A DNA stretch of 51,421 nucleotides from a virus (lineage: Duplodnaviria; Caudoviricetes), in the IMG/VR virus record IMGVR_UViG_3300042994_000002, positions 1 to 51,421 of that record; one strand, 5' to 3'. This document shows, piece after piece, positions 1 through 51,421 of the stretch. The notes below the pieces were generated by a model, which was not told the origin of the DNA, did no database searches, and saw only the letters and a program-made list of their open reading frames with translations. Positions within the stretch are counted from its first letter, which is position 1. Every line of letters starts with the position of its first letter. The position numbers were made by a program, and so were the translations under genes.

Positions 1-47
<47 letters not shown>

Positions 48-104
48 CAACTCACTGACATTATTGATTTTTTGGCTCTGCAGGAAAATGTCCCATGTGC
101 CTCA

Positions 105-133
105 GTTTCCAATAATTGGAAACGGTTTCCAAT
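105..133. repeat. Putative integrase arm-type sites (3 copies of GTTTCCAAT, one inverted)
   Basis: GTTTCCAAT 105-113, ATTGGAAAC 115-123, GTTTCCAAT 125-133; the same 9-mer occurs twice near attR. Confidence 0.7.
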
Positions 134-1345
134 TCACTTTCCGTTCTTGTTCTTGAAAGCTTCCGGCTCGATCTCTTTCCAGCGCGCTTCCATGAGCTTC
201 ATGGCGTCGCGGGCAAGGCTCCGGAGCGCAACCTCGCGGCCATAGTGCTGCACCATCTGGGCCGACATATTGCAGATCGCGCCGACCTGATTTTCCGTAC
301 ACCCTACCTCCAGCAGATTGATGACGGCGTTCTTGCGCAGGCCGTGGAAAACGATGCGGTTCTCGCGGAACGGCTTGAACGCTTCGCGCTCCATCAGCTT
401 CTGCCATTCTGTCCGGAATCCGTCTGCGGTCTTGTAGTGCGTCGCCCTGGCGCCGGCGTGGAGCATGACGCTATCGTTTGCCGGTACACGGTCGATCCAT
501 TGGCGATACGCCGAGTGGATTGGGATCCAGACGGTCTTCTTCGTCTTCTGCGCCCGCACGGCGATGGTGTTCTCGCCCGCCTTCGGTTTCACCATGGCCA
601 GAACGTCGCCTTGGCGCTGGCCGGTGAAGAAAGCCGACATGGCGATCATCTGCAGGTGGAACGGTGCATGCTCGAACAGCAGCTCGAACGCCCAGTTCGG
701 CCACGGCACCCATGGCTCTGTGCCTGGGATCTTCTCGGTGTGTTCGATCGGGTTCGTGGTGCAATATCCGCGGGGGATGCCCCAGGACATCAGGCGCGAC
801 AGGAACGCTCGGAACTGGTTCGCGGTGGCTGGCGTGTCGCCGAGCCCGTCGATCATCTCCTGAGCATCTACTGTCGTCATATCTGAAGGCAGTTCATGCC
901 CCACGTGCTCGATTATCATCTTGCCGGAAGCTCGATAGCCCCGCTGTGTGGACGCGGAGAGGCTGGTCCAGTGAGGGTTGCCTTCATCCTGAAATGCTTC
1001 CACGAGCGACTTGAAGTCTCGGACACCTTCACGGCCGCGCTTCAGAAGGGCTTCGAACGCCTTCTCCGCCGCCGGCCAAAACTCGCTGTCCTTGTGGTGG
1101 GGGAGACGCTTTCCATCAAGGATGAACCCCACCTTGTCACGTTCCATAGCCTCACAGATGGCGAGGCGCGGCGTAAAGGTGGGCTCTAGCGGCTCTGGGA
1201 GAGCAATGGACGGCCAGGCGTCGGCGGTGTTCCTGAACTTCGTGTAGAATGTGTAGACGGTCACCGAGCCACGCTTGTTGCGCTTCGTGACTCGGTGAAC
1301 GTGTTTAGGCAGCGCTACCGTTCCGCTTTTCCCTGATCTTGTCAC
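134..1345 (-). CDS. int: Tyrosine recombinase (phage integrase)
   Basis: TGQRQGD (R), QKTKK (K), HGLRK (HxxR), MVQHY (Y); adjacent to att site. Confidence 0.95.
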   Translation of the reverse strand: MTRSGKSGTVALPKHVHRVTKRNKRGSVTVYTFYTKFRNTADAWPSIALPEPLEPTFTPRLAICEAMERDKVGFILDGKRLPHHKDSEFWPAAEKAFEALLKRGREGVRDFKSLVEAFQDEGNPHWTSLSASTQRGYRASGKMIIEHVGHELPSDMTTVDAQEMIDGLGDTPATANQFRAFLSRLMSWGIPRGYCTTNPIEHTEKIPGTEPWVPWPNWAFELLFEHAPFHLQMIAMSAFFTGQRQGDVLAMVKPKAGENTIAVRAQKTKKTVWIPIHSAYRQWIDRVPANDSVMLHAGARATHYKTADGFRTEWQKLMEREAFKPFRENRIVFHGLRKNAVINLLEVGCTENQVGAICNMSAQMVQHYGREVALRSLARDAMKLMEARWKEIEPEAFKNKNGK

Positions 1346-1589
1346 GGAACCTCGCTCCCATTCCTGACGAAACCTCGACGATGTGCAGGTTCATCGCTTT
1401 GTCGAGGTCGTCTCGATACCAAAACTTCCGGCGCGTGCTGTCAACGACCCTCGGGGCCGGGTAGACGCTTCCGACACGTTCGAGGAAGTCCTCGACGTGC
1501 TTCTCTCCGCAGTAGCCGGCGGCCATATCGGCGTTCATTCGTGGCGGCCAGCTTCCGGCCGGGATGACGGGTGGTCGGCGCGCGCTCAT
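1305..1589 (-). CDS. Putative excisionase / recombination directionality factor
   Basis: Small basic protein immediately upstream of and overlapping int; WPPRM..DMAAGYCG...WYRDDLD pattern typical of alphaproteobacterial Xis-like proteins. Confidence 0.7.
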   Translation of the reverse strand: MSARRPPVIPAGSWPPRMNADMAAGYCGEKHVEDFLERVGSVYPAPRVVDSTRRKFWYRDDLDKAMNLHIVEVSSGMGARFRDKIREKRNGSAA

Positions 1590-1693
1590 GTGCCCCTCCT
1601 CATGTGTGCTGGCAGCCATCCAGTGGCCTTGTGGATCTCGGAGAGACGGCGGGCCAGGTCTGCGTAATAGGTGCGGAGTTCGGCTTCGCTCAT
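1586..1693 (-). CDS. Small hypothetical protein (35 aa, MSEAELRTYY...)
   Basis: Read by hand; ATGA overlaps with both neighbours. Confidence 0.6.
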   Translation of the reverse strand: MSEAELRTYYADLARRLSEIHKATGWLPAHMRRGT

Positions 1694-1992
1694 GCCTTTG
1701 CCTCCCTGCTGCGGATGGCGGCGGCAGGCGAACACATCTTCTTCAAAATGCGGCAGCGTTCACAGTTAGGATCGACGGTGAAACGATAGGCTTGGTTGGG
1801 CTTCAGAACGACGTGCTCCTGCTCACACAGCCGCATTTCAAAGGGTTCGGCACACGCCTCCCTTTCCTCCCGCGCACCTCGGGCCTCGGCTTTTGCGAGG
1901 GCGGTGGCGATGGCGCGCTGCCTGACGATGGAGTTTTGGAGGGAGACGAGGGTTGCCGCCTCCGCGCGGTGCCGGTCTTCAACCTTCGTCAT
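1690..1992 (-). CDS. Hypothetical phage protein with CxxC motif
   Basis: ORF in the leftward operon, coupled to neighbours. Confidence 0.65.
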   Translation of the reverse strand: MTKVEDRHRAEAATLVSLQNSIVRQRAIATALAKAEARGAREEREACAEPFEMRLCEQEHVVLKPNQAYRFTVDPNCERCRILKKMCSPAAAIRSREAKA

Positions 1993-2209
1993 GGGTGGTC
2001 CTCTTGATGCTGCTAGTGCCAACGTACATCCGACCGTTTCGATATGTCGGATGGCTCACCGTGTATGTGACGGAAGGCGAAGCATCACTGGACCAGCCCC
2101 AGTTTGCCTCTATCCAAGTCACCTTGCCTATTTGGCCTCGCCCGTGGTGGTCGATGTAGGCGACAACATCGCCAATGTTGTATTCTGGTTGTGCAGGTGC
2201 CGCGCTCAT
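1979..2209 (-). CDS. Hypothetical phage protein (SH3/YorP-like, YNIGDVV)
   Basis: ORF with ATGA overlap at 2206-2209. Confidence 0.6.
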   Translation of the reverse strand: MSAAPAQPEYNIGDVVAYIDHHGRGQIGKVTWIEANWGWSSDASPSVTYTVSHPTYRNGRMYVGTSSIKRTTHDEG

Positions 2210-3093
2210 GGCTTCACCTGTTCCAAGGCGGCGCGGGCGGCTTTCCCGGCGTTGTAGCCCCGGTTGTAAGCATCGCTTCGGCAAGAGCGCATGTGCTTTG
2301 TGTGAAAGGCGTCAGACCATCCCTGAGCCTCATCGTCCTGTTCCCAATCGCTGGAGGTGCAGGTAACGCCCGGCTTCTTCGGAACGGACAGCAGCGCCTC
2401 CACCAGCACCCGCTCGCGGGCCTCGGCGGCGGTGGCGCGATCCATCAGCCATTTAACCAGCTCGCCAAGATCAGGGCTTACGTCGTCATTGCCGGGGTGA
2501 GCCTGCCGCCAAAGTTCACCGGCCTCTCTTGTGCGCTTCCATTGTTGGTCGAACAGCCGCGTCAGGCGCGCATTCTTCGCCCGCAATTGCTCCACATCAT
2601 CGGAGGGCGGGGAGGCGAGATAGGCGTCCGCCAGTTCGATAGCGATCCGGTCGAACTCACGCCGACGCTCGTCTATGGCGCGAAACTCATCGTCTATTCG
2701 CATAGAGCCTAACGGCTTTGACAGCATGATTTCGCGACGTGCGTTATAGAGCTTCACGGCGTCAAGATATGCCTGACGTGCAGCCGCAAGCGGCTTCACC
2801 GGCACGGCTGGCGAGGTCTTGCCGTGCAAGTATTCGACCATCATCGCCGCATCGAGGCAGAGACGGCGGTTGTCGCCCTCCACCGCTCGCAGACGGTCGG
2901 CGATTTCCTTGGCGTCTCCTGTCACCGGCACGGCTGGCGAGGGCGGGGAGGCGAGTGCTGTTTGCAAGATCGCGCTGACCATATCAAATGCTCGCCCCTC
3001 CAGTACGCCGTAGCTGTTCGCGATAGCCACGCACTTGTCGAACGTTTCGTGTGCCGGCTCTTGCTTCGGCTGTGCTGCTTCAAGCTTCGTCAT
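2206..3093 (-). CDS. Mosaic hypothetical protein with internal repeated linkers
   Basis: 295-aa ORF in the operon; SPPSPAVPV-type linkers repeated. Confidence 0.8.
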   Translation of the reverse strand: MTKLEAAQPKQEPAHETFDKCVAIANSYGVLEGRAFDMVSAILQTALASPPSPAVPVTGDAKEIADRLRAVEGDNRRLCLDAAMMVEYLHGKTSPAVPVKPLAAARQAYLDAVKLYNARREIMLSKPLGSMRIDDEFRAIDERRREFDRIAIELADAYLASPPSDDVEQLRAKNARLTRLFDQQWKRTREAGELWRQAHPGNDDVSPDLGELVKWLMDRATAAEARERVLVEALLSVPKKPGVTCTSSDWEQDDEAQGWSDAFHTKHMRSCRSDAYNRGYNAGKAARAALEQVKP

Positions 3094-3473
3094 CGCACAA
3101 TTTCTCCTGTCCTGCGGTCGACCACGGTCCCATCCATCCGGCGCTTGAGGTAGGGATGGCTCATAGGCGACTTCGATGTCTTGATGCCGAGGTGCTTCTT
3201 GCGGACGCTGTTGACCTTCGCGCGCACGGTGGCTTCCGTCCCAGTCTTCTGCTTATGAGCAGCCTCGGTGATGGCCTGCAGGTTGGTTTCGCGGTTCTGC
3301 CCGCCAAGCCAGAGCGGCACGATGTGATCGAACTGAGGCTTCACGCCGGGGCCGAACGGGACATCTGTCAGCGCGCATCGGTCGTTCTGGCGCCTCAGTA
3401 TGCGATTCTTCACGCTATCGGGCGGCATACTGTCGTCGGTGCGGCCGACCCACTCTTCAACCGTCCGCATCAC
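3090..3473 (-). CDS. HNH endonuclease
   Basis: FDHIVPLWLGGQNRETNLQ...H..KT HNH motif. Confidence 0.88.
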   Translation of the reverse strand: MMRTVEEWVGRTDDSMPPDSVKNRILRRQNDRCALTDVPFGPGVKPQFDHIVPLWLGGQNRETNLQAITEAAHKQKTGTEATVRAKVNSVRKKHLGIKTSKSPMSHPYLKRRMDGTVVDRRTGEIVR

Positions 3474-3586
3474 AGCGCCTCCTGCGTATCGTGCAGCATG
3501 TGCCGGCGCTTCTCGGCTCGAGCTTCCTCAGACTTGTGCCGCAGCCACCAGCGGCAGATCTCGGCAGCGATACGGTCAAGCCACAT
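3470..3586 (-). CDS. Small hypothetical protein (38 aa, MWLDRIAAEI...)
   Basis: Read by hand; GGAGG RBS; overlaps neighbours. Confidence 0.55.
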   Translation of the reverse strand: MWLDRIAAEICRWWLRHKSEEARAEKRRHMLHDTQEAL

Positions 3587-3743
3587 GGCGCACCTCCGCT
3601 TCCTTCACCAGCTTGATTTTCTTGATCTGGCCATCGGTGTAGCCGCGCCTGTGGGCGAACTCGCGAGCCTCGGCTGGTGTCTCCGCCTCGATGTCCAGCG
3701 GGTGGCGCTCGCCGTCGTAGAAGTGGATGCGGAAAGTGCTCAT
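3576..3743 (-). CDS. Small hypothetical protein (MSTFRIHFYD...)
   Basis: AGGAG RBS, ATGA overlap. Confidence 0.7.
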   Translation of the reverse strand: MSTFRIHFYDGERHPLDIEAETPAEAREFAHRRGYTDGQIKKIKLVKEAEVRHVA

Positions 3744-3952
3744 GGCGCTTGCTCCTGTGTCAGCGGGAAGTAGACGTTCGCCGTGGACATGACCGCCAAC
3801 ATGAGAGCGGCCACTATGGCGCCGGCGAGCAGCGCCAGGGCAATGGACTGGCCGCAGCCAGTGACGCGGGCGGCCTCCAGGATCTCGTAGTGCGGGACCT
3901 TGCATTCGCCCTCGGCACAGCCGCAGTGGAATTCCTTGGCGGGGCAGGTCAT
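3740..3952 (-). CDS. Small membrane protein with Cys-rich N-terminus
   Basis: MTCPAKEFHCGC...; one hydrophobic helix. Confidence 0.6.
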   Translation of the reverse strand: MTCPAKEFHCGCAEGECKVPHYEILEAARVTGCGQSIALALLAGAIVAALMLAVMSTANVYFPLTQEQAP

Positions 3953-3953
3953 G

Positions 3954-5000
3954 TCAGCCACCGAGCGCTTCGACTGTGCATTCCAGCACGTCGGCGTAGT
4001 GGTCGAGCACGATGTCGAGGTTCTTGCCATTCAAGACCGCGCGCATAGACTCAGCTATCGCTCGCGCCTTTTCCTTGTCCCCCGGAGCTAGCTTCGAAAG
4101 CTCGGTAGCCCAGCGCTTCTCAATCGCGGCCAGCGTCGACGGTGCCACGTTCGGATCTGCCGCCTTCGGCAACACGTCTTTCGCATACCGGATCAGGATG
4201 TCGCGGCCGGTGGAAGGTTCGGAGGCCGAAGCCGGGGGCGTGTCTCCGGCCTCCTGAGACGAGGATGCGGCATTGTCCTCGTCTGTCTGCTGATCTTCTT
4301 CATCGCGCTCCGCCACCGTCTCAGCGTCCGCGTCGTCGACATCGGAAAGCCAGTCGTTGCGCTCGGTGCTCTTGCTCGGCTCCTGGACATCGTCCGAAAG
4401 CGGATCGAAAGCGGGTGTGATGTTCTTCGCCCGATCCGGGCCGCGAAACTCCTCGGCCTCATCTCGGTCATACACACCTAGGATCACCTCCGGGCAATGC
4501 CGGCGGGCCCAGTTGCGGGCGCTGTAGTAGCCGAGCTGCTGCTGCGGGTCGGTCTTCCAGAGCGGCGAGTTTTTCGTGGTGATGTTGCCGACGCGCGGGC
4601 TGGTGTAGACGCACTCTTCGCCATCGAGGGTACCGGAGACGGTGCAAACCAGCTCGTCACCAGTGCCCTCGAAGTGGTATTTCAGCCGGCCTTTGATGCC
4701 AGACCTGGCATTGATGACAGCCGCAATGAGCTGCGCCTCATAGGCGAGTACGTCCTTCACCTTGTAGGACTTCTGCGCCACGCTGAACGGGTCAAAGCCC
4801 CACTTCAAGGCCTGCATGATAATCGCCCCGCAGTCAGGAGCGTTGTTGCGCAGGTAAGACGGAATGCCGGCGTTCGACTTGCACATGAAGTGCGCGAACT
4901 CGACGACATCGCTTAGCGTCTGGGGCGTTACAGCGAAGCCCCCATCGCCGCTGGTCATGGTGACATTCTTGCCGAGAGGTGCCGTTGCAATCTGGTTCAT
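3954..5000 (-). CDS. recT: RecT-family single-strand annealing protein
   Basis: DCGAIIMQALKWGFDPFSVAQK...YEAQLIAAVIN, SPLWKTDPQQQLGY, WARRHCPEVILGVY; acidic tail. Confidence 0.88.
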   Translation of the reverse strand: MNQIATAPLGKNVTMTSGDGGFAVTPQTLSDVVEFAHFMCKSNAGIPSYLRNNAPDCGAIIMQALKWGFDPFSVAQKSYKVKDVLAYEAQLIAAVINARSGIKGRLKYHFEGTGDELVCTVSGTLDGEECVYTSPRVGNITTKNSPLWKTDPQQQLGYYSARNWARRHCPEVILGVYDRDEAEEFRGPDRAKNITPAFDPLSDDVQEPSKSTERNDWLSDVDDADAETVAERDEEDQQTDEDNAASSSQEAGDTPPASASEPSTGRDILIRYAKDVLPKAADPNVAPSTLAAIEKRWATELSKLAPGDKEKARAIAESMRAVLNGKNLDIVLDHYADVLECTVEALGG

Positions 5001-5206
5001 GCTGCTGGTTCCTTGATAGGTTCGGCACGGTGAAGCTCGCCGCGCGATGTTGCGATCTCGATTGCGTGGAGGGGCCAGCCGCGCATCCATGACGCGTTCT
5101 GAGCCTTGTGATTGTGAAAGAGGGTGCCGCCGGACAGGATGATCTCGACGGCCGTCAGCGGGTCACGGATCCGCTCGCCTTTGGTCCACTTGCGCATGTC
5201 AGGCAC
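4997..5206 (-). CDS. Hypothetical protein
   Basis: Short ORF coupled between the exonuclease and RecT genes. Confidence 0.6.
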   Translation of the reverse strand: MPDMRKWTKGERIRDPLTAVEIILSGGTLFHNHKAQNASWMRGWPLHAIEIATSRGELHRAEPIKEPAA

Positions 5207-6200
5207 CGTGCATCAGGCGTTGCTGGTACCAGACCGGCAGATCGGTTTCCTGAAGCTCCTCGAGCGGCGTGGACGGCACCCAGGCGGCATCCGTGCCGAA
5301 CTCCTGCATGAAGCGGCGGTAGTTGCCGATCGCCTTGCTGATCAGCGCGCGGCCGGTCTCGAAGATCGGATTGCCGATCGAGATCTTGATGCCGTGCGAG
5401 ATCGGCGCGCCGTCCTTCTGGTAGAAGACGAAGACGAACGAATAAACCTTGTTGCTCGCCACGTTGATCAGCCAGGGTATGAACTCTGCGCCGTTAGGCC
5501 CGATCTCAGGAGCGCCGTGCACTTTCTGCTCTCGGATCAGCCGCGACATCTGCGCGCGGCCGTGCCGGTAATGCTCGGCGGAGACGATGTAGTCGTAGGA
5601 GGCGATGGCCTCTTTGCAGGCGCGGCCGAACTCCTTGCCATGCATGTTCGCGATGGACTTGAGGTCGGTGATCGCGTTCATCTTGAGGTAGTCGAACCGG
5701 CACTTGAACCGGATCTCGTCTTCCGTCCAGAACACCGACACTTCCGGATATCCGCCCTGAAAAGCGTTCGCGAGTGTCTTGTTGGCGGTGATGAAGGCGG
5801 AAGCGGCGAGGATCTTCGTCCAGTCCTTGAAGGCCACCGGCACCTTGCCAGCGTCTATGATTGCCTGCTTCTCAGCCTTGCCTTCCTTGGTAGACGCGTT
5901 CAGGTGCCGTGGCGCGTGTCCGGCCTGGAACTTGTCGGCCCCCTCCAGAACGCACTGGTGAAGCTGACGGCCGAAGATCTTCGCCGGCGTGTCGTCGTCT
6001 TCCGGCCGCGCCGGGTTGAACGAGCTTTCCCACCAGAAGTCCGGAGCATTGTCGATCAGCTTCTTGAGACCGGACGAGCCGAGAGCCGGATCGCCGTGAT
6101 AGACATCTTCCGACATGCCGAAGTAGACGCCGTCCGGAATGACCGAGGCGGAGACCTTCAGGGCCTCGATGTGCTGCGCGGTGCTGACCTTATCGAGCAT
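5199..6200 (-). CDS. RecE-like PD-(D/E)XK exonuclease (DUF3799-like)
   Basis: MSEDVYHGDPALGSSGLK, EVSVFW, KCRFD, DLKS motifs; upstream of RecT. Confidence 0.85.
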   Translation of the reverse strand: MLDKVSTAQHIEALKVSASVIPDGVYFGMSEDVYHGDPALGSSGLKKLIDNAPDFWWESSFNPARPEDDDTPAKIFGRQLHQCVLEGADKFQAGHAPRHLNASTKEGKAEKQAIIDAGKVPVAFKDWTKILAASAFITANKTLANAFQGGYPEVSVFWTEDEIRFKCRFDYLKMNAITDLKSIANMHGKEFGRACKEAIASYDYIVSAEHYRHGRAQMSRLIREQKVHGAPEIGPNGAEFIPWLINVASNKVYSFVFVFYQKDGAPISHGIKISIGNPIFETGRALISKAIGNYRRFMQEFGTDAAWVPSTPLEELQETDLPVWYQQRLMHGA

Positions 6201-6327
6201 GGTGCATGATCTCCTGGTTGATGGTGTCGATCCGCTTCTGCTGCGCCTCGGCGGCTATAAGGCCGGCGGTCATGAGAGCGGCGGTGAGGATTGCGAAGGC
6301 GAGGGTGCTGCGGAGGGTGGCGGTCAT
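6190..6327 (-). CDS. Small hypothetical membrane/secreted protein (45 aa)
   Basis: Read by hand: MTATLRSTLAFAILTAALMTAGLIAAEA... Confidence 0.55.
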   Translation of the reverse strand: MTATLRSTLAFAILTAALMTAGLIAAEAQQKRIDTINQEIMHHAR

Positions 6328-6680
6328 AAGCTGTCCCTCTGCGCCAGCATCGCGTCTGCCTGTTCATAAGCAGCCTTGGCGGAGCGCTCGTATTCGTTGG
6401 AATAGGGGCGCATCGCCTGCATCATCCCAACCAGCGCCTGACCTGCGAAGTAATCGCGGAGCGTCAGGCCCAGATCGGTCTTTGGGGTACCGGGGATTCT
6501 GTGGAGTGGCGGGTTGACCTGATTGTCTCGCACGAGGCGCAACATGCCGCCAGCAATCCCTTCCATCTCCCAGGAAATGGCGGACGCAAGGCCAAGACGC
6601 TTCTTTTCGGCTTCGAGCTCTGCCCGGATTTCGGCAAGCTTCTCCTCTTGCCAATTGAACCACGCTTCAGTTTGCATCAC
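6324..6680 (-). CDS. Hypothetical phage protein (GLTLRDYFA...AYEQADAML family)
   Basis: Widely recurring phage motif GxTLRDYFA / AYxxADAML. Confidence 0.8.
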   Translation of the reverse strand: MMQTEAWFNWQEEKLAEIRAELEAEKKRLGLASAISWEMEGIAGGMLRLVRDNQVNPPLHRIPGTPKTDLGLTLRDYFAGQALVGMMQAMRPYSNEYERSAKAAYEQADAMLAQRDSL

Positions 6681-6886
6681 GCGGCCTCCGTAACTGCCGG
6701 GGCCTCGACCTTCTCAACGCGGTAGCCGAGAGCGGCCGCTACATCGCGGAATGCCTCGTCGGCCTGCTCGTCGCCGTGGCGCGGGCGGAACGTGCCCGAC
6801 TCCTCCTCGGTCATCTTCATGAGCAAAGCCTCGGAAAGCTCGCGGGCCTCGATGAACTGGTTCAGCGTCTGGGTGTTGCGGGGCAT
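6677..6886 (-). CDS. Hypothetical protein
   Basis: Coupled ORF in the leftward operon. Confidence 0.7.
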   Translation of the reverse strand: MPRNTQTLNQFIEARELSEALLMKMTEEESGTFRPRHGDEQADEAFRDVAAALGYRVEKVEAPAVTEAA

Positions 6887-7197
6887 CAGGCGACCCTCCC
6901 CAGACGAGCGGCATAGGTGCCGTTGCCAGCGTTCGGGTTTTCCTCCAGCGCATTGCCGACGTGTTCATCCCACTCGGCCTGCAGGGCTTCGTCACCTTCG
7001 AGCTTCTGCCTCACCCATGCCTGGATATGGCCGACTAGCAGCTGATCCGGGCCGGTCTTGGTGGCCACGTCCATCTCGATCTCGTCGATCTTGAAGTGCA
7101 CGTAGCCGTCGTGATCGGGCTGGCACTCGGACAGGTGCGCGATGCCGTCAACGGCTTGCTCGCACACAGGCAGGTTGTAGGTGAATTCATACTGCAT
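6886..7197 (-). CDS. Hypothetical acidic protein
   Basis: GGAG RBS; coupled to the downstream gene. Confidence 0.7.
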   Translation of the reverse strand: MQYEFTYNLPVCEQAVDGIAHLSECQPDHDGYVHFKIDEIEMDVATKTGPDQLLVGHIQAWVRQKLEGDEALQAEWDEHVGNALEENPNAGNGTYAARLGRVA

Positions 7198-7257
7198 GGC
7201 GGTTCTCCATGATCGGTTTCGATATCCGCCGCAGTGAAGGGCGGATGCCGAAACCGG

Positions 7258-7440
7258 TCAGTCTTCGAAACCGCCGACATCCTCGACGGCGCCTTTCCAA
7301 TCGCCGAGGGGCCACTCGCGATCGAGATCCATGTGATAGAGGCAGATCGGCTCAGGAGCCTCGATGTTGCCGGCCTGCGGCTCGCGGTAAGCAACAGCCC
7401 ATCCAAGCTCTCTTGCGCGGGCTTCCCAGTTCGTTTCCAT
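7258..7440 (-). CDS. Small hypothetical protein (METNWEARAR...), first gene after PL
   Basis: GGAGG RBS 7 nt upstream. Confidence 0.6.
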   Translation of the reverse strand: METNWEARARELGWAVAYREPQAGNIEAPEPICLYHMDLDREWPLGDWKGAVEDVGGFED

Positions 7441-7535
7441 CTTCATTCCTCCGTTGAAAACGGCGGGGACGCTGTGCTCACCCCGCCTCGCCAGCGTCTT
7501 CGGCCCGAGGGCGATCTGCTTGGCTGATGGGGAGA

Positions 7536-7608
7536 AGGTATTTGGGAAATTTCCCGAAGTCAAGGGATAAATCCCGAATTTGTTTGCTTCCTCGGGAAAT
7601 GTCCCGTA
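7536..7608. promoter_or_regulatory. OL: three operators GGGA-N4-TCCC overlapping the leftward promoter PL
   Basis: GGGAAATTTCCC 7544-7555, GGGATAAATCCC 7564-7575, GGGAAATGTCCC 7594-7605; minus-strand CTTGAC (7564-7559) N17 ATACCT. Confidence 0.8.
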
Positions 7609-7618
7609 TTGGAGAGGC

Positions 7619-7942
7619 ATGCAAGATGATCGATCGAACAAGCCGTCAGCCGCCGCCTTCTACCGAACGCGGGCAAATTGGCTCGACTATCTGAATACCC
7701 TCGCCACTGTCTCCCATGCGGAATTCAGGGTCGCCTTCTTCATCGCCATGCGGATGAACGGGAAGGATCAATGCAGCTGGTGGGAGGTGAAGGAAATCGC
7801 CAAACAGATCGGCTGCAGCACAAACACCGTCAGCGATGCGACGATGAAGTTGGAGCAGCTCGGGCTGATGATCGTGCTTCGGGCAAAGCGTGGCGGCAAC
7901 CGGTATTACATCCGCATGCCGTACCATCTAGAGACGCACTGA
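7619..7942 (+). CDS. Small winged-HTH protein resembling the N-terminal domain of phage replication initiators
   Basis: SHAEFRVAFFIA...SWWEVKEIAKQIGCSTNTVSDATMKLEQLGLM...GGNRY pattern (HTH_36-like). Confidence 0.75.
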   Translation: MQDDRSNKPSAAAFYRTRANWLDYLNTLATVSHAEFRVAFFIAMRMNGKDQCSWWEVKEIAKQIGCSTNTVSDATMKLEQLGLMIVLRAKRGGNRYYIRMPYHLETH

Positions 7943-7972
7943 GTGCGTGTCTCACAGACGCACTGAGTGCGT
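7932..7972. repeat. Two 17-bp direct repeats, each a near-perfect palindrome (iteron-like)
   Basis: AGACGCACTGAGTGCGT at 7932-7948 and 7956-7972, 24-bp period, followed by an AT-richer tract. Confidence 0.85.
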
Positions 7973-8049
7973 ACTAATAGGGAAAGGCTGAATATATAAA
8001 ACCTCTTCTTAGGGAGGATTATCCTTGAGAGGGTAGTTTAGGATACGGG

Positions 8050-8385
8050 TCAGCGGCCAAGCAAAATCCAGATAACCGCGATGTTCAAGGCGATAGAAAT
8101 CCAGGTGAGGCGCTTAGTGCGGGTCAGGTCAATGGCCATCTTCCGAAGGCGCGTCGTGTTGACAACAGCATGTGCTGCATCCTGCCTGGCATGTGCAATA
8201 AGCCGATCCCGCGTCTCCTCGTCGAGGCTGTAGCTGGTTGGCCAGGTCTTTTTCAGATAGCCGAGATCTTCATGCAGAATGAGCCGAGCAAACTCGGCAT
8301 CCATACTTTCGTCGCTCTGCTTCAAGAGCTTCTGCGTGTCTAGCGCGACCTTCCAGCTTTCGGCGAAGGTTTCCTTCTCTCGCAA
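8050..8385 (-). CDS. Hypothetical protein with C-terminal membrane anchor, downstream of cI
   Basis: Starts 1 nt after the cI stop; C-terminal hydrophobic helix. Confidence 0.65.
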   Translation of the reverse strand: MREKETFAESWKVALDTQKLLKQSDESMDAEFARLILHEDLGYLKKTWPTSYSLDEETRDRLIAHARQDAAHAVVNTTRLRKMAIDLTRTKRLTWISIALNIAVIWILLGR

Positions 8386-8386
8386 G

Positions 8387-9064
8387 TCAGATCTCCTCGC
8401 GCTCGTATCTACCGATCACGAAGCCCTTGATGAGGATTTCGGTGGAAGAGTCGCCATCCAGAACAAGCGGCTGGTGCTTGGGGTTTGTGCTCCGCGGCGA
8501 AAGCACGATCTTGCCGTTGATGTCGGTGATTTCCTTCAGCGTCACCTCGACCAGCGAGCCCTGATGACGCTCGACATGCACGACCTGGCCGATCTTTTTC
8601 TTGATGCCGCTGGCGATTGCCTCGACGCAATGCACGTAGCTGAACTCGGGATATTTTAGGTTCATGGAATCGCCGACCACGCGGAGCAGGTACTGCGCGG
8701 CCTTGGGAAAGCGCTGATCACGCGCGACCGGGATCACCTCCCGTTCGCGGTTCCCGTCGTCGAACAACGAGATGTCCATCCAGTTGCCCGCCTGGATGTC
8801 ACCAAGCACTTCGAGACCTTCCACCTTCGGGCGGTCGGCGGGCTCGTCTTCTCCCGTCACCAGCCACTCGAGCGTCGTACCGAGTGCGGCCGCGAGTTTG
8901 GCCAGCTTCTCCGGGCCTGGGTTCAACGACTTCCCGCGCCGGATGTCGCGGACGAAGGTCTCGCTCGTCCCGGACAGTCGGCCCAGCTGCGAGTTGTTCA
9001 GGTTGAGCCGGTCCATGCGCTTTGCGAGGCGCTGAGCCAGCGGTGAATCTACTGTATTTTCCAT
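8387..9064 (-). CDS. cI: CI-like repressor (HTH + S24 autoprotease)
   Basis: Cro/C1 HTH (LAAALGTTLEWL), Ala-Gly cleavage site (IQAG), GDSM Ser and VTLK Lys; divergent from cro. Confidence 0.93.
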   Translation of the reverse strand: MENTVDSPLAQRLAKRMDRLNLNNSQLGRLSGTSETFVRDIRRGKSLNPGPEKLAKLAAALGTTLEWLVTGEDEPADRPKVEGLEVLGDIQAGNWMDISLFDDGNREREVIPVARDQRFPKAAQYLLRVVGDSMNLKYPEFSYVHCVEAIASGIKKKIGQVVHVERHQGSLVEVTLKEITDINGKIVLSPRSTNPKHQPLVLDGDSSTEILIKGFVIGRYEREEI

Positions 9065-9080
9065 GCGTTGAAGATCGCAT

Positions 9081-9141
9081 TCGGGAAATATCACGTCCAT
9101 CGGGAAATGTCCCTTGACAATTCGGGAAATGTCCCGAATAT
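9081..9141. promoter_or_regulatory. OR: three operators overlapping PR
   Basis: GGGAAATATCAC 9083-9094, GGGAAATGTCCC 9102-9113 and 9124-9135; CTTGAC (9113-9118) N17 GAATAT. Confidence 0.82.
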
Positions 9142-9148
9142 GGTGATC

Positions 9149-9400
9149 ATGCAAACCATGATCGAACACACCGAACACAGCATCCGCGAAGCCCTCGTCA
9201 CCCGTGCCGAGGCATACGCGAGAGCGGCCAAGACAAGCTTCTCCGCCATGAGCATCGCGGCGGTGAACGACAGCAAGTTCCTCAGCCGAGTGGCTAACCC
9301 GGACCTCGGCTTCAACATCAAGACGTACCAGAAAATGGTCGAGTGGTTGGATGAGGCGGAGAAGGCCCTGCAGAACCAAGCTCGGGAGGCTGCGGAATGA
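9149..9400 (+). CDS. cro: Cro-like HTH regulator
   Basis: Small HTH (SFSAMSIAAVNDSKFLSRV) divergent from cI. Confidence 0.8.
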   Translation: MQTMIEHTEHSIREALVTRAEAYARAAKTSFSAMSIAAVNDSKFLSRVANPDLGFNIKTYQKMVEWLDEAEKALQNQAREAAE

Positions 9401-10071
9401 GCGCCTTCAAGGGTCATCCGGAACTGAAGGTTGCTGAGGGTCAGGTTGACGGCCTGTTCCGCCTCGAAACCGGCAAAGGCGTAGTGCTCGCCTCCGGCGT
9501 ATTTCGCAGCCGGGAAGAAGCCGAGCGCTTCGCCGAGTGCTGGAATGGTCTGCGCAAGATCGCTTTCCCTCAGGCTCACCTGGAAGCCACCGAAGAGTAC
9601 GTCGTGCGGCTTGAGCGGCTCCGTAAGGAAGCCGTCGCCGCACAGGGCGCGCCGGTGCTTGGCTGGAATTTCGACATGTCCGTTGCCCCGCGCGATCCCA
9701 AGGCGAAGCTGCTGGTGGCGCATCCGACCGACGGCAAGGTCTACCTGACCAAGTGGAACCCGCCGACGACGCACACGCCGCAGGGCTGGTGGAGCGGGTT
9801 CGCCCCCGGCTTCGAGCTGCTGGCGTGGATGCCGTGGCCGGAGCATCCATTCCAAGCGAAAGCCAATGATGAAGCATGCGAGACAGGCCTGGACATGGGC
9901 CGCGCAGAGGCTCCGGCCGATGCATCCGACGGTGTGGAGTTGGCGAGTAGGGTTGTCGGTGGCCGAACATCGACTGCAACGCCTGAGAGAATGGACGTGA
10001 CAGCCGGAGAGACGGCACCTCTTATCACTCACCATCAATTCATCCTCGACGACGTGGGGTCAGGCGCATGA
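9397..10071 (+). CDS. Hypothetical protein (contains WMPWP DUF551-like motif)
   Basis: ATGA overlap with cro; composite-looking sequence. Confidence 0.7.
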   Translation: MSAFKGHPELKVAEGQVDGLFRLETGKGVVLASGVFRSREEAERFAECWNGLRKIAFPQAHLEATEEYVVRLERLRKEAVAAQGAPVLGWNFDMSVAPRDPKAKLLVAHPTDGKVYLTKWNPPTTHTPQGWWSGFAPGFELLAWMPWPEHPFQAKANDEACETGLDMGRAEAPADASDGVELASRVVGGRTSTATPERMDVTAGETAPLITHHQFILDDVGSGA

Positions 10072-10220
10072 ACAGCTTCATCGCTTACGCATTCGTATGG
10101 GCTTGCTTCGCCGCTGGCGTTGTCTGGATCTTCTGCCGGCACATGCGGCATCGGCAGGAAGCGGATGACAGCCTGAGCGGCGCGCCTAAGGGCGAGCTGC
10201 ATTGGAGGGGTTGGCTTTGA
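10068..10220 (+). CDS. Small membrane protein (50 aa, MNSFIAYAFVWACF...)
   Basis: Read by hand; coupled overlaps at both ends. Confidence 0.55.
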   Translation: MNSFIAYAFVWACFAAGVVWIFCRHMRHRQEADDSLSGAPKGELHWRGWL

Positions 10221-10528
10221 CGGTCCAGCCCAGCCCAAACCCAAAGATCGAGCTGGGCACTGTCGGCGAGCCCGGCACTCCGGTTGCTCGGCTTATCGGG
10301 AAGCTCCTGGCGGCCTATCCGAACCGAGTCCTCGGCAGCGACCTTGCGGCGGTCGTTGCTCCTCACGGCGTAGGCGACCGTTTCGCCTCGCTCTGTTTCC
10401 ATTTCACACGGGCCAATGAGGCCCTCGCTCCCTTTGGCTGGCAGGCTGCTCGGAGCGGAGGGGAACCTCATAGCACGTACTTCCTTCGGCCTCTCACAGG
10501 GCCAACCCGCCGAGCGATTGCTCGGTAA
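10217..10528 (+). CDS. Winged-helix domain protein
   Basis: TTG start after GGAGGGG; LLAAYPNRV...RANEALAPFGWQ pattern. Confidence 0.6.
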   Translation: MTVQPSPNPKIELGTVGEPGTPVARLIGKLLAAYPNRVLGSDLAAVVAPHGVGDRFASLCFHFTRANEALAPFGWQAARSGGEPHSTYFLRPLTGPTRRAIAR

Positions 10529-10585
10529 CTCAGGCTTTCTAACCACACCCTGTGCAGAGGCAAAAAAGCACAGGGAACGTCGGAA

Positions 10586-10960
10586 ATGTCCGAAAATCGA
10601 TTGGAGAAATCCGAAATGTCGAGTGTCGAATTCGCAGCAACAGCACTTCAGCGGCATGTGGCGCCGCGCGATTGCGCAGACACCGTGAAGGAACGCATCC
10701 GGATAGCGGCCCGGAAGCTCGGCTGGTCTTTCTCCAGAACCAAAGACGTCTGGTACGCCGACCCGCGCGTATCGATCGACGCCGACGAGTTGCGGGCAAT
10801 CGAGGATGCAGCACGTGTCAAGTACGGGCGCGAACAACTCCAATCAATCGATGAACTCATCGCCGGGGCAGAAGCTCTCCTGGCTGGCCCGGAGGCGGAT
10901 TTCTATCGCCCTCTGGTTACTGGCTTCCGCGCGGTCGTTAGCGCGCTTCATCGCTCCTGA
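10586..10960 (+). CDS. Putative HTH regulator (CII-position protein)
   Basis: VKERIRIAARKLGWSFSRTKDVWY HTH-like segment; position downstream of cro. Confidence 0.7.
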   Translation: MSENRLEKSEMSSVEFAATALQRHVAPRDCADTVKERIRIAARKLGWSFSRTKDVWYADPRVSIDADELRAIEDAARVKYGREQLQSIDELIAGAEALLAGPEADFYRPLVTGFRAVVSALHRS

Positions 10961-10971
10961 AATCCGACGGG

Positions 10972-11002
10972 ACCTGTGACGCTCCGGTGTCACAGGTTTT
11001 TT
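10972..11002 (+). terminator. Rho-independent terminator
   Basis: ACCTGTGAC-N8-GTCACAGGT followed by a T run. Confidence 0.8.
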
Positions 11003-11049
11003 CATCACCTCAGCCGTCGGAAAATTCCGACACCAAAGGGACAAGGGAC

Positions 11050-11595
11050 ATGACCACGGGTGACAACACAAAGCTCAGCGCGGAGGATCGGCAGAAGCTC
11101 TTCGCACATCATTTCCGCAAGGAGCTGACGGCAGAGACTGCTCGCCGTGCGGCGGTCGCGGACAAGGCGGCAAACCGGAAGCTGGCAAAGGCCGCCGATC
11201 CGACCTTCACCGCGCAGAAGTTCGATCACTACCTGAAGGCTCACTTCGGTGAGGACGATCAGAAGCCCGTCGACCGGCTGAAGTCTGATCGTGAAAACCT
11301 CGAATGGCTGGGGCTTATCCCTGCCACGACCGGCGGTGACCTACTCGCCCAGGCTGATCGTGTCGACAAGGAAGGCATGATCCGCGCCAAGGGCTACAAG
11401 CAAGGAATGCTCGGTCTGGATCGCGTGTCTGGATATGACGCCGGGAGTGTCGACGACAAGCTGTGGCTCGAGTCCTACGACGCCGGCAAAGTCGAGTACG
11501 AAACAAAGATCCCGGACATCCTCGCCCGCTTAGAAGCCTCCGAAAACAAGGAAGCGCCGCCGGCCGAGGATCCCTTCGCCAAGACCCGCCACTGA
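11050..11595 (+). CDS. Hypothetical protein, helical N-terminus plus Rmf/CrpP-like C-terminal motif
   Basis: AKGYKQGMLG...GYDAGS...WLESYDAG. Confidence 0.7.
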   Translation: MTTGDNTKLSAEDRQKLFAHHFRKELTAETARRAAVADKAANRKLAKAADPTFTAQKFDHYLKAHFGEDDQKPVDRLKSDRENLEWLGLIPATTGGDLLAQADRVDKEGMIRAKGYKQGMLGLDRVSGYDAGSVDDKLWLESYDAGKVEYETKIPDILARLEASENKEAPPAEDPFAKTRH

Positions 11596-11649
11596 AATCG
11601 CATCCCCGGCCACTCGTTTCTCCTGTTGTTGGACGGCCGGGACAAACTA

Positions 11650-11676
11650 CCGAGGCGCGAATGCCTCGGGCTTTTT
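11650..11676 (+). terminator. Rho-independent terminator
   Basis: CCGAGGC-N6-GCCTCGG followed by GCTTTTT. Confidence 0.7.
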
Positions 11677-11690
11677 CTCCAGAGGTCCCC

Positions 11691-12041
11691 ATGAACGCTC
11701 ATTCCAAGATACAGCGCTTCGCATGCGCTTGCTGCGGTGGCGACATCGGCGAGGCAACCACGATTGCCGCCGTGAGGGCACATCTCACCCAGCCGACCCA
11801 CATCATAATCTTCGATCAGCTGTCGGCCGCGCCCGGCTCTCCGGTGCTGCGCGAGACCATCATCACTGCGCTCTATGGCCCGCGCACTCGCTGGCCGTCC
11901 ACCGCCCTCGGCAATCTCCGGAATCGCATCTGCCAGCTGCGCAAGATCATCGAGCCCATGGGCTGGTGCATCACCCACGCGCGCGGCGCGAAGGGCGACG
12001 GCGCGAGCTGGAGGCTCATCCCCACGGAGGTCACGCCATGA
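11691..12041 (+). CDS. CxxC + winged-helix (Trans_reg_C-like) protein
   Basis: CACCGG; RETIITALYG...LRNRICQLRKII..GW.I. Confidence 0.7.
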   Translation: MNAHSKIQRFACACCGGDIGEATTIAAVRAHLTQPTHIIIFDQLSAAPGSPVLRETIITALYGPRTRWPSTALGNLRNRICQLRKIIEPMGWCITHARGAKGDGASWRLIPTEVTP

Positions 12042-12811
12042 TCAATGAGAAGTATCAGCCGGGGCAGGCCATCCGTCGCCTTACGCTTCTGAACAAGTCT
12101 CGAAGCCAGTGGCGCTGCAAATGCTCCTGCGGTGATGAGCACGTGTTCGTCGAGGAGAATGATCTGGGATGGAAGGTCTCCTGTGGCTGCATCGTGATCA
12201 TGGGGCTGGACCTCGCCACGCGCTCCGGCTGGAGTGTCCGGAACAGCCATCAGCACCGGTCCAAGATCGAGTGCGGCACCTTCACCGTCAAGGATTACGA
12301 TTGGGAGGAGAAATACCCGATCGCGGCGAACCTCTTCTATCGCCTGGTGAAAGAGCATCAGCCCGACTTCGTTGCGATCGAGCGGCCGGAACACGGCGTC
12401 CGCCAGTTCAAGAAGAAGGGCAAGGCGGACCTGACCGGGCAGGAGGAAACCGTCTCGACGATCAACCCGGCAGCGCTCCAGCTCACCGGCATCGCCGGCG
12501 CCGTCACCGCCATCTGCATGATGATGAACATCCCCTTCGGCACCATCGCCGCTACTTCATGGCGCCCGGTCTACTACGGCAAGGGCATCAAGCCCGCTGA
12601 GGGGCAGGACTGGAAGGACCTCGCCATCGAGGCTTGCGAGCGAGAGAAGATCAAGCTGCCGAGCACAAAAGCCGAGCAGCGCGACGCCGCCGAGGCCGTT
12701 GGCATCTGCACCTGCTGGCATAAGAGCCAGATCCCGAACATCGACTGGATGCAGAAGCGGTTTATGGACCTGCGCACTGGCGCCGCCGAGCAGAAGCGGA
12801 GGGTGGCATGA
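12038..12811 (+). CDS. RuvC-like Holliday junction resolvase with a short Cys-rich N-terminal extension
   Basis: IMGLDLATRSGW, VAIE, DAAEAVGI RuvC-fold acidic motifs. Confidence 0.8.
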   Translation: MINEKYQPGQAIRRLTLLNKSRSQWRCKCSCGDEHVFVEENDLGWKVSCGCIVIMGLDLATRSGWSVRNSHQHRSKIECGTFTVKDYDWEEKYPIAANLFYRLVKEHQPDFVAIERPEHGVRQFKKKGKADLTGQEETVSTINPAALQLTGIAGAVTAICMMMNIPFGTIAATSWRPVYYGKGIKPAEGQDWKDLAIEACEREKIKLPSTKAEQRDAAEAVGICTCWHKSQIPNIDWMQKRFMDLRTGAAEQKRRVA

Positions 12812-13470
12812 CCCCATGGAAGCGAAAGGAAGTCATTGGTGACTGCACGCTTCTGCTGGGCGACTGCATGGAGATCATGCCCGCGCTCGGTAAGGTGGAT
12901 GCCGTGGTTACAGACCCGCCTTACGGGATCAGCATCAACAAGAGCAATCGCCTGTCAGTCAGCCGTGGCTTCGGCGGGCAGACATGGGATGAGCAGCCAG
13001 CGGACATGTCGTGGCTGGTGCCAATGGGTGTTCCTGCAATCGTGTGGGGCGGCAACTACTTCGACCTTCCTGCGCACCGCGCACCGCTTGTCTGGGACAA
13101 GAACAACGCGGGCCGAGACTTCGCAGATTTCGAAATGGCCTGGACCAATCTTGATATAGTTGCTCGCCGTTTTGTCATGCGCCCGATGAACATGGACGGC
13201 GGCAAGCTGCATCCGACGCAGAAGCCGGAAGAACTGATGAAGTGGTGTCTGTCCTTCTTGAGCGAAGGCATCACAGTAATGGATCCGTTTATGGGGTCTG
13301 GCTCCACGGGCGTTGCCTGCGTCAAGACTGGCCGCAGCTTCATCGGCATTGAGCAGCACGAGCCATATTTCGACATAGCGGTGGAGCGTATCCGCAAGGC
13401 TTACGCGCAGCCTGACATGTTCGTCCAGGCAGCAAAGCCGCAGGCGGTACAGGAGGCCATGGATCTATGA
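12808..13470 (+). CDS. DNA N6-adenine/N4-cytosine methyltransferase (beta class)
   Basis: VTDPPY, HPTQKP, DPFMGSGST. Confidence 0.93.
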   Translation: MTPWKRKEVIGDCTLLLGDCMEIMPALGKVDAVVTDPPYGISINKSNRLSVSRGFGGQTWDEQPADMSWLVPMGVPAIVWGGNYFDLPAHRAPLVWDKNNAGRDFADFEMAWTNLDIVARRFVMRPMNMDGGKLHPTQKPEELMKWCLSFLSEGITVMDPFMGSGSTGVACVKTGRSFIGIEQHEPYFDIAVERIRKAYAQPDMFVQAAKPQAVQEAMDL

Positions 13471-14939
13471 ACGCGCACACCTTCAGCAGAGACGAGCGGC
13501 AGTTGCACTTCGGAGCGGAGCTTCCGGACGCTATTCAGCCCGAACAGGCGCTGCTCGGGGCATTGCTGGTGAACAACGACGCTTTCGGGTCGATCCCGGC
13601 GACATTCAGCGCGGACTTCTTTGCATATGAGGAGCATCGAAAGATCTTCTGCGCCATGAGCGAGTTGCGGGACGCCGGAAAGCGCCTCAACCCCGTAACC
13701 ATCAAGATGAGGCTGAATGACGTCGAGGTTTTCCGCGGGGTCACCATCTCCCAGTATCTCGCGAACCTTGCGGCCGAAGCGGTTTCGATCGTCAACGCAG
13801 AGGATTTCGTCGATGCGATCGTCGATAACTCCGCACGGCGGGACATGGTGTCTATGGCATCGGCTCTGCGCAGCGCGGCCTATGAACGGGAACTGCAGCT
13901 GATTGACCAGATAGAGGCCGCAGAGGCCCGCTTGGCGGAGCTTCATGCAAGGCTTGCAGGCGGGGACAGGGTGTGGACCGACGGCGCTACTGCATTCGCG
14001 AACGCCATACAGCATGCCGCACTCGCCATGACCGGCTCGGATAACGCCGGTGTTGAGTGCGGATTCGGCCCCGTTTCACAGCTGATCGGCAAGCTTATGC
14101 CAGGACAGCTGATCATCATCGGGGGCGGCACCAAACAGGGCAAGTCGGCCCTAGCCAGGCAGATCGCGATTGGTGCTGCCCGAAATGGCGCTGCGGTCCT
14201 CGATTACTCCGGAGAGATGGACCATGAAGAGCTCGCGCGACGCGAACTGGCCCGTATCTCCAAGGTGCCGGCGACGCATCAGCTAACGGGTGGGCTTAGC
14301 GACAACGACCTACGGCGTCTCCGCCAGGCGAAATCGGAGCTCGACAGGTTGCCTTGGAACATCATTGACCGGCGCCGTACGCTCGAGCAATTGTGCCGTG
14401 AGTTTGAGACGTTCGCCAAGCGGCACCCGCAGGCGGTCCTCGTGGTGGACAGCGTCACACTTTTCGAGCTCGACCGCGATACCCGCAAGCTCTCGAAATA
14501 TGAGTTCGCGGAGTATGCGACGGATCGGCTAAAGGCGCTCGCCCGCAAGACGGGAACAACCGTCATTGCCCTGTCTCAGCTGAAGAAAAACACGTTCGCA
14601 GTCGAGAAGCAGTTCAACCGATCGGTCACCGTCAAGACGTTCCGCAATGTTGTTGCTCGTCGGCCGCGCGCTTCGGACCTGTACGGCGCATGCGAGCGTG
14701 ACGCAGATCATGTCCTGATCCCCTACAACCCGATGCCAATCCTGCAGGAGATCGAGCCCGCCGAGGGCAGCGACGAGCATGTCTTCTGGGAAGAGGTCGT
14801 GGACGAATATCAGGGCAGGGCAGAGATCATTCTCGCTCTCTCTCGCCACCAGCCCCCAGACCGCCGCCAAGTGCGCTGGCACGGCGAGACCACGTCCTTC
14901 CTCCCCAAGCACGATGTACGGCAGGAGACGTTGCTATGA
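13467..14939 (+). CDS. dnaB: DnaB-like replicative helicase
   Basis: EQALLGALL N-terminal domain, Walker A GGTKQGKS, VVDS, IALSQL, RP..SDL...ERDAD. Confidence 0.88.
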   Translation: MNAHTFSRDERQLHFGAELPDAIQPEQALLGALLVNNDAFGSIPATFSADFFAYEEHRKIFCAMSELRDAGKRLNPVTIKMRLNDVEVFRGVTISQYLANLAAEAVSIVNAEDFVDAIVDNSARRDMVSMASALRSAAYERELQLIDQIEAAEARLAELHARLAGGDRVWTDGATAFANAIQHAALAMTGSDNAGVECGFGPVSQLIGKLMPGQLIIIGGGTKQGKSALARQIAIGAARNGAAVLDYSGEMDHEELARRELARISKVPATHQLTGGLSDNDLRRLRQAKSELDRLPWNIIDRRRTLEQLCREFETFAKRHPQAVLVVDSVTLFELDRDTRKLSKYEFAEYATDRLKALARKTGTTVIALSQLKKNTFAVEKQFNRSVTVKTFRNVVARRPRASDLYGACERDADHVLIPYNPMPILQEIEPAEGSDEHVFWEEVVDEYQGRAEIILALSRHQPPDRRQVRWHGETTSFLPKHDVRQETLL

Positions 14940-15040
14940 CCAGTTCCGCCGAGTTCCCCCGCCGCCGGCCGGTCAAGTGGATCGGCGAGACTACCAGCTA
15001 TGAGCCTATCGCACCGACCGTGCAGGAGGAGATGTTCTGA
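14936..15040 (+). CDS. 34-aa ORF paralogous to the DnaB C-terminal tail
   Basis: MTSSAEFPRRRPVKWIGETTSYEPIAPTVQEEMF vs DnaB end PPDRRQVRWHGETTSFLPKHDVRQETLL; ATGA and TGATG overlaps. Confidence 0.6.
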   Translation: MTSSAEFPRRRPVKWIGETTSYEPIAPTVQEEMF

Positions 15041-15351
15041 TGAACAGGTACAGCGCTTACCCCCATCGCATCCCCGGCGGTGTCGGCTTCTGGGCCATGA
15101 TTAGGCTCTGCCGTGACGCGCACCCCGCGCCGGTGATGGACGAGGGCGCCAAGCCTAAGGTGTTCGAGACCAAGGGCGAGGCTGCCGAAGAGTGCCTGAA
15201 GCACGTCGTCGCCTTCATGAACGGTCGGGAGATCCGCGGGGAAATGTTCGACCTTCATGTGAGCGTGAAGCAGACCAAGCGCGCTGCAGCCGAGAAGATC
15301 TTCCGCAAGGGCAAGGTGATCCCAGTCGAGCGTGTCGGAGGTGAGGCATGA
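15040..15351 (+). CDS. Hypothetical phage protein
   Basis: GGAGGAG RBS, coupled. Confidence 0.75.
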   Translation: MNRYSAYPHRIPGGVGFWAMIRLCRDAHPAPVMDEGAKPKVFETKGEAAEECLKHVVAFMNGREIRGEMFDLHVSVKQTKRAAAEKIFRKGKVIPVERVGGEA

Positions 15352-15887
15352 ACATCCAGCTCAGCGCCAGAGAGTACAAGAGCTACGCTGAGCAGAGGCA
15401 GGCTGCCCAGGAACGAAAGCTGCGCCTCTACGGTCGGCCGCAGCTGGTGAACGTCCGGCGCCAGTTCCTGGTGGCGAGGCCGATCTTTACTGAAGCGGCC
15501 CAGATCATCGACACCGTCGACATTTGCGATCTGGAGCCCTGCCATATTCTGACAGATCATGTTCCGGAATGGATGCTAACCCGTACCCACTTCGACGATC
15601 ACAAATGGCGGCGTCTCGCTAGCGGGGCAGGGAACATCCACCCTGTGAAAGCCTACATCATGCGGCGCGCGGTGGAGCTCGGCTACACCTATGACGAGAT
15701 CACCGGCGGCGACCTCTCCAGAGACTTGATGTTCCCACGGCATCTGATCACCTGGGAGATCAAGAAGGTCTTTCGTCCGAACATGGGCTTCATTGAGCTC
15801 GGTCGGCACATGAACAGAGACCATTCATCAGTGATGAGCGCCGTTCGGAAGATCCAGCGCATGAAGGACCGGGGAGAGCTGGATTGA
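15348..15887 (+). CDS. DnaA C-terminal (Bac_DnaA_C-like) HTH protein
   Basis: ITG..SRDLMFPRH...GFIELGRHMNRDHSSVMSAVRKI. Confidence 0.82.
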   Translation: MNIQLSAREYKSYAEQRQAAQERKLRLYGRPQLVNVRRQFLVARPIFTEAAQIIDTVDICDLEPCHILTDHVPEWMLTRTHFDDHKWRRLASGAGNIHPVKAYIMRRAVELGYTYDEITGGDLSRDLMFPRHLITWEIKKVFRPNMGFIELGRHMNRDHSSVMSAVRKIQRMKDRGELD

Positions 15888-16321
15888 TTGATCCGCGCGT
15901 GGCTGCACTCTGCGAGGCGAACGGCATCGAGGTCATCACCTCTACGTGGTACCCTGGCGTGCGCAAGACTCGCGCAGCCGGCACCCTAAACCGCATCTAT
16001 GCCACGCGCGGCGAGGATAACCTCCACTGGACCCTGCTCACCATCGGTCAGACCGAAAACAATCAGGGCATGATCGACGAGTTCCTGTTGTGGGCTACGT
16101 CGGACCTTGTGAAGGACCACATGCCAATCATCGAGGCCGAGACGTCGAAATGGCTGGAGGTCTTCGACAGGGCGCCCATCGGGGAGATGCAGGCCATCCT
16201 CCGCGGGAAGAAGCGGCAGCGGGACAAGCTTTATGGCATGATATTCGAGCGGATTGTCAGGGCGTTCGGGCCCCGGTCCATCCAGCCGGATCTATTCGAG
16301 GAAGAGAGGGGCGCGGCATGA
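15884..16321 (+). CDS. Hypothetical phage protein
   Basis: Coupled ORF. Confidence 0.75.
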   Translation: MIDPRVAALCEANGIEVITSTWYPGVRKTRAAGTLNRIYATRGEDNLHWTLLTIGQTENNQGMIDEFLLWATSDLVKDHMPIIEAETSKWLEVFDRAPIGEMQAILRGKKRQRDKLYGMIFERIVRAFGPRSIQPDLFEEERGAA

Positions 16322-16950
16322 CATTCGAGGAAGTTCAGGAACTGTTCGTTCGGGCGGCCTACATCGACCGCAAGATGATGCGGGAGAGCGTCTTGCCGGC
16401 GGCCGGCTCACCGTGGCCACGCTACCATCATGAGGCTGGCGATATAGCTGGCTGGTCCAAAGAGGACCGGAAGGCCTACGAGAAGAAGCTGGCGCGCAAC
16501 GGCGGCGACTACGGCGACGCCCGCCGCAGCCGAGAGGCCATCACCACGTGGGAGCAGGCGAGCGAGCTGATCAAGCTGGTGACGCACGAGGGACACCGCC
16601 GCTGCCTCCTCGCATGGGCTATGGCCATGGCCGGCGGCAGACCATTCGTCCGGTTCTGCGAGGGCGAAAACCTCCAGGAGGATCGCGCGAGACGGTGGAA
16701 AAACAAGGCAATTGCCCGAATTGTAGCGGAAAGCAAATCAGAAGCGCCCTACGATAGCGGAGAAGCTGTTTTAGCAGTGTTGCCTTCACCCCCTGAAAAA
16801 GGGCATAAAACACCTACGCTGGCGATCGACGCGACAACGCGGGGCGGTGCCTGGCGTGACCAAGAGACAGAGGCCGCGCGCGATACCATCCTCTCCGACT
16901 GGAAGGTTGGGCGCACATGGTGGCGCCGGAAGGCGCAGGCGGCAAGGTGA
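16318..16950 (+). CDS. Putative late transcription regulator (DUF6362/sigma-region-4-like)
   Basis: Last large early gene before packaging genes; WPRY and C-terminal HTH-like RRWKNKAIARI. Confidence 0.55.
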   Translation: MTFEEVQELFVRAAYIDRKMMRESVLPAAGSPWPRYHHEAGDIAGWSKEDRKAYEKKLARNGGDYGDARRSREAITTWEQASELIKLVTHEGHRRCLLAWAMAMAGGRPFVRFCEGENLQEDRARRWKNKAIARIVAESKSEAPYDSGEAVLAVLPSPPEKGHKTPTLAIDATTRGGAWRDQETEAARDTILSDWKVGRTWWRRKAQAAR

Positions 16951-17138
16951 AGCGCTACAGCATGGTCTATAAGCTGCCATCAGGCTCATACGACCGTTTC
17001 GAAGGAACGGCCGATGAATGCCGCAATGAGCTTCAGAAGCTCGGAGTTGTATCGGAAGAGGTGCATTCTTGGCTTTGGTTGTCGTGGGACCAGCATGCTC
17101 AAGCTGCGCCTGATATCGACATCGAGGAACTTCCGTAG
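16947..17138 (+). CDS. Small hypothetical protein
   Basis: GTGA overlap with the upstream stop. Confidence 0.5.
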   Translation: MKRYSMVYKLPSGSYDRFEGTADECRNELQKLGVVSEEVHSWLWLSWDQHAQAAPDIDIEELP

Positions 17139-17203
17139 GCATCGGCGAACAATTAAGCACGCGTGCCAGATTTAAAGCTACCTCCCGAGGAGACCGCTGA
17201 AGA

Positions 17204-17231
17204 GCCCGCTTCCGGAAACGGAGGCGGGTTT
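17204..17231. terminator. Hairpin terminator between convergent genes
   Basis: GCCCGCTTCCG-GAAA-CGGAGGCGGGT followed by TTAATCTTT. Confidence 0.7.
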
Positions 17232-18069
17232 AATCTTTCTGAAGTTGAGCATCGAGCTGAGCCAGCCAGCGGATATGACCGGCGGCTTGGTTAATACAGT
17301 AGATGGCGAGTTCAAGCGGTGGTTGCGCGGGCTCTTCGGTGCCGGGCTCGTGTCGGTAGAAATGAGCAGCGTCGATCCAATCCCGCAATGATGCCACCAT
17401 CTTCTGAGCAAACCGGTTTGCGATGACGTCCTCGGTGTGGAGGCGGTTGACAGCAGGTTCTAGATGTTTCTGCACTTCGGCCCCGTCGAGCTTCGCAGCC
17501 TTTTCGAACATCAGCCGGAACAGCCCCTCCGTTGCGAAGAAAACGTGACGGATGGCGGATTTGCCATTCGGAGGGGCGTGATCGAGCTCTTTGAACGCCT
17601 TCTCGAAGAGTTCTCGAACTGAGGTATAACGAGCGCCAGACAACGCCCGTATTGTAGCGATCCGATTAACTTCGAAAAGCTCATCAACCGTGAAGTGAAC
17701 GCTGCCATCATCATCGATCCGGTATCGCACCTGTTCTTCGGATAGAATACGCCGACAGATCGCGATGAACACACCCCTTCGTCTAGCCTGATCATCCTCG
17801 TGTTTCTCCCTAATGGTGTTGTGGATGATCGTTATGGTGTCGAGCACGTCGCGCAGGTCGATCCGCTCAAGCACCCTGACCCAGTCTCCTTCATCGGTGA
17901 GGTACCCGATCTTAACGCCAAGTTCACGCTGCAGTCGGGCGGCACGATCTGCCGAATCCCCCAGCGAGAATATTGGCCCAGCTAGTCTCATCCGCATCCG
18001 CGGGCTGTCGGGGAGCAGTTCAAGGGACCTGAGATAGTTGTGAGAAAACCGAGTGCCATTGCCGCTCAT
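17230..18069 (-). CDS. Antisense moron; AbiJ-like / HEPN-like protein (candidate anti-phage)
   Basis: 279 aa from ATG 18069 with AAGGGG RBS; RFSHNY N-terminus; C-terminal helical domain with FYRHEPG. Confidence 0.6.
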   Translation of the reverse strand: MSGNGTRFSHNYLRSLELLPDSPRMRMRLAGPIFSLGDSADRAARLQRELGVKIGYLTDEGDWVRVLERIDLRDVLDTITIIHNTIREKHEDDQARRRGVFIAICRRILSEEQVRYRIDDDGSVHFTVDELFEVNRIATIRALSGARYTSVRELFEKAFKELDHAPPNGKSAIRHVFFATEGLFRLMFEKAAKLDGAEVQKHLEPAVNRLHTEDVIANRFAQKMVASLRDWIDAAHFYRHEPGTEEPAQPPLELAIYCINQAAGHIRWLAQLDAQLQKD

Positions 18070-18118
18070 CTGCCGCCCCTTTTGAAAAAGAATCAAACGC
18101 TGCATCAGGAAATCAAAC

Positions 18119-18472
18119 ATGTCGAGAGGCGGCAGAAGGGAAGGCGCAGGCCGTAGGGCAGGTGTCCCCAACAAAGCTTCACAGGAGCGGCAGAAGAAGG
18201 TCGCGGAGAGCGGGATCACGCCGCTGGATTACATGCTGAAGGTCATGCGCGACAGTAAAGCAGACGCCTCTCGCCGGGATGAGATGGCCAAGGCCGCAGC
18301 ACCTTACGTGCACCCGAAGCTTGCCAGCACCCAGCACACCGGCCCAGGCGGCGGCCCGATTCAGACAATGGACATCACCAAGTTGAGCGACGATGACCTT
18401 GATAAGCTCGAAGCTATCCTCGGCCCGCTTGCCATCGCTGGCGGAGATCAGGGCGGAGAGGGAACGGCGTAG
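18119..18472 (+). CDS. terS: Terminase small subunit
   Basis: RGGRREGAGR, TPLDYML, AKAAAPYVHPKL; upstream of terL. Confidence 0.85.
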   Translation: MSRGGRREGAGRRAGVPNKASQERQKKVAESGITPLDYMLKVMRDSKADASRRDEMAKAAAPYVHPKLASTQHTGPGGGPIQTMDITKLSDDDLDKLEAILGPLAIAGGDQGGEGTA

Positions 18473-19922
18473 GATCATCGCTGACCGCCAGCAGCTCGCG
18501 CAGAACGCCGAGCGCATCCGGGAGAGGTGCAAGACCCTCGCCGGGTTCGTCCGCGAAGCATGGCACGTGGTGGAGCCCAGCTCGCCCTATGTGCATGGCT
18601 GGCACCTCGACGCGATCAGCGAGCACCTCGAGGCGGTGACGGATGGCCGGATCAACCGGCTCCTGATCAACGTGCCGCCCGGCACCATGAAATCGTTGCT
18701 CACGTCGGTTCTCTGGCCGGCATGGGAATGGGGGCCGAAGGGCCGCCCGGCCACGCGCTACCTGACCACCAGTTACGCGGAGAAATACGTCAAGCGCGAC
18801 AGCCGCCGCATGCGCGACCTGGTGCAATCGGAATGGTATCGGTCGCTGTGGCCAGAGGTAGAGCTCGCCCGCGCTGGTGAGGCGTCTTTTGCCAACACGA
18901 AGACGGGCTTTCGCGAGGGCGTGCCCTTCGCCAGCCTGACCGGCGGCCGTGGCGATCGGGTGATCATCGACGATCCGCACTCGACCGAGACAGCGGAATC
19001 GGAAGCTGAGCGCCTGAACACGGCCCGCATATTTCGGGAGTCGGTGCCCACGCGCCTGAACGACCCGAAGACCTCCGCCATCATCGTGATTATGCAGCGC
19101 CTGCACGAGGATGACGTATCGGGCCAGATCATGAAGCTCGGGCTCGGGTACGAGCACCTGATGCTTCCCATGGAATTCGAGCCGGAGCGCCGGTGCAGGA
19201 CATCCATCGGGTTCGAGGATCCGCGCACCTATGACGGGGAGCTGCTGTTCCCCGATCGCTTCCCTCGCGAGGTGGTCGAGCGCGACAAGGTGCCGATGGG
19301 CTCCTATGCCGTCGCCGGCCAGTTCCAGCAGCGGCCGACGCCTCGTTCGGGCGGCATGTTCCAGCGGAACGACTTCGAGATCGTAGGCGCGGTGCCAGCG
19401 GGTGCAAGGCGGTGCAGGGCATGGGACTTTGCAGCTTCCGCGCCGAAGCAAGGCAAGCAGCCGGATTGGACCGTGGGGCTCAAGATGGCCCACCTCGACG
19501 GCGTCTTCTATGTCGAGGACGTGGTGCGCGGCCGGTGGAAGCCGGGCGAGGTAGAGACCACGCTCAAGAACACCGCCAGCCAGGACGGGACCGATGTCAT
19601 CATCCGGATGCCGCAGGACCCCGGCGCGGCCGGCAAGGCAGACGCGGCCACCAAGGTAAAGCTGCTGGCAGGCTATGCCGTCGAGGTGCAGTCCGTGACC
19701 GGCGACAAGGCCACTCGGGCAAAGCCTGCTTCCGCCCAGGCGGAGGCGGGGAACGTCAAGCTCCTCAGGGGCGACTGGAACCAAGCCTTCCTCGATGAAG
19801 TCTGCTCGTTCCCCAATGCGCAGTTCGACGACCAGGTGGATGCCTTCGCGGACGCTCTGAACGAGCTTGCGCTCAACTCGGCCCCGCGCGTGGCCATGTT
19901 CCTGACGAAACGCCATCGATAG
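18393..19922 (+). CDS. terL: Terminase large subunit
   Basis: INVPPGTMKS Walker A, IIDDP Walker B, MQRLH, WDFA and DDQVD nuclease motifs. Confidence 0.95.
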   Translation: MTLISSKLSSARLPSLAEIRAERERRRIIADRQQLAQNAERIRERCKTLAGFVREAWHVVEPSSPYVHGWHLDAISEHLEAVTDGRINRLLINVPPGTMKSLLTSVLWPAWEWGPKGRPATRYLTTSYAEKYVKRDSRRMRDLVQSEWYRSLWPEVELARAGEASFANTKTGFREGVPFASLTGGRGDRVIIDDPHSTETAESEAERLNTARIFRESVPTRLNDPKTSAIIVIMQRLHEDDVSGQIMKLGLGYEHLMLPMEFEPERRCRTSIGFEDPRTYDGELLFPDRFPREVVERDKVPMGSYAVAGQFQQRPTPRSGGMFQRNDFEIVGAVPAGARRCRAWDFAASAPKQGKQPDWTVGLKMAHLDGVFYVEDVVRGRWKPGEVETTLKNTASQDGTDVIIRMPQDPGAAGKADAATKVKLLAGYAVEVQSVTGDKATRAKPASAQAEAGNVKLLRGDWNQAFLDEVCSFPNAQFDDQVDAFADALNELALNSAPRVAMFLTKRHR

Positions 19923-19930
19923 AGGCTGAG

Positions 19931-21310
19931 ATGAACCAGGTTGTAAGGCTGACGAACTTTGTTGAGCGTCGGCTCCACTCCATGTTCCCGGGCTTCTTCC
20001 CGACCGCCAAGCACAACCATTATGTGGATTTCGGCTACCCGACCGAGCTGGACTTCAGCCAGCTTTACTCGATGTTCTGCCGGAACGGCATCGCAGCGGC
20101 CGCCATCAACAAGACGGTCCTGAAGACCTGGCAGGACAACCCCTTCCTGCTCGAAAAGGAGCGGGACGGCTCACAGAAGGGCGGGGAGAACGAAACGACG
20201 CTCGAGCGGGAGATCCGCCAGCGGTTCGACGATCTGCGCCTGTGGGCCCGCCTTGCCGAAGCTGACCGGCGCTCGCTGGTTGGGGAATATGCGGCGGTGA
20301 TCCTCCGCTTCGCCGACAGCAAGAACTTTGATCAGCCGGTGGACCGGGTTAGCGGCGGGCTTGATGGGCTGGTGGAAGTCATCCCAGTCTGGCAGGCGCA
20401 GCTCGACGTGGCAGAATGGGACACGGTGGAAAGCTCGCTGACCTATGGCCAGCCTTCCATGTTCAGCTTCAAGGAATCGGCCGTAGGCGGCACCAAAGGC
20501 AAGCAGCGGCAGTTCAACGTTCATCCCGATCGGGTGATCATCTGGTCAAGCGACGGCACCATCCATGGCCGGTCCCTGCTGGAGCCCGGCTACAACGATC
20601 TGCTGACCATTGAGAAGGTGAGCGGGGCAGGGGGCGAAGGCTTCTGGAAGAACGCCAAGGCCGCGCCGGTGCTGGAGATGGACCCGGATGCGCGCATCAC
20701 CGACATGGCGAAGGCCATGGGTGTGACTGAGTCCGAAATCGCCGACAAGATGAACGCGCAGGTGGCCGACTGGCAGAAGGGCTTTGATCAGCTCCTGATG
20801 CTGCAGGGCATACAGGCGAAGACGCTGAGCGTGACGCTCCCGTCGCCCGAGCACTTCTATGGTGTCCCGCTCCAGTCCTTTGCCGCTTCCATCAACATGC
20901 CGGTCAAAATCCTCGTCGGCATGCAGACGGGCGAGCGCGCATCGAAGGAAGACGCTGACGAGTGGGCGCAGACGAACATGTCGCGCCGCGCCAATCAAGT
21001 GGTCCCGACCATCATGGAGCTTGTTCGGCGCCTGGAGCGCGTGGGCATCCTGCCTGAGAAGGACTGGTTCCTCGATTGGCCCGATCTGACCGAGGCCTCG
21101 ATGGTCGAGAAGATCGAGCGCGCCAACAAGATGGCCGACACAAACCAGAAGATGGGCAACAGCGTCTACGTCTTCACCGATGACGAGATCCGGGCGGCAG
21201 TGGGCTTCGAGCCTCTCTCTGACGCGGACAAGTACCGGGACGACATGACCGATGATGAAGCCAATGCGGCGGCAGGGAAGCCTCCTACAGACCCCCCGGA
21301 GGATGCGTGA
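19931..21310 (+). CDS. Portal protein (DUF1073-like)
   Basis: Position after terL; HPDRV, P.KILVGMQTGERAS..D motifs. Confidence 0.88.
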   Translation: MNQVVRLTNFVERRLHSMFPGFFPTAKHNHYVDFGYPTELDFSQLYSMFCRNGIAAAAINKTVLKTWQDNPFLLEKERDGSQKGGENETTLEREIRQRFDDLRLWARLAEADRRSLVGEYAAVILRFADSKNFDQPVDRVSGGLDGLVEVIPVWQAQLDVAEWDTVESSLTYGQPSMFSFKESAVGGTKGKQRQFNVHPDRVIIWSSDGTIHGRSLLEPGYNDLLTIEKVSGAGGEGFWKNAKAAPVLEMDPDARITDMAKAMGVTESEIADKMNAQVADWQKGFDQLLMLQGIQAKTLSVTLPSPEHFYGVPLQSFAASINMPVKILVGMQTGERASKEDADEWAQTNMSRRANQVVPTIMELVRRLERVGILPEKDWFLDWPDLTEASMVEKIERANKMADTNQKMGNSVYVFTDDEIRAAVGFEPLSDADKYRDDMTDDEANAAAGKPPTDPPEDA

Positions 21311-21609
21311 TGCAGCTCACTGGCGTAACCGGTCACCGCAAGTCATGGCGTGGCAAGATAGTCGTCACTGTAGAAGTCGGTGGCTACGCGATGTGGCCGC
21401 ATGAGAGAATGGTTCGGTGGGGCACGGTCTACCGAGATGCGACATCGGAAGACATGATCATGCTTGAGCTGATCAAGCTGGACCCGTCTCTCGCAACGCA
21501 GCCTGACGCGCTTTGCCCCATGCATCGCTCGATGCTTCGCAGCCCCAGGTGCGAAAGACATGAACCTGAGGCCGCCCTACCGGACCCGCCGCTGGCCCGC
21601 AGAAAGTAA
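21307..21609 (+). CDS. Hypothetical protein between portal and protease
   Basis: GTGA overlap; YRDAT motif. Confidence 0.55.
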   Translation: MMQLTGVTGHRKSWRGKIVVTVEVGGYAMWPHERMVRWGTVYRDATSEDMIMLELIKLDPSLATQPDALCPMHRSMLRSPRCERHEPEAALPDPPLARRK

Positions 21610-21622
21610 CAAAGGAATCCCC

Positions 21623-22738
21623 ATGCCCCAGGTGCGTGTGAACGTCAGGTCACTGGCGAACGTGAAGGCTGTGCGCAAGGAAAAGCGCAACGGCCGTGAC
21701 GTGGTGATCGTCCCCTCGGCAACCCTGCCGGACAACGTCATCATGAACGGCATCCTCTATCCGCCGGAGGAGATCGAGAAGAGCTATCAGACGCTCAATC
21801 GGAAGCCGGCGCCGCTCGGTCACCCCAAGGTCAACGGCAAGTTCGTCTCCGCGTCGGACCCGGAAGGCATCAACCTCGGCTACATCGGCGCATGGAACGA
21901 GAACGTCCGGCGCGAAGGCGGCCGGGTGCTGCTCGACAAGGTGATTGACGTCGAGGTGGCCAATCGATCCGAGGGCGGCAAGGCGGTGCTGGCAGCGATT
22001 GAGGCAGGCGGCCCCGTCCACACCTCCACGGGCCTCCTGTGCACGCTGGAGGCTGCCAACGCCGACGATCACAAGCACATCGCCCGCAACATGCTGTTCG
22101 ACCATGACGCCATCCTCCTGAACGAGGAGGGCGCGGCGAAGCCTGAGCAGGGCGTGGGCATGCTCGTCAACGCCAAGGGCGAGATCGAAGAAATCACGGT
22201 CATCAACTCGTCTCTGACTGACGCTGCTGATCAAGAGATCGATTGGGCGGGCACCCGCCTCGTCGAGGCACTCAGGCGCCGCGAGAACATCGGCATCTGG
22301 GACAAAGTCAAAACCGCAATCATGGATGCCATGGGCTCCGGGCGGGTACCCTCAACAAACGCAAAGGAAGACGAGATGTCCGTCACTGACGAACAGTTCA
22401 AGTCGCTTTCCGATGAGGTCAAGGCCCTCTCGGAAGGCATGGGTAAGATCGGCGATACCGTCGCCACTGCCGTGAATGCCGCCCTGAAGCCGATCCTCGA
22501 CCAGCAGGCCGAGATCGTCGCCAACCAGAAGGCCAAGGACGAAGCCGAGACCGCCGAGCTGGTGACCAAGGTCGTGAAGGCCAACATCCTCGACGAGGAC
22601 ACCGCCAAGGCCACGCCGCTGAACACGCTGCGCAAGCTGGCGGAGAAGGCTGCACCCGGCACCGCGGCGCCGCTCCACAACGCTTACCAGCCGGGTGGCG
22701 CGTCCACGGGCTTCAAGCTTCCGAAGGGAGACAAGTAA
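21623..22738 (+). CDS. Prohead protease/scaffold (DUF2213-like)
   Basis: PAPLGHP, HTSTG, DHDAILL; coiled C-terminal scaffold. Confidence 0.85.
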   Translation: MPQVRVNVRSLANVKAVRKEKRNGRDVVIVPSATLPDNVIMNGILYPPEEIEKSYQTLNRKPAPLGHPKVNGKFVSASDPEGINLGYIGAWNENVRREGGRVLLDKVIDVEVANRSEGGKAVLAAIEAGGPVHTSTGLLCTLEAANADDHKHIARNMLFDHDAILLNEEGAAKPEQGVGMLVNAKGEIEEITVINSSLTDAADQEIDWAGTRLVEALRRRENIGIWDKVKTAIMDAMGSGRVPSTNAKEDEMSVTDEQFKSLSDEVKALSEGMGKIGDTVATAVNAALKPILDQQAEIVANQKAKDEAETAELVTKVVKANILDEDTAKATPLNTLRKLAEKAAPGTAAPLHNAYQPGGASTGFKLPKGDK

Positions 22739-22739
22739 C

Positions 22740-23186
22740 ATGGCGCGCTACAACAAGATTTATGGCGGCCCGGTCCAGGAGACCATGCCGCAGGTGCACG
22801 AGGCGATCTGCGACACCGCGGTTCTTCCCGGTACCGCCGTTGTCCGCACTGCGGGCAAGTTTGTCGCGGCTGTCGCAGCCAGTAAGGGCCGGATGTTCGT
22901 CGTTCAGGACAACTACCTGGCGCTGAAGGATGTCGACACGGCGTGGCCGGCCGGCGACCGCATCGTGGCGATGGAGATGCTGGACGAGATGCTGTTCCGG
23001 GCTCGCGTGCCCACCGGCACCAGCATCACCCAGGACGCTGCGCTGACCATCAACGCCGCCGGCAAATTCGTCCCGGCCACCACGGGCAACTTCGTGGTGG
23101 CGCACGCGAATGAGACCTACAACAACACCTCTGGTTCCGACCAGCTTGTCAGCGTCCGCGCTGCCAAGGGCTACCACTTCGCTTAA
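22740..23186 (+). CDS. Head decoration/cement protein
   Basis: Small beta-rich protein immediately before the major capsid gene. Confidence 0.75.
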   Translation: MARYNKIYGGPVQETMPQVHEAICDTAVLPGTAVVRTAGKFVAAVAASKGRMFVVQDNYLALKDVDTAWPAGDRIVAMEMLDEMLFRARVPTGTSITQDAALTINAAGKFVPATTGNFVVAHANETYNNTSGSDQLVSVRAAKGYHFA

Positions 23187-23198
23187 GGGGGAACCGAC

Positions 23199-24233
23199 AT
23201 GCGATATTTCGATGAGCAGCTCGTCGCGAACTCCCGCGACCATCAGCGCTGGTGGGGCGAAGTCACCGCCGACCGCGAGCACTTCCACCGCGTGGAAGAG
23301 CACATGGCAGGCCTGCACAATGCTTCGGCGGTCCTCCCGCGCGATGCCTGGCAGGATCTCGACGACATCACCCGCCGTGTGATGCGCACCGACGAGGGCG
23401 CCGTGTGGATGGACGATCTGATGCCGCTGGCCAAGCCGGTCAACATCGGCAAGATCGTGGTCCTCAACCGCGTTTCCGGTGACGCCGGCGCGGTCACCCG
23501 CTCGCTCTCCGGTCAGGTGCCGGTTGGGCTCGATAAGGTCGGCTATGACTACCGTGGTACGGTCGTTCCGGTCTTCTCGTCCGCTTATGGCCGCGAATGG
23601 CGTGAGTGGAACACCCTGCAGAGCGAGAACTTTGACGCTCTCGCAGACGATCAGGAAGCCATTACGGCGAAGGTCAAGCGCGACAATGCGCTCTTCGTCC
23701 TCAATGGCGACAGCTCGATCGTCTTCCAGGGTTACACCGCCTATGGCATCAAGAACTCGCCCTATTCCAAGGTGATCAACGTTGGCCCGTCCGGCGCGAA
23801 CGTCGATCTGACCACGGCGACTTGGGCGCAGCTCGATGCGTTCTTCAATGGCCCGTTCGGCGCCATGCTGGATGCCAATCTGATCGTCGGCAAGGTCAAC
23901 CTGTATGTCTCTCCCGAGATCATGCGGAACCTCGACCAGCAGATCAATCCGTCCGCAGGCTCCACCCTCGGCACCCGCCTCGAGCAGCTGCTGAAGAACC
24001 GCCGCCTCAACAAGATCGCGGTGTCGTTCGAGCTGACCGGTAACCAGTTCTTCGGCTTCGTGCCGTCGGCTGAGTACATCCGCCCCCGGATTGGCATGGC
24101 CACCAACACGACCGCCATGCCGCGCAACATGCCGACTGCGAACTATCAGTTCCTCGTCATGAACGCGATGGGCATCGAGATCCGCGCCGACATCAACGGC
24201 AAGTCCGGCGTCTTCTACTCGACCTCGACCTGA
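23199..24233 (+). CDS. Major capsid protein
   Basis: 344 aa, position, YGREWRE motif, followed by a terminator. Confidence 0.88.
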   Translation: MRYFDEQLVANSRDHQRWWGEVTADREHFHRVEEHMAGLHNASAVLPRDAWQDLDDITRRVMRTDEGAVWMDDLMPLAKPVNIGKIVVLNRVSGDAGAVTRSLSGQVPVGLDKVGYDYRGTVVPVFSSAYGREWREWNTLQSENFDALADDQEAITAKVKRDNALFVLNGDSSIVFQGYTAYGIKNSPYSKVINVGPSGANVDLTTATWAQLDAFFNGPFGAMLDANLIVGKVNLYVSPEIMRNLDQQINPSAGSTLGTRLEQLLKNRRLNKIAVSFELTGNQFFGFVPSAEYIRPRIGMATNTTAMPRNMPTANYQFLVMNAMGIEIRADINGKSGVFYSTST

Positions 24234-24267
24234 CCGGCGGCGGACCTGAGCACCAAGGCATGAGCAT

Positions 24268-24300
24268 AGGCCTCGTCATCCCGGCGGGGCCTTTCCGTTT
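24268..24300 (+). terminator. Rho-independent terminator after the capsid gene
   Basis: AGGCCTCGTC-N5-GGCGGGGCCT followed by TTCCGTTT. Confidence 0.7.
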
Positions 24301-24327
24301 CAGCATTTTCACCAAGGGACCATCCCC

Positions 24328-24786
24328 ATGAAAATCAAGTTCATCGCGCCGTACGCCGGCGCATCCAGCTCGGGCATCTTCGGCGCTGACGGCAAGGAAA
24401 TCCCGCTCGGTACCGAGGTCGAGGTCGAAAAGGAGCCGATCGATCTCCGTGGCCGCTATGAGGTCGTTTCCGGCGGCAATGACGAGGGCAAGACGGCTGT
24501 CAACAATCCGGTCGACGGTGGCCCGCTGAACAAGGCGGCTGTCACCACCGACGGCGAAAACCCGAAGCCGGGCGCCGAGAACGCGCCGCTTTCGCAGACG
24601 GACAACGGCACCGCCGGTGGATCCTCCATCCCCGTCTATGAAGCCCGCGACAAGGGTGAAGGCTGGTGGGGCATCTATGATGCCGACGGCAATCAGGTGG
24701 GCAAGTCCATCCGGAAGGATGAAGCCGCCAAGTTCAATGCCCTCTCCGACGAAGTGAAAGCCGAGTTCGTCAAGCAGGACACCTAA
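24328..24786 (+). CDS. Hypothetical head-associated protein
   Basis: Position after MCP; KGEGWWGI motif. Confidence 0.7.
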   Translation: MKIKFIAPYAGASSSGIFGADGKEIPLGTEVEVEKEPIDLRGRYEVVSGGNDEGKTAVNNPVDGGPLNKAAVTTDGENPKPGAENAPLSQTDNGTAGGSSIPVYEARDKGEGWWGIYDADGNQVGKSIRKDEAAKFNALSDEVKAEFVKQDT

Positions 24787-24821
24787 CGCCTCCGCCCACC
24801 AGATCAGCCAAGGAATTGAAA

Positions 24822-27152
24822 ATGGCCCTGTACTCTCGCTTCATAGCTGCCCTGGTGGGCGCTGGCATCGTCGCAACCGCTCCCTCGGGCGGCGGAACGA
24901 CGCTTGCAATCAGTGGCGTCCCTGGGGGCGCTACAGTCGGTACGCCTTATAGCTTCACGCCTGTTGTCACAGGCGGCAGCGGCACCAAGAGCTTCACCTT
25001 GGTTGGCTCGCTTCCAGCTGGCCTTTCCTTTAGCTCCTCGACGGGCGCGATTACTGGCACCCCCACGACTTCCGGCACATCATCGCCCTTCGATATCATC
25101 GTGTCCGATGCCAGCGGCTCGAAGACCCTTTCCGGACGCGTTATCACCGTCGCGGCCGCCCCCGAGGTGCCGGTCATGGTTGCCCGCAATGCCGTCGTGA
25201 TGACGGGGCCAGGCCACAGTAATGCCGCGCTGCTGACCGGGGACGGCACCGAGAAGACGTATCAGATCGATTTCCAGAACGTTTCTGGCGCGCCGATGAC
25301 CATGGCCAGCCTGGTAACGATCGGCTGGCAGGTCCAGGCAGACGGCGGCGGCGCGCAGAAGCTGAGCGTGGGAAACGACATCACCATCACCTCCGCCACC
25401 ATCGAATATCCCATCGGCGGCGGATCGCCTGCCAGCATGGATGTCGGCACGACGGTCAACGGGGGCATCCGCTCCGGCAATGGCGTGGCGCTGACGAACG
25501 CAGTTCCGCACGGCGCTACGGCCCGGCTGATCCTGAAGGCGACGCCGCCCAACGGTCAGAAGTACAGCGCGAACTTCGGTTTGGCCGGCATTCGCACCCA
25601 TGCCATGAGCAACACGCTGAGCCCCTGCGGCCTCGGCACCAGCGACAGCATTGCGACCAACGACGGCAGCTACTGCATCAGCGCCGCCAACGACAATTAC
25701 CCGTGGGTGCACTTCGGAGTTATCGGCAACAAGCTGCAGCGCGCTGCGGCGATGGCAACCGATTACGCCAATCTGGCTGCAGCTCTCAATGCCACGTACT
25801 TCTGCCTGTTCGGCACCAATGACGTGGGCTCCCGCACGCTGGCGCAGATGCAGGGCGATATCGGTACGCTCTCGGCAGCAATGTCCGCGCTGGCCGTGCC
25901 GATGTACTGCCACACGCTCCCGCCGAACGTCACGTCGACGAACGGGACCTATGCGCCCGGCGATCAGACCGTCAGCGCAGCAGAAGCCAACCGGATCGCC
26001 TATAACGACTGGATCCGCACCCAGCCGAGCGGCAACAAAGTGTTCGAGCTGGCGGATACGCTGGAAACCTCGCGCAACTCCGGTTTCTGGAAGTACGGTT
26101 CGGCCGACAACTACCACCTGACCGACAACGAGAATGTCACGGTCTCGGCCGTCACGTCTCAGACCCAGATCGCTTGCTCTGGGATGACGACCCCTTCGGC
26201 CGCGGCTGCATCGGCGGTTCTTCTCGCGACCAGCGGGGCGAATGCCGGGACCACCCGCAGCATCAGCAGTATCTCGGGCACCACGATCTTCCTGGCGTCC
26301 GCGTTCCCAAACACTGTGGCAATCGGCGACACCTTCACGGTCAAGCCTGTCACGAACAAGGCCACGACGGACGGCCTGCACCTGACTGCGCCTTACCCGA
26401 ACGGGTTGCAGTTCGGCGGCTTCTTCATCGCTCGCGATGCCATCCGCTCGCTCATGCTGTCCATCTTGGCAGCGGCGAACAAGGCTCCTCACGTCAAGTG
26501 GGGCGCCATCGATGTCACGGGCGCGAACGGTGCGACGGCGGCGGCCAATGTCAATTATCCGCCCAACATCCAGGTCGATGACCGGGCGTTCATTGTCGTC
26601 GCTTCGTCGAACCAGCCGATCGCCGCTCCTACCGGCTGGACCGAGCGTGCATCGGTCGGATCAGGGACGGCCGGCGCGGCGGGTGCCGTCCGGTGCCAGG
26701 TGTTCGAGAAGGATACCCCGTATGCGGTAGGCGATGCGGTCCCGTCCATCGACGGCACCGGCACCAACCACATCGTCTACAAGATGTTCTCTGTCCGAGG
26801 GGCAAAGAAGGCGGGATCGAGTGTGGCGCAGGTGGCGACAGCCATCGACAGCGCTGCAAGCCTTTCCGGCAGCTTCCCGGCCGTCACCACCACGCAGGAC
26901 GGGTGCCTGATCCTGAACATCCTGGCGGACGAGTACGACAATGCCGGAGCCCGCCTGAGTGGTGAGAGCAACCCGAACTTGCTGTTCCTCACCGAGCGTC
27001 TCGACCTCGGCAACGTCACGGGCAACGGTTCTGGGTTGGGCGTCTACTCAGGGATGCTCCCAGCCGCAGGATCGAGCGGCCAGACGGCATTCACGCACAC
27101 GCAGACCACAGACAAGGCGCTGGTGACGATGGCCATCAGGCGCGACCTGTAA
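24822..27152 (+). CDS. Putative head fibre: He_PIG Ig-like domain + SGNH/GDSL esterase + beta-rich C-terminal domain
   Basis: GSLPAGLSFSSSTGAITGTPT (He_PIG); SGNH blocks TSDSI, GVIGN, FGTND, DGLH. Confidence 0.8.
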   Translation: MALYSRFIAALVGAGIVATAPSGGGTTLAISGVPGGATVGTPYSFTPVVTGGSGTKSFTLVGSLPAGLSFSSSTGAITGTPTTSGTSSPFDIIVSDASGSKTLSGRVITVAAAPEVPVMVARNAVVMTGPGHSNAALLTGDGTEKTYQIDFQNVSGAPMTMASLVTIGWQVQADGGGAQKLSVGNDITITSATIEYPIGGGSPASMDVGTTVNGGIRSGNGVALTNAVPHGATARLILKATPPNGQKYSANFGLAGIRTHAMSNTLSPCGLGTSDSIATNDGSYCISAANDNYPWVHFGVIGNKLQRAAAMATDYANLAAALNATYFCLFGTNDVGSRTLAQMQGDIGTLSAAMSALAVPMYCHTLPPNVTSTNGTYAPGDQTVSAAEANRIAYNDWIRTQPSGNKVFELADTLETSRNSGFWKYGSADNYHLTDNENVTVSAVTSQTQIACSGMTTPSAAAASAVLLATSGANAGTTRSISSISGTTIFLASAFPNTVAIGDTFTVKPVTNKATTDGLHLTAPYPNGLQFGGFFIARDAIRSLMLSILAAANKAPHVKWGAIDVTGANGATAAANVNYPPNIQVDDRAFIVVASSNQPIAAPTGWTERASVGSGTAGAAGAVRCQVFEKDTPYAVGDAVPSIDGTGTNHIVYKMFSVRGAKKAGSSVAQVATAIDSAASLSGSFPAVTTTQDGCLILNILADEYDNAGARLSGESNPNLLFLTERLDLGNVTGNGSGLGVYSGMLPAAGSSGQTAFTHTQTTDKALVTMAIRRDL

Positions 27153-27248
27153 GGACGTGACGAACATGGATGCAATGCGTGCGCTCGCTCCTGAATGGGC
27201 GGGCGCGCTTACCCGTCCGATGGAGCCAACATCAACTGGAGGCGCAAC

Positions 27249-27458
27249 ATGCCCCCTGTGAGCGTCAATGTCAGAGGGGCGAGTGGCATCGGGCTTCTGG
27301 TCGGGATCGGCATCATCAAGCCTCCGACCCAGCCGCCAGGGGGAGGGGCAGGGGCAGGGCCGATGCTGCTCAACCCCATTCCTGACCAGTTCTATCTGGG
27401 CAACGCAGCGCCCGTGGTCGCCAACCCGATCGGGGTCGTGATCTACACGCCATCATGA
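27249..27458 (+). CDS. Small (69 aa) fibre-adaptor-like protein, in frame with the next gene
   Basis: GGAGG RBS; IGLLVGIGI N-terminal motif, Pro/Gly linker, two P.xxNPI strands. Confidence 0.6.
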   Translation: MPPVSVNVRGASGIGLLVGIGIIKPPTQPPGGGAGAGPMLLNPIPDQFYLGNAAPVVANPIGVVIYTPS

Positions 27459-27470
27459 GAGGTTCTGCCA

Positions 27471-29024
27471 ATGGTTTGGCATTTCAAGGTCCCGGCGAAC
27501 ACGTTCAGTGATCCGGACGGCGACACGCTGACCTATTCCGCCACCAAGGAAGATGGTAGCCCGCTCTGGAACTGGATGACCTTCGATCCAGTGGAGCGCG
27601 AGTTCACGGCCATCCCTGAGCAAGCGGGCATCTTCTCCGGCATGTTCCGCGTGAAGGTGACGGCGAGCGACGGCGCGGCATCCGTCTCTGACGTGTTCAC
27701 GTTGTTCCTCGGGGACAGTGAAGGCCTGCCGATTTTCGCGTCGCTTCCGGCGACCGCTGCCGAGCGGCCTAAGATCTCGATCTACGACTGCATTATCACC
27801 GGCCCTGGAGTGGCCACGGTCATTTTCGGCCTCAGTGCCATCCCGCGCGGCACCATGGTTTGGAAGTGGACCACGCAGAATGGCGAGAACACCGCGTCGG
27901 GGACCCACTACACGTTCAAGAGCGGATACATCAATTTCCAGCCGGGGGAGCGGTTCGGCTCAGTGCAGGTGCCGATCCTGGCCAACCTAAATGCGAACCA
28001 GCGCATCCGGGTGCAGCTCACCGGGAACGGCCAGAACCTCTCGGGCACGGCGATTCGCGGCACCGCATACATCATGACCCAAGCGGCAGCAGATGCATTC
28101 GCTGCGGCTGGTACGCCGACGGTACCGCCGCCGGTCGGATACGACCTCACAAAGACCATCCTGCCGGGGGTCCCGAAGAACAAGGTGGGCTACACGACAG
28201 TCTTCCATCCCGACCTGATCAATGACTTCCAAGCATCCGACACGGGCTACAAGGCTGACGGTGTCACGCCCTGCTGGTTCTCCAAGCCCCATGAGGGAGC
28301 AACCTCGATGTCCGGCCGCGAGCAGACCGGCAACAAGGAGGATGGCATCTATGCGGATCCCTCTTTGCCGCAGTTCGCCGGCCTTAATTCTTTCCCGCTG
28401 GTGACGGATGGGGGAGAGCAGTACCGGGCGGTGCGCGCAGAATATCTGGATGGGCAGAACGGCAAGCCCGGCCCCATCCCGAGCCCGAGCATCGCGAAGA
28501 CATACGAATACGCAGCCGCGATGATCACAAGCCGGACCTTGTTCCCGGATATCGACATTGGCGACTTTGTGGAGGCCGAGACGAAAGTAAACCCGGTTGC
28601 CCACACCTGGGCGGCCTTCTGGCTTATGCCGACGGAAGGCTGGCCGCCGGAGATCGACATCTTCGAGTATTTCCTTGTAACACTGGGGAAAGAACGGGTC
28701 GCCAGCACGATCCACTTCGGCGAAGACAAGCGCGCCTACGGCACCTACATCGGCTGGGACGAGATACTCGGCTACACCTGGGACTATGGATCGAAGACGC
28801 GCTGGGGCTGCTGGGTCACGGCCGGCTGGATCGTCTACTACATCAACGACATCCCTTATGCCATGTACCCGAACATGTGCTTGGCAGTGGATGGCCCGAA
28901 GAAGTGGTACATCCTGTTGAACATGGCGGTGGGCGGCAATGGCTCGGGCACCCCGAACAACCCGCAGGAATTTCCCGTGGACATGCTCATCAAGGATGTC
29001 CGGGTGTGGCGGAAGACCGCATAA
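27471..29024 (+). CDS. Cadherin-like/He_PIG + Calx-beta-like + GH16 glycanase (ExsH/EglC-like)
   Basis: VPANTFSDPDGDTLTYSAT; TASGTHY..SG.INFQPGE; WAAFWLMP.GWPPEIDIFE (ExDxxE); YILLNMAVGG. Confidence 0.85.
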   Translation: MVWHFKVPANTFSDPDGDTLTYSATKEDGSPLWNWMTFDPVEREFTAIPEQAGIFSGMFRVKVTASDGAASVSDVFTLFLGDSEGLPIFASLPATAAERPKISIYDCIITGPGVATVIFGLSAIPRGTMVWKWTTQNGENTASGTHYTFKSGYINFQPGERFGSVQVPILANLNANQRIRVQLTGNGQNLSGTAIRGTAYIMTQAAADAFAAAGTPTVPPPVGYDLTKTILPGVPKNKVGYTTVFHPDLINDFQASDTGYKADGVTPCWFSKPHEGATSMSGREQTGNKEDGIYADPSLPQFAGLNSFPLVTDGGEQYRAVRAEYLDGQNGKPGPIPSPSIAKTYEYAAAMITSRTLFPDIDIGDFVEAETKVNPVAHTWAAFWLMPTEGWPPEIDIFEYFLVTLGKERVASTIHFGEDKRAYGTYIGWDEILGYTWDYGSKTRWGCWVTAGWIVYYINDIPYAMYPNMCLAVDGPKKWYILLNMAVGGNGSGTPNNPQEFPVDMLIKDVRVWRKTA

Positions 29025-29042
29025 GCAAGACAGGTGGAGCAG

Positions 29043-29537
29043 ATGGCAGGCTACGGCACAGACAGCGGCTTCGATGCCTGGCTGAACGATAACGGCTACA
29101 CGCTGCCCGGCGACGCCCCAGCGCCTGCTGTGCTTCGTGAGCGTGGTAGCCAGTACATCGACGCCCTCTATGGCTCCCGCTTTGCCGGTGCCATCCTGAG
29201 CGTCGAGCAGGAGCGCCAGTGGCCCCGTGAAAGTGTCATCATTGGCGGGAAGCTGGTGCCTCCCGACCTGGTGCCGGGCGCTGTCATCAATGCCTCGTAT
29301 CTCGCGGCCTATCAGGAGGCGACGAGCCCAGGCAGCCTCTCGGCGGTCGGATCGGCCGCCTCGGCCGTCACGCGTGAGAAGGTCGGGCAGATCGAGGTCC
29401 AGTATGCCTCCGGCCAGAGCGACGGGACAGCAATGTCCATCACGCCGCTCATGTCCACTGTGGATGGAATGCTGAGGCCGTTTCTGCTCGACAGGGAGGC
29501 CAGAGGTCTAGGCATCTGGTCGGTGGGGTGCAGATGA
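29043..29537 (+). CDS. Head-tail adaptor (DnaT-like ssDNA-binding family)
   Basis: RGSQYID, QERQWPR, REKVGQIEVQY. Confidence 0.8.
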   Translation: MAGYGTDSGFDAWLNDNGYTLPGDAPAPAVLRERGSQYIDALYGSRFAGAILSVEQERQWPRESVIIGGKLVPPDLVPGAVINASYLAAYQEATSPGSLSAVGSAASAVTREKVGQIEVQYASGQSDGTAMSITPLMSTVDGMLRPFLLDREARGLGIWSVGCR

Positions 29538-29899
29538 CCAATCCGCTCTACACCAGCCTCCAGGGCAGCGCCGACAGGATGGTGAGCAAGTTCGGCAGTC
29601 CGAGCACCATCATCTCCGTCACCGAGCCCGACCCCATCGAGGGCGGCGAGCAGGTACCGACTGAACACCCGTGCCGCGCTGTCGTGATGACCTACGATCA
29701 GCGCTACGTGAATGGCACGACCATTCTGAGCGGTGACGTGCTGGTCTACATCTCCGCAATCGGCCTTCAGGTTGAGCCCAAGCCCGGCATGCCCATTGCT
29801 GTCGGCGGGCGAACCTATCTCATCATTTCGGTAGATCCGAACCGGTACGACGGGCAGACGCCTGTTGTCTACGTGTGCCAAGCAAGGAGCGCATCATGA
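29534..29899 (+). CDS. Head closure protein
   Basis: Position; NGTTILSGD motif. Confidence 0.7.
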   Translation: MTNPLYTSLQGSADRMVSKFGSPSTIISVTEPDPIEGGEQVPTEHPCRAVVMTYDQRYVNGTTILSGDVLVYISAIGLQVEPKPGMPIAVGGRTYLIISVDPNRYDGQTPVVYVCQARSAS

Positions 29900-30060
29900 A
29901 GGTCAAAGTGGAAACCATCCTCAAGCACGACGGCAACAAGGTCGGCGATACCTACGAGGTGACGGAAACGCAGGCGAAGGCGCTCACGGCGCTGGGTCTT
30001 GTGAAACCAGCCAATCAGACCGCCGCCAAGGCCGTCGACAAAGCTCAGAAGGTTGATTGA
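29896..30060 (+). CDS. Small hypothetical virion-module protein
   Basis: AGGAG RBS; GDTYEV...AKAL..LGLV. Confidence 0.65.
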   Translation: MKVKVETILKHDGNKVGDTYEVTETQAKALTALGLVKPANQTAAKAVDKAQKVD

Positions 30061-31112
30061 TGGCCACTCTCCGCCAGCAGCTGCAGGATCTCATCCAGGC
30101 GCTTGCGCCAGAGATGCAGAAGGCGTTTCTCGCCTCGATCGACGACATCAAGTCAGAGATCGTCCTGCGCGAGGTGGTGGAGCGTCTGGAGCGCCGGGAC
30201 ATCGAAGGGGCTATCGCGGCCCTGCACATCCAGCAGAGCGCCTTCCGGCCCGTCGCTGAGGCGATCCGGCAGGCCTTTAATGCCGGTGGCGCGCTTGTCG
30301 CCAAGGCGGTGCCGAAGCTGACGGACCTCCTCGGCGCCCGCATTGTCTGGCGCTGGGATGTCTCCAACCAGCGGGCGGAAGCGAAGATCCGCGAGCTGTC
30401 CTCGGCGCTGATCACGCGCGAGACCGAAACCACGAAAGAGGCAGCGCGACAAACCATCGTCGCAGCCTATGCGCAGGGGCAGGGGCCGAATTCCATTGCC
30501 CTAGACCTTGTCGGACGGAAGAGCGCGGTTACAGGGAAGCGAGAAGGCGGCGTCATCGGCCTCAATGGCCCACAGGCGGAGCTGATGAACCGGACACGCA
30601 TCAACCTGCTTTCCGGCGATCCGAAGCTGATGGCGAAGTACCTGACGCTCCAGACGCGGGACAAGCGCTTCGATGGCGCGGTGCGCAAAGCCATAGCGGC
30701 CGGGAAGCCGCTGGACGCGGACACGCTGAACAAGGTTCTAGCGAGGCTTCGCGATCGCAACCTGAAGCTCCGCGGCGACACAATCGCGCGGACGGAGACC
30801 TACACGTCGGTCATGTCAGCAAAGCATGAGGCATACCAGCAGGGCCTAGATGCAGCCGGCCGCGATGCGAGCCTCGTGACGAGGAAGTGGCGGTCGGCAG
30901 GAGACCGCAAGGTCAGGCACACCCACATGGTGCTCAATGGTGCCGAGGTGAAAGGGATGGACCTGGCTTTCCAGTCGCCATCTGGCACCATGCTGCGCTA
31001 CCCCGGAGACACCGAGCTCGGCGCAGGGCCGGCCGAGATCATCAACTGCCGGTGCGATGTTGAGTACAACTTCGACTTCGCCGAGGCCTTCGCTCGCTCA
31101 AGGGGGCGGTGA
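30060..31112 (+). CDS. Head morphogenesis protein (Mu gpF / SPP1 gp7-like)
   Basis: IARTET, KWRSAGDRKVRHTH, INCRC. Confidence 0.88.
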   Translation: MATLRQQLQDLIQALAPEMQKAFLASIDDIKSEIVLREVVERLERRDIEGAIAALHIQQSAFRPVAEAIRQAFNAGGALVAKAVPKLTDLLGARIVWRWDVSNQRAEAKIRELSSALITRETETTKEAARQTIVAAYAQGQGPNSIALDLVGRKSAVTGKREGGVIGLNGPQAELMNRTRINLLSGDPKLMAKYLTLQTRDKRFDGAVRKAIAAGKPLDADTLNKVLARLRDRNLKLRGDTIARTETYTSVMSAKHEAYQQGLDAAGRDASLVTRKWRSAGDRKVRHTHMVLNGAEVKGMDLAFQSPSGTMLRYPGDTELGAGPAEIINCRCDVEYNFDFAEAFARSRGR

Positions 31113-31570
31113 TGTCGTTTGCTGCTCAGATCTCAGAATGGGCGCGCGAGACAGAAGGCGCGCTCGAAACGGTCTTCCACACTGCGGCTCAGACGGTAGC
31201 CAACGAGGTGCGCGACCCTGTGGCGGCTGGCGGACGTATGCCGGTAAAGACGGGCAACCTGCGGCGCTCGCTGATGGCTTCGACTTCGGGAATGCCGGCA
31301 GTCAAGCAGGAGCCGGCGCAGTACGCGGACAGCGGTTTAGAGATGGTCATCGCCGGCGCGACGCTTGGCGCCACCGTCTATCTGGGCTTCCAGGCAAACT
31401 ATGCTGCTCGGATGAACTATGGCTTCGTCGGAGAGGATTCGCTCGGGCGGGTGTACGACCAGAAGGGTTATGGGTTCGTGGATGCCGTGGCCCAGCGGTG
31501 GCCGCAGATCGTGGCAGAGGCAGAAGCTAAGGTTCGAAGCCGTCTTGAAGCTGCCCCTCCTTCAGCATGA
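31112..31570 (+). CDS. HK97 gp10-like tail completion protein
   Basis: MPVKTGNLRRS, YAARMNYG. Confidence 0.82.
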   Translation: MSFAAQISEWARETEGALETVFHTAAQTVANEVRDPVAAGGRMPVKTGNLRRSLMASTSGMPAVKQEPAQYADSGLEMVIAGATLGATVYLGFQANYAARMNYGFVGEDSLGRVYDQKGYGFVDAVAQRWPQIVAEAEAKVRSRLEAAPPSA

Positions 31571-31721
31571 TCAGCATGGCCCTCTGCACCAGGTCCGTGT
31601 TGCCCCTGAACACATTGATGAGCGCTTCACCGGCCTCGGTCTGACCTTCCTTGCCCTTGAACAGGTCGTGAGCCTGATCGAGCAGCTGGTAGATCTCGCG
31701 GTCGGTGAGTTTCTCGGCCAT
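31527..31721 (-). CDS. Small antisense moron protein (64 aa)
   Basis: MAEKLTDREIYQLL... fills the gap between tail genes on the opposite strand. Confidence 0.6.
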   Translation of the reverse strand: MAEKLTDREIYQLLDQAHDLFKGKEGQTEAGEALINVFRGNTDLVQRAMLIMLKEGQLQDGFEP

Positions 31722-31737
31722 GGAGAACCGATAGCAG

Positions 31738-32166
31738 ATGGCTGACACAGCTGAAAAGAGGATCTTCCAGGCTCTGGCCACAGCCATGCAGGTATTCATG
31801 CCCCCGGCGGGCGTGTCCGTCGTCTTGCCCGGCGAGGCGTTCGAGCCTCAGGCCTCAACAAAGTTCATCAGCGTTGAGGTGCATTTCAACCGTCCGATCG
31901 AGACGGATCTGTCGCTGGAGATGGATCCGATCAGGCAGGGTTTCATGCGCGCGAACGTCATGTGGCCGAAAGGCTTGGCGATCGTCGACGCCTACAACCT
32001 TGCTGGCGGCCTCAGACAGTGGCTGAAGCGTGGCACGAAGCTCTCGCGAGATGGCGTGCAGGTCCGCATCGATGAAGACCCGGAAATTGGCGTGCTCGTG
32101 ACAGGCGGCACCCATCACACCATACCCGTCACCATCCGGTGGCGGTCCTATCCAAACCAACCCTGA
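31738..32166 (+). CDS. Tail terminator (DUF4128-like)
   Basis: Position; QGFMRANVMWPKG, PVTIRWR. Confidence 0.75.
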   Translation: MADTAEKRIFQALATAMQVFMPPAGVSVVLPGEAFEPQASTKFISVEVHFNRPIETDLSLEMDPIRQGFMRANVMWPKGLAIVDAYNLAGGLRQWLKRGTKLSRDGVQVRIDEDPEIGVLVTGGTHHTIPVTIRWRSYPNQP

Positions 32167-32178
32167 AAGGATTGAGCT

Positions 32179-32697
32179 ATGGCTCAGCTTTACCCGGTTG
32201 CCGGCGCCAAGATCTATATCGGCCCGGCCAGCACCACCGTGCCTGATGATGCCGACCTCACCCTGACCGAGTTCACCAGCGTGCCCGAAAGCGGCTCGAA
32301 TAGCTGGGTCGAGATCAAGGGCTGGCAAACGATGGGCTCGATCGGTGACAATGCCACCCTCATCACCGAATCCATCATCTCGAATGCCCGCGACCTGAAG
32401 GCCAAGGGCACCCGGAATGCGGGCTCGATGCAGAACAACTTCATCATCATGCCCGAGGATCTCGGCCAGATCGCCCTGATCGCGGCCGAGAATTCGCCGT
32501 TCAACTTCAAGTTCCGGATCATCTTCGACGATGCTCCGCCGACCGGCCCCGATCCGACCGGCACCACGAAATACTTCTACGCCATCGTGATGTCCTCGCA
32601 GGAGCAGGGCGGCGGCGCCAACACGGCGCGTCTCCTCACCGGGACGCTTGAGATCAACTCCGCCATCCAGACGGTGGCCGCTTCGACGGGTGCTTGA
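32179..32697 (+). CDS. Major tail (tube) protein
   Basis: AGAKIYIG, KAKGTRNAGS, GQIAL. Confidence 0.82.
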   Translation: MAQLYPVAGAKIYIGPASTTVPDDADLTLTEFTSVPESGSNSWVEIKGWQTMGSIGDNATLITESIISNARDLKAKGTRNAGSMQNNFIIMPEDLGQIALIAAENSPFNFKFRIIFDDAPPTGPDPTGTTKYFYAIVMSSQEQGGGANTARLLTGTLEINSAIQTVAASTGA

Positions 32698-33107
32698 TGA
32701 GCGAGCAAGACTTCATCGACCTGAGCCTCCTGGATGACAACCTCGCCCTCCAGGAGGAAGGCATCGAATGCGAGATCGTCGGGCCGGACAACAAGCCAAC
32801 CGGCCTGGTAATCTTCGTCTGCGGCCCGGACAGCAGCCGTGCACAGGCCGCTTCTCGCGCCCTCCAGAAGGAGATCGAGCAGGAGGCGGCCAAGGAAGGG
32901 AACATCGATCTCGATAGCCCGGAGGCGCAGCGCCGGCGGCAGATCTCGTATCTGGCGAAGGTGACCAAGGGGTGGAACAAGCCGATCGGTCACGACCGTA
33001 TGGAGTTCTCCGAAGAGAACGCGGTGCAGCTCTATACGAAGTACCCGATCATTGAGGCTCAGGTGCGGTTCAAGGCTGACCGCCGCGGATCTTTTATCAG
33101 AAGCTGA
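32697..33107 (+). CDS. Tail assembly chaperone (gpG-like)
   Basis: VCGPDS, TKGWN, FSEENA..LY..YP.I..QV. Confidence 0.78.
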   Translation: MSEQDFIDLSLLDDNLALQEEGIECEIVGPDNKPTGLVIFVCGPDSSRAQAASRALQKEIEQEAAKEGNIDLDSPEAQRRRQISYLAKVTKGWNKPIGHDRMEFSEENAVQLYTKYPIIEAQVRFKADRRGSFIRS

Positions 33108-33127
33108 TCCGCAGGCTCGACAAGTGC

Positions 33128-33457
33128 TTGCGTGATCAGCTGGATGGCAAGAAAACGCGTGTCCCGGTAGCGGGGCGCCATGTCTGGGACTGGTTCTGGA
33201 GGCTGGACCGTACCCGCGAAGGCACCGGCTATGGCATCAACCCGCTGCAGCCGGTCCAGATCGCCGCATGGTTCAAGCTGCGGCAAATACAGCCCTTGCC
33301 CTGGCACCTTGATGCTATCGAACGCTTGGACACGACCCGGATGAGGGTCTATTTCGAGAAGCGGGAAGTGGAAAGCAGCCCTTCGAAGCAGACCGAGGTC
33401 TCGGAACGGCCACTCACCAGCAAGCTGTTCGATGCGCTCTTCGGGCGGGGGAAGTAA
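33128..33457 (+). CDS. Tail assembly chaperone second frame (gpT-like; probably made by -1 frameshift)
   Basis: HVWDWFWRL..TR, IAAW...AIERLD; -1 frame open from 33080. Confidence 0.72.
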   Translation: MRDQLDGKKTRVPVAGRHVWDWFWRLDRTREGTGYGINPLQPVQIAAWFKLRQIQPLPWHLDAIERLDTTRMRVYFEKREVESSPSKQTEVSERPLTSKLFDALFGRGK

Positions 33458-33471
33458 TGCGGTGGGGGCCT

Positions 33472-33735
33472 CTACTGTTTCGGGCGATACACCGTCACTA
33501 CGTGCTTTTGTCCTCTGCCCACCAACAGCAACACGCAGCTGATCAGGAATCCAAAGCTACCGAGGCCCATCATAACGAACGTGTAGCCCACGTTGGGGTT
33601 GTAGCTCCGTTGCTCCGCTGACAGCAGAGCAAGTCCAAGCGCAAACAGGATGGGCCCTCCAATAAAAAGCCAGACGCCTAACACGCCGCCCTTCGTCAGG
33701 GTCTGCTCGCTCTTGATCGTGTATTCTTCGTTCAT
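33472..33735 (-). CDS. Antisense two-TM membrane moron (87 aa)
   Basis: GGAG RBS; two hydrophobic helices; lies between chaperone and tape measure genes. Confidence 0.72.
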   Translation of the reverse strand: MNEEYTIKSEQTLTKGGVLGVWLFIGGPILFALGLALLSAEQRSYNPNVGYTFVMMGLGSFGFLISCVLLLVGRGQKHVVTVYRPKQ

Positions 33736-33759
33736 GCACCATCTCCAAAGGAAAACGCG

Positions 33760-36700
33760 ATGACTGTAGCAAGCCTCGGTTTTCAAATCGATAGCGGACC
33801 ACTGGCTGCTACATCGAGCGAACTCGACAAGCTCACCTCGTCGGCTGCGCGCGCTGAACAGGCGGCAACCAAGGTCAGTGGCGCTGGCACCCGCATGTCG
33901 CGCGGGTTTGCTGACCTCAACCCAGCGCTCGACAAGATCATGGGCTCTCTGGGCCGGCTGGAAGGCATCACCACGCGCATCGACGCCCGCCTCGGGGCGA
34001 TGGCTCAGGCAGCGACGAGAACCGCTAAAGCGAACCAGGTGCTCGATCAGTCGGCGATCGAGGCCAGTGCTGCCTATAAGCAGCTGGAGGCCAGCTTGAA
34101 CGCTGTGCATGCCGCGCAGCGCAAGAGCGACGGTGCCATGGCGTCGTCACTGGCGATGATCGAGAAGCAGAAGGATGCAATTGCCAGGCTCAATGCGGAA
34201 CTGCAGAAGCTGCGTACCGCGCCGTCTCCGTTCCCTGGGAGTGCCAGCGGCCGTCCTTCAGCTGCCAACAACAATGGCTTCGCTTCGGCCAACGTCGCGG
34301 CTCAGTTCCAAGACATCGCTGTAACATCGGCGATGGGGATGAACCCGCTGCAAATCGCCCTTCAACAGGGCACACAGCTCTCGTCTGTTCTTTCCACGAT
34401 GGGCAGCGGGCGTCAGGTTGTAGGTGGTCTCGCAGCTGCGTTCACATCGCTGGTCTCTCCAATTTCGCTGGTGACTATCGGCCTGACAGCCGCTGCGGCC
34501 GCTGCTATCCAGTATTTCTCTACGGCCTCGGCTGATGCGAAAACAGTCGAGGACCTGCTTGACAAACAGGCCGCTGCTATTGCCCGAGTGAGGGATCTCT
34601 GGGGCGATGCCACGGAAGAGAAAAACAAGTACGGCCGTGACAGCCTGTCGTCTGTTTCCTTCGGGCTGGACACCAGCATCGCCGATCTGGTGAAGCGCCT
34701 GCGCGACAGCAACAAGCCAACGACGTTCGGCCCCGGTGCCATTGGCGAAGCGATCACTTCAGCCGTGGGCAACAATCTCGGCGCCGCGGGGATGACTGCT
34801 CGACAGTTTCGGGAGACGGATCTCTTCAAGACCCTCCAGATAGATCTGCAGGCACTTCAGAAAAATACCATGGAGGGCGGCAGGGGCGTCCTTGATCTCG
34901 TCGAGAACATAGAACGGCTCGGCCAAGTCGCCCCGAACAGCGGCCTCAAGCAGATGGCCCGTGAGGCCATCGAAGCGCTTGAACCCTTCCGTGCTCTAGC
35001 TATCGCCCTTCGGGACGCCGAAGCTGAACGGCGTCGCCTGTTCAACGACCTCGGGCCGAACCGGATGCTCCTGTCTCAGGGCACCACGAACCGAGCTGAC
35101 AGCGGCAACCTCGCCCTCTACGAGTCCCAGCAGCGGATAGCCGCTGAGCGCAACCGACAAGCCTTCGATGCACGCATCTATGGCATTGGCGCCCGCTCTC
35201 CTCAGGAGAGGGCAGAAGCGGCCCGACATTCGGAGGCAGCTCGATACGACAACAGCGAGACGCCGGCGCAGCGTCGGGTCCGTATCGAGCAGGCTGGCGC
35301 TCTGGCACTCGCCCAGGCCGAACGGCAGCTGGCGGATGCACAGCGCGACCGCGCCATGGACCTCGACAAGATCCTCCAGGATCAGCAGACCGAGATCCAG
35401 TTGATAGGCAGGACTGGCGGCGCTGCGGCGGCGCTCCGGAAGGAGTACGAGCTGACGGCCGCCCTCCGCCTTGAGGCAGCGCGTCAGGGGATAGAGGTCG
35501 ATCAGAAAGAGCTGGACCTCATCCACGAGCGCACGCAGGCGCTCGGCCAGCTGATAGACCAGTACAGCCAGTCCAAATTCAACTTCGACATGGACCGGCA
35601 GACAAGCGATGCGCGGCTGTCTCCGCGGGATCGACAGATCACGACTACGCTTCGGCAGTATGGTCTGCCCGAGGATCTCAGCGGGCCGAATGCTCAGCGT
35701 ATCGGTCAGCAGCTGGACTGGCAGGAGGCAAAGGATCTGGCGAGGGGCTTCGGTGCCGCGTTCGGGAACGAGCTCGTCTCAGGCAGCCATGACCTCGGCA
35801 AGGCACTCCTGAAAGGTCTCCAGTCCTCTCTGGAGAACGAGGCAAACAAGCTGTGGGAGAAGTTCTTCGACAGCATCGGCAACTTGTTCGCCGACTGGCT
35901 GACGGGAGCACGCGGCGGAGGGTCGGGTAGTGGGGCCATTGGGTCTGTCGCTGCGGCGCTGGGCGGCCGGGTAGCGGCTAACAGCAACCTCCCAGGGGCC
36001 GTGACCGGCGCTGCGCCTGTTATCCCTGTAACCCGCGCCGCTCTGGGCGACATCGGCACCTATGCCAAGGCCATCCAGTCGATCGAGAGCGGGGGCAACT
36101 ATGGAGCCCTTGGGCCTCTCACCCGATCTGGCGACCGCGCCTATGGTGCCTATCAGGTCATGGGCAGCAATATTGCTCCATGGTCCAAAGAGACCTTCGG
36201 CCGTGCTATCTCGGCCGAAGAGTTCCTCCGCAACCCGTCGATGCAGGACCAGATCTTCCAGCATAAGTTTGGCGGCTACGTCGACCGGTATGGCCCGGCC
36301 GGGGCCGCGCAGGCTTGGTTCGGGGGGCCTGGTTCAGTCGGCAAGGGCGGGGCAGGGGCCGACATCCTCGGCACCACTGGCAGCGAGTATGTCAGCAAGT
36401 TCACCTCGAATGTCAACAAGCTGACCGAGGCGACCGGCTCGGCAGCTGCGGGTCTGGACACGTTCGGGAGTGGCGTCGGCAAGCTCGGGAGTACCCTTAG
36501 CGGCGCATTCCCGGCAGCTCCTGCGGCTGGGGGCGGTGGCGGCGGCCTGATGAGCCTCTTCGGAGGCCTCTTCGGCAACCCGCTCTCCATCTCTCCGCAG
36601 GCGAGGCTTCTGGCACCGCTCGCGGGTACTGGCGTCGGTCTCTTTGCCGACGGCACGAACTATGCCCCAGGGGGCATGGCGATTGTCGGGGAGCGTGGGC

Positions 36701-36969
36701 CGGAACTCCTCAACCTACCGCAGGGCTCGCAAGTCTTCGACACCAACCGCACGGCGAGAATGCTGGGCGCCGGTGGCCAGCAGGGCGGAGGCGTGGCTTC
36801 TGTCCGCGTCTTCGTCGACGAGGATGGCAACTGGCAGGCGAAGGTCGAAAGCATCTCCGAGGGCAAGGCGCAGAGCGTCAGCCGGCAGAACATCGCCGGG
36901 TACCAGAAGACCCAGGAACGGGGCGGGTTTGGCCGAGACCAGCAGACCTACATGAAACGTAAGGGTTGA
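33760..36969 (+). CDS. Tape measure protein with lysozyme/transglycosylase-like domain
   Basis: AQFQDIAV...QQGTQL TMP motif; IESGGNY...AYGAYQVM; VGERGPEL. Confidence 0.92.
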   Translation: MTVASLGFQIDSGPLAATSSELDKLTSSAARAEQAATKVSGAGTRMSRGFADLNPALDKIMGSLGRLEGITTRIDARLGAMAQAATRTAKANQVLDQSAIEASAAYKQLEASLNAVHAAQRKSDGAMASSLAMIEKQKDAIARLNAELQKLRTAPSPFPGSASGRPSAANNNGFASANVAAQFQDIAVTSAMGMNPLQIALQQGTQLSSVLSTMGSGRQVVGGLAAAFTSLVSPISLVTIGLTAAAAAAIQYFSTASADAKTVEDLLDKQAAAIARVRDLWGDATEEKNKYGRDSLSSVSFGLDTSIADLVKRLRDSNKPTTFGPGAIGEAITSAVGNNLGAAGMTARQFRETDLFKTLQIDLQALQKNTMEGGRGVLDLVENIERLGQVAPNSGLKQMAREAIEALEPFRALAIALRDAEAERRRLFNDLGPNRMLLSQGTTNRADSGNLALYESQQRIAAERNRQAFDARIYGIGARSPQERAEAARHSEAARYDNSETPAQRRVRIEQAGALALAQAERQLADAQRDRAMDLDKILQDQQTEIQLIGRTGGAAAALRKEYELTAALRLEAARQGIEVDQKELDLIHERTQALGQLIDQYSQSKFNFDMDRQTSDARLSPRDRQITTTLRQYGLPEDLSGPNAQRIGQQLDWQEAKDLARGFGAAFGNELVSGSHDLGKALLKGLQSSLENEANKLWEKFFDSIGNLFADWLTGARGGGSGSGAIGSVAAALGGRVAANSNLPGAVTGAAPVIPVTRAALGDIGTYAKAIQSIESGGNYGALGPLTRSGDRAYGAYQVMGSNIAPWSKETFGRAISAEEFLRNPSMQDQIFQHKFGGYVDRYGPAGAAQAWFGGPGSVGKGGAGADILGTTGSEYVSKFTSNVNKLTEATGSAAAGLDTFGSGVGKLGSTLSGAFPAAPAAGGGGGGLMSLFGGLFGNPLSISPQARLLAPLAGTGVGLFADGTNYAPGGMAIVGERGPELLNLPQGSQVFDTNRTARMLGAGGQQGGGVASVRVFVDEDGNWQAKVESISEGKAQSVSRQNIAGYQKTQERGGFGRDQQTYMKRKG

Positions 36970-36971
36970 GA

Positions 36972-37700
36972 ATGGGCCAGCTTGTCAATCAGCCGGAGTT
37001 TCCGGTCGACTTCATGCGCCCGACGAAGGCCAGCTTTGACCTCGTTGGTAGTGCAGTCGACGGCGGCGTGAACGGGGCTGGCCAGAGTATCAGCATCGAG
37101 ACATCTGGGGGTGGCATGTGGGTGGCCAACTACTCCCAGATGGTGCTGGAAGGACCAGATGAGCGCTACGAGGTGCTCAGCTGGCTCGGCGCTCGTCTCA
37201 ACGGCGGTTTCAACAACATCGTGGTGCCGCTGGTCAACGACAAGATCGGCCCGTTCCCGGTGATCAATGGCGCCATGCGGCCGATCATCAAGGGCATCCC
37301 TCACTCAGACGGGGCGCTCTTCTCTGACAGTTCTGGCTACTCGCAAGCCACCGTCTACGGCGAAGTGGTCGAGATGGTCAGCACCGGTGTGCTCAAGATC
37401 AGAGTGTTCGGCGGATCGCGCAAGGTGTTCCGCTGGTCGGACTTCTTCTCGATCTATCACCAGGCAAAAGGCTGGCGCCTTTACCGGTCCTGGGAGCTTA
37501 TCGACCAGACCGAGGAAGAGAACCCGGTATCAACTGTCGCGATTTCGCCCCCACTTCGAGAAGCGGTGCCAGTTGGCACGCGGGTTGAACTGGCGCGGCC
37601 GCGGTGCGTGATGAAGCTGCAGCGAGGCTCGACCGTCCCGTGGGAATATTCTGGCTGGTACTCATCCCGGCCTAGCGTGCAATTCACAGAGGCATTCTGA
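36972..37700 (+). CDS. Distal tail-type protein
   Basis: Position directly after TMP; PHSDGALFSDSSGY, F.EAF end. Confidence 0.7.
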   Translation: MGQLVNQPEFPVDFMRPTKASFDLVGSAVDGGVNGAGQSISIETSGGGMWVANYSQMVLEGPDERYEVLSWLGARLNGGFNNIVVPLVNDKIGPFPVINGAMRPIIKGIPHSDGALFSDSSGYSQATVYGEVVEMVSTGVLKIRVFGGSRKVFRWSDFFSIYHQAKGWRLYRSWELIDQTEEENPVSTVAISPPLREAVPVGTRVELARPRCVMKLQRGSTVPWEYSGWYSSRPSVQFTEAF

Positions 37701-38314
37701 TGGCTTATTCGGTGGACTATGTCCCCTCCTCAGTCATTGAGGCGCTCCGGACAGACAGTCAGCTGGCCATTTTCTTGCGTGTGGACACCGATCCGGTCCT
37801 GCATCTGTATTTCGGGATCAGCGACATCCCTCTCGGCATCGCCGGGGTGGATGGCGACGGCACGATCTACCATGGCGGGGGCCGCCTTAACGGCATTCCA
37901 TCACTGGAGGTGCTGGTGAACGGCACGTCTGATGCGGTGGACTTCACACTGTCCGGGATCGATCCGGACACGGGCGCTGAACTGATCCAGAGCATCCCGG
38001 CGGTTCGGGGCAAGCGTGTACAGTTGGGTATCACGACGCTCGACCAGTACTACCAGCCCATGAGCTCCATCATCCCCATCTGGTCAGGGACCGCTTCCCA
38101 CACCAAGGATGCAATGCCTCCAGGCCAGCAAGGAGAAACAAGGTCGGTCTCTCTGAGCCTTGCTGTCGTTTCTGGTGAGAACACGCGATCGCGGCCGTCT
38201 CGCTCGCTCTGGTCCGATGCAATGCAGCGCTCGCTTTACCCCACCGATGCCTTTTGCAGCCGCACTGGTGCTCTCGCCCGTGGTGTCCAGCCCAAATGGC
38301 CGATCTTCGACTAG
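37700..38314 (+). CDS. Tail hub/baseplate protein
   Basis: Position; DAMQRSLYPTD. Confidence 0.7.
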   Translation: MAYSVDYVPSSVIEALRTDSQLAIFLRVDTDPVLHLYFGISDIPLGIAGVDGDGTIYHGGGRLNGIPSLEVLVNGTSDAVDFTLSGIDPDTGAELIQSIPAVRGKRVQLGITTLDQYYQPMSSIIPIWSGTASHTKDAMPPGQQGETRSVSLSLAVVSGENTRSRPSRSLWSDAMQRSLYPTDAFCSRTGALARGVQPKWPIFD

Positions 38315-38333
38315 CGCTCCTGTCCGAGGCGTC

Positions 38334-38747
38334 ATGAACATTCACCAGTTCCTCAGGCGTCCGCACCGCTTCCGGTGGGGCGGGGTGGGCGGCGATGACT
38401 GCATGACCTTTCCGGCCACATGGGCGCAGGAATCCACGGGCGTCGATCCAGCCGCAGCGCTGCGCGGCACCTACCGCACTCGGGAGGAGGCGCACCGGAT
38501 CCTCGCGAGCTACGGCGGCGCTGAAGCCTTCATGGAACATCACCTGCTGGCGATCGGCGCGACGCGCACTGCGCATCCTGAAACAGGTGATATCGGGCTG
38601 ATTGTTGCAGTAACCGATGTCGCCGGTGCCATCGTGCGAACTGAGATCGGCGCCATCCGCTTCGGGCCCTTGTGGGCCTGCATACATCGCGCCGGGATCC
38701 ACGCTTCGCCGGCACAATTCATCGCTGCATGGAGACTGCCCGCATGA
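38334..38747 (+). CDS. NlpC/P60-like tail peptidase (DUF6950-like)
   Basis: FRWGG..DCMTFPATW, TGVDP, GDIG. Confidence 0.78.
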   Translation: MNIHQFLRRPHRFRWGGVGGDDCMTFPATWAQESTGVDPAAALRGTYRTREEAHRILASYGGAEAFMEHHLLAIGATRTAHPETGDIGLIVAVTDVAGAIVRTEIGAIRFGPLWACIHRAGIHASPAQFIAAWRLPA

Positions 38748-40939
38748 GCCTCAAGGCACACTACGAGAACGTGCCCAGCGATGCGCAGCACTATTTTCGC
38801 AACTATGGTCGAGACGACTTCCTCCGCAACACGACAGCGCATTACGACCCTGTATTCACGCCGCTCTTCACGTCACTGTTCGGGGCGAGCTTCGCTGCTA
38901 CCACTGCTGGCAGCCTGCTGATCGGGGGCCTCTCGGCCATCGCGACCGCGGCACTCTCCATCGGCATTCAGGCTCTCCTGGCACCGAGGCCGCCGAAGCC
39001 CGAAGATGGCAAAGTGCCGAAGGTTCAGTCTATCCCGTACCGTCAGTGGTGTGTGGGCCGCAATCGTCTGGCTGGCGCCTATATGCTGTGGGAGGCGCAA
39101 GGAAAGTGGCTTTACGCTGTCCAGGCCATTGCCGGACACCGCGTGAAGTCCTTCAACCGTTATTGGCTTCACGATGATGAGGTGACACTGCAGTCAAGCG
39201 GGCAAATCAACCCCGGCACCAACTACCTTATCAACGTCAACATCTACAACCGCGAGGGGCGTGTTCCGGAAACGCCTTACACAGACATCGTGTCTGCGAT
39301 CGACGATCCGGCTATCTGGAGCAACAGTCACCGCGGCGACGGGCAGGCCTCGGTCGCCATGGCTGTACGCGGCGATAAGGCCTCACGCCAGCAGAAGACG
39401 TTTCCCTATGGCCCGCCTCAGCTCTCAGTCGAGGTGGACGGTGCCCTCTGCTGGGATTTTCGTGATCCGGCGCAGAGCCCAACAGATCCCAGCACATGGA
39501 AGTGGACCCGCAACGCAGCCATCATCATGGCCTGGCATCAGTGTTTCAACGAGTTCGGGCATCGGCGCGAGTACACCCGCGCACTGCTCCCCGTGCTGGA
39601 CATGTGGAAAGAGGAGGCCGATGTCTGTGACGAACTGGTGCCGCTAAAGGGTGGTGGGTTTGAGCGCCGCTATGAGTGCAATGGCTTCGACACAACCGAG
39701 AACGACCCCAAGGCAGCCACCAACGCGATTCTGGCTTCATGCGATGGGTGGATCTGTGAACGCGGCGACGGCGCCTTGTTGTTCATCGCGGGCAAGTTCC
39801 GCGAGAAGTACGTCACGACGCTGACCGACGACGATATCGTTGGTCGGCAGATCGAGTATGATGTGCTTTTCGAGGACGAGTGTAACCGGCTTATCCCGAA
39901 GTTCTGCTACCCAGCGATTGGCTATGGCACATCGGACACGGACTTCTTTGAGGACACCGCCGCACAGATCACCGCTGGGCGTATCCTTGCCCAGGATGCG
40001 AACTACCAGTGGGTCCACCAGTGGAGGCAGGCGCGTCGTCTGGGAAAGCGAGACTGGCTGCGCCTGCAGGAGAAGATAACCGGCCAGATCAACGTCCGCC
40101 TCTCCGGCATCAACTCGATCTACAGCCGCTGGGTCCGCATCAACGCGCCCATCATGCTACCAAAGCTGAACGGCAAGATCGTCGAGAACCGGAAGTCAGT
40201 TCTCTCGCTTCTGCAGGGCGGCTTCACGATGGATATCATGAAGCACCCGGACAACATCGATGTGTGGGATCCGAACGTTGATGAAGGGCGGCAGCCGCCG
40301 GTGCCAGGACAGACACAGCCCGGCGTCATTCCCGTCCCCGTCATCAACCTGGTTCAGGCCAAGCCGAATGGCGAAAGCGTGTATGTCCGGGTGGTCATCA
40401 TCGATCCCGAAGATGACAGCCTGACGCCTGTCGTGAGGTATCGAGTAGCCAACGCGGGAAGCGGGACGGCGGGGGCGTGGGTGGAGCAGAGGTTCGAAGA
40501 TTATTCGACCAGCGGAGGCTATATCGATCTTGCAACGCAGATCGTGCCGTCGGGCAAACTGCTCGACATTCAAGCGGCCTTCATCGCATCAGACGATGAT
40601 TATGGCGCGTGGTCGGTCACGGCCGCTGTAACTTCAACCGTTGACACCGTCGCGCCAGGGGTCCCGACCGCGCTCACTGCGCCGAACTCGGTAACGACCG
40701 TGCCTGTGAGTGCCAAGGCAGCCAATGACAATACCCGCGCCTTGGTCTTCAAGCGCGGGACAACGTTGCAAAGCTTTGCCAGCGCAACCCTGATCGGCCG
40801 GTACTCTGTCGTTGCAAACCAGGTCATTTCGTTCAACGACACCCCAGGCGCCGGGACGTGGAAATACTGGTGCGGTGCCGAGAACATCTCAGGGGTCCCG
40901 TCAGCCACTCAGGCCTCGGTCACCACCACTGTCACCTAA
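38744..40939 (+). CDS. Tail tip / central tail fibre (host specificity) protein
   Basis: VGRNRLAG, DFRDPAQ...WKWTRN, ADVCDE; FN3-like C-terminus. Confidence 0.85.
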   Translation: MSLKAHYENVPSDAQHYFRNYGRDDFLRNTTAHYDPVFTPLFTSLFGASFAATTAGSLLIGGLSAIATAALSIGIQALLAPRPPKPEDGKVPKVQSIPYRQWCVGRNRLAGAYMLWEAQGKWLYAVQAIAGHRVKSFNRYWLHDDEVTLQSSGQINPGTNYLINVNIYNREGRVPETPYTDIVSAIDDPAIWSNSHRGDGQASVAMAVRGDKASRQQKTFPYGPPQLSVEVDGALCWDFRDPAQSPTDPSTWKWTRNAAIIMAWHQCFNEFGHRREYTRALLPVLDMWKEEADVCDELVPLKGGGFERRYECNGFDTTENDPKAATNAILASCDGWICERGDGALLFIAGKFREKYVTTLTDDDIVGRQIEYDVLFEDECNRLIPKFCYPAIGYGTSDTDFFEDTAAQITAGRILAQDANYQWVHQWRQARRLGKRDWLRLQEKITGQINVRLSGINSIYSRWVRINAPIMLPKLNGKIVENRKSVLSLLQGGFTMDIMKHPDNIDVWDPNVDEGRQPPVPGQTQPGVIPVPVINLVQAKPNGESVYVRVVIIDPEDDSLTPVVRYRVANAGSGTAGAWVEQRFEDYSTSGGYIDLATQIVPSGKLLDIQAAFIASDDDYGAWSVTAAVTSTVDTVAPGVPTALTAPNSVTTVPVSAKAANDNTRALVFKRGTTLQSFASATLIGRYSVVANQVISFNDTPGAGTWKYWCGAENISGVPSATQASVTTTVT

Positions 40940-40963
40940 CACACCGCTTAAGGAGCCATGCGA

Positions 40964-41755
40964 ATGGTGTTTGACCCGAACGCGCAGACCGTCTTCGAGG
41001 ACGGTCCGGCGGTTGCCCCAACCATGCCGAGGAAAAGCCTGATCCGGAAGCTGCTCACGCAGTACGAACAGATTATGAGCGCCTTCACCACGAACGGCGG
41101 GCTCGTGTTCTCGAGCAAGAGCGCAATGGATGCCGACCTCAACTATCCTGTAAACCGGATGGCCTGGGTGGTAGGCGACGCCACTCCGGCGAACAACGGC
41201 ATCTATCGCAAGACCGGCGGGGTAGGCTCCGGGGTCTGGACGAAACTCGCGGACCTCCCCTACAGCTTCATCGTTGCTACCGACAGCGGGGAGGGCACTC
41301 CAAACGCCATCAAGGCGGCTACTCCGGTGCCGGTCTCGTCTTCCGCTTTGGTGCTCCTGAACGTCAAGAATACCAACACCGGCTCTCCGGTCACGGTCTC
41401 GTTCAATGGTGGGCCGCCGCTGACCGTAAAGACCAATGGTGGGAACAATGTCGCCGCCGGCGGGCTGATCGCGGACATGGTTCTGGCAGGGCGAGCTGTG
41501 GGATCCGAATTTAGGCTCGTCAGTGACCAGGCCAGCGCCGCCATCATCGCCCAGGCTGAAGCGGTGCTCGCGAACATCGACTCGACCGTAGCAAGCGCGA
41601 CCGCCGCCCTGATGGACCAAGTAGAGGCAGTGCGGGACGAGGCGCAAGCTGCTGCTACGGAGGCCGCCATGTATGCCGAGATGGTTGGCGCCGCCGTCTA
41701 CGACTTCAACTTCGACACCGATCCTTCCACCCCCGGACTTGACTGGAACTCCTAA
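40964..41755 (+). CDS. Tail spike/fibre anchor-domain protein
   Basis: DGP...P.KS.IR...GDATPANNGIYRK N-terminal anchor pattern; coiled C-terminus. Confidence 0.72.
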   Translation: MVFDPNAQTVFEDGPAVAPTMPRKSLIRKLLTQYEQIMSAFTTNGGLVFSSKSAMDADLNYPVNRMAWVVGDATPANNGIYRKTGGVGSGVWTKLADLPYSFIVATDSGEGTPNAIKAATPVPVSSSALVLLNVKNTNTGSPVTVSFNGGPPLTVKTNGGNNVAAGGLIADMVLAGRAVGSEFRLVSDQASAAIIAQAEAVLANIDSTVASATAALMDQVEAVRDEAQAAATEAAMYAEMVGAAVYDFNFDTDPSTPGLDWNS

Positions 41756-42966
41756 TGGCTCGTCAACCTCGTAGACTTGCGCGCGTCGGCGCGACTGACA
41801 TCCCCAATGCAGCGGCGTTCGATACCTATGTGGGCCCCTCCGGCGAGCTGGTAGCGGATCATGCGCGTGGGATCCTCGCACTGCAGGACGGTGCGACCCC
41901 AGGTGGGAAACGATTCAACGCTGGTGTCGCGATCCCTTCCGGTGGCACCTCCGGACAAGTCTTGGCCAAGCTCAGCAATACCGACGGGCATGTGGGGTGG
42001 GTGAACCAGAGCGGCGGCGGTGGCGGCGGCGTCTCCGAGATCACGCTGCTCGATACCCGCTTCACCATGCTCATGACATCAAAGGCCGTCGGCTCGGTGC
42101 TGTTCGGCGGCGCTGGCGGCGAGGCCATCCACGATGGATTCATCACGCTTGACTATGTCGATGTGCCAGGCGCGACAAACCTGAACGCGGCCGAGCAGGG
42201 GAAGCTGAAGCCGGCCCGCGAAACCGAGACTTCGGCAGATCCGAACGCGACCAGCGGTATCGGGACACTGACGATGTTCAACCGCGGCATCTCCCTCGAC
42301 AATGGGAAGACCATCAAGACCATCGGCGTCTACTCGGGGACGGCAGGCCCGCTGACGCTCAAGATCGCCTTGCGAAACTCCACCACCAGCTACACGGTTG
42401 TGCTCTCCGAGGCGGTCACGCATCCGGGCACCGGTTGGGTGGACTTCGAACTCGATACTCCGTTCGATGTGCCCGCTAGCGGTACCTACCATATCGGCGT
42501 CCATGGCCCCAGTTCGAACTATCCCGTAGTGACCGGCCAGCCGCGCGCCTACGTCAGCGGTAATGCCGCCCTCGGGAACATCACAGTCAATGAGCAGAGC
42601 GCAGACAACACGTGGGCCGTGCGCGCTGGCTACGACACGCTGATGGACGCGACGGTTTCCAGCTACCCGATCGTGGCATCGGCCGTCCCGGCGACGCTTC
42701 GCGGTCTCTTCCTCCTGGAGAGCCCAGATGGCGCTGTGCTGAACACAGACGTGTTCCTTGATGTCTCCCGCAATGGAGGCGCCAACTGGTCGACGCCGAC
42801 GCTCTCTGTGCTTTACGAGCAGCCCGGCAACATCCTGGTGGTCAGCACCGGCGTGGTCGACGTATCCGGGCAGCCGTCCGGTAGCTCGATCATGTGGCGC
42901 TGGCGCACTGACAATGGCGTCGATGTCAAAATGAATGGCATCACGTTGTGGACTGGAGCCGCTTGA
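41755..42966 (+). CDS. Tail fibre / receptor-binding protein
   Basis: GPSGELVAD...LQDGATPGG (Mtd-N-like), PSGGTSGQVLAK. Confidence 0.75.
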   Translation: MARQPRRLARVGATDIPNAAAFDTYVGPSGELVADHARGILALQDGATPGGKRFNAGVAIPSGGTSGQVLAKLSNTDGHVGWVNQSGGGGGGVSEITLLDTRFTMLMTSKAVGSVLFGGAGGEAIHDGFITLDYVDVPGATNLNAAEQGKLKPARETETSADPNATSGIGTLTMFNRGISLDNGKTIKTIGVYSGTAGPLTLKIALRNSTTSYTVVLSEAVTHPGTGWVDFELDTPFDVPASGTYHIGVHGPSSNYPVVTGQPRAYVSGNAALGNITVNEQSADNTWAVRAGYDTLMDATVSSYPIVASAVPATLRGLFLLESPDGAVLNTDVFLDVSRNGGANWSTPTLSVLYEQPGNILVVSTGVVDVSGQPSGSSIMWRWRTDNGVDVKMNGITLWTGAA

Positions 42967-43727
42967 TGAGGCTTATCCCCAGAGATCCCCTGCCGCTGGA
43001 GCTGTTTGCCACCGGCGGCCAATCAAATATGTCGGGGAGCGGTTCGCTGAGCGAGCTACCCGGCTTCGAGTATGCCGGCCGCGTCCACAACTTCACCAAT
43101 GCGTGGACGTGGCAGAATCCGGCCGTGGAGCCGATCGACAGCTCGGCCGGCCAAATCGACACAGTCTCTCTCGATGCCGATCCTGGCACGAGCAGCAATC
43201 TCGCATTCGCTGACGAGATGGTGCGCCTGCGACAGCGCGATATCGGCCTCATCCCCTGTGCCAAGGGCAGCAGCTCGATCACGCAGTGGCAACCGGGCAG
43301 CCTGTCGCGCTCCACGCTCTACGGCTCCATGGTGGCCCGCTGCCTCGCGGCGGCCGCGCGCGGTGTGCTGAAGGGCATCCTCTTCTACAATGGTGAGGAG
43401 GACAGCCGCACCTCCGTCAATGCCAATGCATACGCGGCGAACTTCCTGAACTTCGCGAATGGCATCCGGACGGACCTCGGTATTCCGGACCTGCCGATCA
43501 TCGTAACGGAAGTCGGGCCCCTCGGCAGCGTCGAAGCGCCGAACCGGCCCTATTGGGCGACCGTGCAGGCGCAGCAGCGTAGCCTGGACGGCGTCAATGG
43601 CATCAGGTGCGTTTCCGCCACCGGCATGTCGACCAAGCCGGACGGCCTGCACCTTTCCACGATCAGTCATTGCGCCATGGGTCTTCGCTACGCTCGCGCA
43701 ATGAATGAGATGCTGAACGCTCTATAG
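42966..43727 (+). CDS. SASA-family (SGNH) carbohydrate O-acyl esterase
   Basis: GQSNM, CAKGSSSI, YNGEED, DGLH. Confidence 0.88.
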   Translation: MRLIPRDPLPLELFATGGQSNMSGSGSLSELPGFEYAGRVHNFTNAWTWQNPAVEPIDSSAGQIDTVSLDADPGTSSNLAFADEMVRLRQRDIGLIPCAKGSSSITQWQPGSLSRSTLYGSMVARCLAAAARGVLKGILFYNGEEDSRTSVNANAYAANFLNFANGIRTDLGIPDLPIIVTEVGPLGSVEAPNRPYWATVQAQQRSLDGVNGIRCVSATGMSTKPDGLHLSTISHCAMGLRYARAMNEMLNAL

Positions 43728-43760
43728 CGCAGCCTTTCGCTACCAACTGGAGAACCTTTC

Positions 43761-44651
43761 ATGCAGGTCATCGACCCGGCAAACGAGTTCGCGCGCTCGC
43801 TCAAAAAGGCGCTGGTGCATGAGGGCGGGTTCTCGGATCATCCGGACGATCCTGGCGGCGCCACCATGCGCGGGGTCACACAGCGCGTGTTCAGCGAGTG
43901 GCTGATCGCTCGCGGTCAGAAGCCACGCCATGTGAAGACAATCACGCTCGACGAGGTCACCGCGATCTACAAGCAGCGGTACTGGGATATCGCCAAGCTC
44001 GATAAGCTGCGGCCTGGTGTCTCCTACGTCGTCTTCGACGGCAACGTGAACTCGGGCGTGGCGCAGTCTGTGAAGTGGCTCCAGCGCGCGCTGCAGGCCA
44101 TGGGGCTCTACCGAGGCGCAATCGACGGCATTATAGGGCAGGGGACGCTGCTCGCGGCCTCTCAGGTCAATGACGATGATGAGCTGATCGCCCGCATCAT
44201 CGAGCGCCGTGAAGCATTCCTCCGTGCGCTGAAGACGTTCAGGACCTTCGGAAAGGGGTGGCTCCGCCGGATTCGCGATGTGAAGGCGGTCGGGCAGGCA
44301 TGGGCTTCCGGCTCTGTCGGGCCGGAGATCTCCTATGCGCCGGGTGGCGATGCCAAGGCGTATCTCTCCAGTGCCAAGGCTGCACCCACCATCGCCGTAG
44401 CGGATGCCTCGACCGGTGGAGGGATTGGCTCCGGCGGTCTAGCTGCCACCCTGGAGCAGGTTCAGAACCAGCTCGCTCCCTACAGCTACAGCAGCGAGTT
44501 GATCGGCAAGGTGGTGGCCGGTCTGGTCGTGGTGGGCGCGGTGCTCACGATCGGCGGCCTTGCCTATCGCTGGTATGCCAAACGGAAACGGGCCGAACGC
44601 GCGGATGCCCTGGATCTACAGGTGAGAACCGATGCTCAAGTTTCTGCCTGA
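43761..44651 (+). CDS. Endolysin, GH108 + PG-binding, with C-terminal TM segment
   Basis: HEGGFSDHPDDPGGATMRGVT, FDGNVNSG, DGIIG..T, FGKGWLRR. Confidence 0.92.
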   Translation: MQVIDPANEFARSLKKALVHEGGFSDHPDDPGGATMRGVTQRVFSEWLIARGQKPRHVKTITLDEVTAIYKQRYWDIAKLDKLRPGVSYVVFDGNVNSGVAQSVKWLQRALQAMGLYRGAIDGIIGQGTLLAASQVNDDDELIARIIERREAFLRALKTFRTFGKGWLRRIRDVKAVGQAWASGSVGPEISYAPGGDAKAYLSSAKAAPTIAVADASTGGGIGSGGLAATLEQVQNQLAPYSYSSELIGKVVAGLVVVGAVLTIGGLAYRWYAKRKRAERADALDLQVRTDAQVSA

Positions 44652-44931
44652 CTGGCTGCCGATGGCCGGCATCGCCCTCATTGCCCTCTCGCTCGGTGTG
44701 TTCCTCGGCTCTGCCGTCGGCACCATGAACGGGAGGGCCCTCGGCAAGGCCGAAGCGAAGGCCGAGGCCGCCGCAGAGGCCATCAAGCGCGTCACCGATA
44801 TGGAGAAGAACAATGCGACCTTCCGCAATCTTCCTGCTCGCGAGCGTTGTCGCCTGTTCATGCGCGATAGCGGGCTGCCAGTCGAAACCTGCGATCAACG
44901 GGAGCGGGTATCAGTACACCCACTTCAGTGA
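44632..44931 (+). CDS. i-spanin (Rz-like)
   Basis: N-terminal TM followed by a coiled-coil; after the endolysin. Confidence 0.65.
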   Translation: MLKFLPDWLPMAGIALIALSLGVFLGSAVGTMNGRALGKAEAKAEAAAEAIKRVTDMEKNNATFRNLPARERCRLFMRDSGLPVETCDQRERVSVHPLQ

Positions 44932-45031
44932 TCCGCAGGCTGCGCTTCTCGCGTCTCAAGACCCGACGGCCGGCCCGGCTATTGCCTCGAACAATCAGCA
45001 GTGCCGCGTGGACGCGGCCTGCCGCAAATGA
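44813..45031 (+). CDS. o-spanin lipoprotein (Rz1-like), overlapping the i-spanin
   Basis: Signal peptide with lipobox IAG-C; +1 frame overlap. Confidence 0.68.
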   Translation: MRPSAIFLLASVVACSCAIAGCQSKPAINGSGYQYTHFSDPQAALLASQDPTAGPAIASNNQQCRVDAACRK

Positions 45032-45067
45032 CGGCCGTCTACGGCAGAAACAAAGAAAGCTGGAAGA

Positions 45068-45370
45068 ATGGCGCCGGAAAGATTGGACCTGTTCGAGAGG
45101 GACCTGGCTGCTCATGCGAAGACCATCTCTGAATTCACGCTGATGCTGCGCGATCTTAACGATCGAACCGGGAAGCTCGAACAAGCGCAGGCTGTTCAGG
45201 CCGTTGAAGACCGCCTTCAGCGACAAATGCTTGATGAGAAGATGACGGGCATCACCCTGCGGATCGACGCGATCTACAGGCTAGGCTGGTGGCTGTTTAG
45301 CGCGGTCGCCACCAGCTCCATCGCCGTGATCGTCATGTTCGTTTTCAAGGGAGGCTTCATTGTCAAATAA
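45068..45370 (+). CDS. Coiled-coil membrane protein (possible holin/antiholin)
   Basis: C-terminal TM; lies in the lysis block. Confidence 0.55.
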   Translation: MAPERLDLFERDLAAHAKTISEFTLMLRDLNDRTGKLEQAQAVQAVEDRLQRQMLDEKMTGITLRIDAIYRLGWWLFSAVATSSIAVIVMFVFKGGFIVK

Positions 45371-45812
45371 GCAGCACCTTGCGGCGGCCATTGTTCGGAT
45401 CGTCTGCGCGTTCATCACGTTCGTCGCTCTGGTTTTCACACTCTACCGGATCGGGCCCTATTTAGAGACCCAGTATCTTCCAGTTGTGAGCAAGCTTGAG
45501 ATCCTGTCCGCTGTCCCGCGCAATGGCGGAATGCAGACCGAACTTAGGGCTGCCTTCCGCAAGACTCGCGATTGCGAATACATCGGCCTAGCGTGGTTCG
45601 TGGGCGATCGGCAAACGCAGTTCGATCGGGTATCCATCATCCTGATGCGGGATCAGGGCGACACATCGAGCCCGAGCCGCCCCCTCGGCTACCAGAAGGC
45701 AGGGCCTTGGCTTCTCAGCATCCCTCCTGATGATGTGAAAAAGCGTAGCTTTGCGCAGCTCTTCCACCGATGCCACCCGTTCTGGATGACTGTCACGGAG
45801 TTCTATCCGTAG
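45360..45812 (+). CDS. Hypothetical membrane-anchored protein
   Basis: N-terminal TM; K.RDCEY and HRCHPFW motifs. Confidence 0.7.
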   Translation: MSNKQHLAAAIVRIVCAFITFVALVFTLYRIGPYLETQYLPVVSKLEILSAVPRNGGMQTELRAAFRKTRDCEYIGLAWFVGDRQTQFDRVSIILMRDQGDTSSPSRPLGYQKAGPWLLSIPPDDVKKRSFAQLFHRCHPFWMTVTEFYP

Positions 45813-45903
45813 CCGTGGCGAAGTCCCCGCCAAGTAATGTTCACTTTACATCGTCGGCAAAAGACGACAAATCTTCCCCCTCATCTGCCAAGAGGTGTGG
45901 GTC

Positions 45904-47109
45904 ATGATAAATAAGATTCTAGGGATAAACAGCGGGGAATCCGTAAGCGACGTGATTGGACGGCACCGCGGCATTGGCCCGGGCTTTGACGCTCTTCGCC
46001 TTCTCCTCGCATTCTACATTTTCTACGGGCACACGCTGTGGATCGCCGGCGGTGCGGACGCCATGGGTGTCGCCGCAACAGCAGCAACCACGGCCACGAC
46101 GGCCGCCGCTGGTGTCGTCGAGCACGGCACCGCTGGCTTCACTGGCTGGACGCGGCCCTTCCATGTCGCCGCTGTTCCTGTCTTCTTTGCGCTGAGCGGC
46201 TTTCTGGTCTGCGGCAGCGCTGAACGACTTCGCGTCGTGCGGACCTTCCTCGGCTTCCGCTTCCTCCGCATCTTCCCCGCTCTGTCCGTCGAGGTAGCGC
46301 TCTCCGCGCTCCTGCTGGGGCCTCTGCTGACCAACCTCCCCCTGTCGCAGTATTTCACCGACTACCACTTCTTCCGGTATTTCGGGAACATCCCAGGCTT
46401 CGTCACTTTCGAGCTGCCGGGTGTCTTCACGGAGAACCCCGTGAAGGGAACGGTGAACGCCAACCTGTGGACGCTCCCTTCCGAGTTCTATTGCTATCTG
46501 GTGACCTCCGCGCTCATGGCGCTCGGCCTGTTCTTCAACAGGACCGTCTACCTGGGGATCTTGGCCGTCACGACCGTCGTGCTCATCTTTATGAGCCTCT
46601 TCAGCGGTTTCGGCGTCACCGCGGCAGTCCCTTCTCCCTTCCTCATCACCTACTACTTTTTCGTGGGCGTGGCCTTCTTCCAGTGGCGCGAAAAGATCCC
46701 GGTTGACTGGCGGATCTTCCTCGCCTGCGCGGTCATTGGCTTCGGTCTGCTGATGAAAAAGGAACTTGTGTTCCTGGCGCCGATCTTCGTCACCTACTGC
46801 ACGGTGTTCTTCGGCATGGTGCAGATCCCGAAGATCCCGGTCCTGCAGAACGGCGATTATTCCTATGGGATCTATCTGTACGGCTTCCCGATCGCGCAGG
46901 CCCTAGTTGCCATCATGCCGTTGACCTTCATCGGCCATGGATGGCTTTTGCTGGCAGTGGCTACTCTGCTGACGTTGATCTTCTCGATGCTCTCCTGGCA
47001 CTACATCGAGAAGCCGACGCTTGATCTCAAGAAGAAGCTGCCTCCGCGGTTCTTCCCGGTCCCCGCAAAGGTGATCCCGCAGACACCGGAGGTTCGCGTC
47101 AACGCGTGA
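45904..47109 (+). CDS. Acyltransferase-3 (OafA/ExoZ-like membrane O-acyltransferase)
   Basis: FDALR..LA...GH, VPVFFALSGFLV, RFLRIFP, LWTLPSEF, DYSYGIYLY, SWHYIEKP. Confidence 0.93.
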   Translation: MINKILGINSGESVSDVIGRHRGIGPGFDALRLLLAFYIFYGHTLWIAGGADAMGVAATAATTATTAAAGVVEHGTAGFTGWTRPFHVAAVPVFFALSGFLVCGSAERLRVVRTFLGFRFLRIFPALSVEVALSALLLGPLLTNLPLSQYFTDYHFFRYFGNIPGFVTFELPGVFTENPVKGTVNANLWTLPSEFYCYLVTSALMALGLFFNRTVYLGILAVTTVVLIFMSLFSGFGVTAAVPSPFLITYYFFVGVAFFQWREKIPVDWRIFLACAVIGFGLLMKKELVFLAPIFVTYCTVFFGMVQIPKIPVLQNGDYSYGIYLYGFPIAQALVAIMPLTFIGHGWLLLAVATLLTLIFSMLSWHYIEKPTLDLKKKLPPRFFPVPAKVIPQTPEVRVNA

Positions 47110-47129
47110 ATTAAGGCCAGCGCCTGCGA

Positions 47130-47447
47130 TCAGTGGGCGCTGGCAGTTCGTACGGCTCGGCGGACAGCTGCAACAAGGCGCTGCAATATACTGGCTTTCA
47201 CGGGCACGGGGAGGCCTAGAGCGGTGCAGCCACGCGGAGTTAAGGTATAGCCCTCGGCATAATCGAAACCGCCGCCTTCCTCACTGATCCAGATGAGGCC
47301 TAGATCCTCACATTCAGTCCTGATTGCCCGGAACTCTGGATCAACCGGATAGCAGACGTACTTCTCCTCGGATGATGCGACCTCTCGAAGGAAGTCGAGG
47401 ATCTCTTTCCTATACACGGCGGGTATCCTTCCGGCTCGCGGCTTCAT
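47130..47447 (-). CDS. Hypothetical protein (winged-helix-like)
   Basis: ECEDLGLI...YTLTPRG; fills the gap between AT3 and Wzy. Confidence 0.55.
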   Translation of the reverse strand: MKPRAGRIPAVYRKEILDFLREVASSEEKYVCYPVDPEFRAIRTECEDLGLIWISEEGGGFDYAEGYTLTPRGCTALGLPVPVKASILQRLVAAVRRAVRTASAH

Positions 47448-47509
47448 TGAAATTGCATTTCAAGACCATTTCTGGGAGAAAGCAAGTCCTTCACTCGGTG
47501 GGAGCGGTA

Positions 47510-48769
47510 ATGACCCAGCTTGAAACACCTCGATCGACATTCATTCGTCCCATACCGAGGAAGCGCAAGCTCGTCATCAAGACCAGCACCGGCACCATGG
47601 CATTTGTGCTCTCGTTCATCGTGTCTCTCGTAGGCCTGATGAACGCCATCCTGGGGCCAATTGCTGCCGCAGTGATCTTCGGCATTGGGTTCATGAGCTT
47701 TATTGCCTTCCCGAACATGCTGATATCGAACCCGCGGTCAAAGTGGGTCGTGGGGATCGCTTCTCTGTCGTTCATTTCGCTGTTGTGGTCCGCCCATCCA
47801 GGCGTGACGGCCTATTATTCCACGCAGCTCTTTCTGACGATCATGGTCGGACTGACGCTGGCAAGCTTCCAGAACCCGACCCCTGTGCTGAAGGGGCTGT
47901 TCTACGCCCATTTGTTTTTCGCCATCATATCCCTGATTTTCGGGCAACACGTCCTCTGGGAGGACGGCCAGTACATCTTTGTTGGGCTCTCCAAGGCGAA
48001 GAACAACTATGGCGCCATGAACTTTTATGTGGCGCTGCTCGGCGTCTATGCCATCCACCAAGGACTGCGCGAGCGGCGGGCCGTCTTTGCTGGCCTCGGC
48101 CTTCTGTCTGTCCTGGTCGGGTTTGTGGGTATCGGGTATGCCAAAGCATCCGGATCGTTTGTCACGACTGTCCTGGGCATCCTTCTCTACCTCGCTCTGG
48201 TCGGGCTGACCCGCCTCCGAGCGAACAATCGCCTCACCCTCTTGCTCGTCGGAACGATCCTCGTCGGTATGATGGCGCTATTGCTCTCCACGATATGGGA
48301 GGAGCTGATGCGAGGCGTCCTGGATTATTTCGGTAAAGATCCCACACTGACCGGCCGTATCGATTTGTGGGACATCGCGGACCGGATCATAGAGCAGAAC
48401 TACTGGCTCGGTGTCGGCCATTTTGCGTTCTGGGTACAAGGAGACGCCTTGCCGGAGGCGATTTGGGCTCAGATGAACATCCTCTCCCGCAGCGGCTTCA
48501 ATTTCCACAACACCTACCGCGAGTTGATGATCCACTTCGGCATAATCGGCGTGATCCTCTACGGTGGCATTGTGGCGTTGCTGGCAGGCAAGCTGCTGAA
48601 GGCAGCACTATTCCGTCCGAGGCTGGAAACCATCGTACTTACGGTTATGACCGTCTCCACCTTCACTAAGCTTCCGTTCGAGGCTGTCTTGCCGTTGGCG
48701 CCAATGTCGCCTGGGACCATCTTCCTGATCACCGCTCTCGGACTGAGACCGGGCACTCGCCCAACCTGA
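47510..48769 (+). CDS. Wzy/O-antigen-ligase-family polysaccharide polymerase, ExoQ-like
   Basis: Multi-TM; GKDPTLTGR..LW, LGVG..AFWVQG, SRSGFNFHNTY resemble rhizobial ExoQ. Confidence 0.85.
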   Translation: MTQLETPRSTFIRPIPRKRKLVIKTSTGTMAFVLSFIVSLVGLMNAILGPIAAAVIFGIGFMSFIAFPNMLISNPRSKWVVGIASLSFISLLWSAHPGVTAYYSTQLFLTIMVGLTLASFQNPTPVLKGLFYAHLFFAIISLIFGQHVLWEDGQYIFVGLSKAKNNYGAMNFYVALLGVYAIHQGLRERRAVFAGLGLLSVLVGFVGIGYAKASGSFVTTVLGILLYLALVGLTRLRANNRLTLLLVGTILVGMMALLLSTIWEELMRGVLDYFGKDPTLTGRIDLWDIADRIIEQNYWLGVGHFAFWVQGDALPEAIWAQMNILSRSGFNFHNTYRELMIHFGIIGVILYGGIVALLAGKLLKAALFRPRLETIVLTVMTVSTFTKLPFEAVLPLAPMSPGTIFLITALGLRPGTRPT

Positions 48770-48842
48770 TCCAACCTTGCTCAATAGCTCGTTGCTGGTA
48801 CAAAGCCCTTCGGGAGCATCGGCACGAACAAGGAGCAGAAGC

Positions 48843-49568
48843 ATGAGCAGAGTAGCATTGGTCACAGGCGGCACGCGCGGTATCGGCGCGGCAATAGCTG
48901 TCGCGCTTAAGGAGGCTGGTTACAGAGTGGCTGCCAACTATGCGTTCGACGGGGAGAAGGCCAAGGCGTTCGAGGCAGAGACCGGAATTCCCGTCTACAA
49001 ATGGGACGTCTCCAGCTATGCGGCCTGCGCCGAGGGGATAGCGAGGGTAGAGGGGGATCTCGGCGCGATCGAAATCCTCGTGAACAATGCAGGCATCACG
49101 CGGGACGCCATGTTCCACAAGATGACACCGGATCAGTGGAACGAAGTGATCGGCACCAACCTCACGGGCCTCTTCAACATGACCCACCCCCTTTGGTCCG
49201 GCATGCGTGATCGTGGCTTTGGCCGTGTCATCAACATCTCCTCGATCAATGGCCAGAAGGGGCAGATGGGGCAGGCCAATTACTCGGCGGCCAAGGCCGG
49301 CGATCTGGGCTTCACCAAGGCGCTGGCACAGGAAGGCGCAGCCAAAGGCATCACGGTCAACGCCATCTGCCCTGGATATATCGGCACGGAGATGGTCCGA
49401 GCAATTCCAGAAAAGGTGCTGAACGAGCGCATCATTCCGCAGATCCCGGTCGGTCGTCTCGGGGAGCCGGAAGAGATCGCCCGCTGCGTGCTCTTCCTCG
49501 CGTCGGACGATGCCGGCTTCATTACCGGCTCGACGCTCTCCGCCAATGGCGGCCAGTTCTTCGTCTGA
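48843..49568 (+). CDS. phbB: Acetoacetyl-CoA reductase
   Basis: SDR: TGGTRGIG, NNAGITRDAMFHKM, SSINGQKGQMGQANYSAAK, SANGGQFF; recognisably rhizobial PhbB. Confidence 0.93.
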   Translation: MSRVALVTGGTRGIGAAIAVALKEAGYRVAANYAFDGEKAKAFEAETGIPVYKWDVSSYAACAEGIARVEGDLGAIEILVNNAGITRDAMFHKMTPDQWNEVIGTNLTGLFNMTHPLWSGMRDRGFGRVINISSINGQKGQMGQANYSAAKAGDLGFTKALAQEGAAKGITVNAICPGYIGTEMVRAIPEKVLNERIIPQIPVGRLGEPEEIARCVLFLASDDAGFITGSTLSANGGQFFV

Positions 49569-49868
49569 TCAGCCGTCAAGCGGGGGCGGGTCTCCATCCG
49601 CCTCCGCCTCATAGATCGCCCGCAGCTTTTCATAATTCGTTTCGATCTCACGGGCCGCCTCCCGCGGTTCCTTGCACAGGCCGGACAATTGCACCCGATC
49701 CCGCCTGTCTCCTCCCCACTGCATATGCCAGTACCAGCGCATGCCCTCAGCGGCGCGATGCTTGTAGAAGCGACCGATGATCTCCTCGCCGTCCATGCCG
49801 GTGAAGTCGTCTTCGGCGTCGGGCCACGTCTTGCGCCAGCGGTACTTCAGCTTGATCTCTTCTGTCAT
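49569..49868 (-). CDS. Hypothetical protein (YRWRKTW...WYW family)
   Basis: ORF convergent with phbB. Confidence 0.7.
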   Translation of the reverse strand: MTEEIKLKYRWRKTWPDAEDDFTGMDGEEIIGRFYKHRAAEGMRWYWHMQWGGDRRDRVQLSGLCKEPREAAREIETNYEKLRAIYEAEADGDPPPLDG

Positions 49869-50178
49869 GCGCCGGATGTAGGACTCCGAAGGTTGTTGAA
49901 AAGCCTGTGCACGGCCTGTGGATATCCTGTGCAGGAACCTTTTCTGGTTCGCATTGCATTCTAATTTTGTTGTCAGACGCGGCTCAAAATAGTTTCAGCT
50001 TAAAGCATTGTGCTCTGGAGGCGAAGCAGCTAGCTTCCGTCTCGCTCACCTTGGCGGATCGAGCATCAGTACAGAGTCAGCGTGACGGGTTCCTGCGGTT
50101 CTGTACGAGGCTTCGCCGGTTAATCCCTCATGCTGACTATGTGCTCGCATCGGTGCTTCTGTGCCGGTGGAGGATCTT

Positions 50179-50355
50179 ATGGACGACATCACGAAACATC
50201 AAATCGAGTGGCCGCAGCGAGAAATGCATCCAGCAGACGAGCAGGCACTGAAGAAATTGCTTTCCGACGACACGATGAGCTTCCTGGCTATCGTCGGTGC
50301 CGCTGGACTAGCGATCATCGCAACCTGTACCGTGGCTGCCTGGGTCTTTCTGTAA
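50179..50355 (+). CDS. Small membrane protein
   Basis: GGAGG RBS; C-terminal TM. Confidence 0.55.
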   Translation: MDDITKHQIEWPQREMHPADEQALKKLLSDDTMSFLAIVGAAGLAIIATCTVAAWVFL

Positions 50356-50367
50356 CTCACCTGCGCT

Positions 50368-50625
50368 TTAATCGCGAACGCCGATCTCAGCCTCTTCAGC
50401 CGCCTTGATCAAAGCGGCGCGAACGGCCTCTGGTGCCGCCTGGTCGTTCATGGCCTTCACGCACGTCTCTAGCGCCTGCTCAAACGCTTGGCCGTATTCA
50501 TCCTCCGGCCATCGATCCAGCAGCGTTTCCGCCGCCTCCTCAACCGTGTTGATGACGCGGTATTGCCCCAAGCCGTGAACGGCGAGTTGCACCGAGGGGA
50601 AAGAGCGGAGAGAGACCTTTTTCAT
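50368..50625 (-). CDS. DUF982-family protein
   Basis: V.EAAE.LLDRWP...A...C..A......VRAAL..AAEEA. Confidence 0.82.
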   Translation of the reverse strand: MKKVSLRSFPSVQLAVHGLGQYRVINTVEEAAETLLDRWPEDEYGQAFEQALETCVKAMNDQAAPEAVRAALIKAAEEAEIGVRD

Positions 50626-50723
50626 GGCAACGTCCTTACGCGAAACACGTTGGAGTCAACAGCGCGACGGACGATTCGTTCCTGCGCCCTGATGATGATC
50701 TGCAGTGTTTGGAGTAGCAGGCC

Positions 50724-51008
50724 ATGGAAACACGAGTTGAGGTTAAAGAAGGCCAACCAGTTGTAACAGACGGAGCCAATTCCCTACCGGTCCCACCGGG
50801 CTACAGGCTGTTGCGCGACTATGAGGCAAAGCAGGCCGAGCTGGACCACGACACGCTCTTTGAGATGTTGCTGGCTTTCCACGAGCTGCGGGACCTGGAT
50901 ATCGCTCAGGTGAACGAGATCGTAGACCGGACTCTAAACATCTACGATGAGAGGCAAAGGCAGGTTGAGGACATGCAGGGGCTTCAGGCCTTCAGCGGCC
51001 TCGGATGA
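50724..51008 (+). CDS. Hypothetical protein
   Basis: GGAG RBS; helical acidic protein. Confidence 0.55.
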   Translation: METRVEVKEGQPVVTDGANSLPVPPGYRLLRDYEAKQAELDHDTLFEMLLAFHELRDLDIAQVNEIVDRTLNIYDERQRQVEDMQGLQAFSGLG

Positions 51009-51051
51009 ACTGCTGGCTTGCAGGCGCGTTCTCTAGGCAAAGGAGAACCAG

Positions 51052-51258
51052 ATGGACATTGCCGAACCCCGTCACGCCGCAAATAACGATGATTACGTGC
51101 TGGAATGCCAGGAGGCGCTTGACCTTCCTCTAGCGGATTTTGTCGCCAAGGCGATAGAGGCCGGATGGGAGCCGAGGGCAGTCTATAAGGCTGTCGAGGA
51201 GCTGGCACGGATGCAGGCGCTGGCGTATGAAGAAGACCCCGATCCGGCCGGCGAATAG
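51052..51258 (+). CDS. Small hypothetical protein (ECQEAL...AGW family)
   Basis: AGGAG RBS; motif recurrent in rhizobial small proteins. Confidence 0.7.
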   Translation: MDIAEPRHAANNDDYVLECQEALDLPLADFVAKAIEAGWEPRAVYKAVEELARMQALAYEEDPDPAGE

Positions 51259-51272
51259 CACCGGCAGACGCG

Positions 51273-51333
51273 GTTTCCAATTCCCGTTCTGTTCACGGTT
51301 CGCGTCGGAGCGTCAATATATATTATTGGAAAC
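51273..51333. repeat. Putative integrase arm-type sites (2 copies)
   Basis: GTTTCCAAT 51273-51281; ATTGGAAAC 51325-51333. Confidence 0.68.
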
Positions 51334-51374
51334 CACTATACCGCGTTCGTGGGCCTTCTCGGGTGAAGTCGATT

Positions 51375-51421
<47 letters not shown>

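Follow-up and report, generated by a model that had tools for sequence, protein, structure and literature searches.

A candidate esterase-glycanase cassette between the capsid and head-tail adaptor genes of a temperate Rhizobium siphophage

Introduction

The closest described relatives of the glycanase discussed here belong to the Sinorhizobium T4-type phages PhiM12 and PhiM9. In the PhiM9 paper (PMC4621102), PhiM12_182 is named ExsH-like and given as both detected and "abundant in" the proteome of PhiM12, the glycanase of the two phages is proposed to cut host exopolysaccharide, and the PhiM9 counterpart gene lies within a baseplate/neck cluster. For the esterase, Rhizobium phage vB_RglS_P106B offers a parallel: two SGNH-type esterase genes, gp13 and gp14, lie between its coat and MuF genes (PF13472, E 1e-3 and 4.6e-7, both below the cut-off). 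E. coli phage G7C gp63.1 acts as an O-antigen deacetylase, and a paper on phages Moo19 and B2 is said to deal with esterase tailspikes. T4 Hoc and T5 pb10 are capsid decoration proteins that have a defined capsid-binding domain and carry no enzyme domain. Prophages that encode an enzyme cutting the receptor together with a gene modifying it are a familiar pattern (Sf6, P22). York and Walker are said to have reported in 1998 that acyl groups affect the cleavage of succinoglycan by the glycanases ExoK and ExsH.

Here we analyze a window of 51,421 nucleotides (the whole stretch of DNA), which is a prophage whose two ends, 1-47 and 51375-51421, are 47-nt att repeats.

Results

The slot between head and connector genes

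A first-pass annotation of this DNA placed two large enzyme genes between the capsid gene and the head-tail adaptor, and coordinates and profile matches agree. The left boundary of the slot is the major capsid gene (23199-24233, +; DUF6260, E 1.8e-116; phrog_771, E 1.5e-122), whose product (MCP) matches Sf11 gp39 in the PDB (9ocb, E 2.3e-80). The right boundary is the head-tail adaptor gene Ad1 (29034-29537, +; phrog_477, E 9.4e-34; PF20557, E 1.6e-22), with the first tail genes approximately 2.7 kb farther downstream. After the capsid gene comes a conserved 152-aa gene of unassigned function (24328-24786, +; phrog_26087, E 7.6e-21), which tblastn finds at the same position in most of 44 related loci. 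The slot genes are closely packed, with intergenic gaps of 29, 96 and 9 nt, and a search across 22500-31500 found no promoter-like site; the esterase and GH16 genes are thus part of the late structural operon. Their GC3 is 0.80-0.81, compared with 0.84 for the capsid gene.

How often is this slot occupied? We surveyed 44 MCP-related loci and used the 29 with both a recognizable MCP and Ad1 for distances. The MCP-Ad1 distance is at most 680 bp in 25 of these 29 and exceeds 1.2 kb in four; here it is 4.8 kb. The slot is therefore variable, and an insertion of this size is rare among the relatives. Phages phiLM21 and RHph_X3_2 have the slot without an insert, and none of the 44 loci carries a homologue of either slot enzyme (tblastn, E<=1e-5). 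In the nearest relative, a prophage from Rhizobium leguminosarum bv. trifolii CC278f (L020; MCP 88% identical), the slot holds a single GDSL esterase (PF13472, E 6e-12). Its N-terminal 25 residues are shared with our esterase (14/25 identical) and nothing else is; elsewhere it is unrelated to ORF778. A shared N-terminus on differing bodies has the pattern of an attachment or targeting module that is conserved while the enzymes it carries are exchanged.

The esterase

The esterase gene (ORF778) runs from ATG 24822 (TTG 24816 in the longest ORF) to 27152 (+) and encodes 776 or 778 amino acids; residue numbers below count from the TTG. Its homologues P0004 (87% identity) and P0005 (59%) begin at the equivalent Met. 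The first-pass call of an SGNH esterase holds: all three motifs, TSDSI (Ser278), FGTND (Asn335) and DGLH (Asp519/His522), are found, together with Gly304; the blocks are conserved and the modelled fold matches two-domain carbohydrate esterases. The SGNH domain (approximately residues 266-556; 25611-26483, +), delimited by conserved blocks and fold, includes a beta insertion at approximately 437-512, with the Ser278 codon at 25647-25649 and DGLH at 26370-26381 (both +). Preceding it is a beta-sandwich domain (approximately residues 121-265; 25176-25610, +; AF2 strands 121-264). Searches of Pfam, PHROGs and NCBIfam gave no match for the SGNH domain. The homologues keep the SGNH blocks and have a canonical GDS; in the present esterase Ser replaces the first Gly of that block. 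In the AF2 model (mean pLDDT 84.6) the loop with DGLH (513-532) falls below pLDDT 50, and the catalytic Asp and His are modelled poorly. The beta-sandwich and SGNH domains together (model range 115/121-551/554) align to 7tog (Z 23.0, rmsd 4.1, 299 aligned) and to 9kqz (Z 23.0; Foldseek E 8.9e-11). Many further GDSL/SGNH structures match at Z 12-17.

The esterase begins with a hydrophobic, Gly-rich peptide ending in GGG (residues 3-27; 24822-24896, +; pLDDT <50), which is retained in P0004 and P0005 and is a candidate anchor or targeting module. Next comes a He_PIG Ig-like domain (approximately residues 28-115; 24897-25160, +; PF05345, E 4.5e-10) that also matches SraP Ig modules (E 9e-6). It is absent from the closest homologues: in the alignment with P0004 and P0005 it stands as inserted sequence. 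An internal Met121 follows GAGG, and the protein database entry P0003 (658 aa) starts there; initiation at this site could yield an esterase lacking both the N-terminal peptide and the Ig domain. At the other end lies a double beta-sandwich domain (residues 571-778; 26526-27149, +; pLDDT 91.1 when modelled alone by AF2). It has no significant fold match in the PDB (best Z 7.9), no Foldseek match at E<=0.001 and no Pfam family. Of 1961 matches in the representative search (E<=1e-3), the best 150 fall mostly on this C-terminus, a widespread phage domain without a name.

The GH16 glycanase and the 69-aa ORF

The second enzyme gene (27471-29024, +; 517 aa, ORF517; phrog_17064, E 6.4e-47) encodes a truncated He_PIG domain (residues 1-80), a Calx-beta-like domain (approximately 95-200) and a GH16 domain (approximately 255-517). 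The motif EIDIFE (28650-28667, +; Glu394/Asp396/Glu399) lies within WPPEIDIFE, as the first reading had it. A sequence search of the PDB at E<=1 gave 13 matches, every one a GH16 enzyme; in the best of them, laminarinase 6jh5 (E 1.8e-8), the catalytic EIDIME stands opposite EIDIFE. Against Pfam PF00722, ORF517 falls short of E 0.01, and the phage homologues tested pass (3/3). The GH16 assignment stands, and the label "ExsH-like" proved too narrow: with the NCBIfam EglC model, whose cut-off is 700 bits, the protein obtains 39, and S. meliloti eglC is 27% identical (E 2e-4). Aligned over residues 96-514 (81% of its length), ORF517 is 30% identical to PhiM12_182; judged by sequence, it is a member of the PhiM12/PhiM9 glycanase family already in print.

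Upstream of the GH16 gene is a 69-aa ORF (27249-27458, +; protein database gene P0323) with GGAGG 6 nt before its ATG and a GC3 of 0.76 in its frame. Its product has a Gly-rich, hydrophobic N-terminus, a Gly-Pro linker and then the beginning of an Ig domain, and its C-terminal VVANPIG matches the first part of complete He_PIG domains. The He_PIG match of ORF517 (E 1.2e-6) covers profile positions 21-93 only, with the first strand missing. The stop of the small ORF, TGA at 27456-27458, is in the same frame as the GH16 gene, and an Ig domain is thereby divided between the two by an in-frame TGA.

A third enzyme and the right-end cassette

The first-pass annotation also named a SASA esterase in the tail module, and we find it in the tail/lysis region, downstream of the fibre genes and upstream of the endolysin (42948-43727, +; SASA-family carbohydrate esterase, PF03629, E 3.8e-47, residues 18-252 of 259). 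Farther right and still within the att repeats, a cassette at 45895-49568 encodes an Acyl_transf_3 protein (45895-47109, +; Pfam E 1e-15), a Wzy_C protein (47324-48769, +; Pfam E 3.3e-14) and an SDR (48777-49568, +; Pfam E 7.8e-60), and it also matches the phrog_3333 O-acetyltransferase. These matches suggest that the cassette serves conversion of the O-antigen or surface polysaccharide.

Discussion

We lean towards the view that the slot holds an accessory cassette of a Rhizobium siphophage, whose esterase and GH16 glycanase act, borne on the particle, on acylated host surface polysaccharide. The two enzyme genes and the 69-aa ORF would have been inserted in the late structural operon of this temperate phage. 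The first product is a carbohydrate O-acyl esterase of several domains (after the N-terminal peptide and the Ig domain, a beta-sandwich with an SGNH core of the acetyl-xylan-esterase type, then the C-terminal beta domain), and ORF517 a GH16 endo-beta-glycanase of the PhiM12/PhiM9 family. Both would be produced late alongside the structural proteins and be carried on the virion. The presumed target is an acidic exopolysaccharide (EPS), capsule or O-antigen: the esterase would remove acyl groups and the glycanase would then cleave the backbone, so that the receptor is reached. The enzymes probably aid passage through the host slime layer. Since the PhiM12/PhiM9 glycanase is already described and the PhiM12 protein was found in the phage proteome, virion association and an exopolysaccharide role of the GH16 protein are plausible and not new. 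Of the original enzyme-pair interpretation, the enzyme types, intact motifs, operon position and link to the PhiM12 family are supported; capsid attachment, the ExsH-like label and the lock-and-key link to the right-end cassette are not.

Where on the particle might the enzymes sit? The first-pass annotation took the Ig domains to hold both of them on the capsid, which would de-acylate and cleave EPS while the lysogen re-decorates its own EPS through the right-end cassette. The two genes do lie directly between capsid-side genes and the adaptor, each enzyme has a He_PIG domain, and the N-terminal peptide recurs in the esterase that L020 has in its slot. The att-bounded prophage also encodes an acyltransferase, a Wzy-like protein and an SDR, which fit re-decoration, and the acyl-group effect attributed to York and Walker (1998) speaks for the scheme as well. 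However, gene order is the one argument for a capsid location, and the anchoring by Ig domains, present as they are in both proteins, is an interpretation rather than an observation. In the related Sf11 capsid a beta-tulip decoration protein, whose homologue is encoded here at 22695-23186 (E 9.7e-15), fills all threefold sites. By annotation or by gene position, relatives of both enzymes belong with tail, baseplate, neck or non-structural genes; in particular, phage SGNH esterases resembling our model bear the annotation minor tail or tail fibre protein, among them G7C gp63.1, a tail fibre of solved structure (4qnl; Z 11.4, rmsd 4.0, 181 aligned). The cassette resembles O-antigen conversion (phrog_3333, Wzy_C) and not EPS synthesis, and removal of acyl groups by the phage would cancel the protection given by acylation unless the specificities differ. 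The lock-and-key idea, moreover, is the already known seroconversion paradigm. We give the capsid scheme as a whole little chance. If the enzymes are virion-associated, the tail is a somewhat better candidate site than the head or neck.

Two further explanations dispense with the particle. The enzymes might be soluble late products, freed at lysis, that thin the matrix around the burst cell and let progeny spread. The GH16 relatives in PhiM12, RHph_X2_24 and RHph_X3_15 have non-structural genes as neighbours, so free enzymes are possible; domain profile searches found no known particle-binding domain in either enzyme, the 259-aa SASA esterase is nearly all catalytic domain, and the Met121 start would give a form without N-terminal peptide and Ig domain. 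Against this, PMC4621102 reports PhiM12_182 in the PhiM12 proteome, a free enzyme has no evident need of Ig-like domains or a conserved N-terminal peptide, and the enzyme genes are flanked by two structural genes within a structural operon. We regard soluble enzymes as unlikely. Still less probable, in our judgement, is export of the esterase through a Sec-type signal peptide for moron-like conversion in the periplasm or at the cell surface. Its N-terminus could be read in this way, with Lys2/Arg8, approximately 12 hydrophobic residues and the small residues of A-T-A-P-S-G-G-G, and the sphingomonad relatives L025 and L028 have in their slots small ORFs with signal-peptide-like N-termini (signal-peptide character was judged by eye). 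But the homologues compared (P0005, P0175, P0179, P106B gp13 and gp14) begin with Gly-Leu repeats or Gly runs, with neither a charged n-region nor a proper hydrophobic core; the single A-x-A site has Pro right after it, ORF517 lacks such a segment, and no promoter-like site precedes the slot genes.

Comparison with known systems clarifies what is peculiar to this putatively particle-borne pair. Like T4 Hoc and T5 pb10, the slot enzymes have Ig-like domains and are encoded near the capsid gene; unlike them, they carry enzyme domains and no recognizable capsid-binding domain. G7C gp63.1 likewise has an SGNH esterase domain, there on a phage structural protein. The slot esterase differs from such tail-fibre and tailspike esterases in its domain order, in its head-connector slot and in having no recognizable tailspike N-terminal adaptor, and its best structural relatives are not gp63.1 but cellular acetyl-xylan and polyvinyl-alcohol esterases. 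These, PbeAcXE (7tog) and 9kqz, share the order of beta-sandwich then SGNH (Z 23.0, model residues 121-554), yet sequence identity is just 14-16%, and the phage protein adds the beta insertion at approximately 437-512, the Ig domain, the C-terminal domain and the Ser in the GDS block. P106B gp14 is 36% identical to the slot esterase over residues 131-369, and the N-termini of gp13 and gp14 are Gly-rich as well; P106B, however, is lytic and of another genus (Rigallicvirus), and its esterases have no Ig domain, GH16 partner or C-terminal domain. ORF517 has its GH16 catalytic domain in common with S. meliloti ExoK, ExsH and EglC (EglC model, E 3.9e-10), but it has no RTX repeats (no PF00353 match) and no signal peptide. 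PhiM12_182 and PhiM9_121 share with it the Calx-beta-like and GH16 domains, phrog_17064 and the conserved catalytic motif. Unlike them, ORF517 adds an N-terminally truncated He_PIG domain with the in-frame 69-aa ORF upstream, and its gene resides in a temperate siphophage, between capsid and adaptor genes and adjoining an esterase.

A Gene Pair Inserted between Capsid and Adaptor Genes

The esterase gene (ORF778; 24816 or 24822 to 27152, plus strand; 778 or 776 amino acids, with residues counted here from 24816) and the GH16 glycanase gene (ORF517; 27471–29024, plus strand) form a pair at 24822–29024, in the interval between the major capsid gene and the head-tail adaptor gene Ad1, which we call the slot. 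The late operon around them lies on the plus strand. It runs from the terminase (18393–19922) and portal (19931–21310) genes through a phrog_760 gene (21560–22738), a beta-tulip-type decoration protein (22695–23186; 9ocb, E = 9.7e-15), the major capsid protein (23199–24233; 9ocb, E = 2.3e-80) and a conserved 152-aa gene (24328–24786) to the enzyme pair, and then to Ad1 (29034–29537) and the head closure gene Hc1 (29528–29899). Neck1, tail terminator, tube, chaperone, tape measure, tip and fibre genes follow from 31109 onward. The capsid type is that of Shigella phage Sf11, for which a structure is available (9ocb). A MuF-like head morphogenesis gene (30057–31112) sits between the head-closure and Neck1 genes and not beside the portal; it does likewise in relatives, and the genes of this group therefore do not run strictly from head to tail.

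We compared 44 prophage loci carrying a related capsid protein with ten proteins of the window. At E ≤ 1e-5, homologues of the esterase, the 69-aa ORF ahead of the glycanase gene, and the glycanase were found in none of the 44. The capsid and Ad1 genes are both recognizable in 29 loci; they stand at most 680 bp apart in 25 of these, which leaves room for the 152-aa gene only, and more than 1.2 kb apart in four (L020, L025, L028 and L053). The corresponding spacing in the window is 4.8 kb. The insert is also absent from the slot of the isolated phages phiLM21 and RHph_X3_2. The enzyme pair is thus an insertion into a conserved module, where relatives occasionally hold other cargo.

L020, a prophage of strain CC278f, is the most informative example: its slot (11521–12714) holds a single 397-aa GDSL esterase (PF13472, E = 6e-12). 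The similarity of this esterase to ORF778 is confined to the first 25 residues, 14 of which are identical (E = 0.008 in a single comparison), so that position and leader are shared but the enzyme body differs. The sphingomonad loci L025 (11245–14701) and L028 (9161–10483) point the opposite way, as their small slot ORFs have signal-peptide-like N-termini. A 317-aa ORF occupies the slot of Martelella limonii (L032, 11467–12420); the cargo ORFs of these last three loci have no Pfam match at E ≤ 0.01 apart from one at chance level. In the lytic Rhizobium phage P106B (L001, 7651–10515), two SGNH-type esterase genes, gp13 and gp14, follow one another between the coat gene and the MuF gene, and both products have Gly-rich N-termini; our literature search found no paper on this phage. 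Scans of viral and genome contigs for DNA of close homologues returned nothing nearer than distant GH16 and Ig domains, and a metagenome scan returned 70 loci, every one by its He_PIG domain only.

The genome is that of a complete temperate siphophage of 51,421 bases, flanked by a perfect 47-nt direct repeat (1–47 and 51375–51421). Because this repeat resembles the 3' part of a tRNA gene, with T-arm and acceptor end, and adjoins the integrase gene (134–1345, minus strand), the "direct terminal repeat" of the record represents the att copies of an integrated prophage rather than packaging repeats. ARAGORN found no whole tRNA in the 51,421-base window. A CI-type repressor is also encoded at the left end (8387–9379, minus strand). 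Three copies of a 33-nt repeat that contains a palindrome (TCGGGAAATGTCCCG...) lie at 7592–7624, 9122–9154 and 16704–16736; as two of them flank the repressor gene, these are candidate operator sites. The closest relative found is the prophage of Rhizobium leguminosarum bv. trifolii CC278f, with a major capsid protein 88% identical, and the host is thus very probably a Rhizobium.

The Esterase ORF778

All the elements named in the first-pass annotation are present in the window where it had placed them, and its view of ORF778 as an SGNH esterase is borne out in three ways: by tblastn matches to SGNH-annotated phage genes, by blocks conserved in homologues with a canonical GDS motif, and by the match of the AF2 model to 7tog and 9kqz. 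In block I, the predicted nucleophile Ser278 (T-S-D-S-I) is matched by the GDS serine of eight homologues; the Gly of this block is replaced by Ser in both ORF778 and its homologue P0004. Gly304 of block II and G333-T-N335-D of block III, which form the oxyanion hole, are invariant in a three-sequence alignment (A4), and in the distant homologue P0174 INS replaces ND of block III. The D519-G-L-H522 of block V, with the predicted catalytic Asp and His, is kept in P0004, P0005, P0173, P0175, P0178, P0179 and P0206. The model has a mean pLDDT of 84.6, and the loop bearing Asp519 and His522 (513–532) is a low-confidence region (pLDDT < 50).

The model predicts a three-layer alpha/beta/alpha SGNH fold. 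Its likeness to two-domain carbohydrate esterases is strong (7tog: Z 23.0, rmsd 4.1, 299 aligned, over model residues 121–554; 9kqz: Z 23.0, Foldseek E = 8.9e-11); 4rsh also matches (Z 17.2, rmsd 2.6, 165 aligned), and Foldseek gives a probability of 1.00 with many GDSL structures. The esterase goes unrecognized by Pfam, PHROGs and NCBIfam, with no match to Lipase_GDSL or Lipase_GDSL_2 at E ≤ 0.01, and a PDB sequence search returned Ig modules only and no esterase. ORF778 thus belongs to the SGNH/GDSL superfamily by predicted fold and motifs, not by a curated sequence model. A tblastn search returned 22 records with SGNH-annotated genes, none spanning 80% of the query; they come from Rhizobium phages P106B and RHph_TM16, Sinorhizobium phage PhiM6 and Gordonia phages (18 records).

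The protein opens with a hydrophobic, Gly-rich peptide ending in GGG (residues 3–27), followed by a He_PIG Ig domain (about 28–115; E = 4.5e-10), a beta-sandwich (121–265) and the SGNH domain (266–556), which contains a beta insertion at about 437–512. A flexible linker leads to a C-terminal double beta-sandwich (571–778; window 26526–27149). The N-terminal peptide is also present in the closest homologues, P0004 (87%) and P0005 (59%), which lack the Ig domain; this domain is therefore a recent insertion. An internal ATG, Met121, has a GAGG ahead of it (25164–25178), and the protein database starts the gene there (658 amino acids). A shorter form without leader and Ig domain may be made from it as an additional product.

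No Pfam family covers the C-terminal domain. In a search of a representative library, which gave 1961 hits at E ≤ 1e-3, most of the best 150 match this domain, and it is found alone (about 230 amino acids) or fused, including in DUF6701 and Phage_tail_L/phrog_18 (tail) proteins. Atlas clusters resembling it are unnamed and mostly viral, and the domain belongs to a large family of that description. Modelled by itself, it reaches a pLDDT of 91.1, and Foldseek returned nothing at E ≤ 0.001. The best VIA Z-scores, 7.9 for Pgp3 (4jdn; rmsd 3.0, 103 aligned) and 7.5 for the Tuc2009 receptor-binding head (5e7f), both lie below the level that the tool treats as meaningful, so that a resemblance to receptor-binding head domains is no more than suggestive.

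The GH16 Glycanase and a Third Enzyme

ORF517 had been described as a GH16 enzyme with an EIDIFE motif, and this agrees with what we find: E394-I-D396-I-F-E399 (E-x-D-x-x-E) aligns with the catalytic EIDIME of laminarinase 6jh5 and is invariant in all seven aligned sequences. All 13 PDB matches are GH16 enzymes, with 6jh5 at the top (E = 1.8e-8), and ORF517 matches the NCBIfam EglC model at E = 3.9e-10. ORF517 itself does not reach Pfam PF00722, which its homologue P0125 (E = 1.5e-6) and all three of the phage homologues tested pass. Judged from sequence, ORF517 is a GH16 enzyme. The catalytic domain follows a He_PIG domain (E = 1.2e-6, starting from profile position 21) and a weak Calx-beta-like domain (18 bits, under the cut-off). 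The He_PIG domains of ORF778 and ORF517 show no mutual similarity.

The label "ExsH-like" is too specific: ORF517 reaches 39.2 bits with NF052454, whose cut-off is 700, and its identity to eglC is 27% (E = 2e-4). ExsH carries RTX repeats and ExoK a signal peptide as export features; ORF517 has neither a PF00353 match nor a hydrophobic N-terminus. The proposed third enzyme, a SASA esterase, is readily recognized at 42948–43727 (plus strand; PF03629, 161 bits; cut-off 24.8), ahead of the endolysin gene (43761–44651, plus strand). The 22 nt at the DGLH codons of ORF778 (26362–26383) recur in this gene (43633–43654) with 91% identity, probably as merely a shared motif.

A Split Ig Domain ahead of the Glycanase Gene

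The 69-aa ORF (27249–27458, plus strand) lies upstream of ORF517 in the same frame. It has a GGAGG ribosome-binding site and a GC3 of 0.76, consistent with coding sequence, and the protein database lists it as a gene; a word-index protein search with it returned only itself. Its N-terminus, a Gly-rich hydrophobic stretch with a Gly/Pro linker, resembles that of the esterase, and it terminates in ...VVANPIG..., the opening sequence of complete Ig domains of the same type. In complete domains VVANPIG comes about 10 residues before a W/F-x-F-x-V-P strand, and ORF517 begins with that strand. The He_PIG domain of ORF517 is truncated, and the C-terminus of the 69-aa ORF resembles the first strand that it lacks. 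A separate 163-aa Ig-like gene lies directly upstream of the GH16 homologue in the N4-like rhizobiophage RHph_X3_15 (L003, 8343–10131); we rejected its product as a homologue of the 69-aa ORF, as it is an unrelated Big_2 domain.

How might the two halves be used? One possibility is that the 69-aa protein complements the Ig domain of ORF517 in trans. Complex prediction with ORF517 residues 1–200 scored 0.57 against 0.28 for the best control; in the tool's calibration 51 of 78 solved complexes reached its mark, as did 2 of 108 mismatched pairs, with just 5 of the 78, plus all 4 mismatches that passed, at scores of 0.60 or below. The runs share at least 45% of contacts, and the partner has a pLDDT of about 40. 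This lends weak support to the modelled pairing, and the pass may reflect the likeness of the halves to whole Ig domains. A second possibility is read-through of the in-frame TGA (27456–27458), which overlaps a GAGG and is separated by four codons from the ATG of ORF517. The arrangement may also reflect decay, or a split gene. Since three close homologues of ORF517 (51–54% identity) share its M-V-W start and none of the three has the extension, the split appears to be old.

Location and Action of the Enzymes

The first-pass annotation had both enzymes anchored on the capsid, where they would de-acylate and then cut exopolysaccharide. The enzyme types hold and a role on exopolysaccharide is plausible, but nothing computed places the proteins on the capsid, and gene position is the sole argument for their binding there. 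A structural role of some kind is supported because the genes lie within the late operon (promoter-like sites are absent and codon-position GC resembles that of the capsid gene), because both proteins have Ig-like domains and ORF778 shares its leader with the L020 esterase, and because of the gene order in P106B and the proteome of PhiM12: passages of PMC4621102 report PhiM12_182, of the GH16 family, as detected and abundant there. The same paper already proposes an exopolysaccharide role for the family. Against the capsid in particular count the Sf11 decoration protein, which occupies every threefold site; the annotation of the esterase's closest structural neighbours among viruses as tail fibre or minor tail proteins; the structural match of the esterase to G7C gp63.1, which is a tail fibre; the position of PhiM9_121 in a baseplate/neck cluster; and the GH16 genes of PhiM12, RHph_X2_24 and RHph_X3_15, which lie among non-structural genes. 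ORF778 and ORF517 have no tail-adaptor match in PHROG or Pfam. On balance we lean towards predicted virion association of both proteins, and consider their action on exopolysaccharide plausible.

These observations could be drawn together by taking the slot as a place where genes for enzyme fibres of the head or neck are plugged in, with a leader docking route and a GH16 anchor route, a reading that we regard as improbable as a whole. The N-terminal Gly-rich, hydrophobic peptide of about 25 residues would dock interchangeable enzymes onto the particle. The glycanase would be anchored by the 69-aa protein in trans, completing the truncated Ig domain by strand complementation, or alternatively if the in-frame TGA is occasionally read through; in both cases the route would determine how many GH16 copies the virion carries. 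Should the shared peptide prove to be a docking module, phage particles could be loaded with cargo by means of a very small, transferable tag. Otherwise the locus becomes another case of polysaccharide-degrading enzymes carried by phages, which are a known class. The esterase/glycanase locus offers a test case for adding enzymes to particles outside the tail tip.

Surface Polysaccharides and Known Systems

In rhizobia, both symbiosis and access for phages are decided by the exopolysaccharides and the acyl groups that these carry. It is established that acylation influences ExoK and ExsH, as York and Walker reportedly described in 1998, and PMC4916376 contains related statements; the work concerns succinoglycan of S. 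meliloti, which is not the host of the phage here. Inside the prophage and adjoining attR, genes of the O-acetyltransferase (Acyl_transf_3) and Wzy/O-antigen-ligase (Wzy_C) families and an SDR gene (45895–49568, plus strand) make up what appears to be a typical surface-polysaccharide conversion cassette. The first-pass annotation had this cassette re-decorate the exopolysaccharide of the lysogen, in a lock-and-key arrangement with the two enzymes; such a tie between the product of the cassette and the substrate of the enzymes is hypothetical. A temperate phage with esterase and glycanase as a unit would provide a ready-made enzyme pair for dissecting exopolysaccharide and capsular polysaccharide structure. 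A prophage that combines a receptor-degrading virion enzyme with a receptor-modifying gene is a known pattern, as in Sf6 and P22, and the locus described here is a new arrangement of phage enzymes of known kinds.

Follow-up and report, generated by a model that had tools for sequence, protein, structure and literature searches.

In the chaperone-usher pili (e.g., FimA of the type 1 pilus), an immunoglobulin (Ig)-like fold that is incomplete in one polypeptide is completed by a strand of another, as set out in the relevant part of PMC6615685. The phage locus that we describe here resembles the pili in that an acceptor Ig-like fold is short of one strand, in this instance strand A of an enzyme, and in that a separate polypeptide holds a strand that would fit the gap, judging by sequence and a single-chain model. 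However, the strand that is missing from pilus subunits is the C-terminal strand G, and it comes either from a chaperone or from the next subunit of identical type, which gives its N-terminal extension and so builds a polymer, whereas here the missing strand is the N-terminal strand A and the candidate donor is the C-terminus of a dedicated 69-aa protein with an enzyme as acceptor. No periplasmic chaperone or usher was found among the Pfam and PHROG matches of the genes scanned across positions 18393-49568. A man-made counterpart is the SpyTag/SpyCatcher pair, in which a short peptide that constitutes one Ig-like strand, the C-terminal one, docks on the rest of the domain and is held by an isopeptide bond. 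Our locus likewise has an Ig-like strand on a separate short chain, although nothing indicates an isopeptide lock.

Among phages, the Ig-like domains of T3, A2, A118 and PSA are joined to structural proteins by -1 or +1 frameshifting (Fraser et al., 2006, cited in PMC5009743). There, as here, the coding sequence of a phage Ig-like domain consists of two reading units with a decoding signal in between. In those cases, as far as the citing passage describes them, a whole C-terminal Ig-like domain is added to a capsid or tail protein, whereas here the break lies inside the domain, both units share one frame, there are two start signals and the domain is N-terminal to a glycoside hydrolase. By sequence family and fold, the domain belongs with the He_PIG (PF05345) domains of bacterial adhesins and glycoside hydrolases. 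It differs from those that we collected from metagenome loci in that their strand A is in the same chain for 178 of 215 domain hits, whereas here it resides on another gene product.

The locus lies in a window of 51,421 nucleotides, the whole of the stretch analysed, from IMG/VR virus record IMGVR_UViG_3300042994_000002 (Duplodnaviria; Caudoviricetes), and its features are collected in Table 1. Direct reading of the sequence confirmed what a first-pass annotation had claimed of the junction, namely that the two open reading frames (ORFs) share a frame and are separated by nothing but TGA-GAG-GTT-CTG-CCA, with no second stop before the ATG of the downstream gene, and that this gene has a GAGAGG ribosome-binding site of its own. 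As each of the two ORFs has a Shine-Dalgarno sequence and an ATG, and as that of the enzyme overlaps the stop and is spaced eight bases from its ATG, the junction is arranged like that of a coupled gene pair. A short hairpin that contains the enzyme ATG could serve translational coupling, while the stability of the RNA fold of positions 27440-27560 as a whole is ordinary (z -0.86).

Table 1. Positions of the features of the split-domain locus within the window.
Feature	Position	Strand	Basis or remark
Three-gene block (778 aa, 69 aa, 517 aa)	24816..29024	+	Between post-capsid small protein and head-tail adaptor
Shine-Dalgarno GGAGG of small ORF	27238..27242	+	6 bases 5' of ATG 27249; sequence reading
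Small ORF, 69 aa	27249..27458	+	ORF; homologues; third-position GC
First, partial strand-A motif copy, residues 38-51 (P-M-L-L-N-P-I-P-D-Q...)	27360..27401	+	Custom HMM nodes 16-26
Second copy, residues 52-69: canonical inter-domain linker and strand A, to mid A-B loop	27402..27455	+	Custom HMM nodes 13-23; MAFFT; model
TGA stop of small ORF, in A-B loop of domain	27456..27458	+	Sequence reading
Shine-Dalgarno GAGAGG of enzyme gene	27457..27462	+	Overlaps TGA stop; 8 bases 5' of enzyme ATG
6-bp hairpin TGCCAA / TTGGCA, contains enzyme ATG	27466..27481	+	Fold of 27440-27560
517-aa enzyme gene: He_PIG domain without strand A, Calx-beta-like region, GH16 catalytic domain	27471..29024	+	Pfam, PHROG, homologues, structure-profile search
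Cadherin-like (He_PIG) domain, strand B to strand G, residues 1-83	27471..27719	+	Pfam; custom HMM nodes 33-108
Calx-beta-like region, residues 114-171	27810..27983	+	PF03160, below Pfam threshold
GH16 catalytic motif E-I-D-I-F-E, residues 394-399	28650..28667	+	Alignment

At the level of sequence, the two ORFs prove to be separate, conserved genes that jointly encode one dystroglycan-type cadherin-like (He_PIG) Ig-fold domain, cut in its A-B loop. That the GH16 protein opens in mid-domain and lacks the first strand, as had been proposed, is evident from two profiles. With a score of 29.3 bits (cut-off 24), Pfam He_PIG matches enzyme residues 5-78 over positions 21-93 of its 96-position profile, and since the match opens only at position 21, no whole He_PIG domain is present in the one chain. 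Similarly, in a custom HMM of 112 nodes, built from 114 complete cadherin-like domains of metagenome loci, the window's enzyme and its three homologues all (4/4) begin at node 33, the linker and strand-A nodes being absent. It is on these very nodes, which have no counterpart in the enzyme, that the small ORF gives its partial matches, at residues 38-48 and 52-62; the matches are short and individually weak (per-hit E 0.016 and 0.25 at Z=1; whole-sequence E 0.009). The 69-aa protein can be divided into a strand-rich N-terminal part (residues 1-24), a Pro/Gly-rich linker (residues 25-37) and the two motif copies (residues 38-69). Of the two tandem strand-A copies that had been said to end it, the second holds up, its 18 residues matching the canonical linker and strand A, while the first is only partial, and neither HMM match is strong by itself.

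When aligned by MAFFT with 52 canonical domains, the second copy (residues 52-69) falls on the canonical N-D-A-P-V-v-a-n-P-I column block and the stop falls in the A-B loop. The cut is within a five-residue insertion relative to the canonical domains, and this insertion, together with the TGA codon just 5' of it, makes up an ordinary gene junction of stop, overlapping Shine-Dalgarno sequence, spacer and ATG. An AlphaFold2 model of the product that readthrough of the TGA would give places residues 51-70 at pLDDT 95 and 87, and the first motif copy at only 54-56. As this model is a single chain built from an alignment of complete canonical domains, it indicates that the segment is compatible with the place of strand A and says nothing about assembly in trans. 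It is this model, and this model only, that has a cadherin-like fold by structural comparison: the solved dystroglycan cadherin-like domains of 8yt8 and 8uf4 align with its residues 52-157 (Z 12.8, rmsd 1.9-2.1, 98-99 residues), and the cadherin-like domains of the GH107 endo-fucoidanases 6dlh, 6dms and 6dns follow at Z 9.2. Because the domain alignment starts at model residue 52, approximately 23 of the 106 domain residues are encoded upstream of the enzyme ATG. A prediction of the complex of enzyme residues 1-100 with the small protein, run without controls, reached 0.23 in each of two runs, below the mark of 0.32, and speaks neither for nor against binding, and an AlphaFold2 model of the full 517-aa protein from a four-row alignment (mean pLDDT 51.7) was set aside.

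Is the split kept in related phages? The first-pass annotation had raised this question, and among the relatives, which were compared solely as protein sequences (three small-ORF and four enzyme lineages), the answer is yes. Among 5.8 billion protein clusters there were four full-length enzymes of 517-525 aa, that of the window and three homologues with 51-55% identity, and all four start in mid-domain with M-V-W. An exhaustive HMMER search of 1.84 billion representatives gave two homologues of the small ORF, of 65 aa (58% identity, E 1.5e-13) and 81 aa (53% identity, E 5.5e-8). In both, the alignment extends to the extreme C-terminus of the query, so that all three small-ORF lineages end at the same residue, and both match the same linker and strand-A nodes of the custom HMM, P0055 twice and P0054 once (whole-sequence E 0.003 and 0.013, respectively). 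Conservation in the small protein is highest in the strand-A motif: across the three sequences, which are 52-58% identical, residues 42-69 have 16 invariant positions out of 28, versus seven of 41 in residues 1-41, and the N-P-I-x-D-Q of the first copy is invariant in all three. The longest contig is 33,041 bases both for the 81-aa homologue and for the enzyme homologue P0003, which suggests that the two genes are neighbors there too. Additionally, a second contig, of 843,786 bases, is recorded as encoding a 69-aa and a 517-aa protein identical to those of the window.

A fused form was found neither among the matches of 284-905 aa returned by the enzyme search nor in a search for longer proteins with the small-ORF alignment, the latter being weak evidence. 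Profile searches with the enzyme alignment gave no locus in viral contigs or genome contigs and 66 loci in metagenome contigs, all of them partial and limited to the cadherin-like domain (up to query residue 190). The small-ORF alignment had no match in viral contigs, degenerate motif scans had none in genome contigs or viral contigs, and blastn had none against phage records. The situation in which all homologues are fused and the TGA is specific to one strain, which had been named as fatal to the idea of a split domain, therefore does not apply. With homologues that are unfused and a TGA that is not strain-specific, the trivial explanation is removed, and a strand donor is left as the best fit.

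The explanation that we favor, and to which we give an even chance, is that the gene was split in the A-B loop, that this fission has been maintained and that the small protein would supply strand A in trans. Translation of the pair would probably be coupled, and the C-terminal strand of the small protein would insert beside strand B of the enzyme's incomplete domain, closing the sandwich noncovalently. This would make the small protein the enzyme's obligate partner or adaptor, whose N-terminal part and Pro/Gly linker could bind to something else. Strand donation in trans had been one of two options offered at the outset; conservation and the compatible readthrough model make it the better fit of the two, and it is on these that it rests. 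Against it, readthrough of the TGA adds only 3.5 bits to the custom HMM score, although the alignment then starts from node 13 (93.0 bits) rather than from node 33 for the enzyme alone (89.5 bits). The Pfam He_PIG match is not lengthened by readthrough (29.0 versus 29.3 bits). Finally, an edge strand is dispensable in some Ig-like domains.

The strongest alternative, which we consider possible albeit clearly less probable, is that an ancestral longer gene was cut, that the enzyme domain can do without strand A and that the small protein, a relic or a protein of some other use, does not bind it. That the truncated domain passes the Pfam threshold by itself is in keeping with such independence, as are the rapid divergence of the N-terminal half of the small ORF and the finding that the ORF has no usable match in Pfam, PHROGs or the protein atlas, a word-based search returning only the self-match. 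Broken domains are also not rare, since in-frame stops within cadherin-like domains occur in three unrelated metagenome contigs (L020, L027 and L029). A relic, however, should decay, and yet it is the strand-A motif that is best conserved, the positions of stop and start are kept to the residue in all lineages found, and a well-spaced Shine-Dalgarno sequence and ATG inside a loop insertion would not be expected from random nonsense mutation. As to whether the small ORF is coding, its third-position GC in frame (0.77, against 0.78-0.85 in neighboring genes) is weak support, because the antisense frame scores alike (0.79). A signal peptide or membrane anchor in its hydrophobic stretch (residues 11-23) was considered and set aside, as the 81-aa homologue has no such stretch.

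If the small protein is a strand donor, what might it connect the enzyme to? One bolder version of our preferred reading, which we think rather unlikely, is that the 69-aa protein is a purpose-built bivalent adaptor that would dock the enzyme to a second partner by beta-strand insertion alone. The docking would be done by the two tandem strand-A copies and the strand-rich N-terminal part, and the second partner could be another copy of the enzyme, the 778-aa He_PIG/esterase-like protein or the capsid surface. If true, phages would have a plug-in system for mounting accessory enzymes on the virion, and the engineered split-Ig tags would have a counterpart in nature. An earlier suggestion along these lines, that one adaptor clips two enzymes and anchors them to the capsid, finds no support: a scan of 960 stop-to-stop segments with the custom HMM had no matches other than the enzyme and part of the 778-aa protein, giving no second strand-A-lacking domain in the phage, and the first motif copy has low model confidence. 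Compared with Sinorhizobium phage phiLM21, to whose genes those flanking the block are orthologous, the head module here carries the three-gene block as an insertion. In phiLM21 and RHph_X3_2 the small post-capsid protein is followed directly by the next head-tail gene, annotated as adaptor Ad1 in the former and as a hypothetical protein in the latter.

The other option offered at the outset was that some ribosomes read the TGA as sense, for instance as Trp, and that the resulting 591-aa fusion with its complete domain is the form that matters, the N-terminus of the small ORF acting, for example, as an anchor. The shared frame with four sense codons and no further stop between the ORFs would permit this, the fused product was modelled as a complete domain, and phages are known to add Ig-like domains to structural proteins by recoding, although the cases described in the part of PMC5009743 concerned have another layout, a C-terminal Ig-like domain being appended to a capsid or tail protein. 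The shared frame, moreover, is to be expected after a fission and has a one-in-three chance otherwise. TGA is the ordinary stop of the phage, ending 22 of the 32 genes checked, which also rules out genome-wide recoding of TGA, and tRNA genes are absent from the phage. The RNA 3' of the stop is not unusually stable, and no Rfam recoding or SECIS family was found in positions 27100-27700 (three chance-level matches, E 0.73-5.8), for which reason selenocysteine was dropped as well. Signals for readthrough in bacteria are poorly defined. With its own Shine-Dalgarno sequence and ATG, the enzyme does not depend on readthrough for its expression, and its start Met is invariant in all four enzymes at a position that is variable in canonical domains. 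We therefore judge readthrough to an anchored form improbable, and the weaker of the two options.

A TGA that arose by strain-specific nonsense mutation or by sequencing error, or that marks a pseudogene, is very improbable and already contradicted, for although a lone in-frame stop within a recognizable domain is the classic look of a broken gene, and such stops do occur in other contigs, none of the four enzymes is fused, all three small-ORF lineages stop at the same residue, the identical pair of proteins recurs on the 843,786-base contig and the catalytic motif is intact.

Were the small protein to complete the domain in trans, the locus would show an Ig-like domain divided naturally between two genes at strand A. 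The donor-strand principle would then reach beyond pilus polymers to a phage enzyme and its adaptor, phages would have a means of bolting accessory carbohydrate-active enzymes onto other parts without gene fusion, and for work with cadherin-like domains protein engineers would gain a short strand tag of natural origin. The lesson for annotation is that an in-frame stop within a domain is not always the sign of a pseudogene. A literature search found no description of such a split, which is weak evidence of novelty, as most subscription journals were outside its scope.

The remainder of the 517-aa protein is that of a GH16 enzyme. A profile search against solved structures gave 36 distinct PDB sequences at E <= 0.01, the best being 6jh5_A (E 1.7e-17, profile positions 350-523), and the named matches are GH16 glucanases or laminarinases. 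E394, D396 and E399 are invariant in all seven aligned sequences and form an E-x-D-x-x-E pattern, which we take to be the GH16 catalytic motif. Pfam PF00722 did not match the window's enzyme at E <= 0.1, and four homologues (P0005, P0019, P0028 and P0035) carry it as a precomputed match. For the Calx-beta-like region, PF03160 reached E 0.0025 (18.2 bits against a cut-off of 27) on the window's enzyme and is a precomputed match of homologues. The enzyme is predicted to cut host exopolysaccharide, most likely of beta-glucan type. It matches phrog_17064 (E 6.4e-47), and it shares the Calx-beta-like and GH16 core (27-30% identity over query residues 165/192-606) with the GH16 beta-glucanases of the Sinorhizobium and Rhizobium phages phiM12, phiM7, phiM9, phiN3, RHph_X2_24 and RHph_X3_15. 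Unlike our locus, none of the 13 phage GH16 records covers the He_PIG domain or the small ORF, and in the two records examined the GH16 gene is outside the head module. In RHph_X3_15, a separate gene annotated as "structural Ig-like protein" is located directly upstream of the GH16 gene.

The 517-aa enzyme begins inside a cadherin-like domain, and the part that it lacks appears to lie in the 69-aa small ORF just ahead of it. Pfam He_PIG matches enzyme residues 5-78 over profile positions 21 to 93 of 96 only (29.3 bits, cut-off 24). In a custom HMM of 112 nodes, built from 114 complete cadherin-like domains of metagenome loci, each with 30 upstream residues, the enzyme and its three homologues (4/4) all start at node 33 and so lack the nodes that represent, by consensus, the linker between domains and strand A, the first beta-strand of the domain. 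Two short segments of the small ORF (residues 38-48 and 52-62) match those linker/strand-A nodes, as do two segments of its homologue P0055 and one of its homologue P0054; these matches are weak taken alone (whole-sequence E 0.003-0.013 at Z=1). With the stop read as X, the HMM alignment starts at node 13 (93.0 vs 89.5 bits) and passes through the last 18 residues of the small ORF with a 5-residue insertion; the Pfam He_PIG match was not lengthened by reading through the stop. A MAFFT alignment with 52 canonical domains placed the second copy of the motif on the canonical column block and the stop within the A-B loop.

When the readthrough product was modelled with AlphaFold2 (TGA translated as W, 58-row alignment), mean pLDDT was 78, with residues 51-70 at 95 and 87, and low confidence for the first motif copy (54-56) and residues 1-21 (under 50). 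Residues 52-157 of the model align with solved dystroglycan cadherin-like domains (Z 12.8, rmsd 1.9-2.1, 98-99 residues). As a single chain guided by complete domains, the model shows that the strand-A segment can fit the enzyme's domain, and tells of fit rather than of binding in trans.

The first-pass annotation had described the junction correctly: both ORFs are in one frame, and the TGA is followed by GAG GTT CTG CCA and the enzyme's ATG at 27471, with GAGAGG as the ribosome-binding site. Apart from the stop codon, the overlapping ribosome-binding site, spacer and start all fall within a stretch of five loop residues that canonical domains do not have, an architecture that, judged from sequence, has the look of a selected gene fission. 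A 6-bp hairpin at 27466-27481 (TGCCAA / TTGGCA, loop TGGT), 8 bases past the small-ORF stop, encloses the enzyme ATG; speculatively, it could tie enzyme translation to ribosomes finishing the small ORF.

Positions of junction and structural-module features
Feature	Position	Remark
Terminase large subunit	18393	
Portal	19931	
Head decoration protein	22695	
Major capsid protein	23199	
Shine-Dalgarno GGAGG of small ORF	27238-27242	ahead of ATG 27249
Small-ORF stop TGA	27456-27458	ends 69-aa ORF
GAGAGG of enzyme gene	27457-27462	overlaps small-ORF stop; 8 bases 5' of second ATG
Head-tail adaptor Ad1	29034	
Head closure, head morphogenesis, Neck1, tail terminator genes		also in structural module
Major tail protein	32179	
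Tape measure	33760	
Tail fibres	38672 and 40958	
Endolysin	43761	

Is the split conserved? Querying 5.8 billion clusters with the enzyme in a word-indexed search returned four full-length sequences of 517-525 aa including the window's own, the other three 51-55% identical to it; all four open with M-V-W and then the strand-B motif, and there is no fusion among them. For small-ORF homologues, HMMER run exhaustively over 1.84 billion representatives gave P0054 (65 aa, 58% identity, E 1.5e-13) and P0055 (81 aa, 53%, E 5.5e-8), both of whose alignments reach the last residue of the small ORF; a search for longer proteins with the small-ORF alignment yielded no fused protein, which is weak evidence. 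The longest contig is 33,041 bases for both P0055 and the enzyme homologue P0003, which suggests that the two are neighbours. The split thus withstands the main test that the first-pass annotation had set for it.

We consider that the gene was split under selection in the A-B loop, which would have left strand A on the small protein and the remainder on the enzyme, and that the strand-A segment may go on pairing, in trans, with the domain of the enzyme. The latter is the simplest reading because this segment has been kept whereas the remainder of the small protein diverged (16/28 residues invariant in 42-69 vs 7/41 in 1-41), and on sequence evidence we give fission with pairing in trans an even chance. 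In pili, Ig-like folds are known to be completed by strand complementation (PMC6615685). That the small ORF is instead unrelated or a relic is less probable. Readthrough of the TGA, the other option in the first-pass annotation, is improbable; it may occur at a low level, though it is neither needed nor indicated, as TGA ends 22 of the 32 genes checked, the phage has no tRNA genes, the RNA past the stop shows no exceptional structure (z -0.86), Rfam gave three chance-level matches only in 27100-27700, and the enzyme gene comes with a Shine-Dalgarno and ATG of its own; the start Met, invariant in 4/4 homologues, holds a position that is variable in canonical domains. Ig-like domains are attached by recoding in phages, but in the cases described frameshifting adds whole C-terminal Ig-like domains to capsid or tail proteins (PMC5009743). 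An artefact or nonsense mutation is very improbable indeed, as the conserved split, the lack of any fusion and the listing of identical copies of both proteins, 69 and 517 aa, for a contig of 843,786 bases rule out a strain-specific mutation or assembly error. In the literature that we searched, no cadherin-like domain of a phage enzyme was described as divided at strand A between neighbouring genes; the lineages known to carry such a split are few, and the mechanism that we propose for it is putative.

The window is a complete virus record of 51,421 bases with direct terminal repeats and a siphovirus-type structural module, in which four ORFs (152, 778, 69 and 517 aa) separate the capsid gene from Ad1. 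The closest annotated relatives are Sinorhizobium phage phiLM21 and Rhizobium phage RHph_X3_2 (capsid 67% and 59% identical, respectively); in both, the next head-tail gene comes right after the gene of the small post-capsid protein, and it is annotated as adaptor Ad1 in the former and as a hypothetical protein in the latter. Because the 778-aa, 69-aa and 517-aa genes are missing at this place in both, and the flanking genes have phiLM21 orthologues (152-aa protein 34%, E 1e-23; Ad1 65%, E 1e-78), we infer that 24816-29024 is an accessory block inserted in the head module. Nothing places any of its three proteins on the capsid, to which the enzyme had been proposed to attach. The 152-aa protein (24328-24786) has a ~38-residue Gly/Pro/Asn-rich insertion (residues 61-98) relative to its phiLM21 counterpart.

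The N-terminus of the 778-aa protein (24816-27152) is hydrophobic, and its He_PIG domain (residues 38-104, E 4.5e-10) is complete. The protein also matches a GDSL/SGNH-type hydrolase below threshold (PF13472, E 1.6e-4, 22.6 bits vs 32.9) and, weakly, BR0599 and DUF7243; it may act as an esterase, together with the glucanase, on acylated exopolysaccharide. In the enzyme, a sub-threshold Calx-beta match (residues 114-171) and PHROG 17064 (residues 94-514, E 6.4e-47) follow He_PIG. Pfam PF00722 gave no match reaching E 0.1; a profile of the four close homologues matched solved GH16 laminarinases (best 6jh5_A, E 1.7e-17). At residues 394-399 stands E-I-D-I-F-E, which we take to be the GH16 motif, its E, D and E invariant in 7/7 aligned sequences. 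Annotated relatives are 'beta-glucanases' in 13 Sinorhizobium and Rhizobium phage records (27-30% identity), which lack the He_PIG domain and small ORF since they align only from enzyme residue 165 or later. Exopolysaccharide degradation is a plausible role for the block, because rhizobial hosts produce succinoglycan, and this is trimmed by endoglycanases; one of them, ExoK, is a homologue of endo-beta-1,3-1,4-glucanases (PMC4443731).

In Rhizobium phage RHph_X3_15 (4343-6131) an Ig-like protein and a GH16 enzyme are likewise paired as two genes, a homologous beta-glucanase gene lying directly 3' of a separate 'putative structural Ig-like protein' gene, in a region of early genes with RNA polymerase genes on either side. 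Past the lysis gene of the window, an O-acetyltransferase-like gene (45895-47109; phrog_3333, E 1.1e-25) and a FabG-like reductase gene (48777-49568; phrog_3142, E 2.9e-58) have the appearance of accessory genes, with modification of the host surface as a possible role. In-frame stops also interrupt cadherin-like domains in three unrelated metagenome contigs (L020, L027 and L029); in L029, HMM nodes 7-54 fall in one segment and nodes 59-110 in the next. Errors, pseudogenes, a different genetic code or more natural splits could account for these stops.
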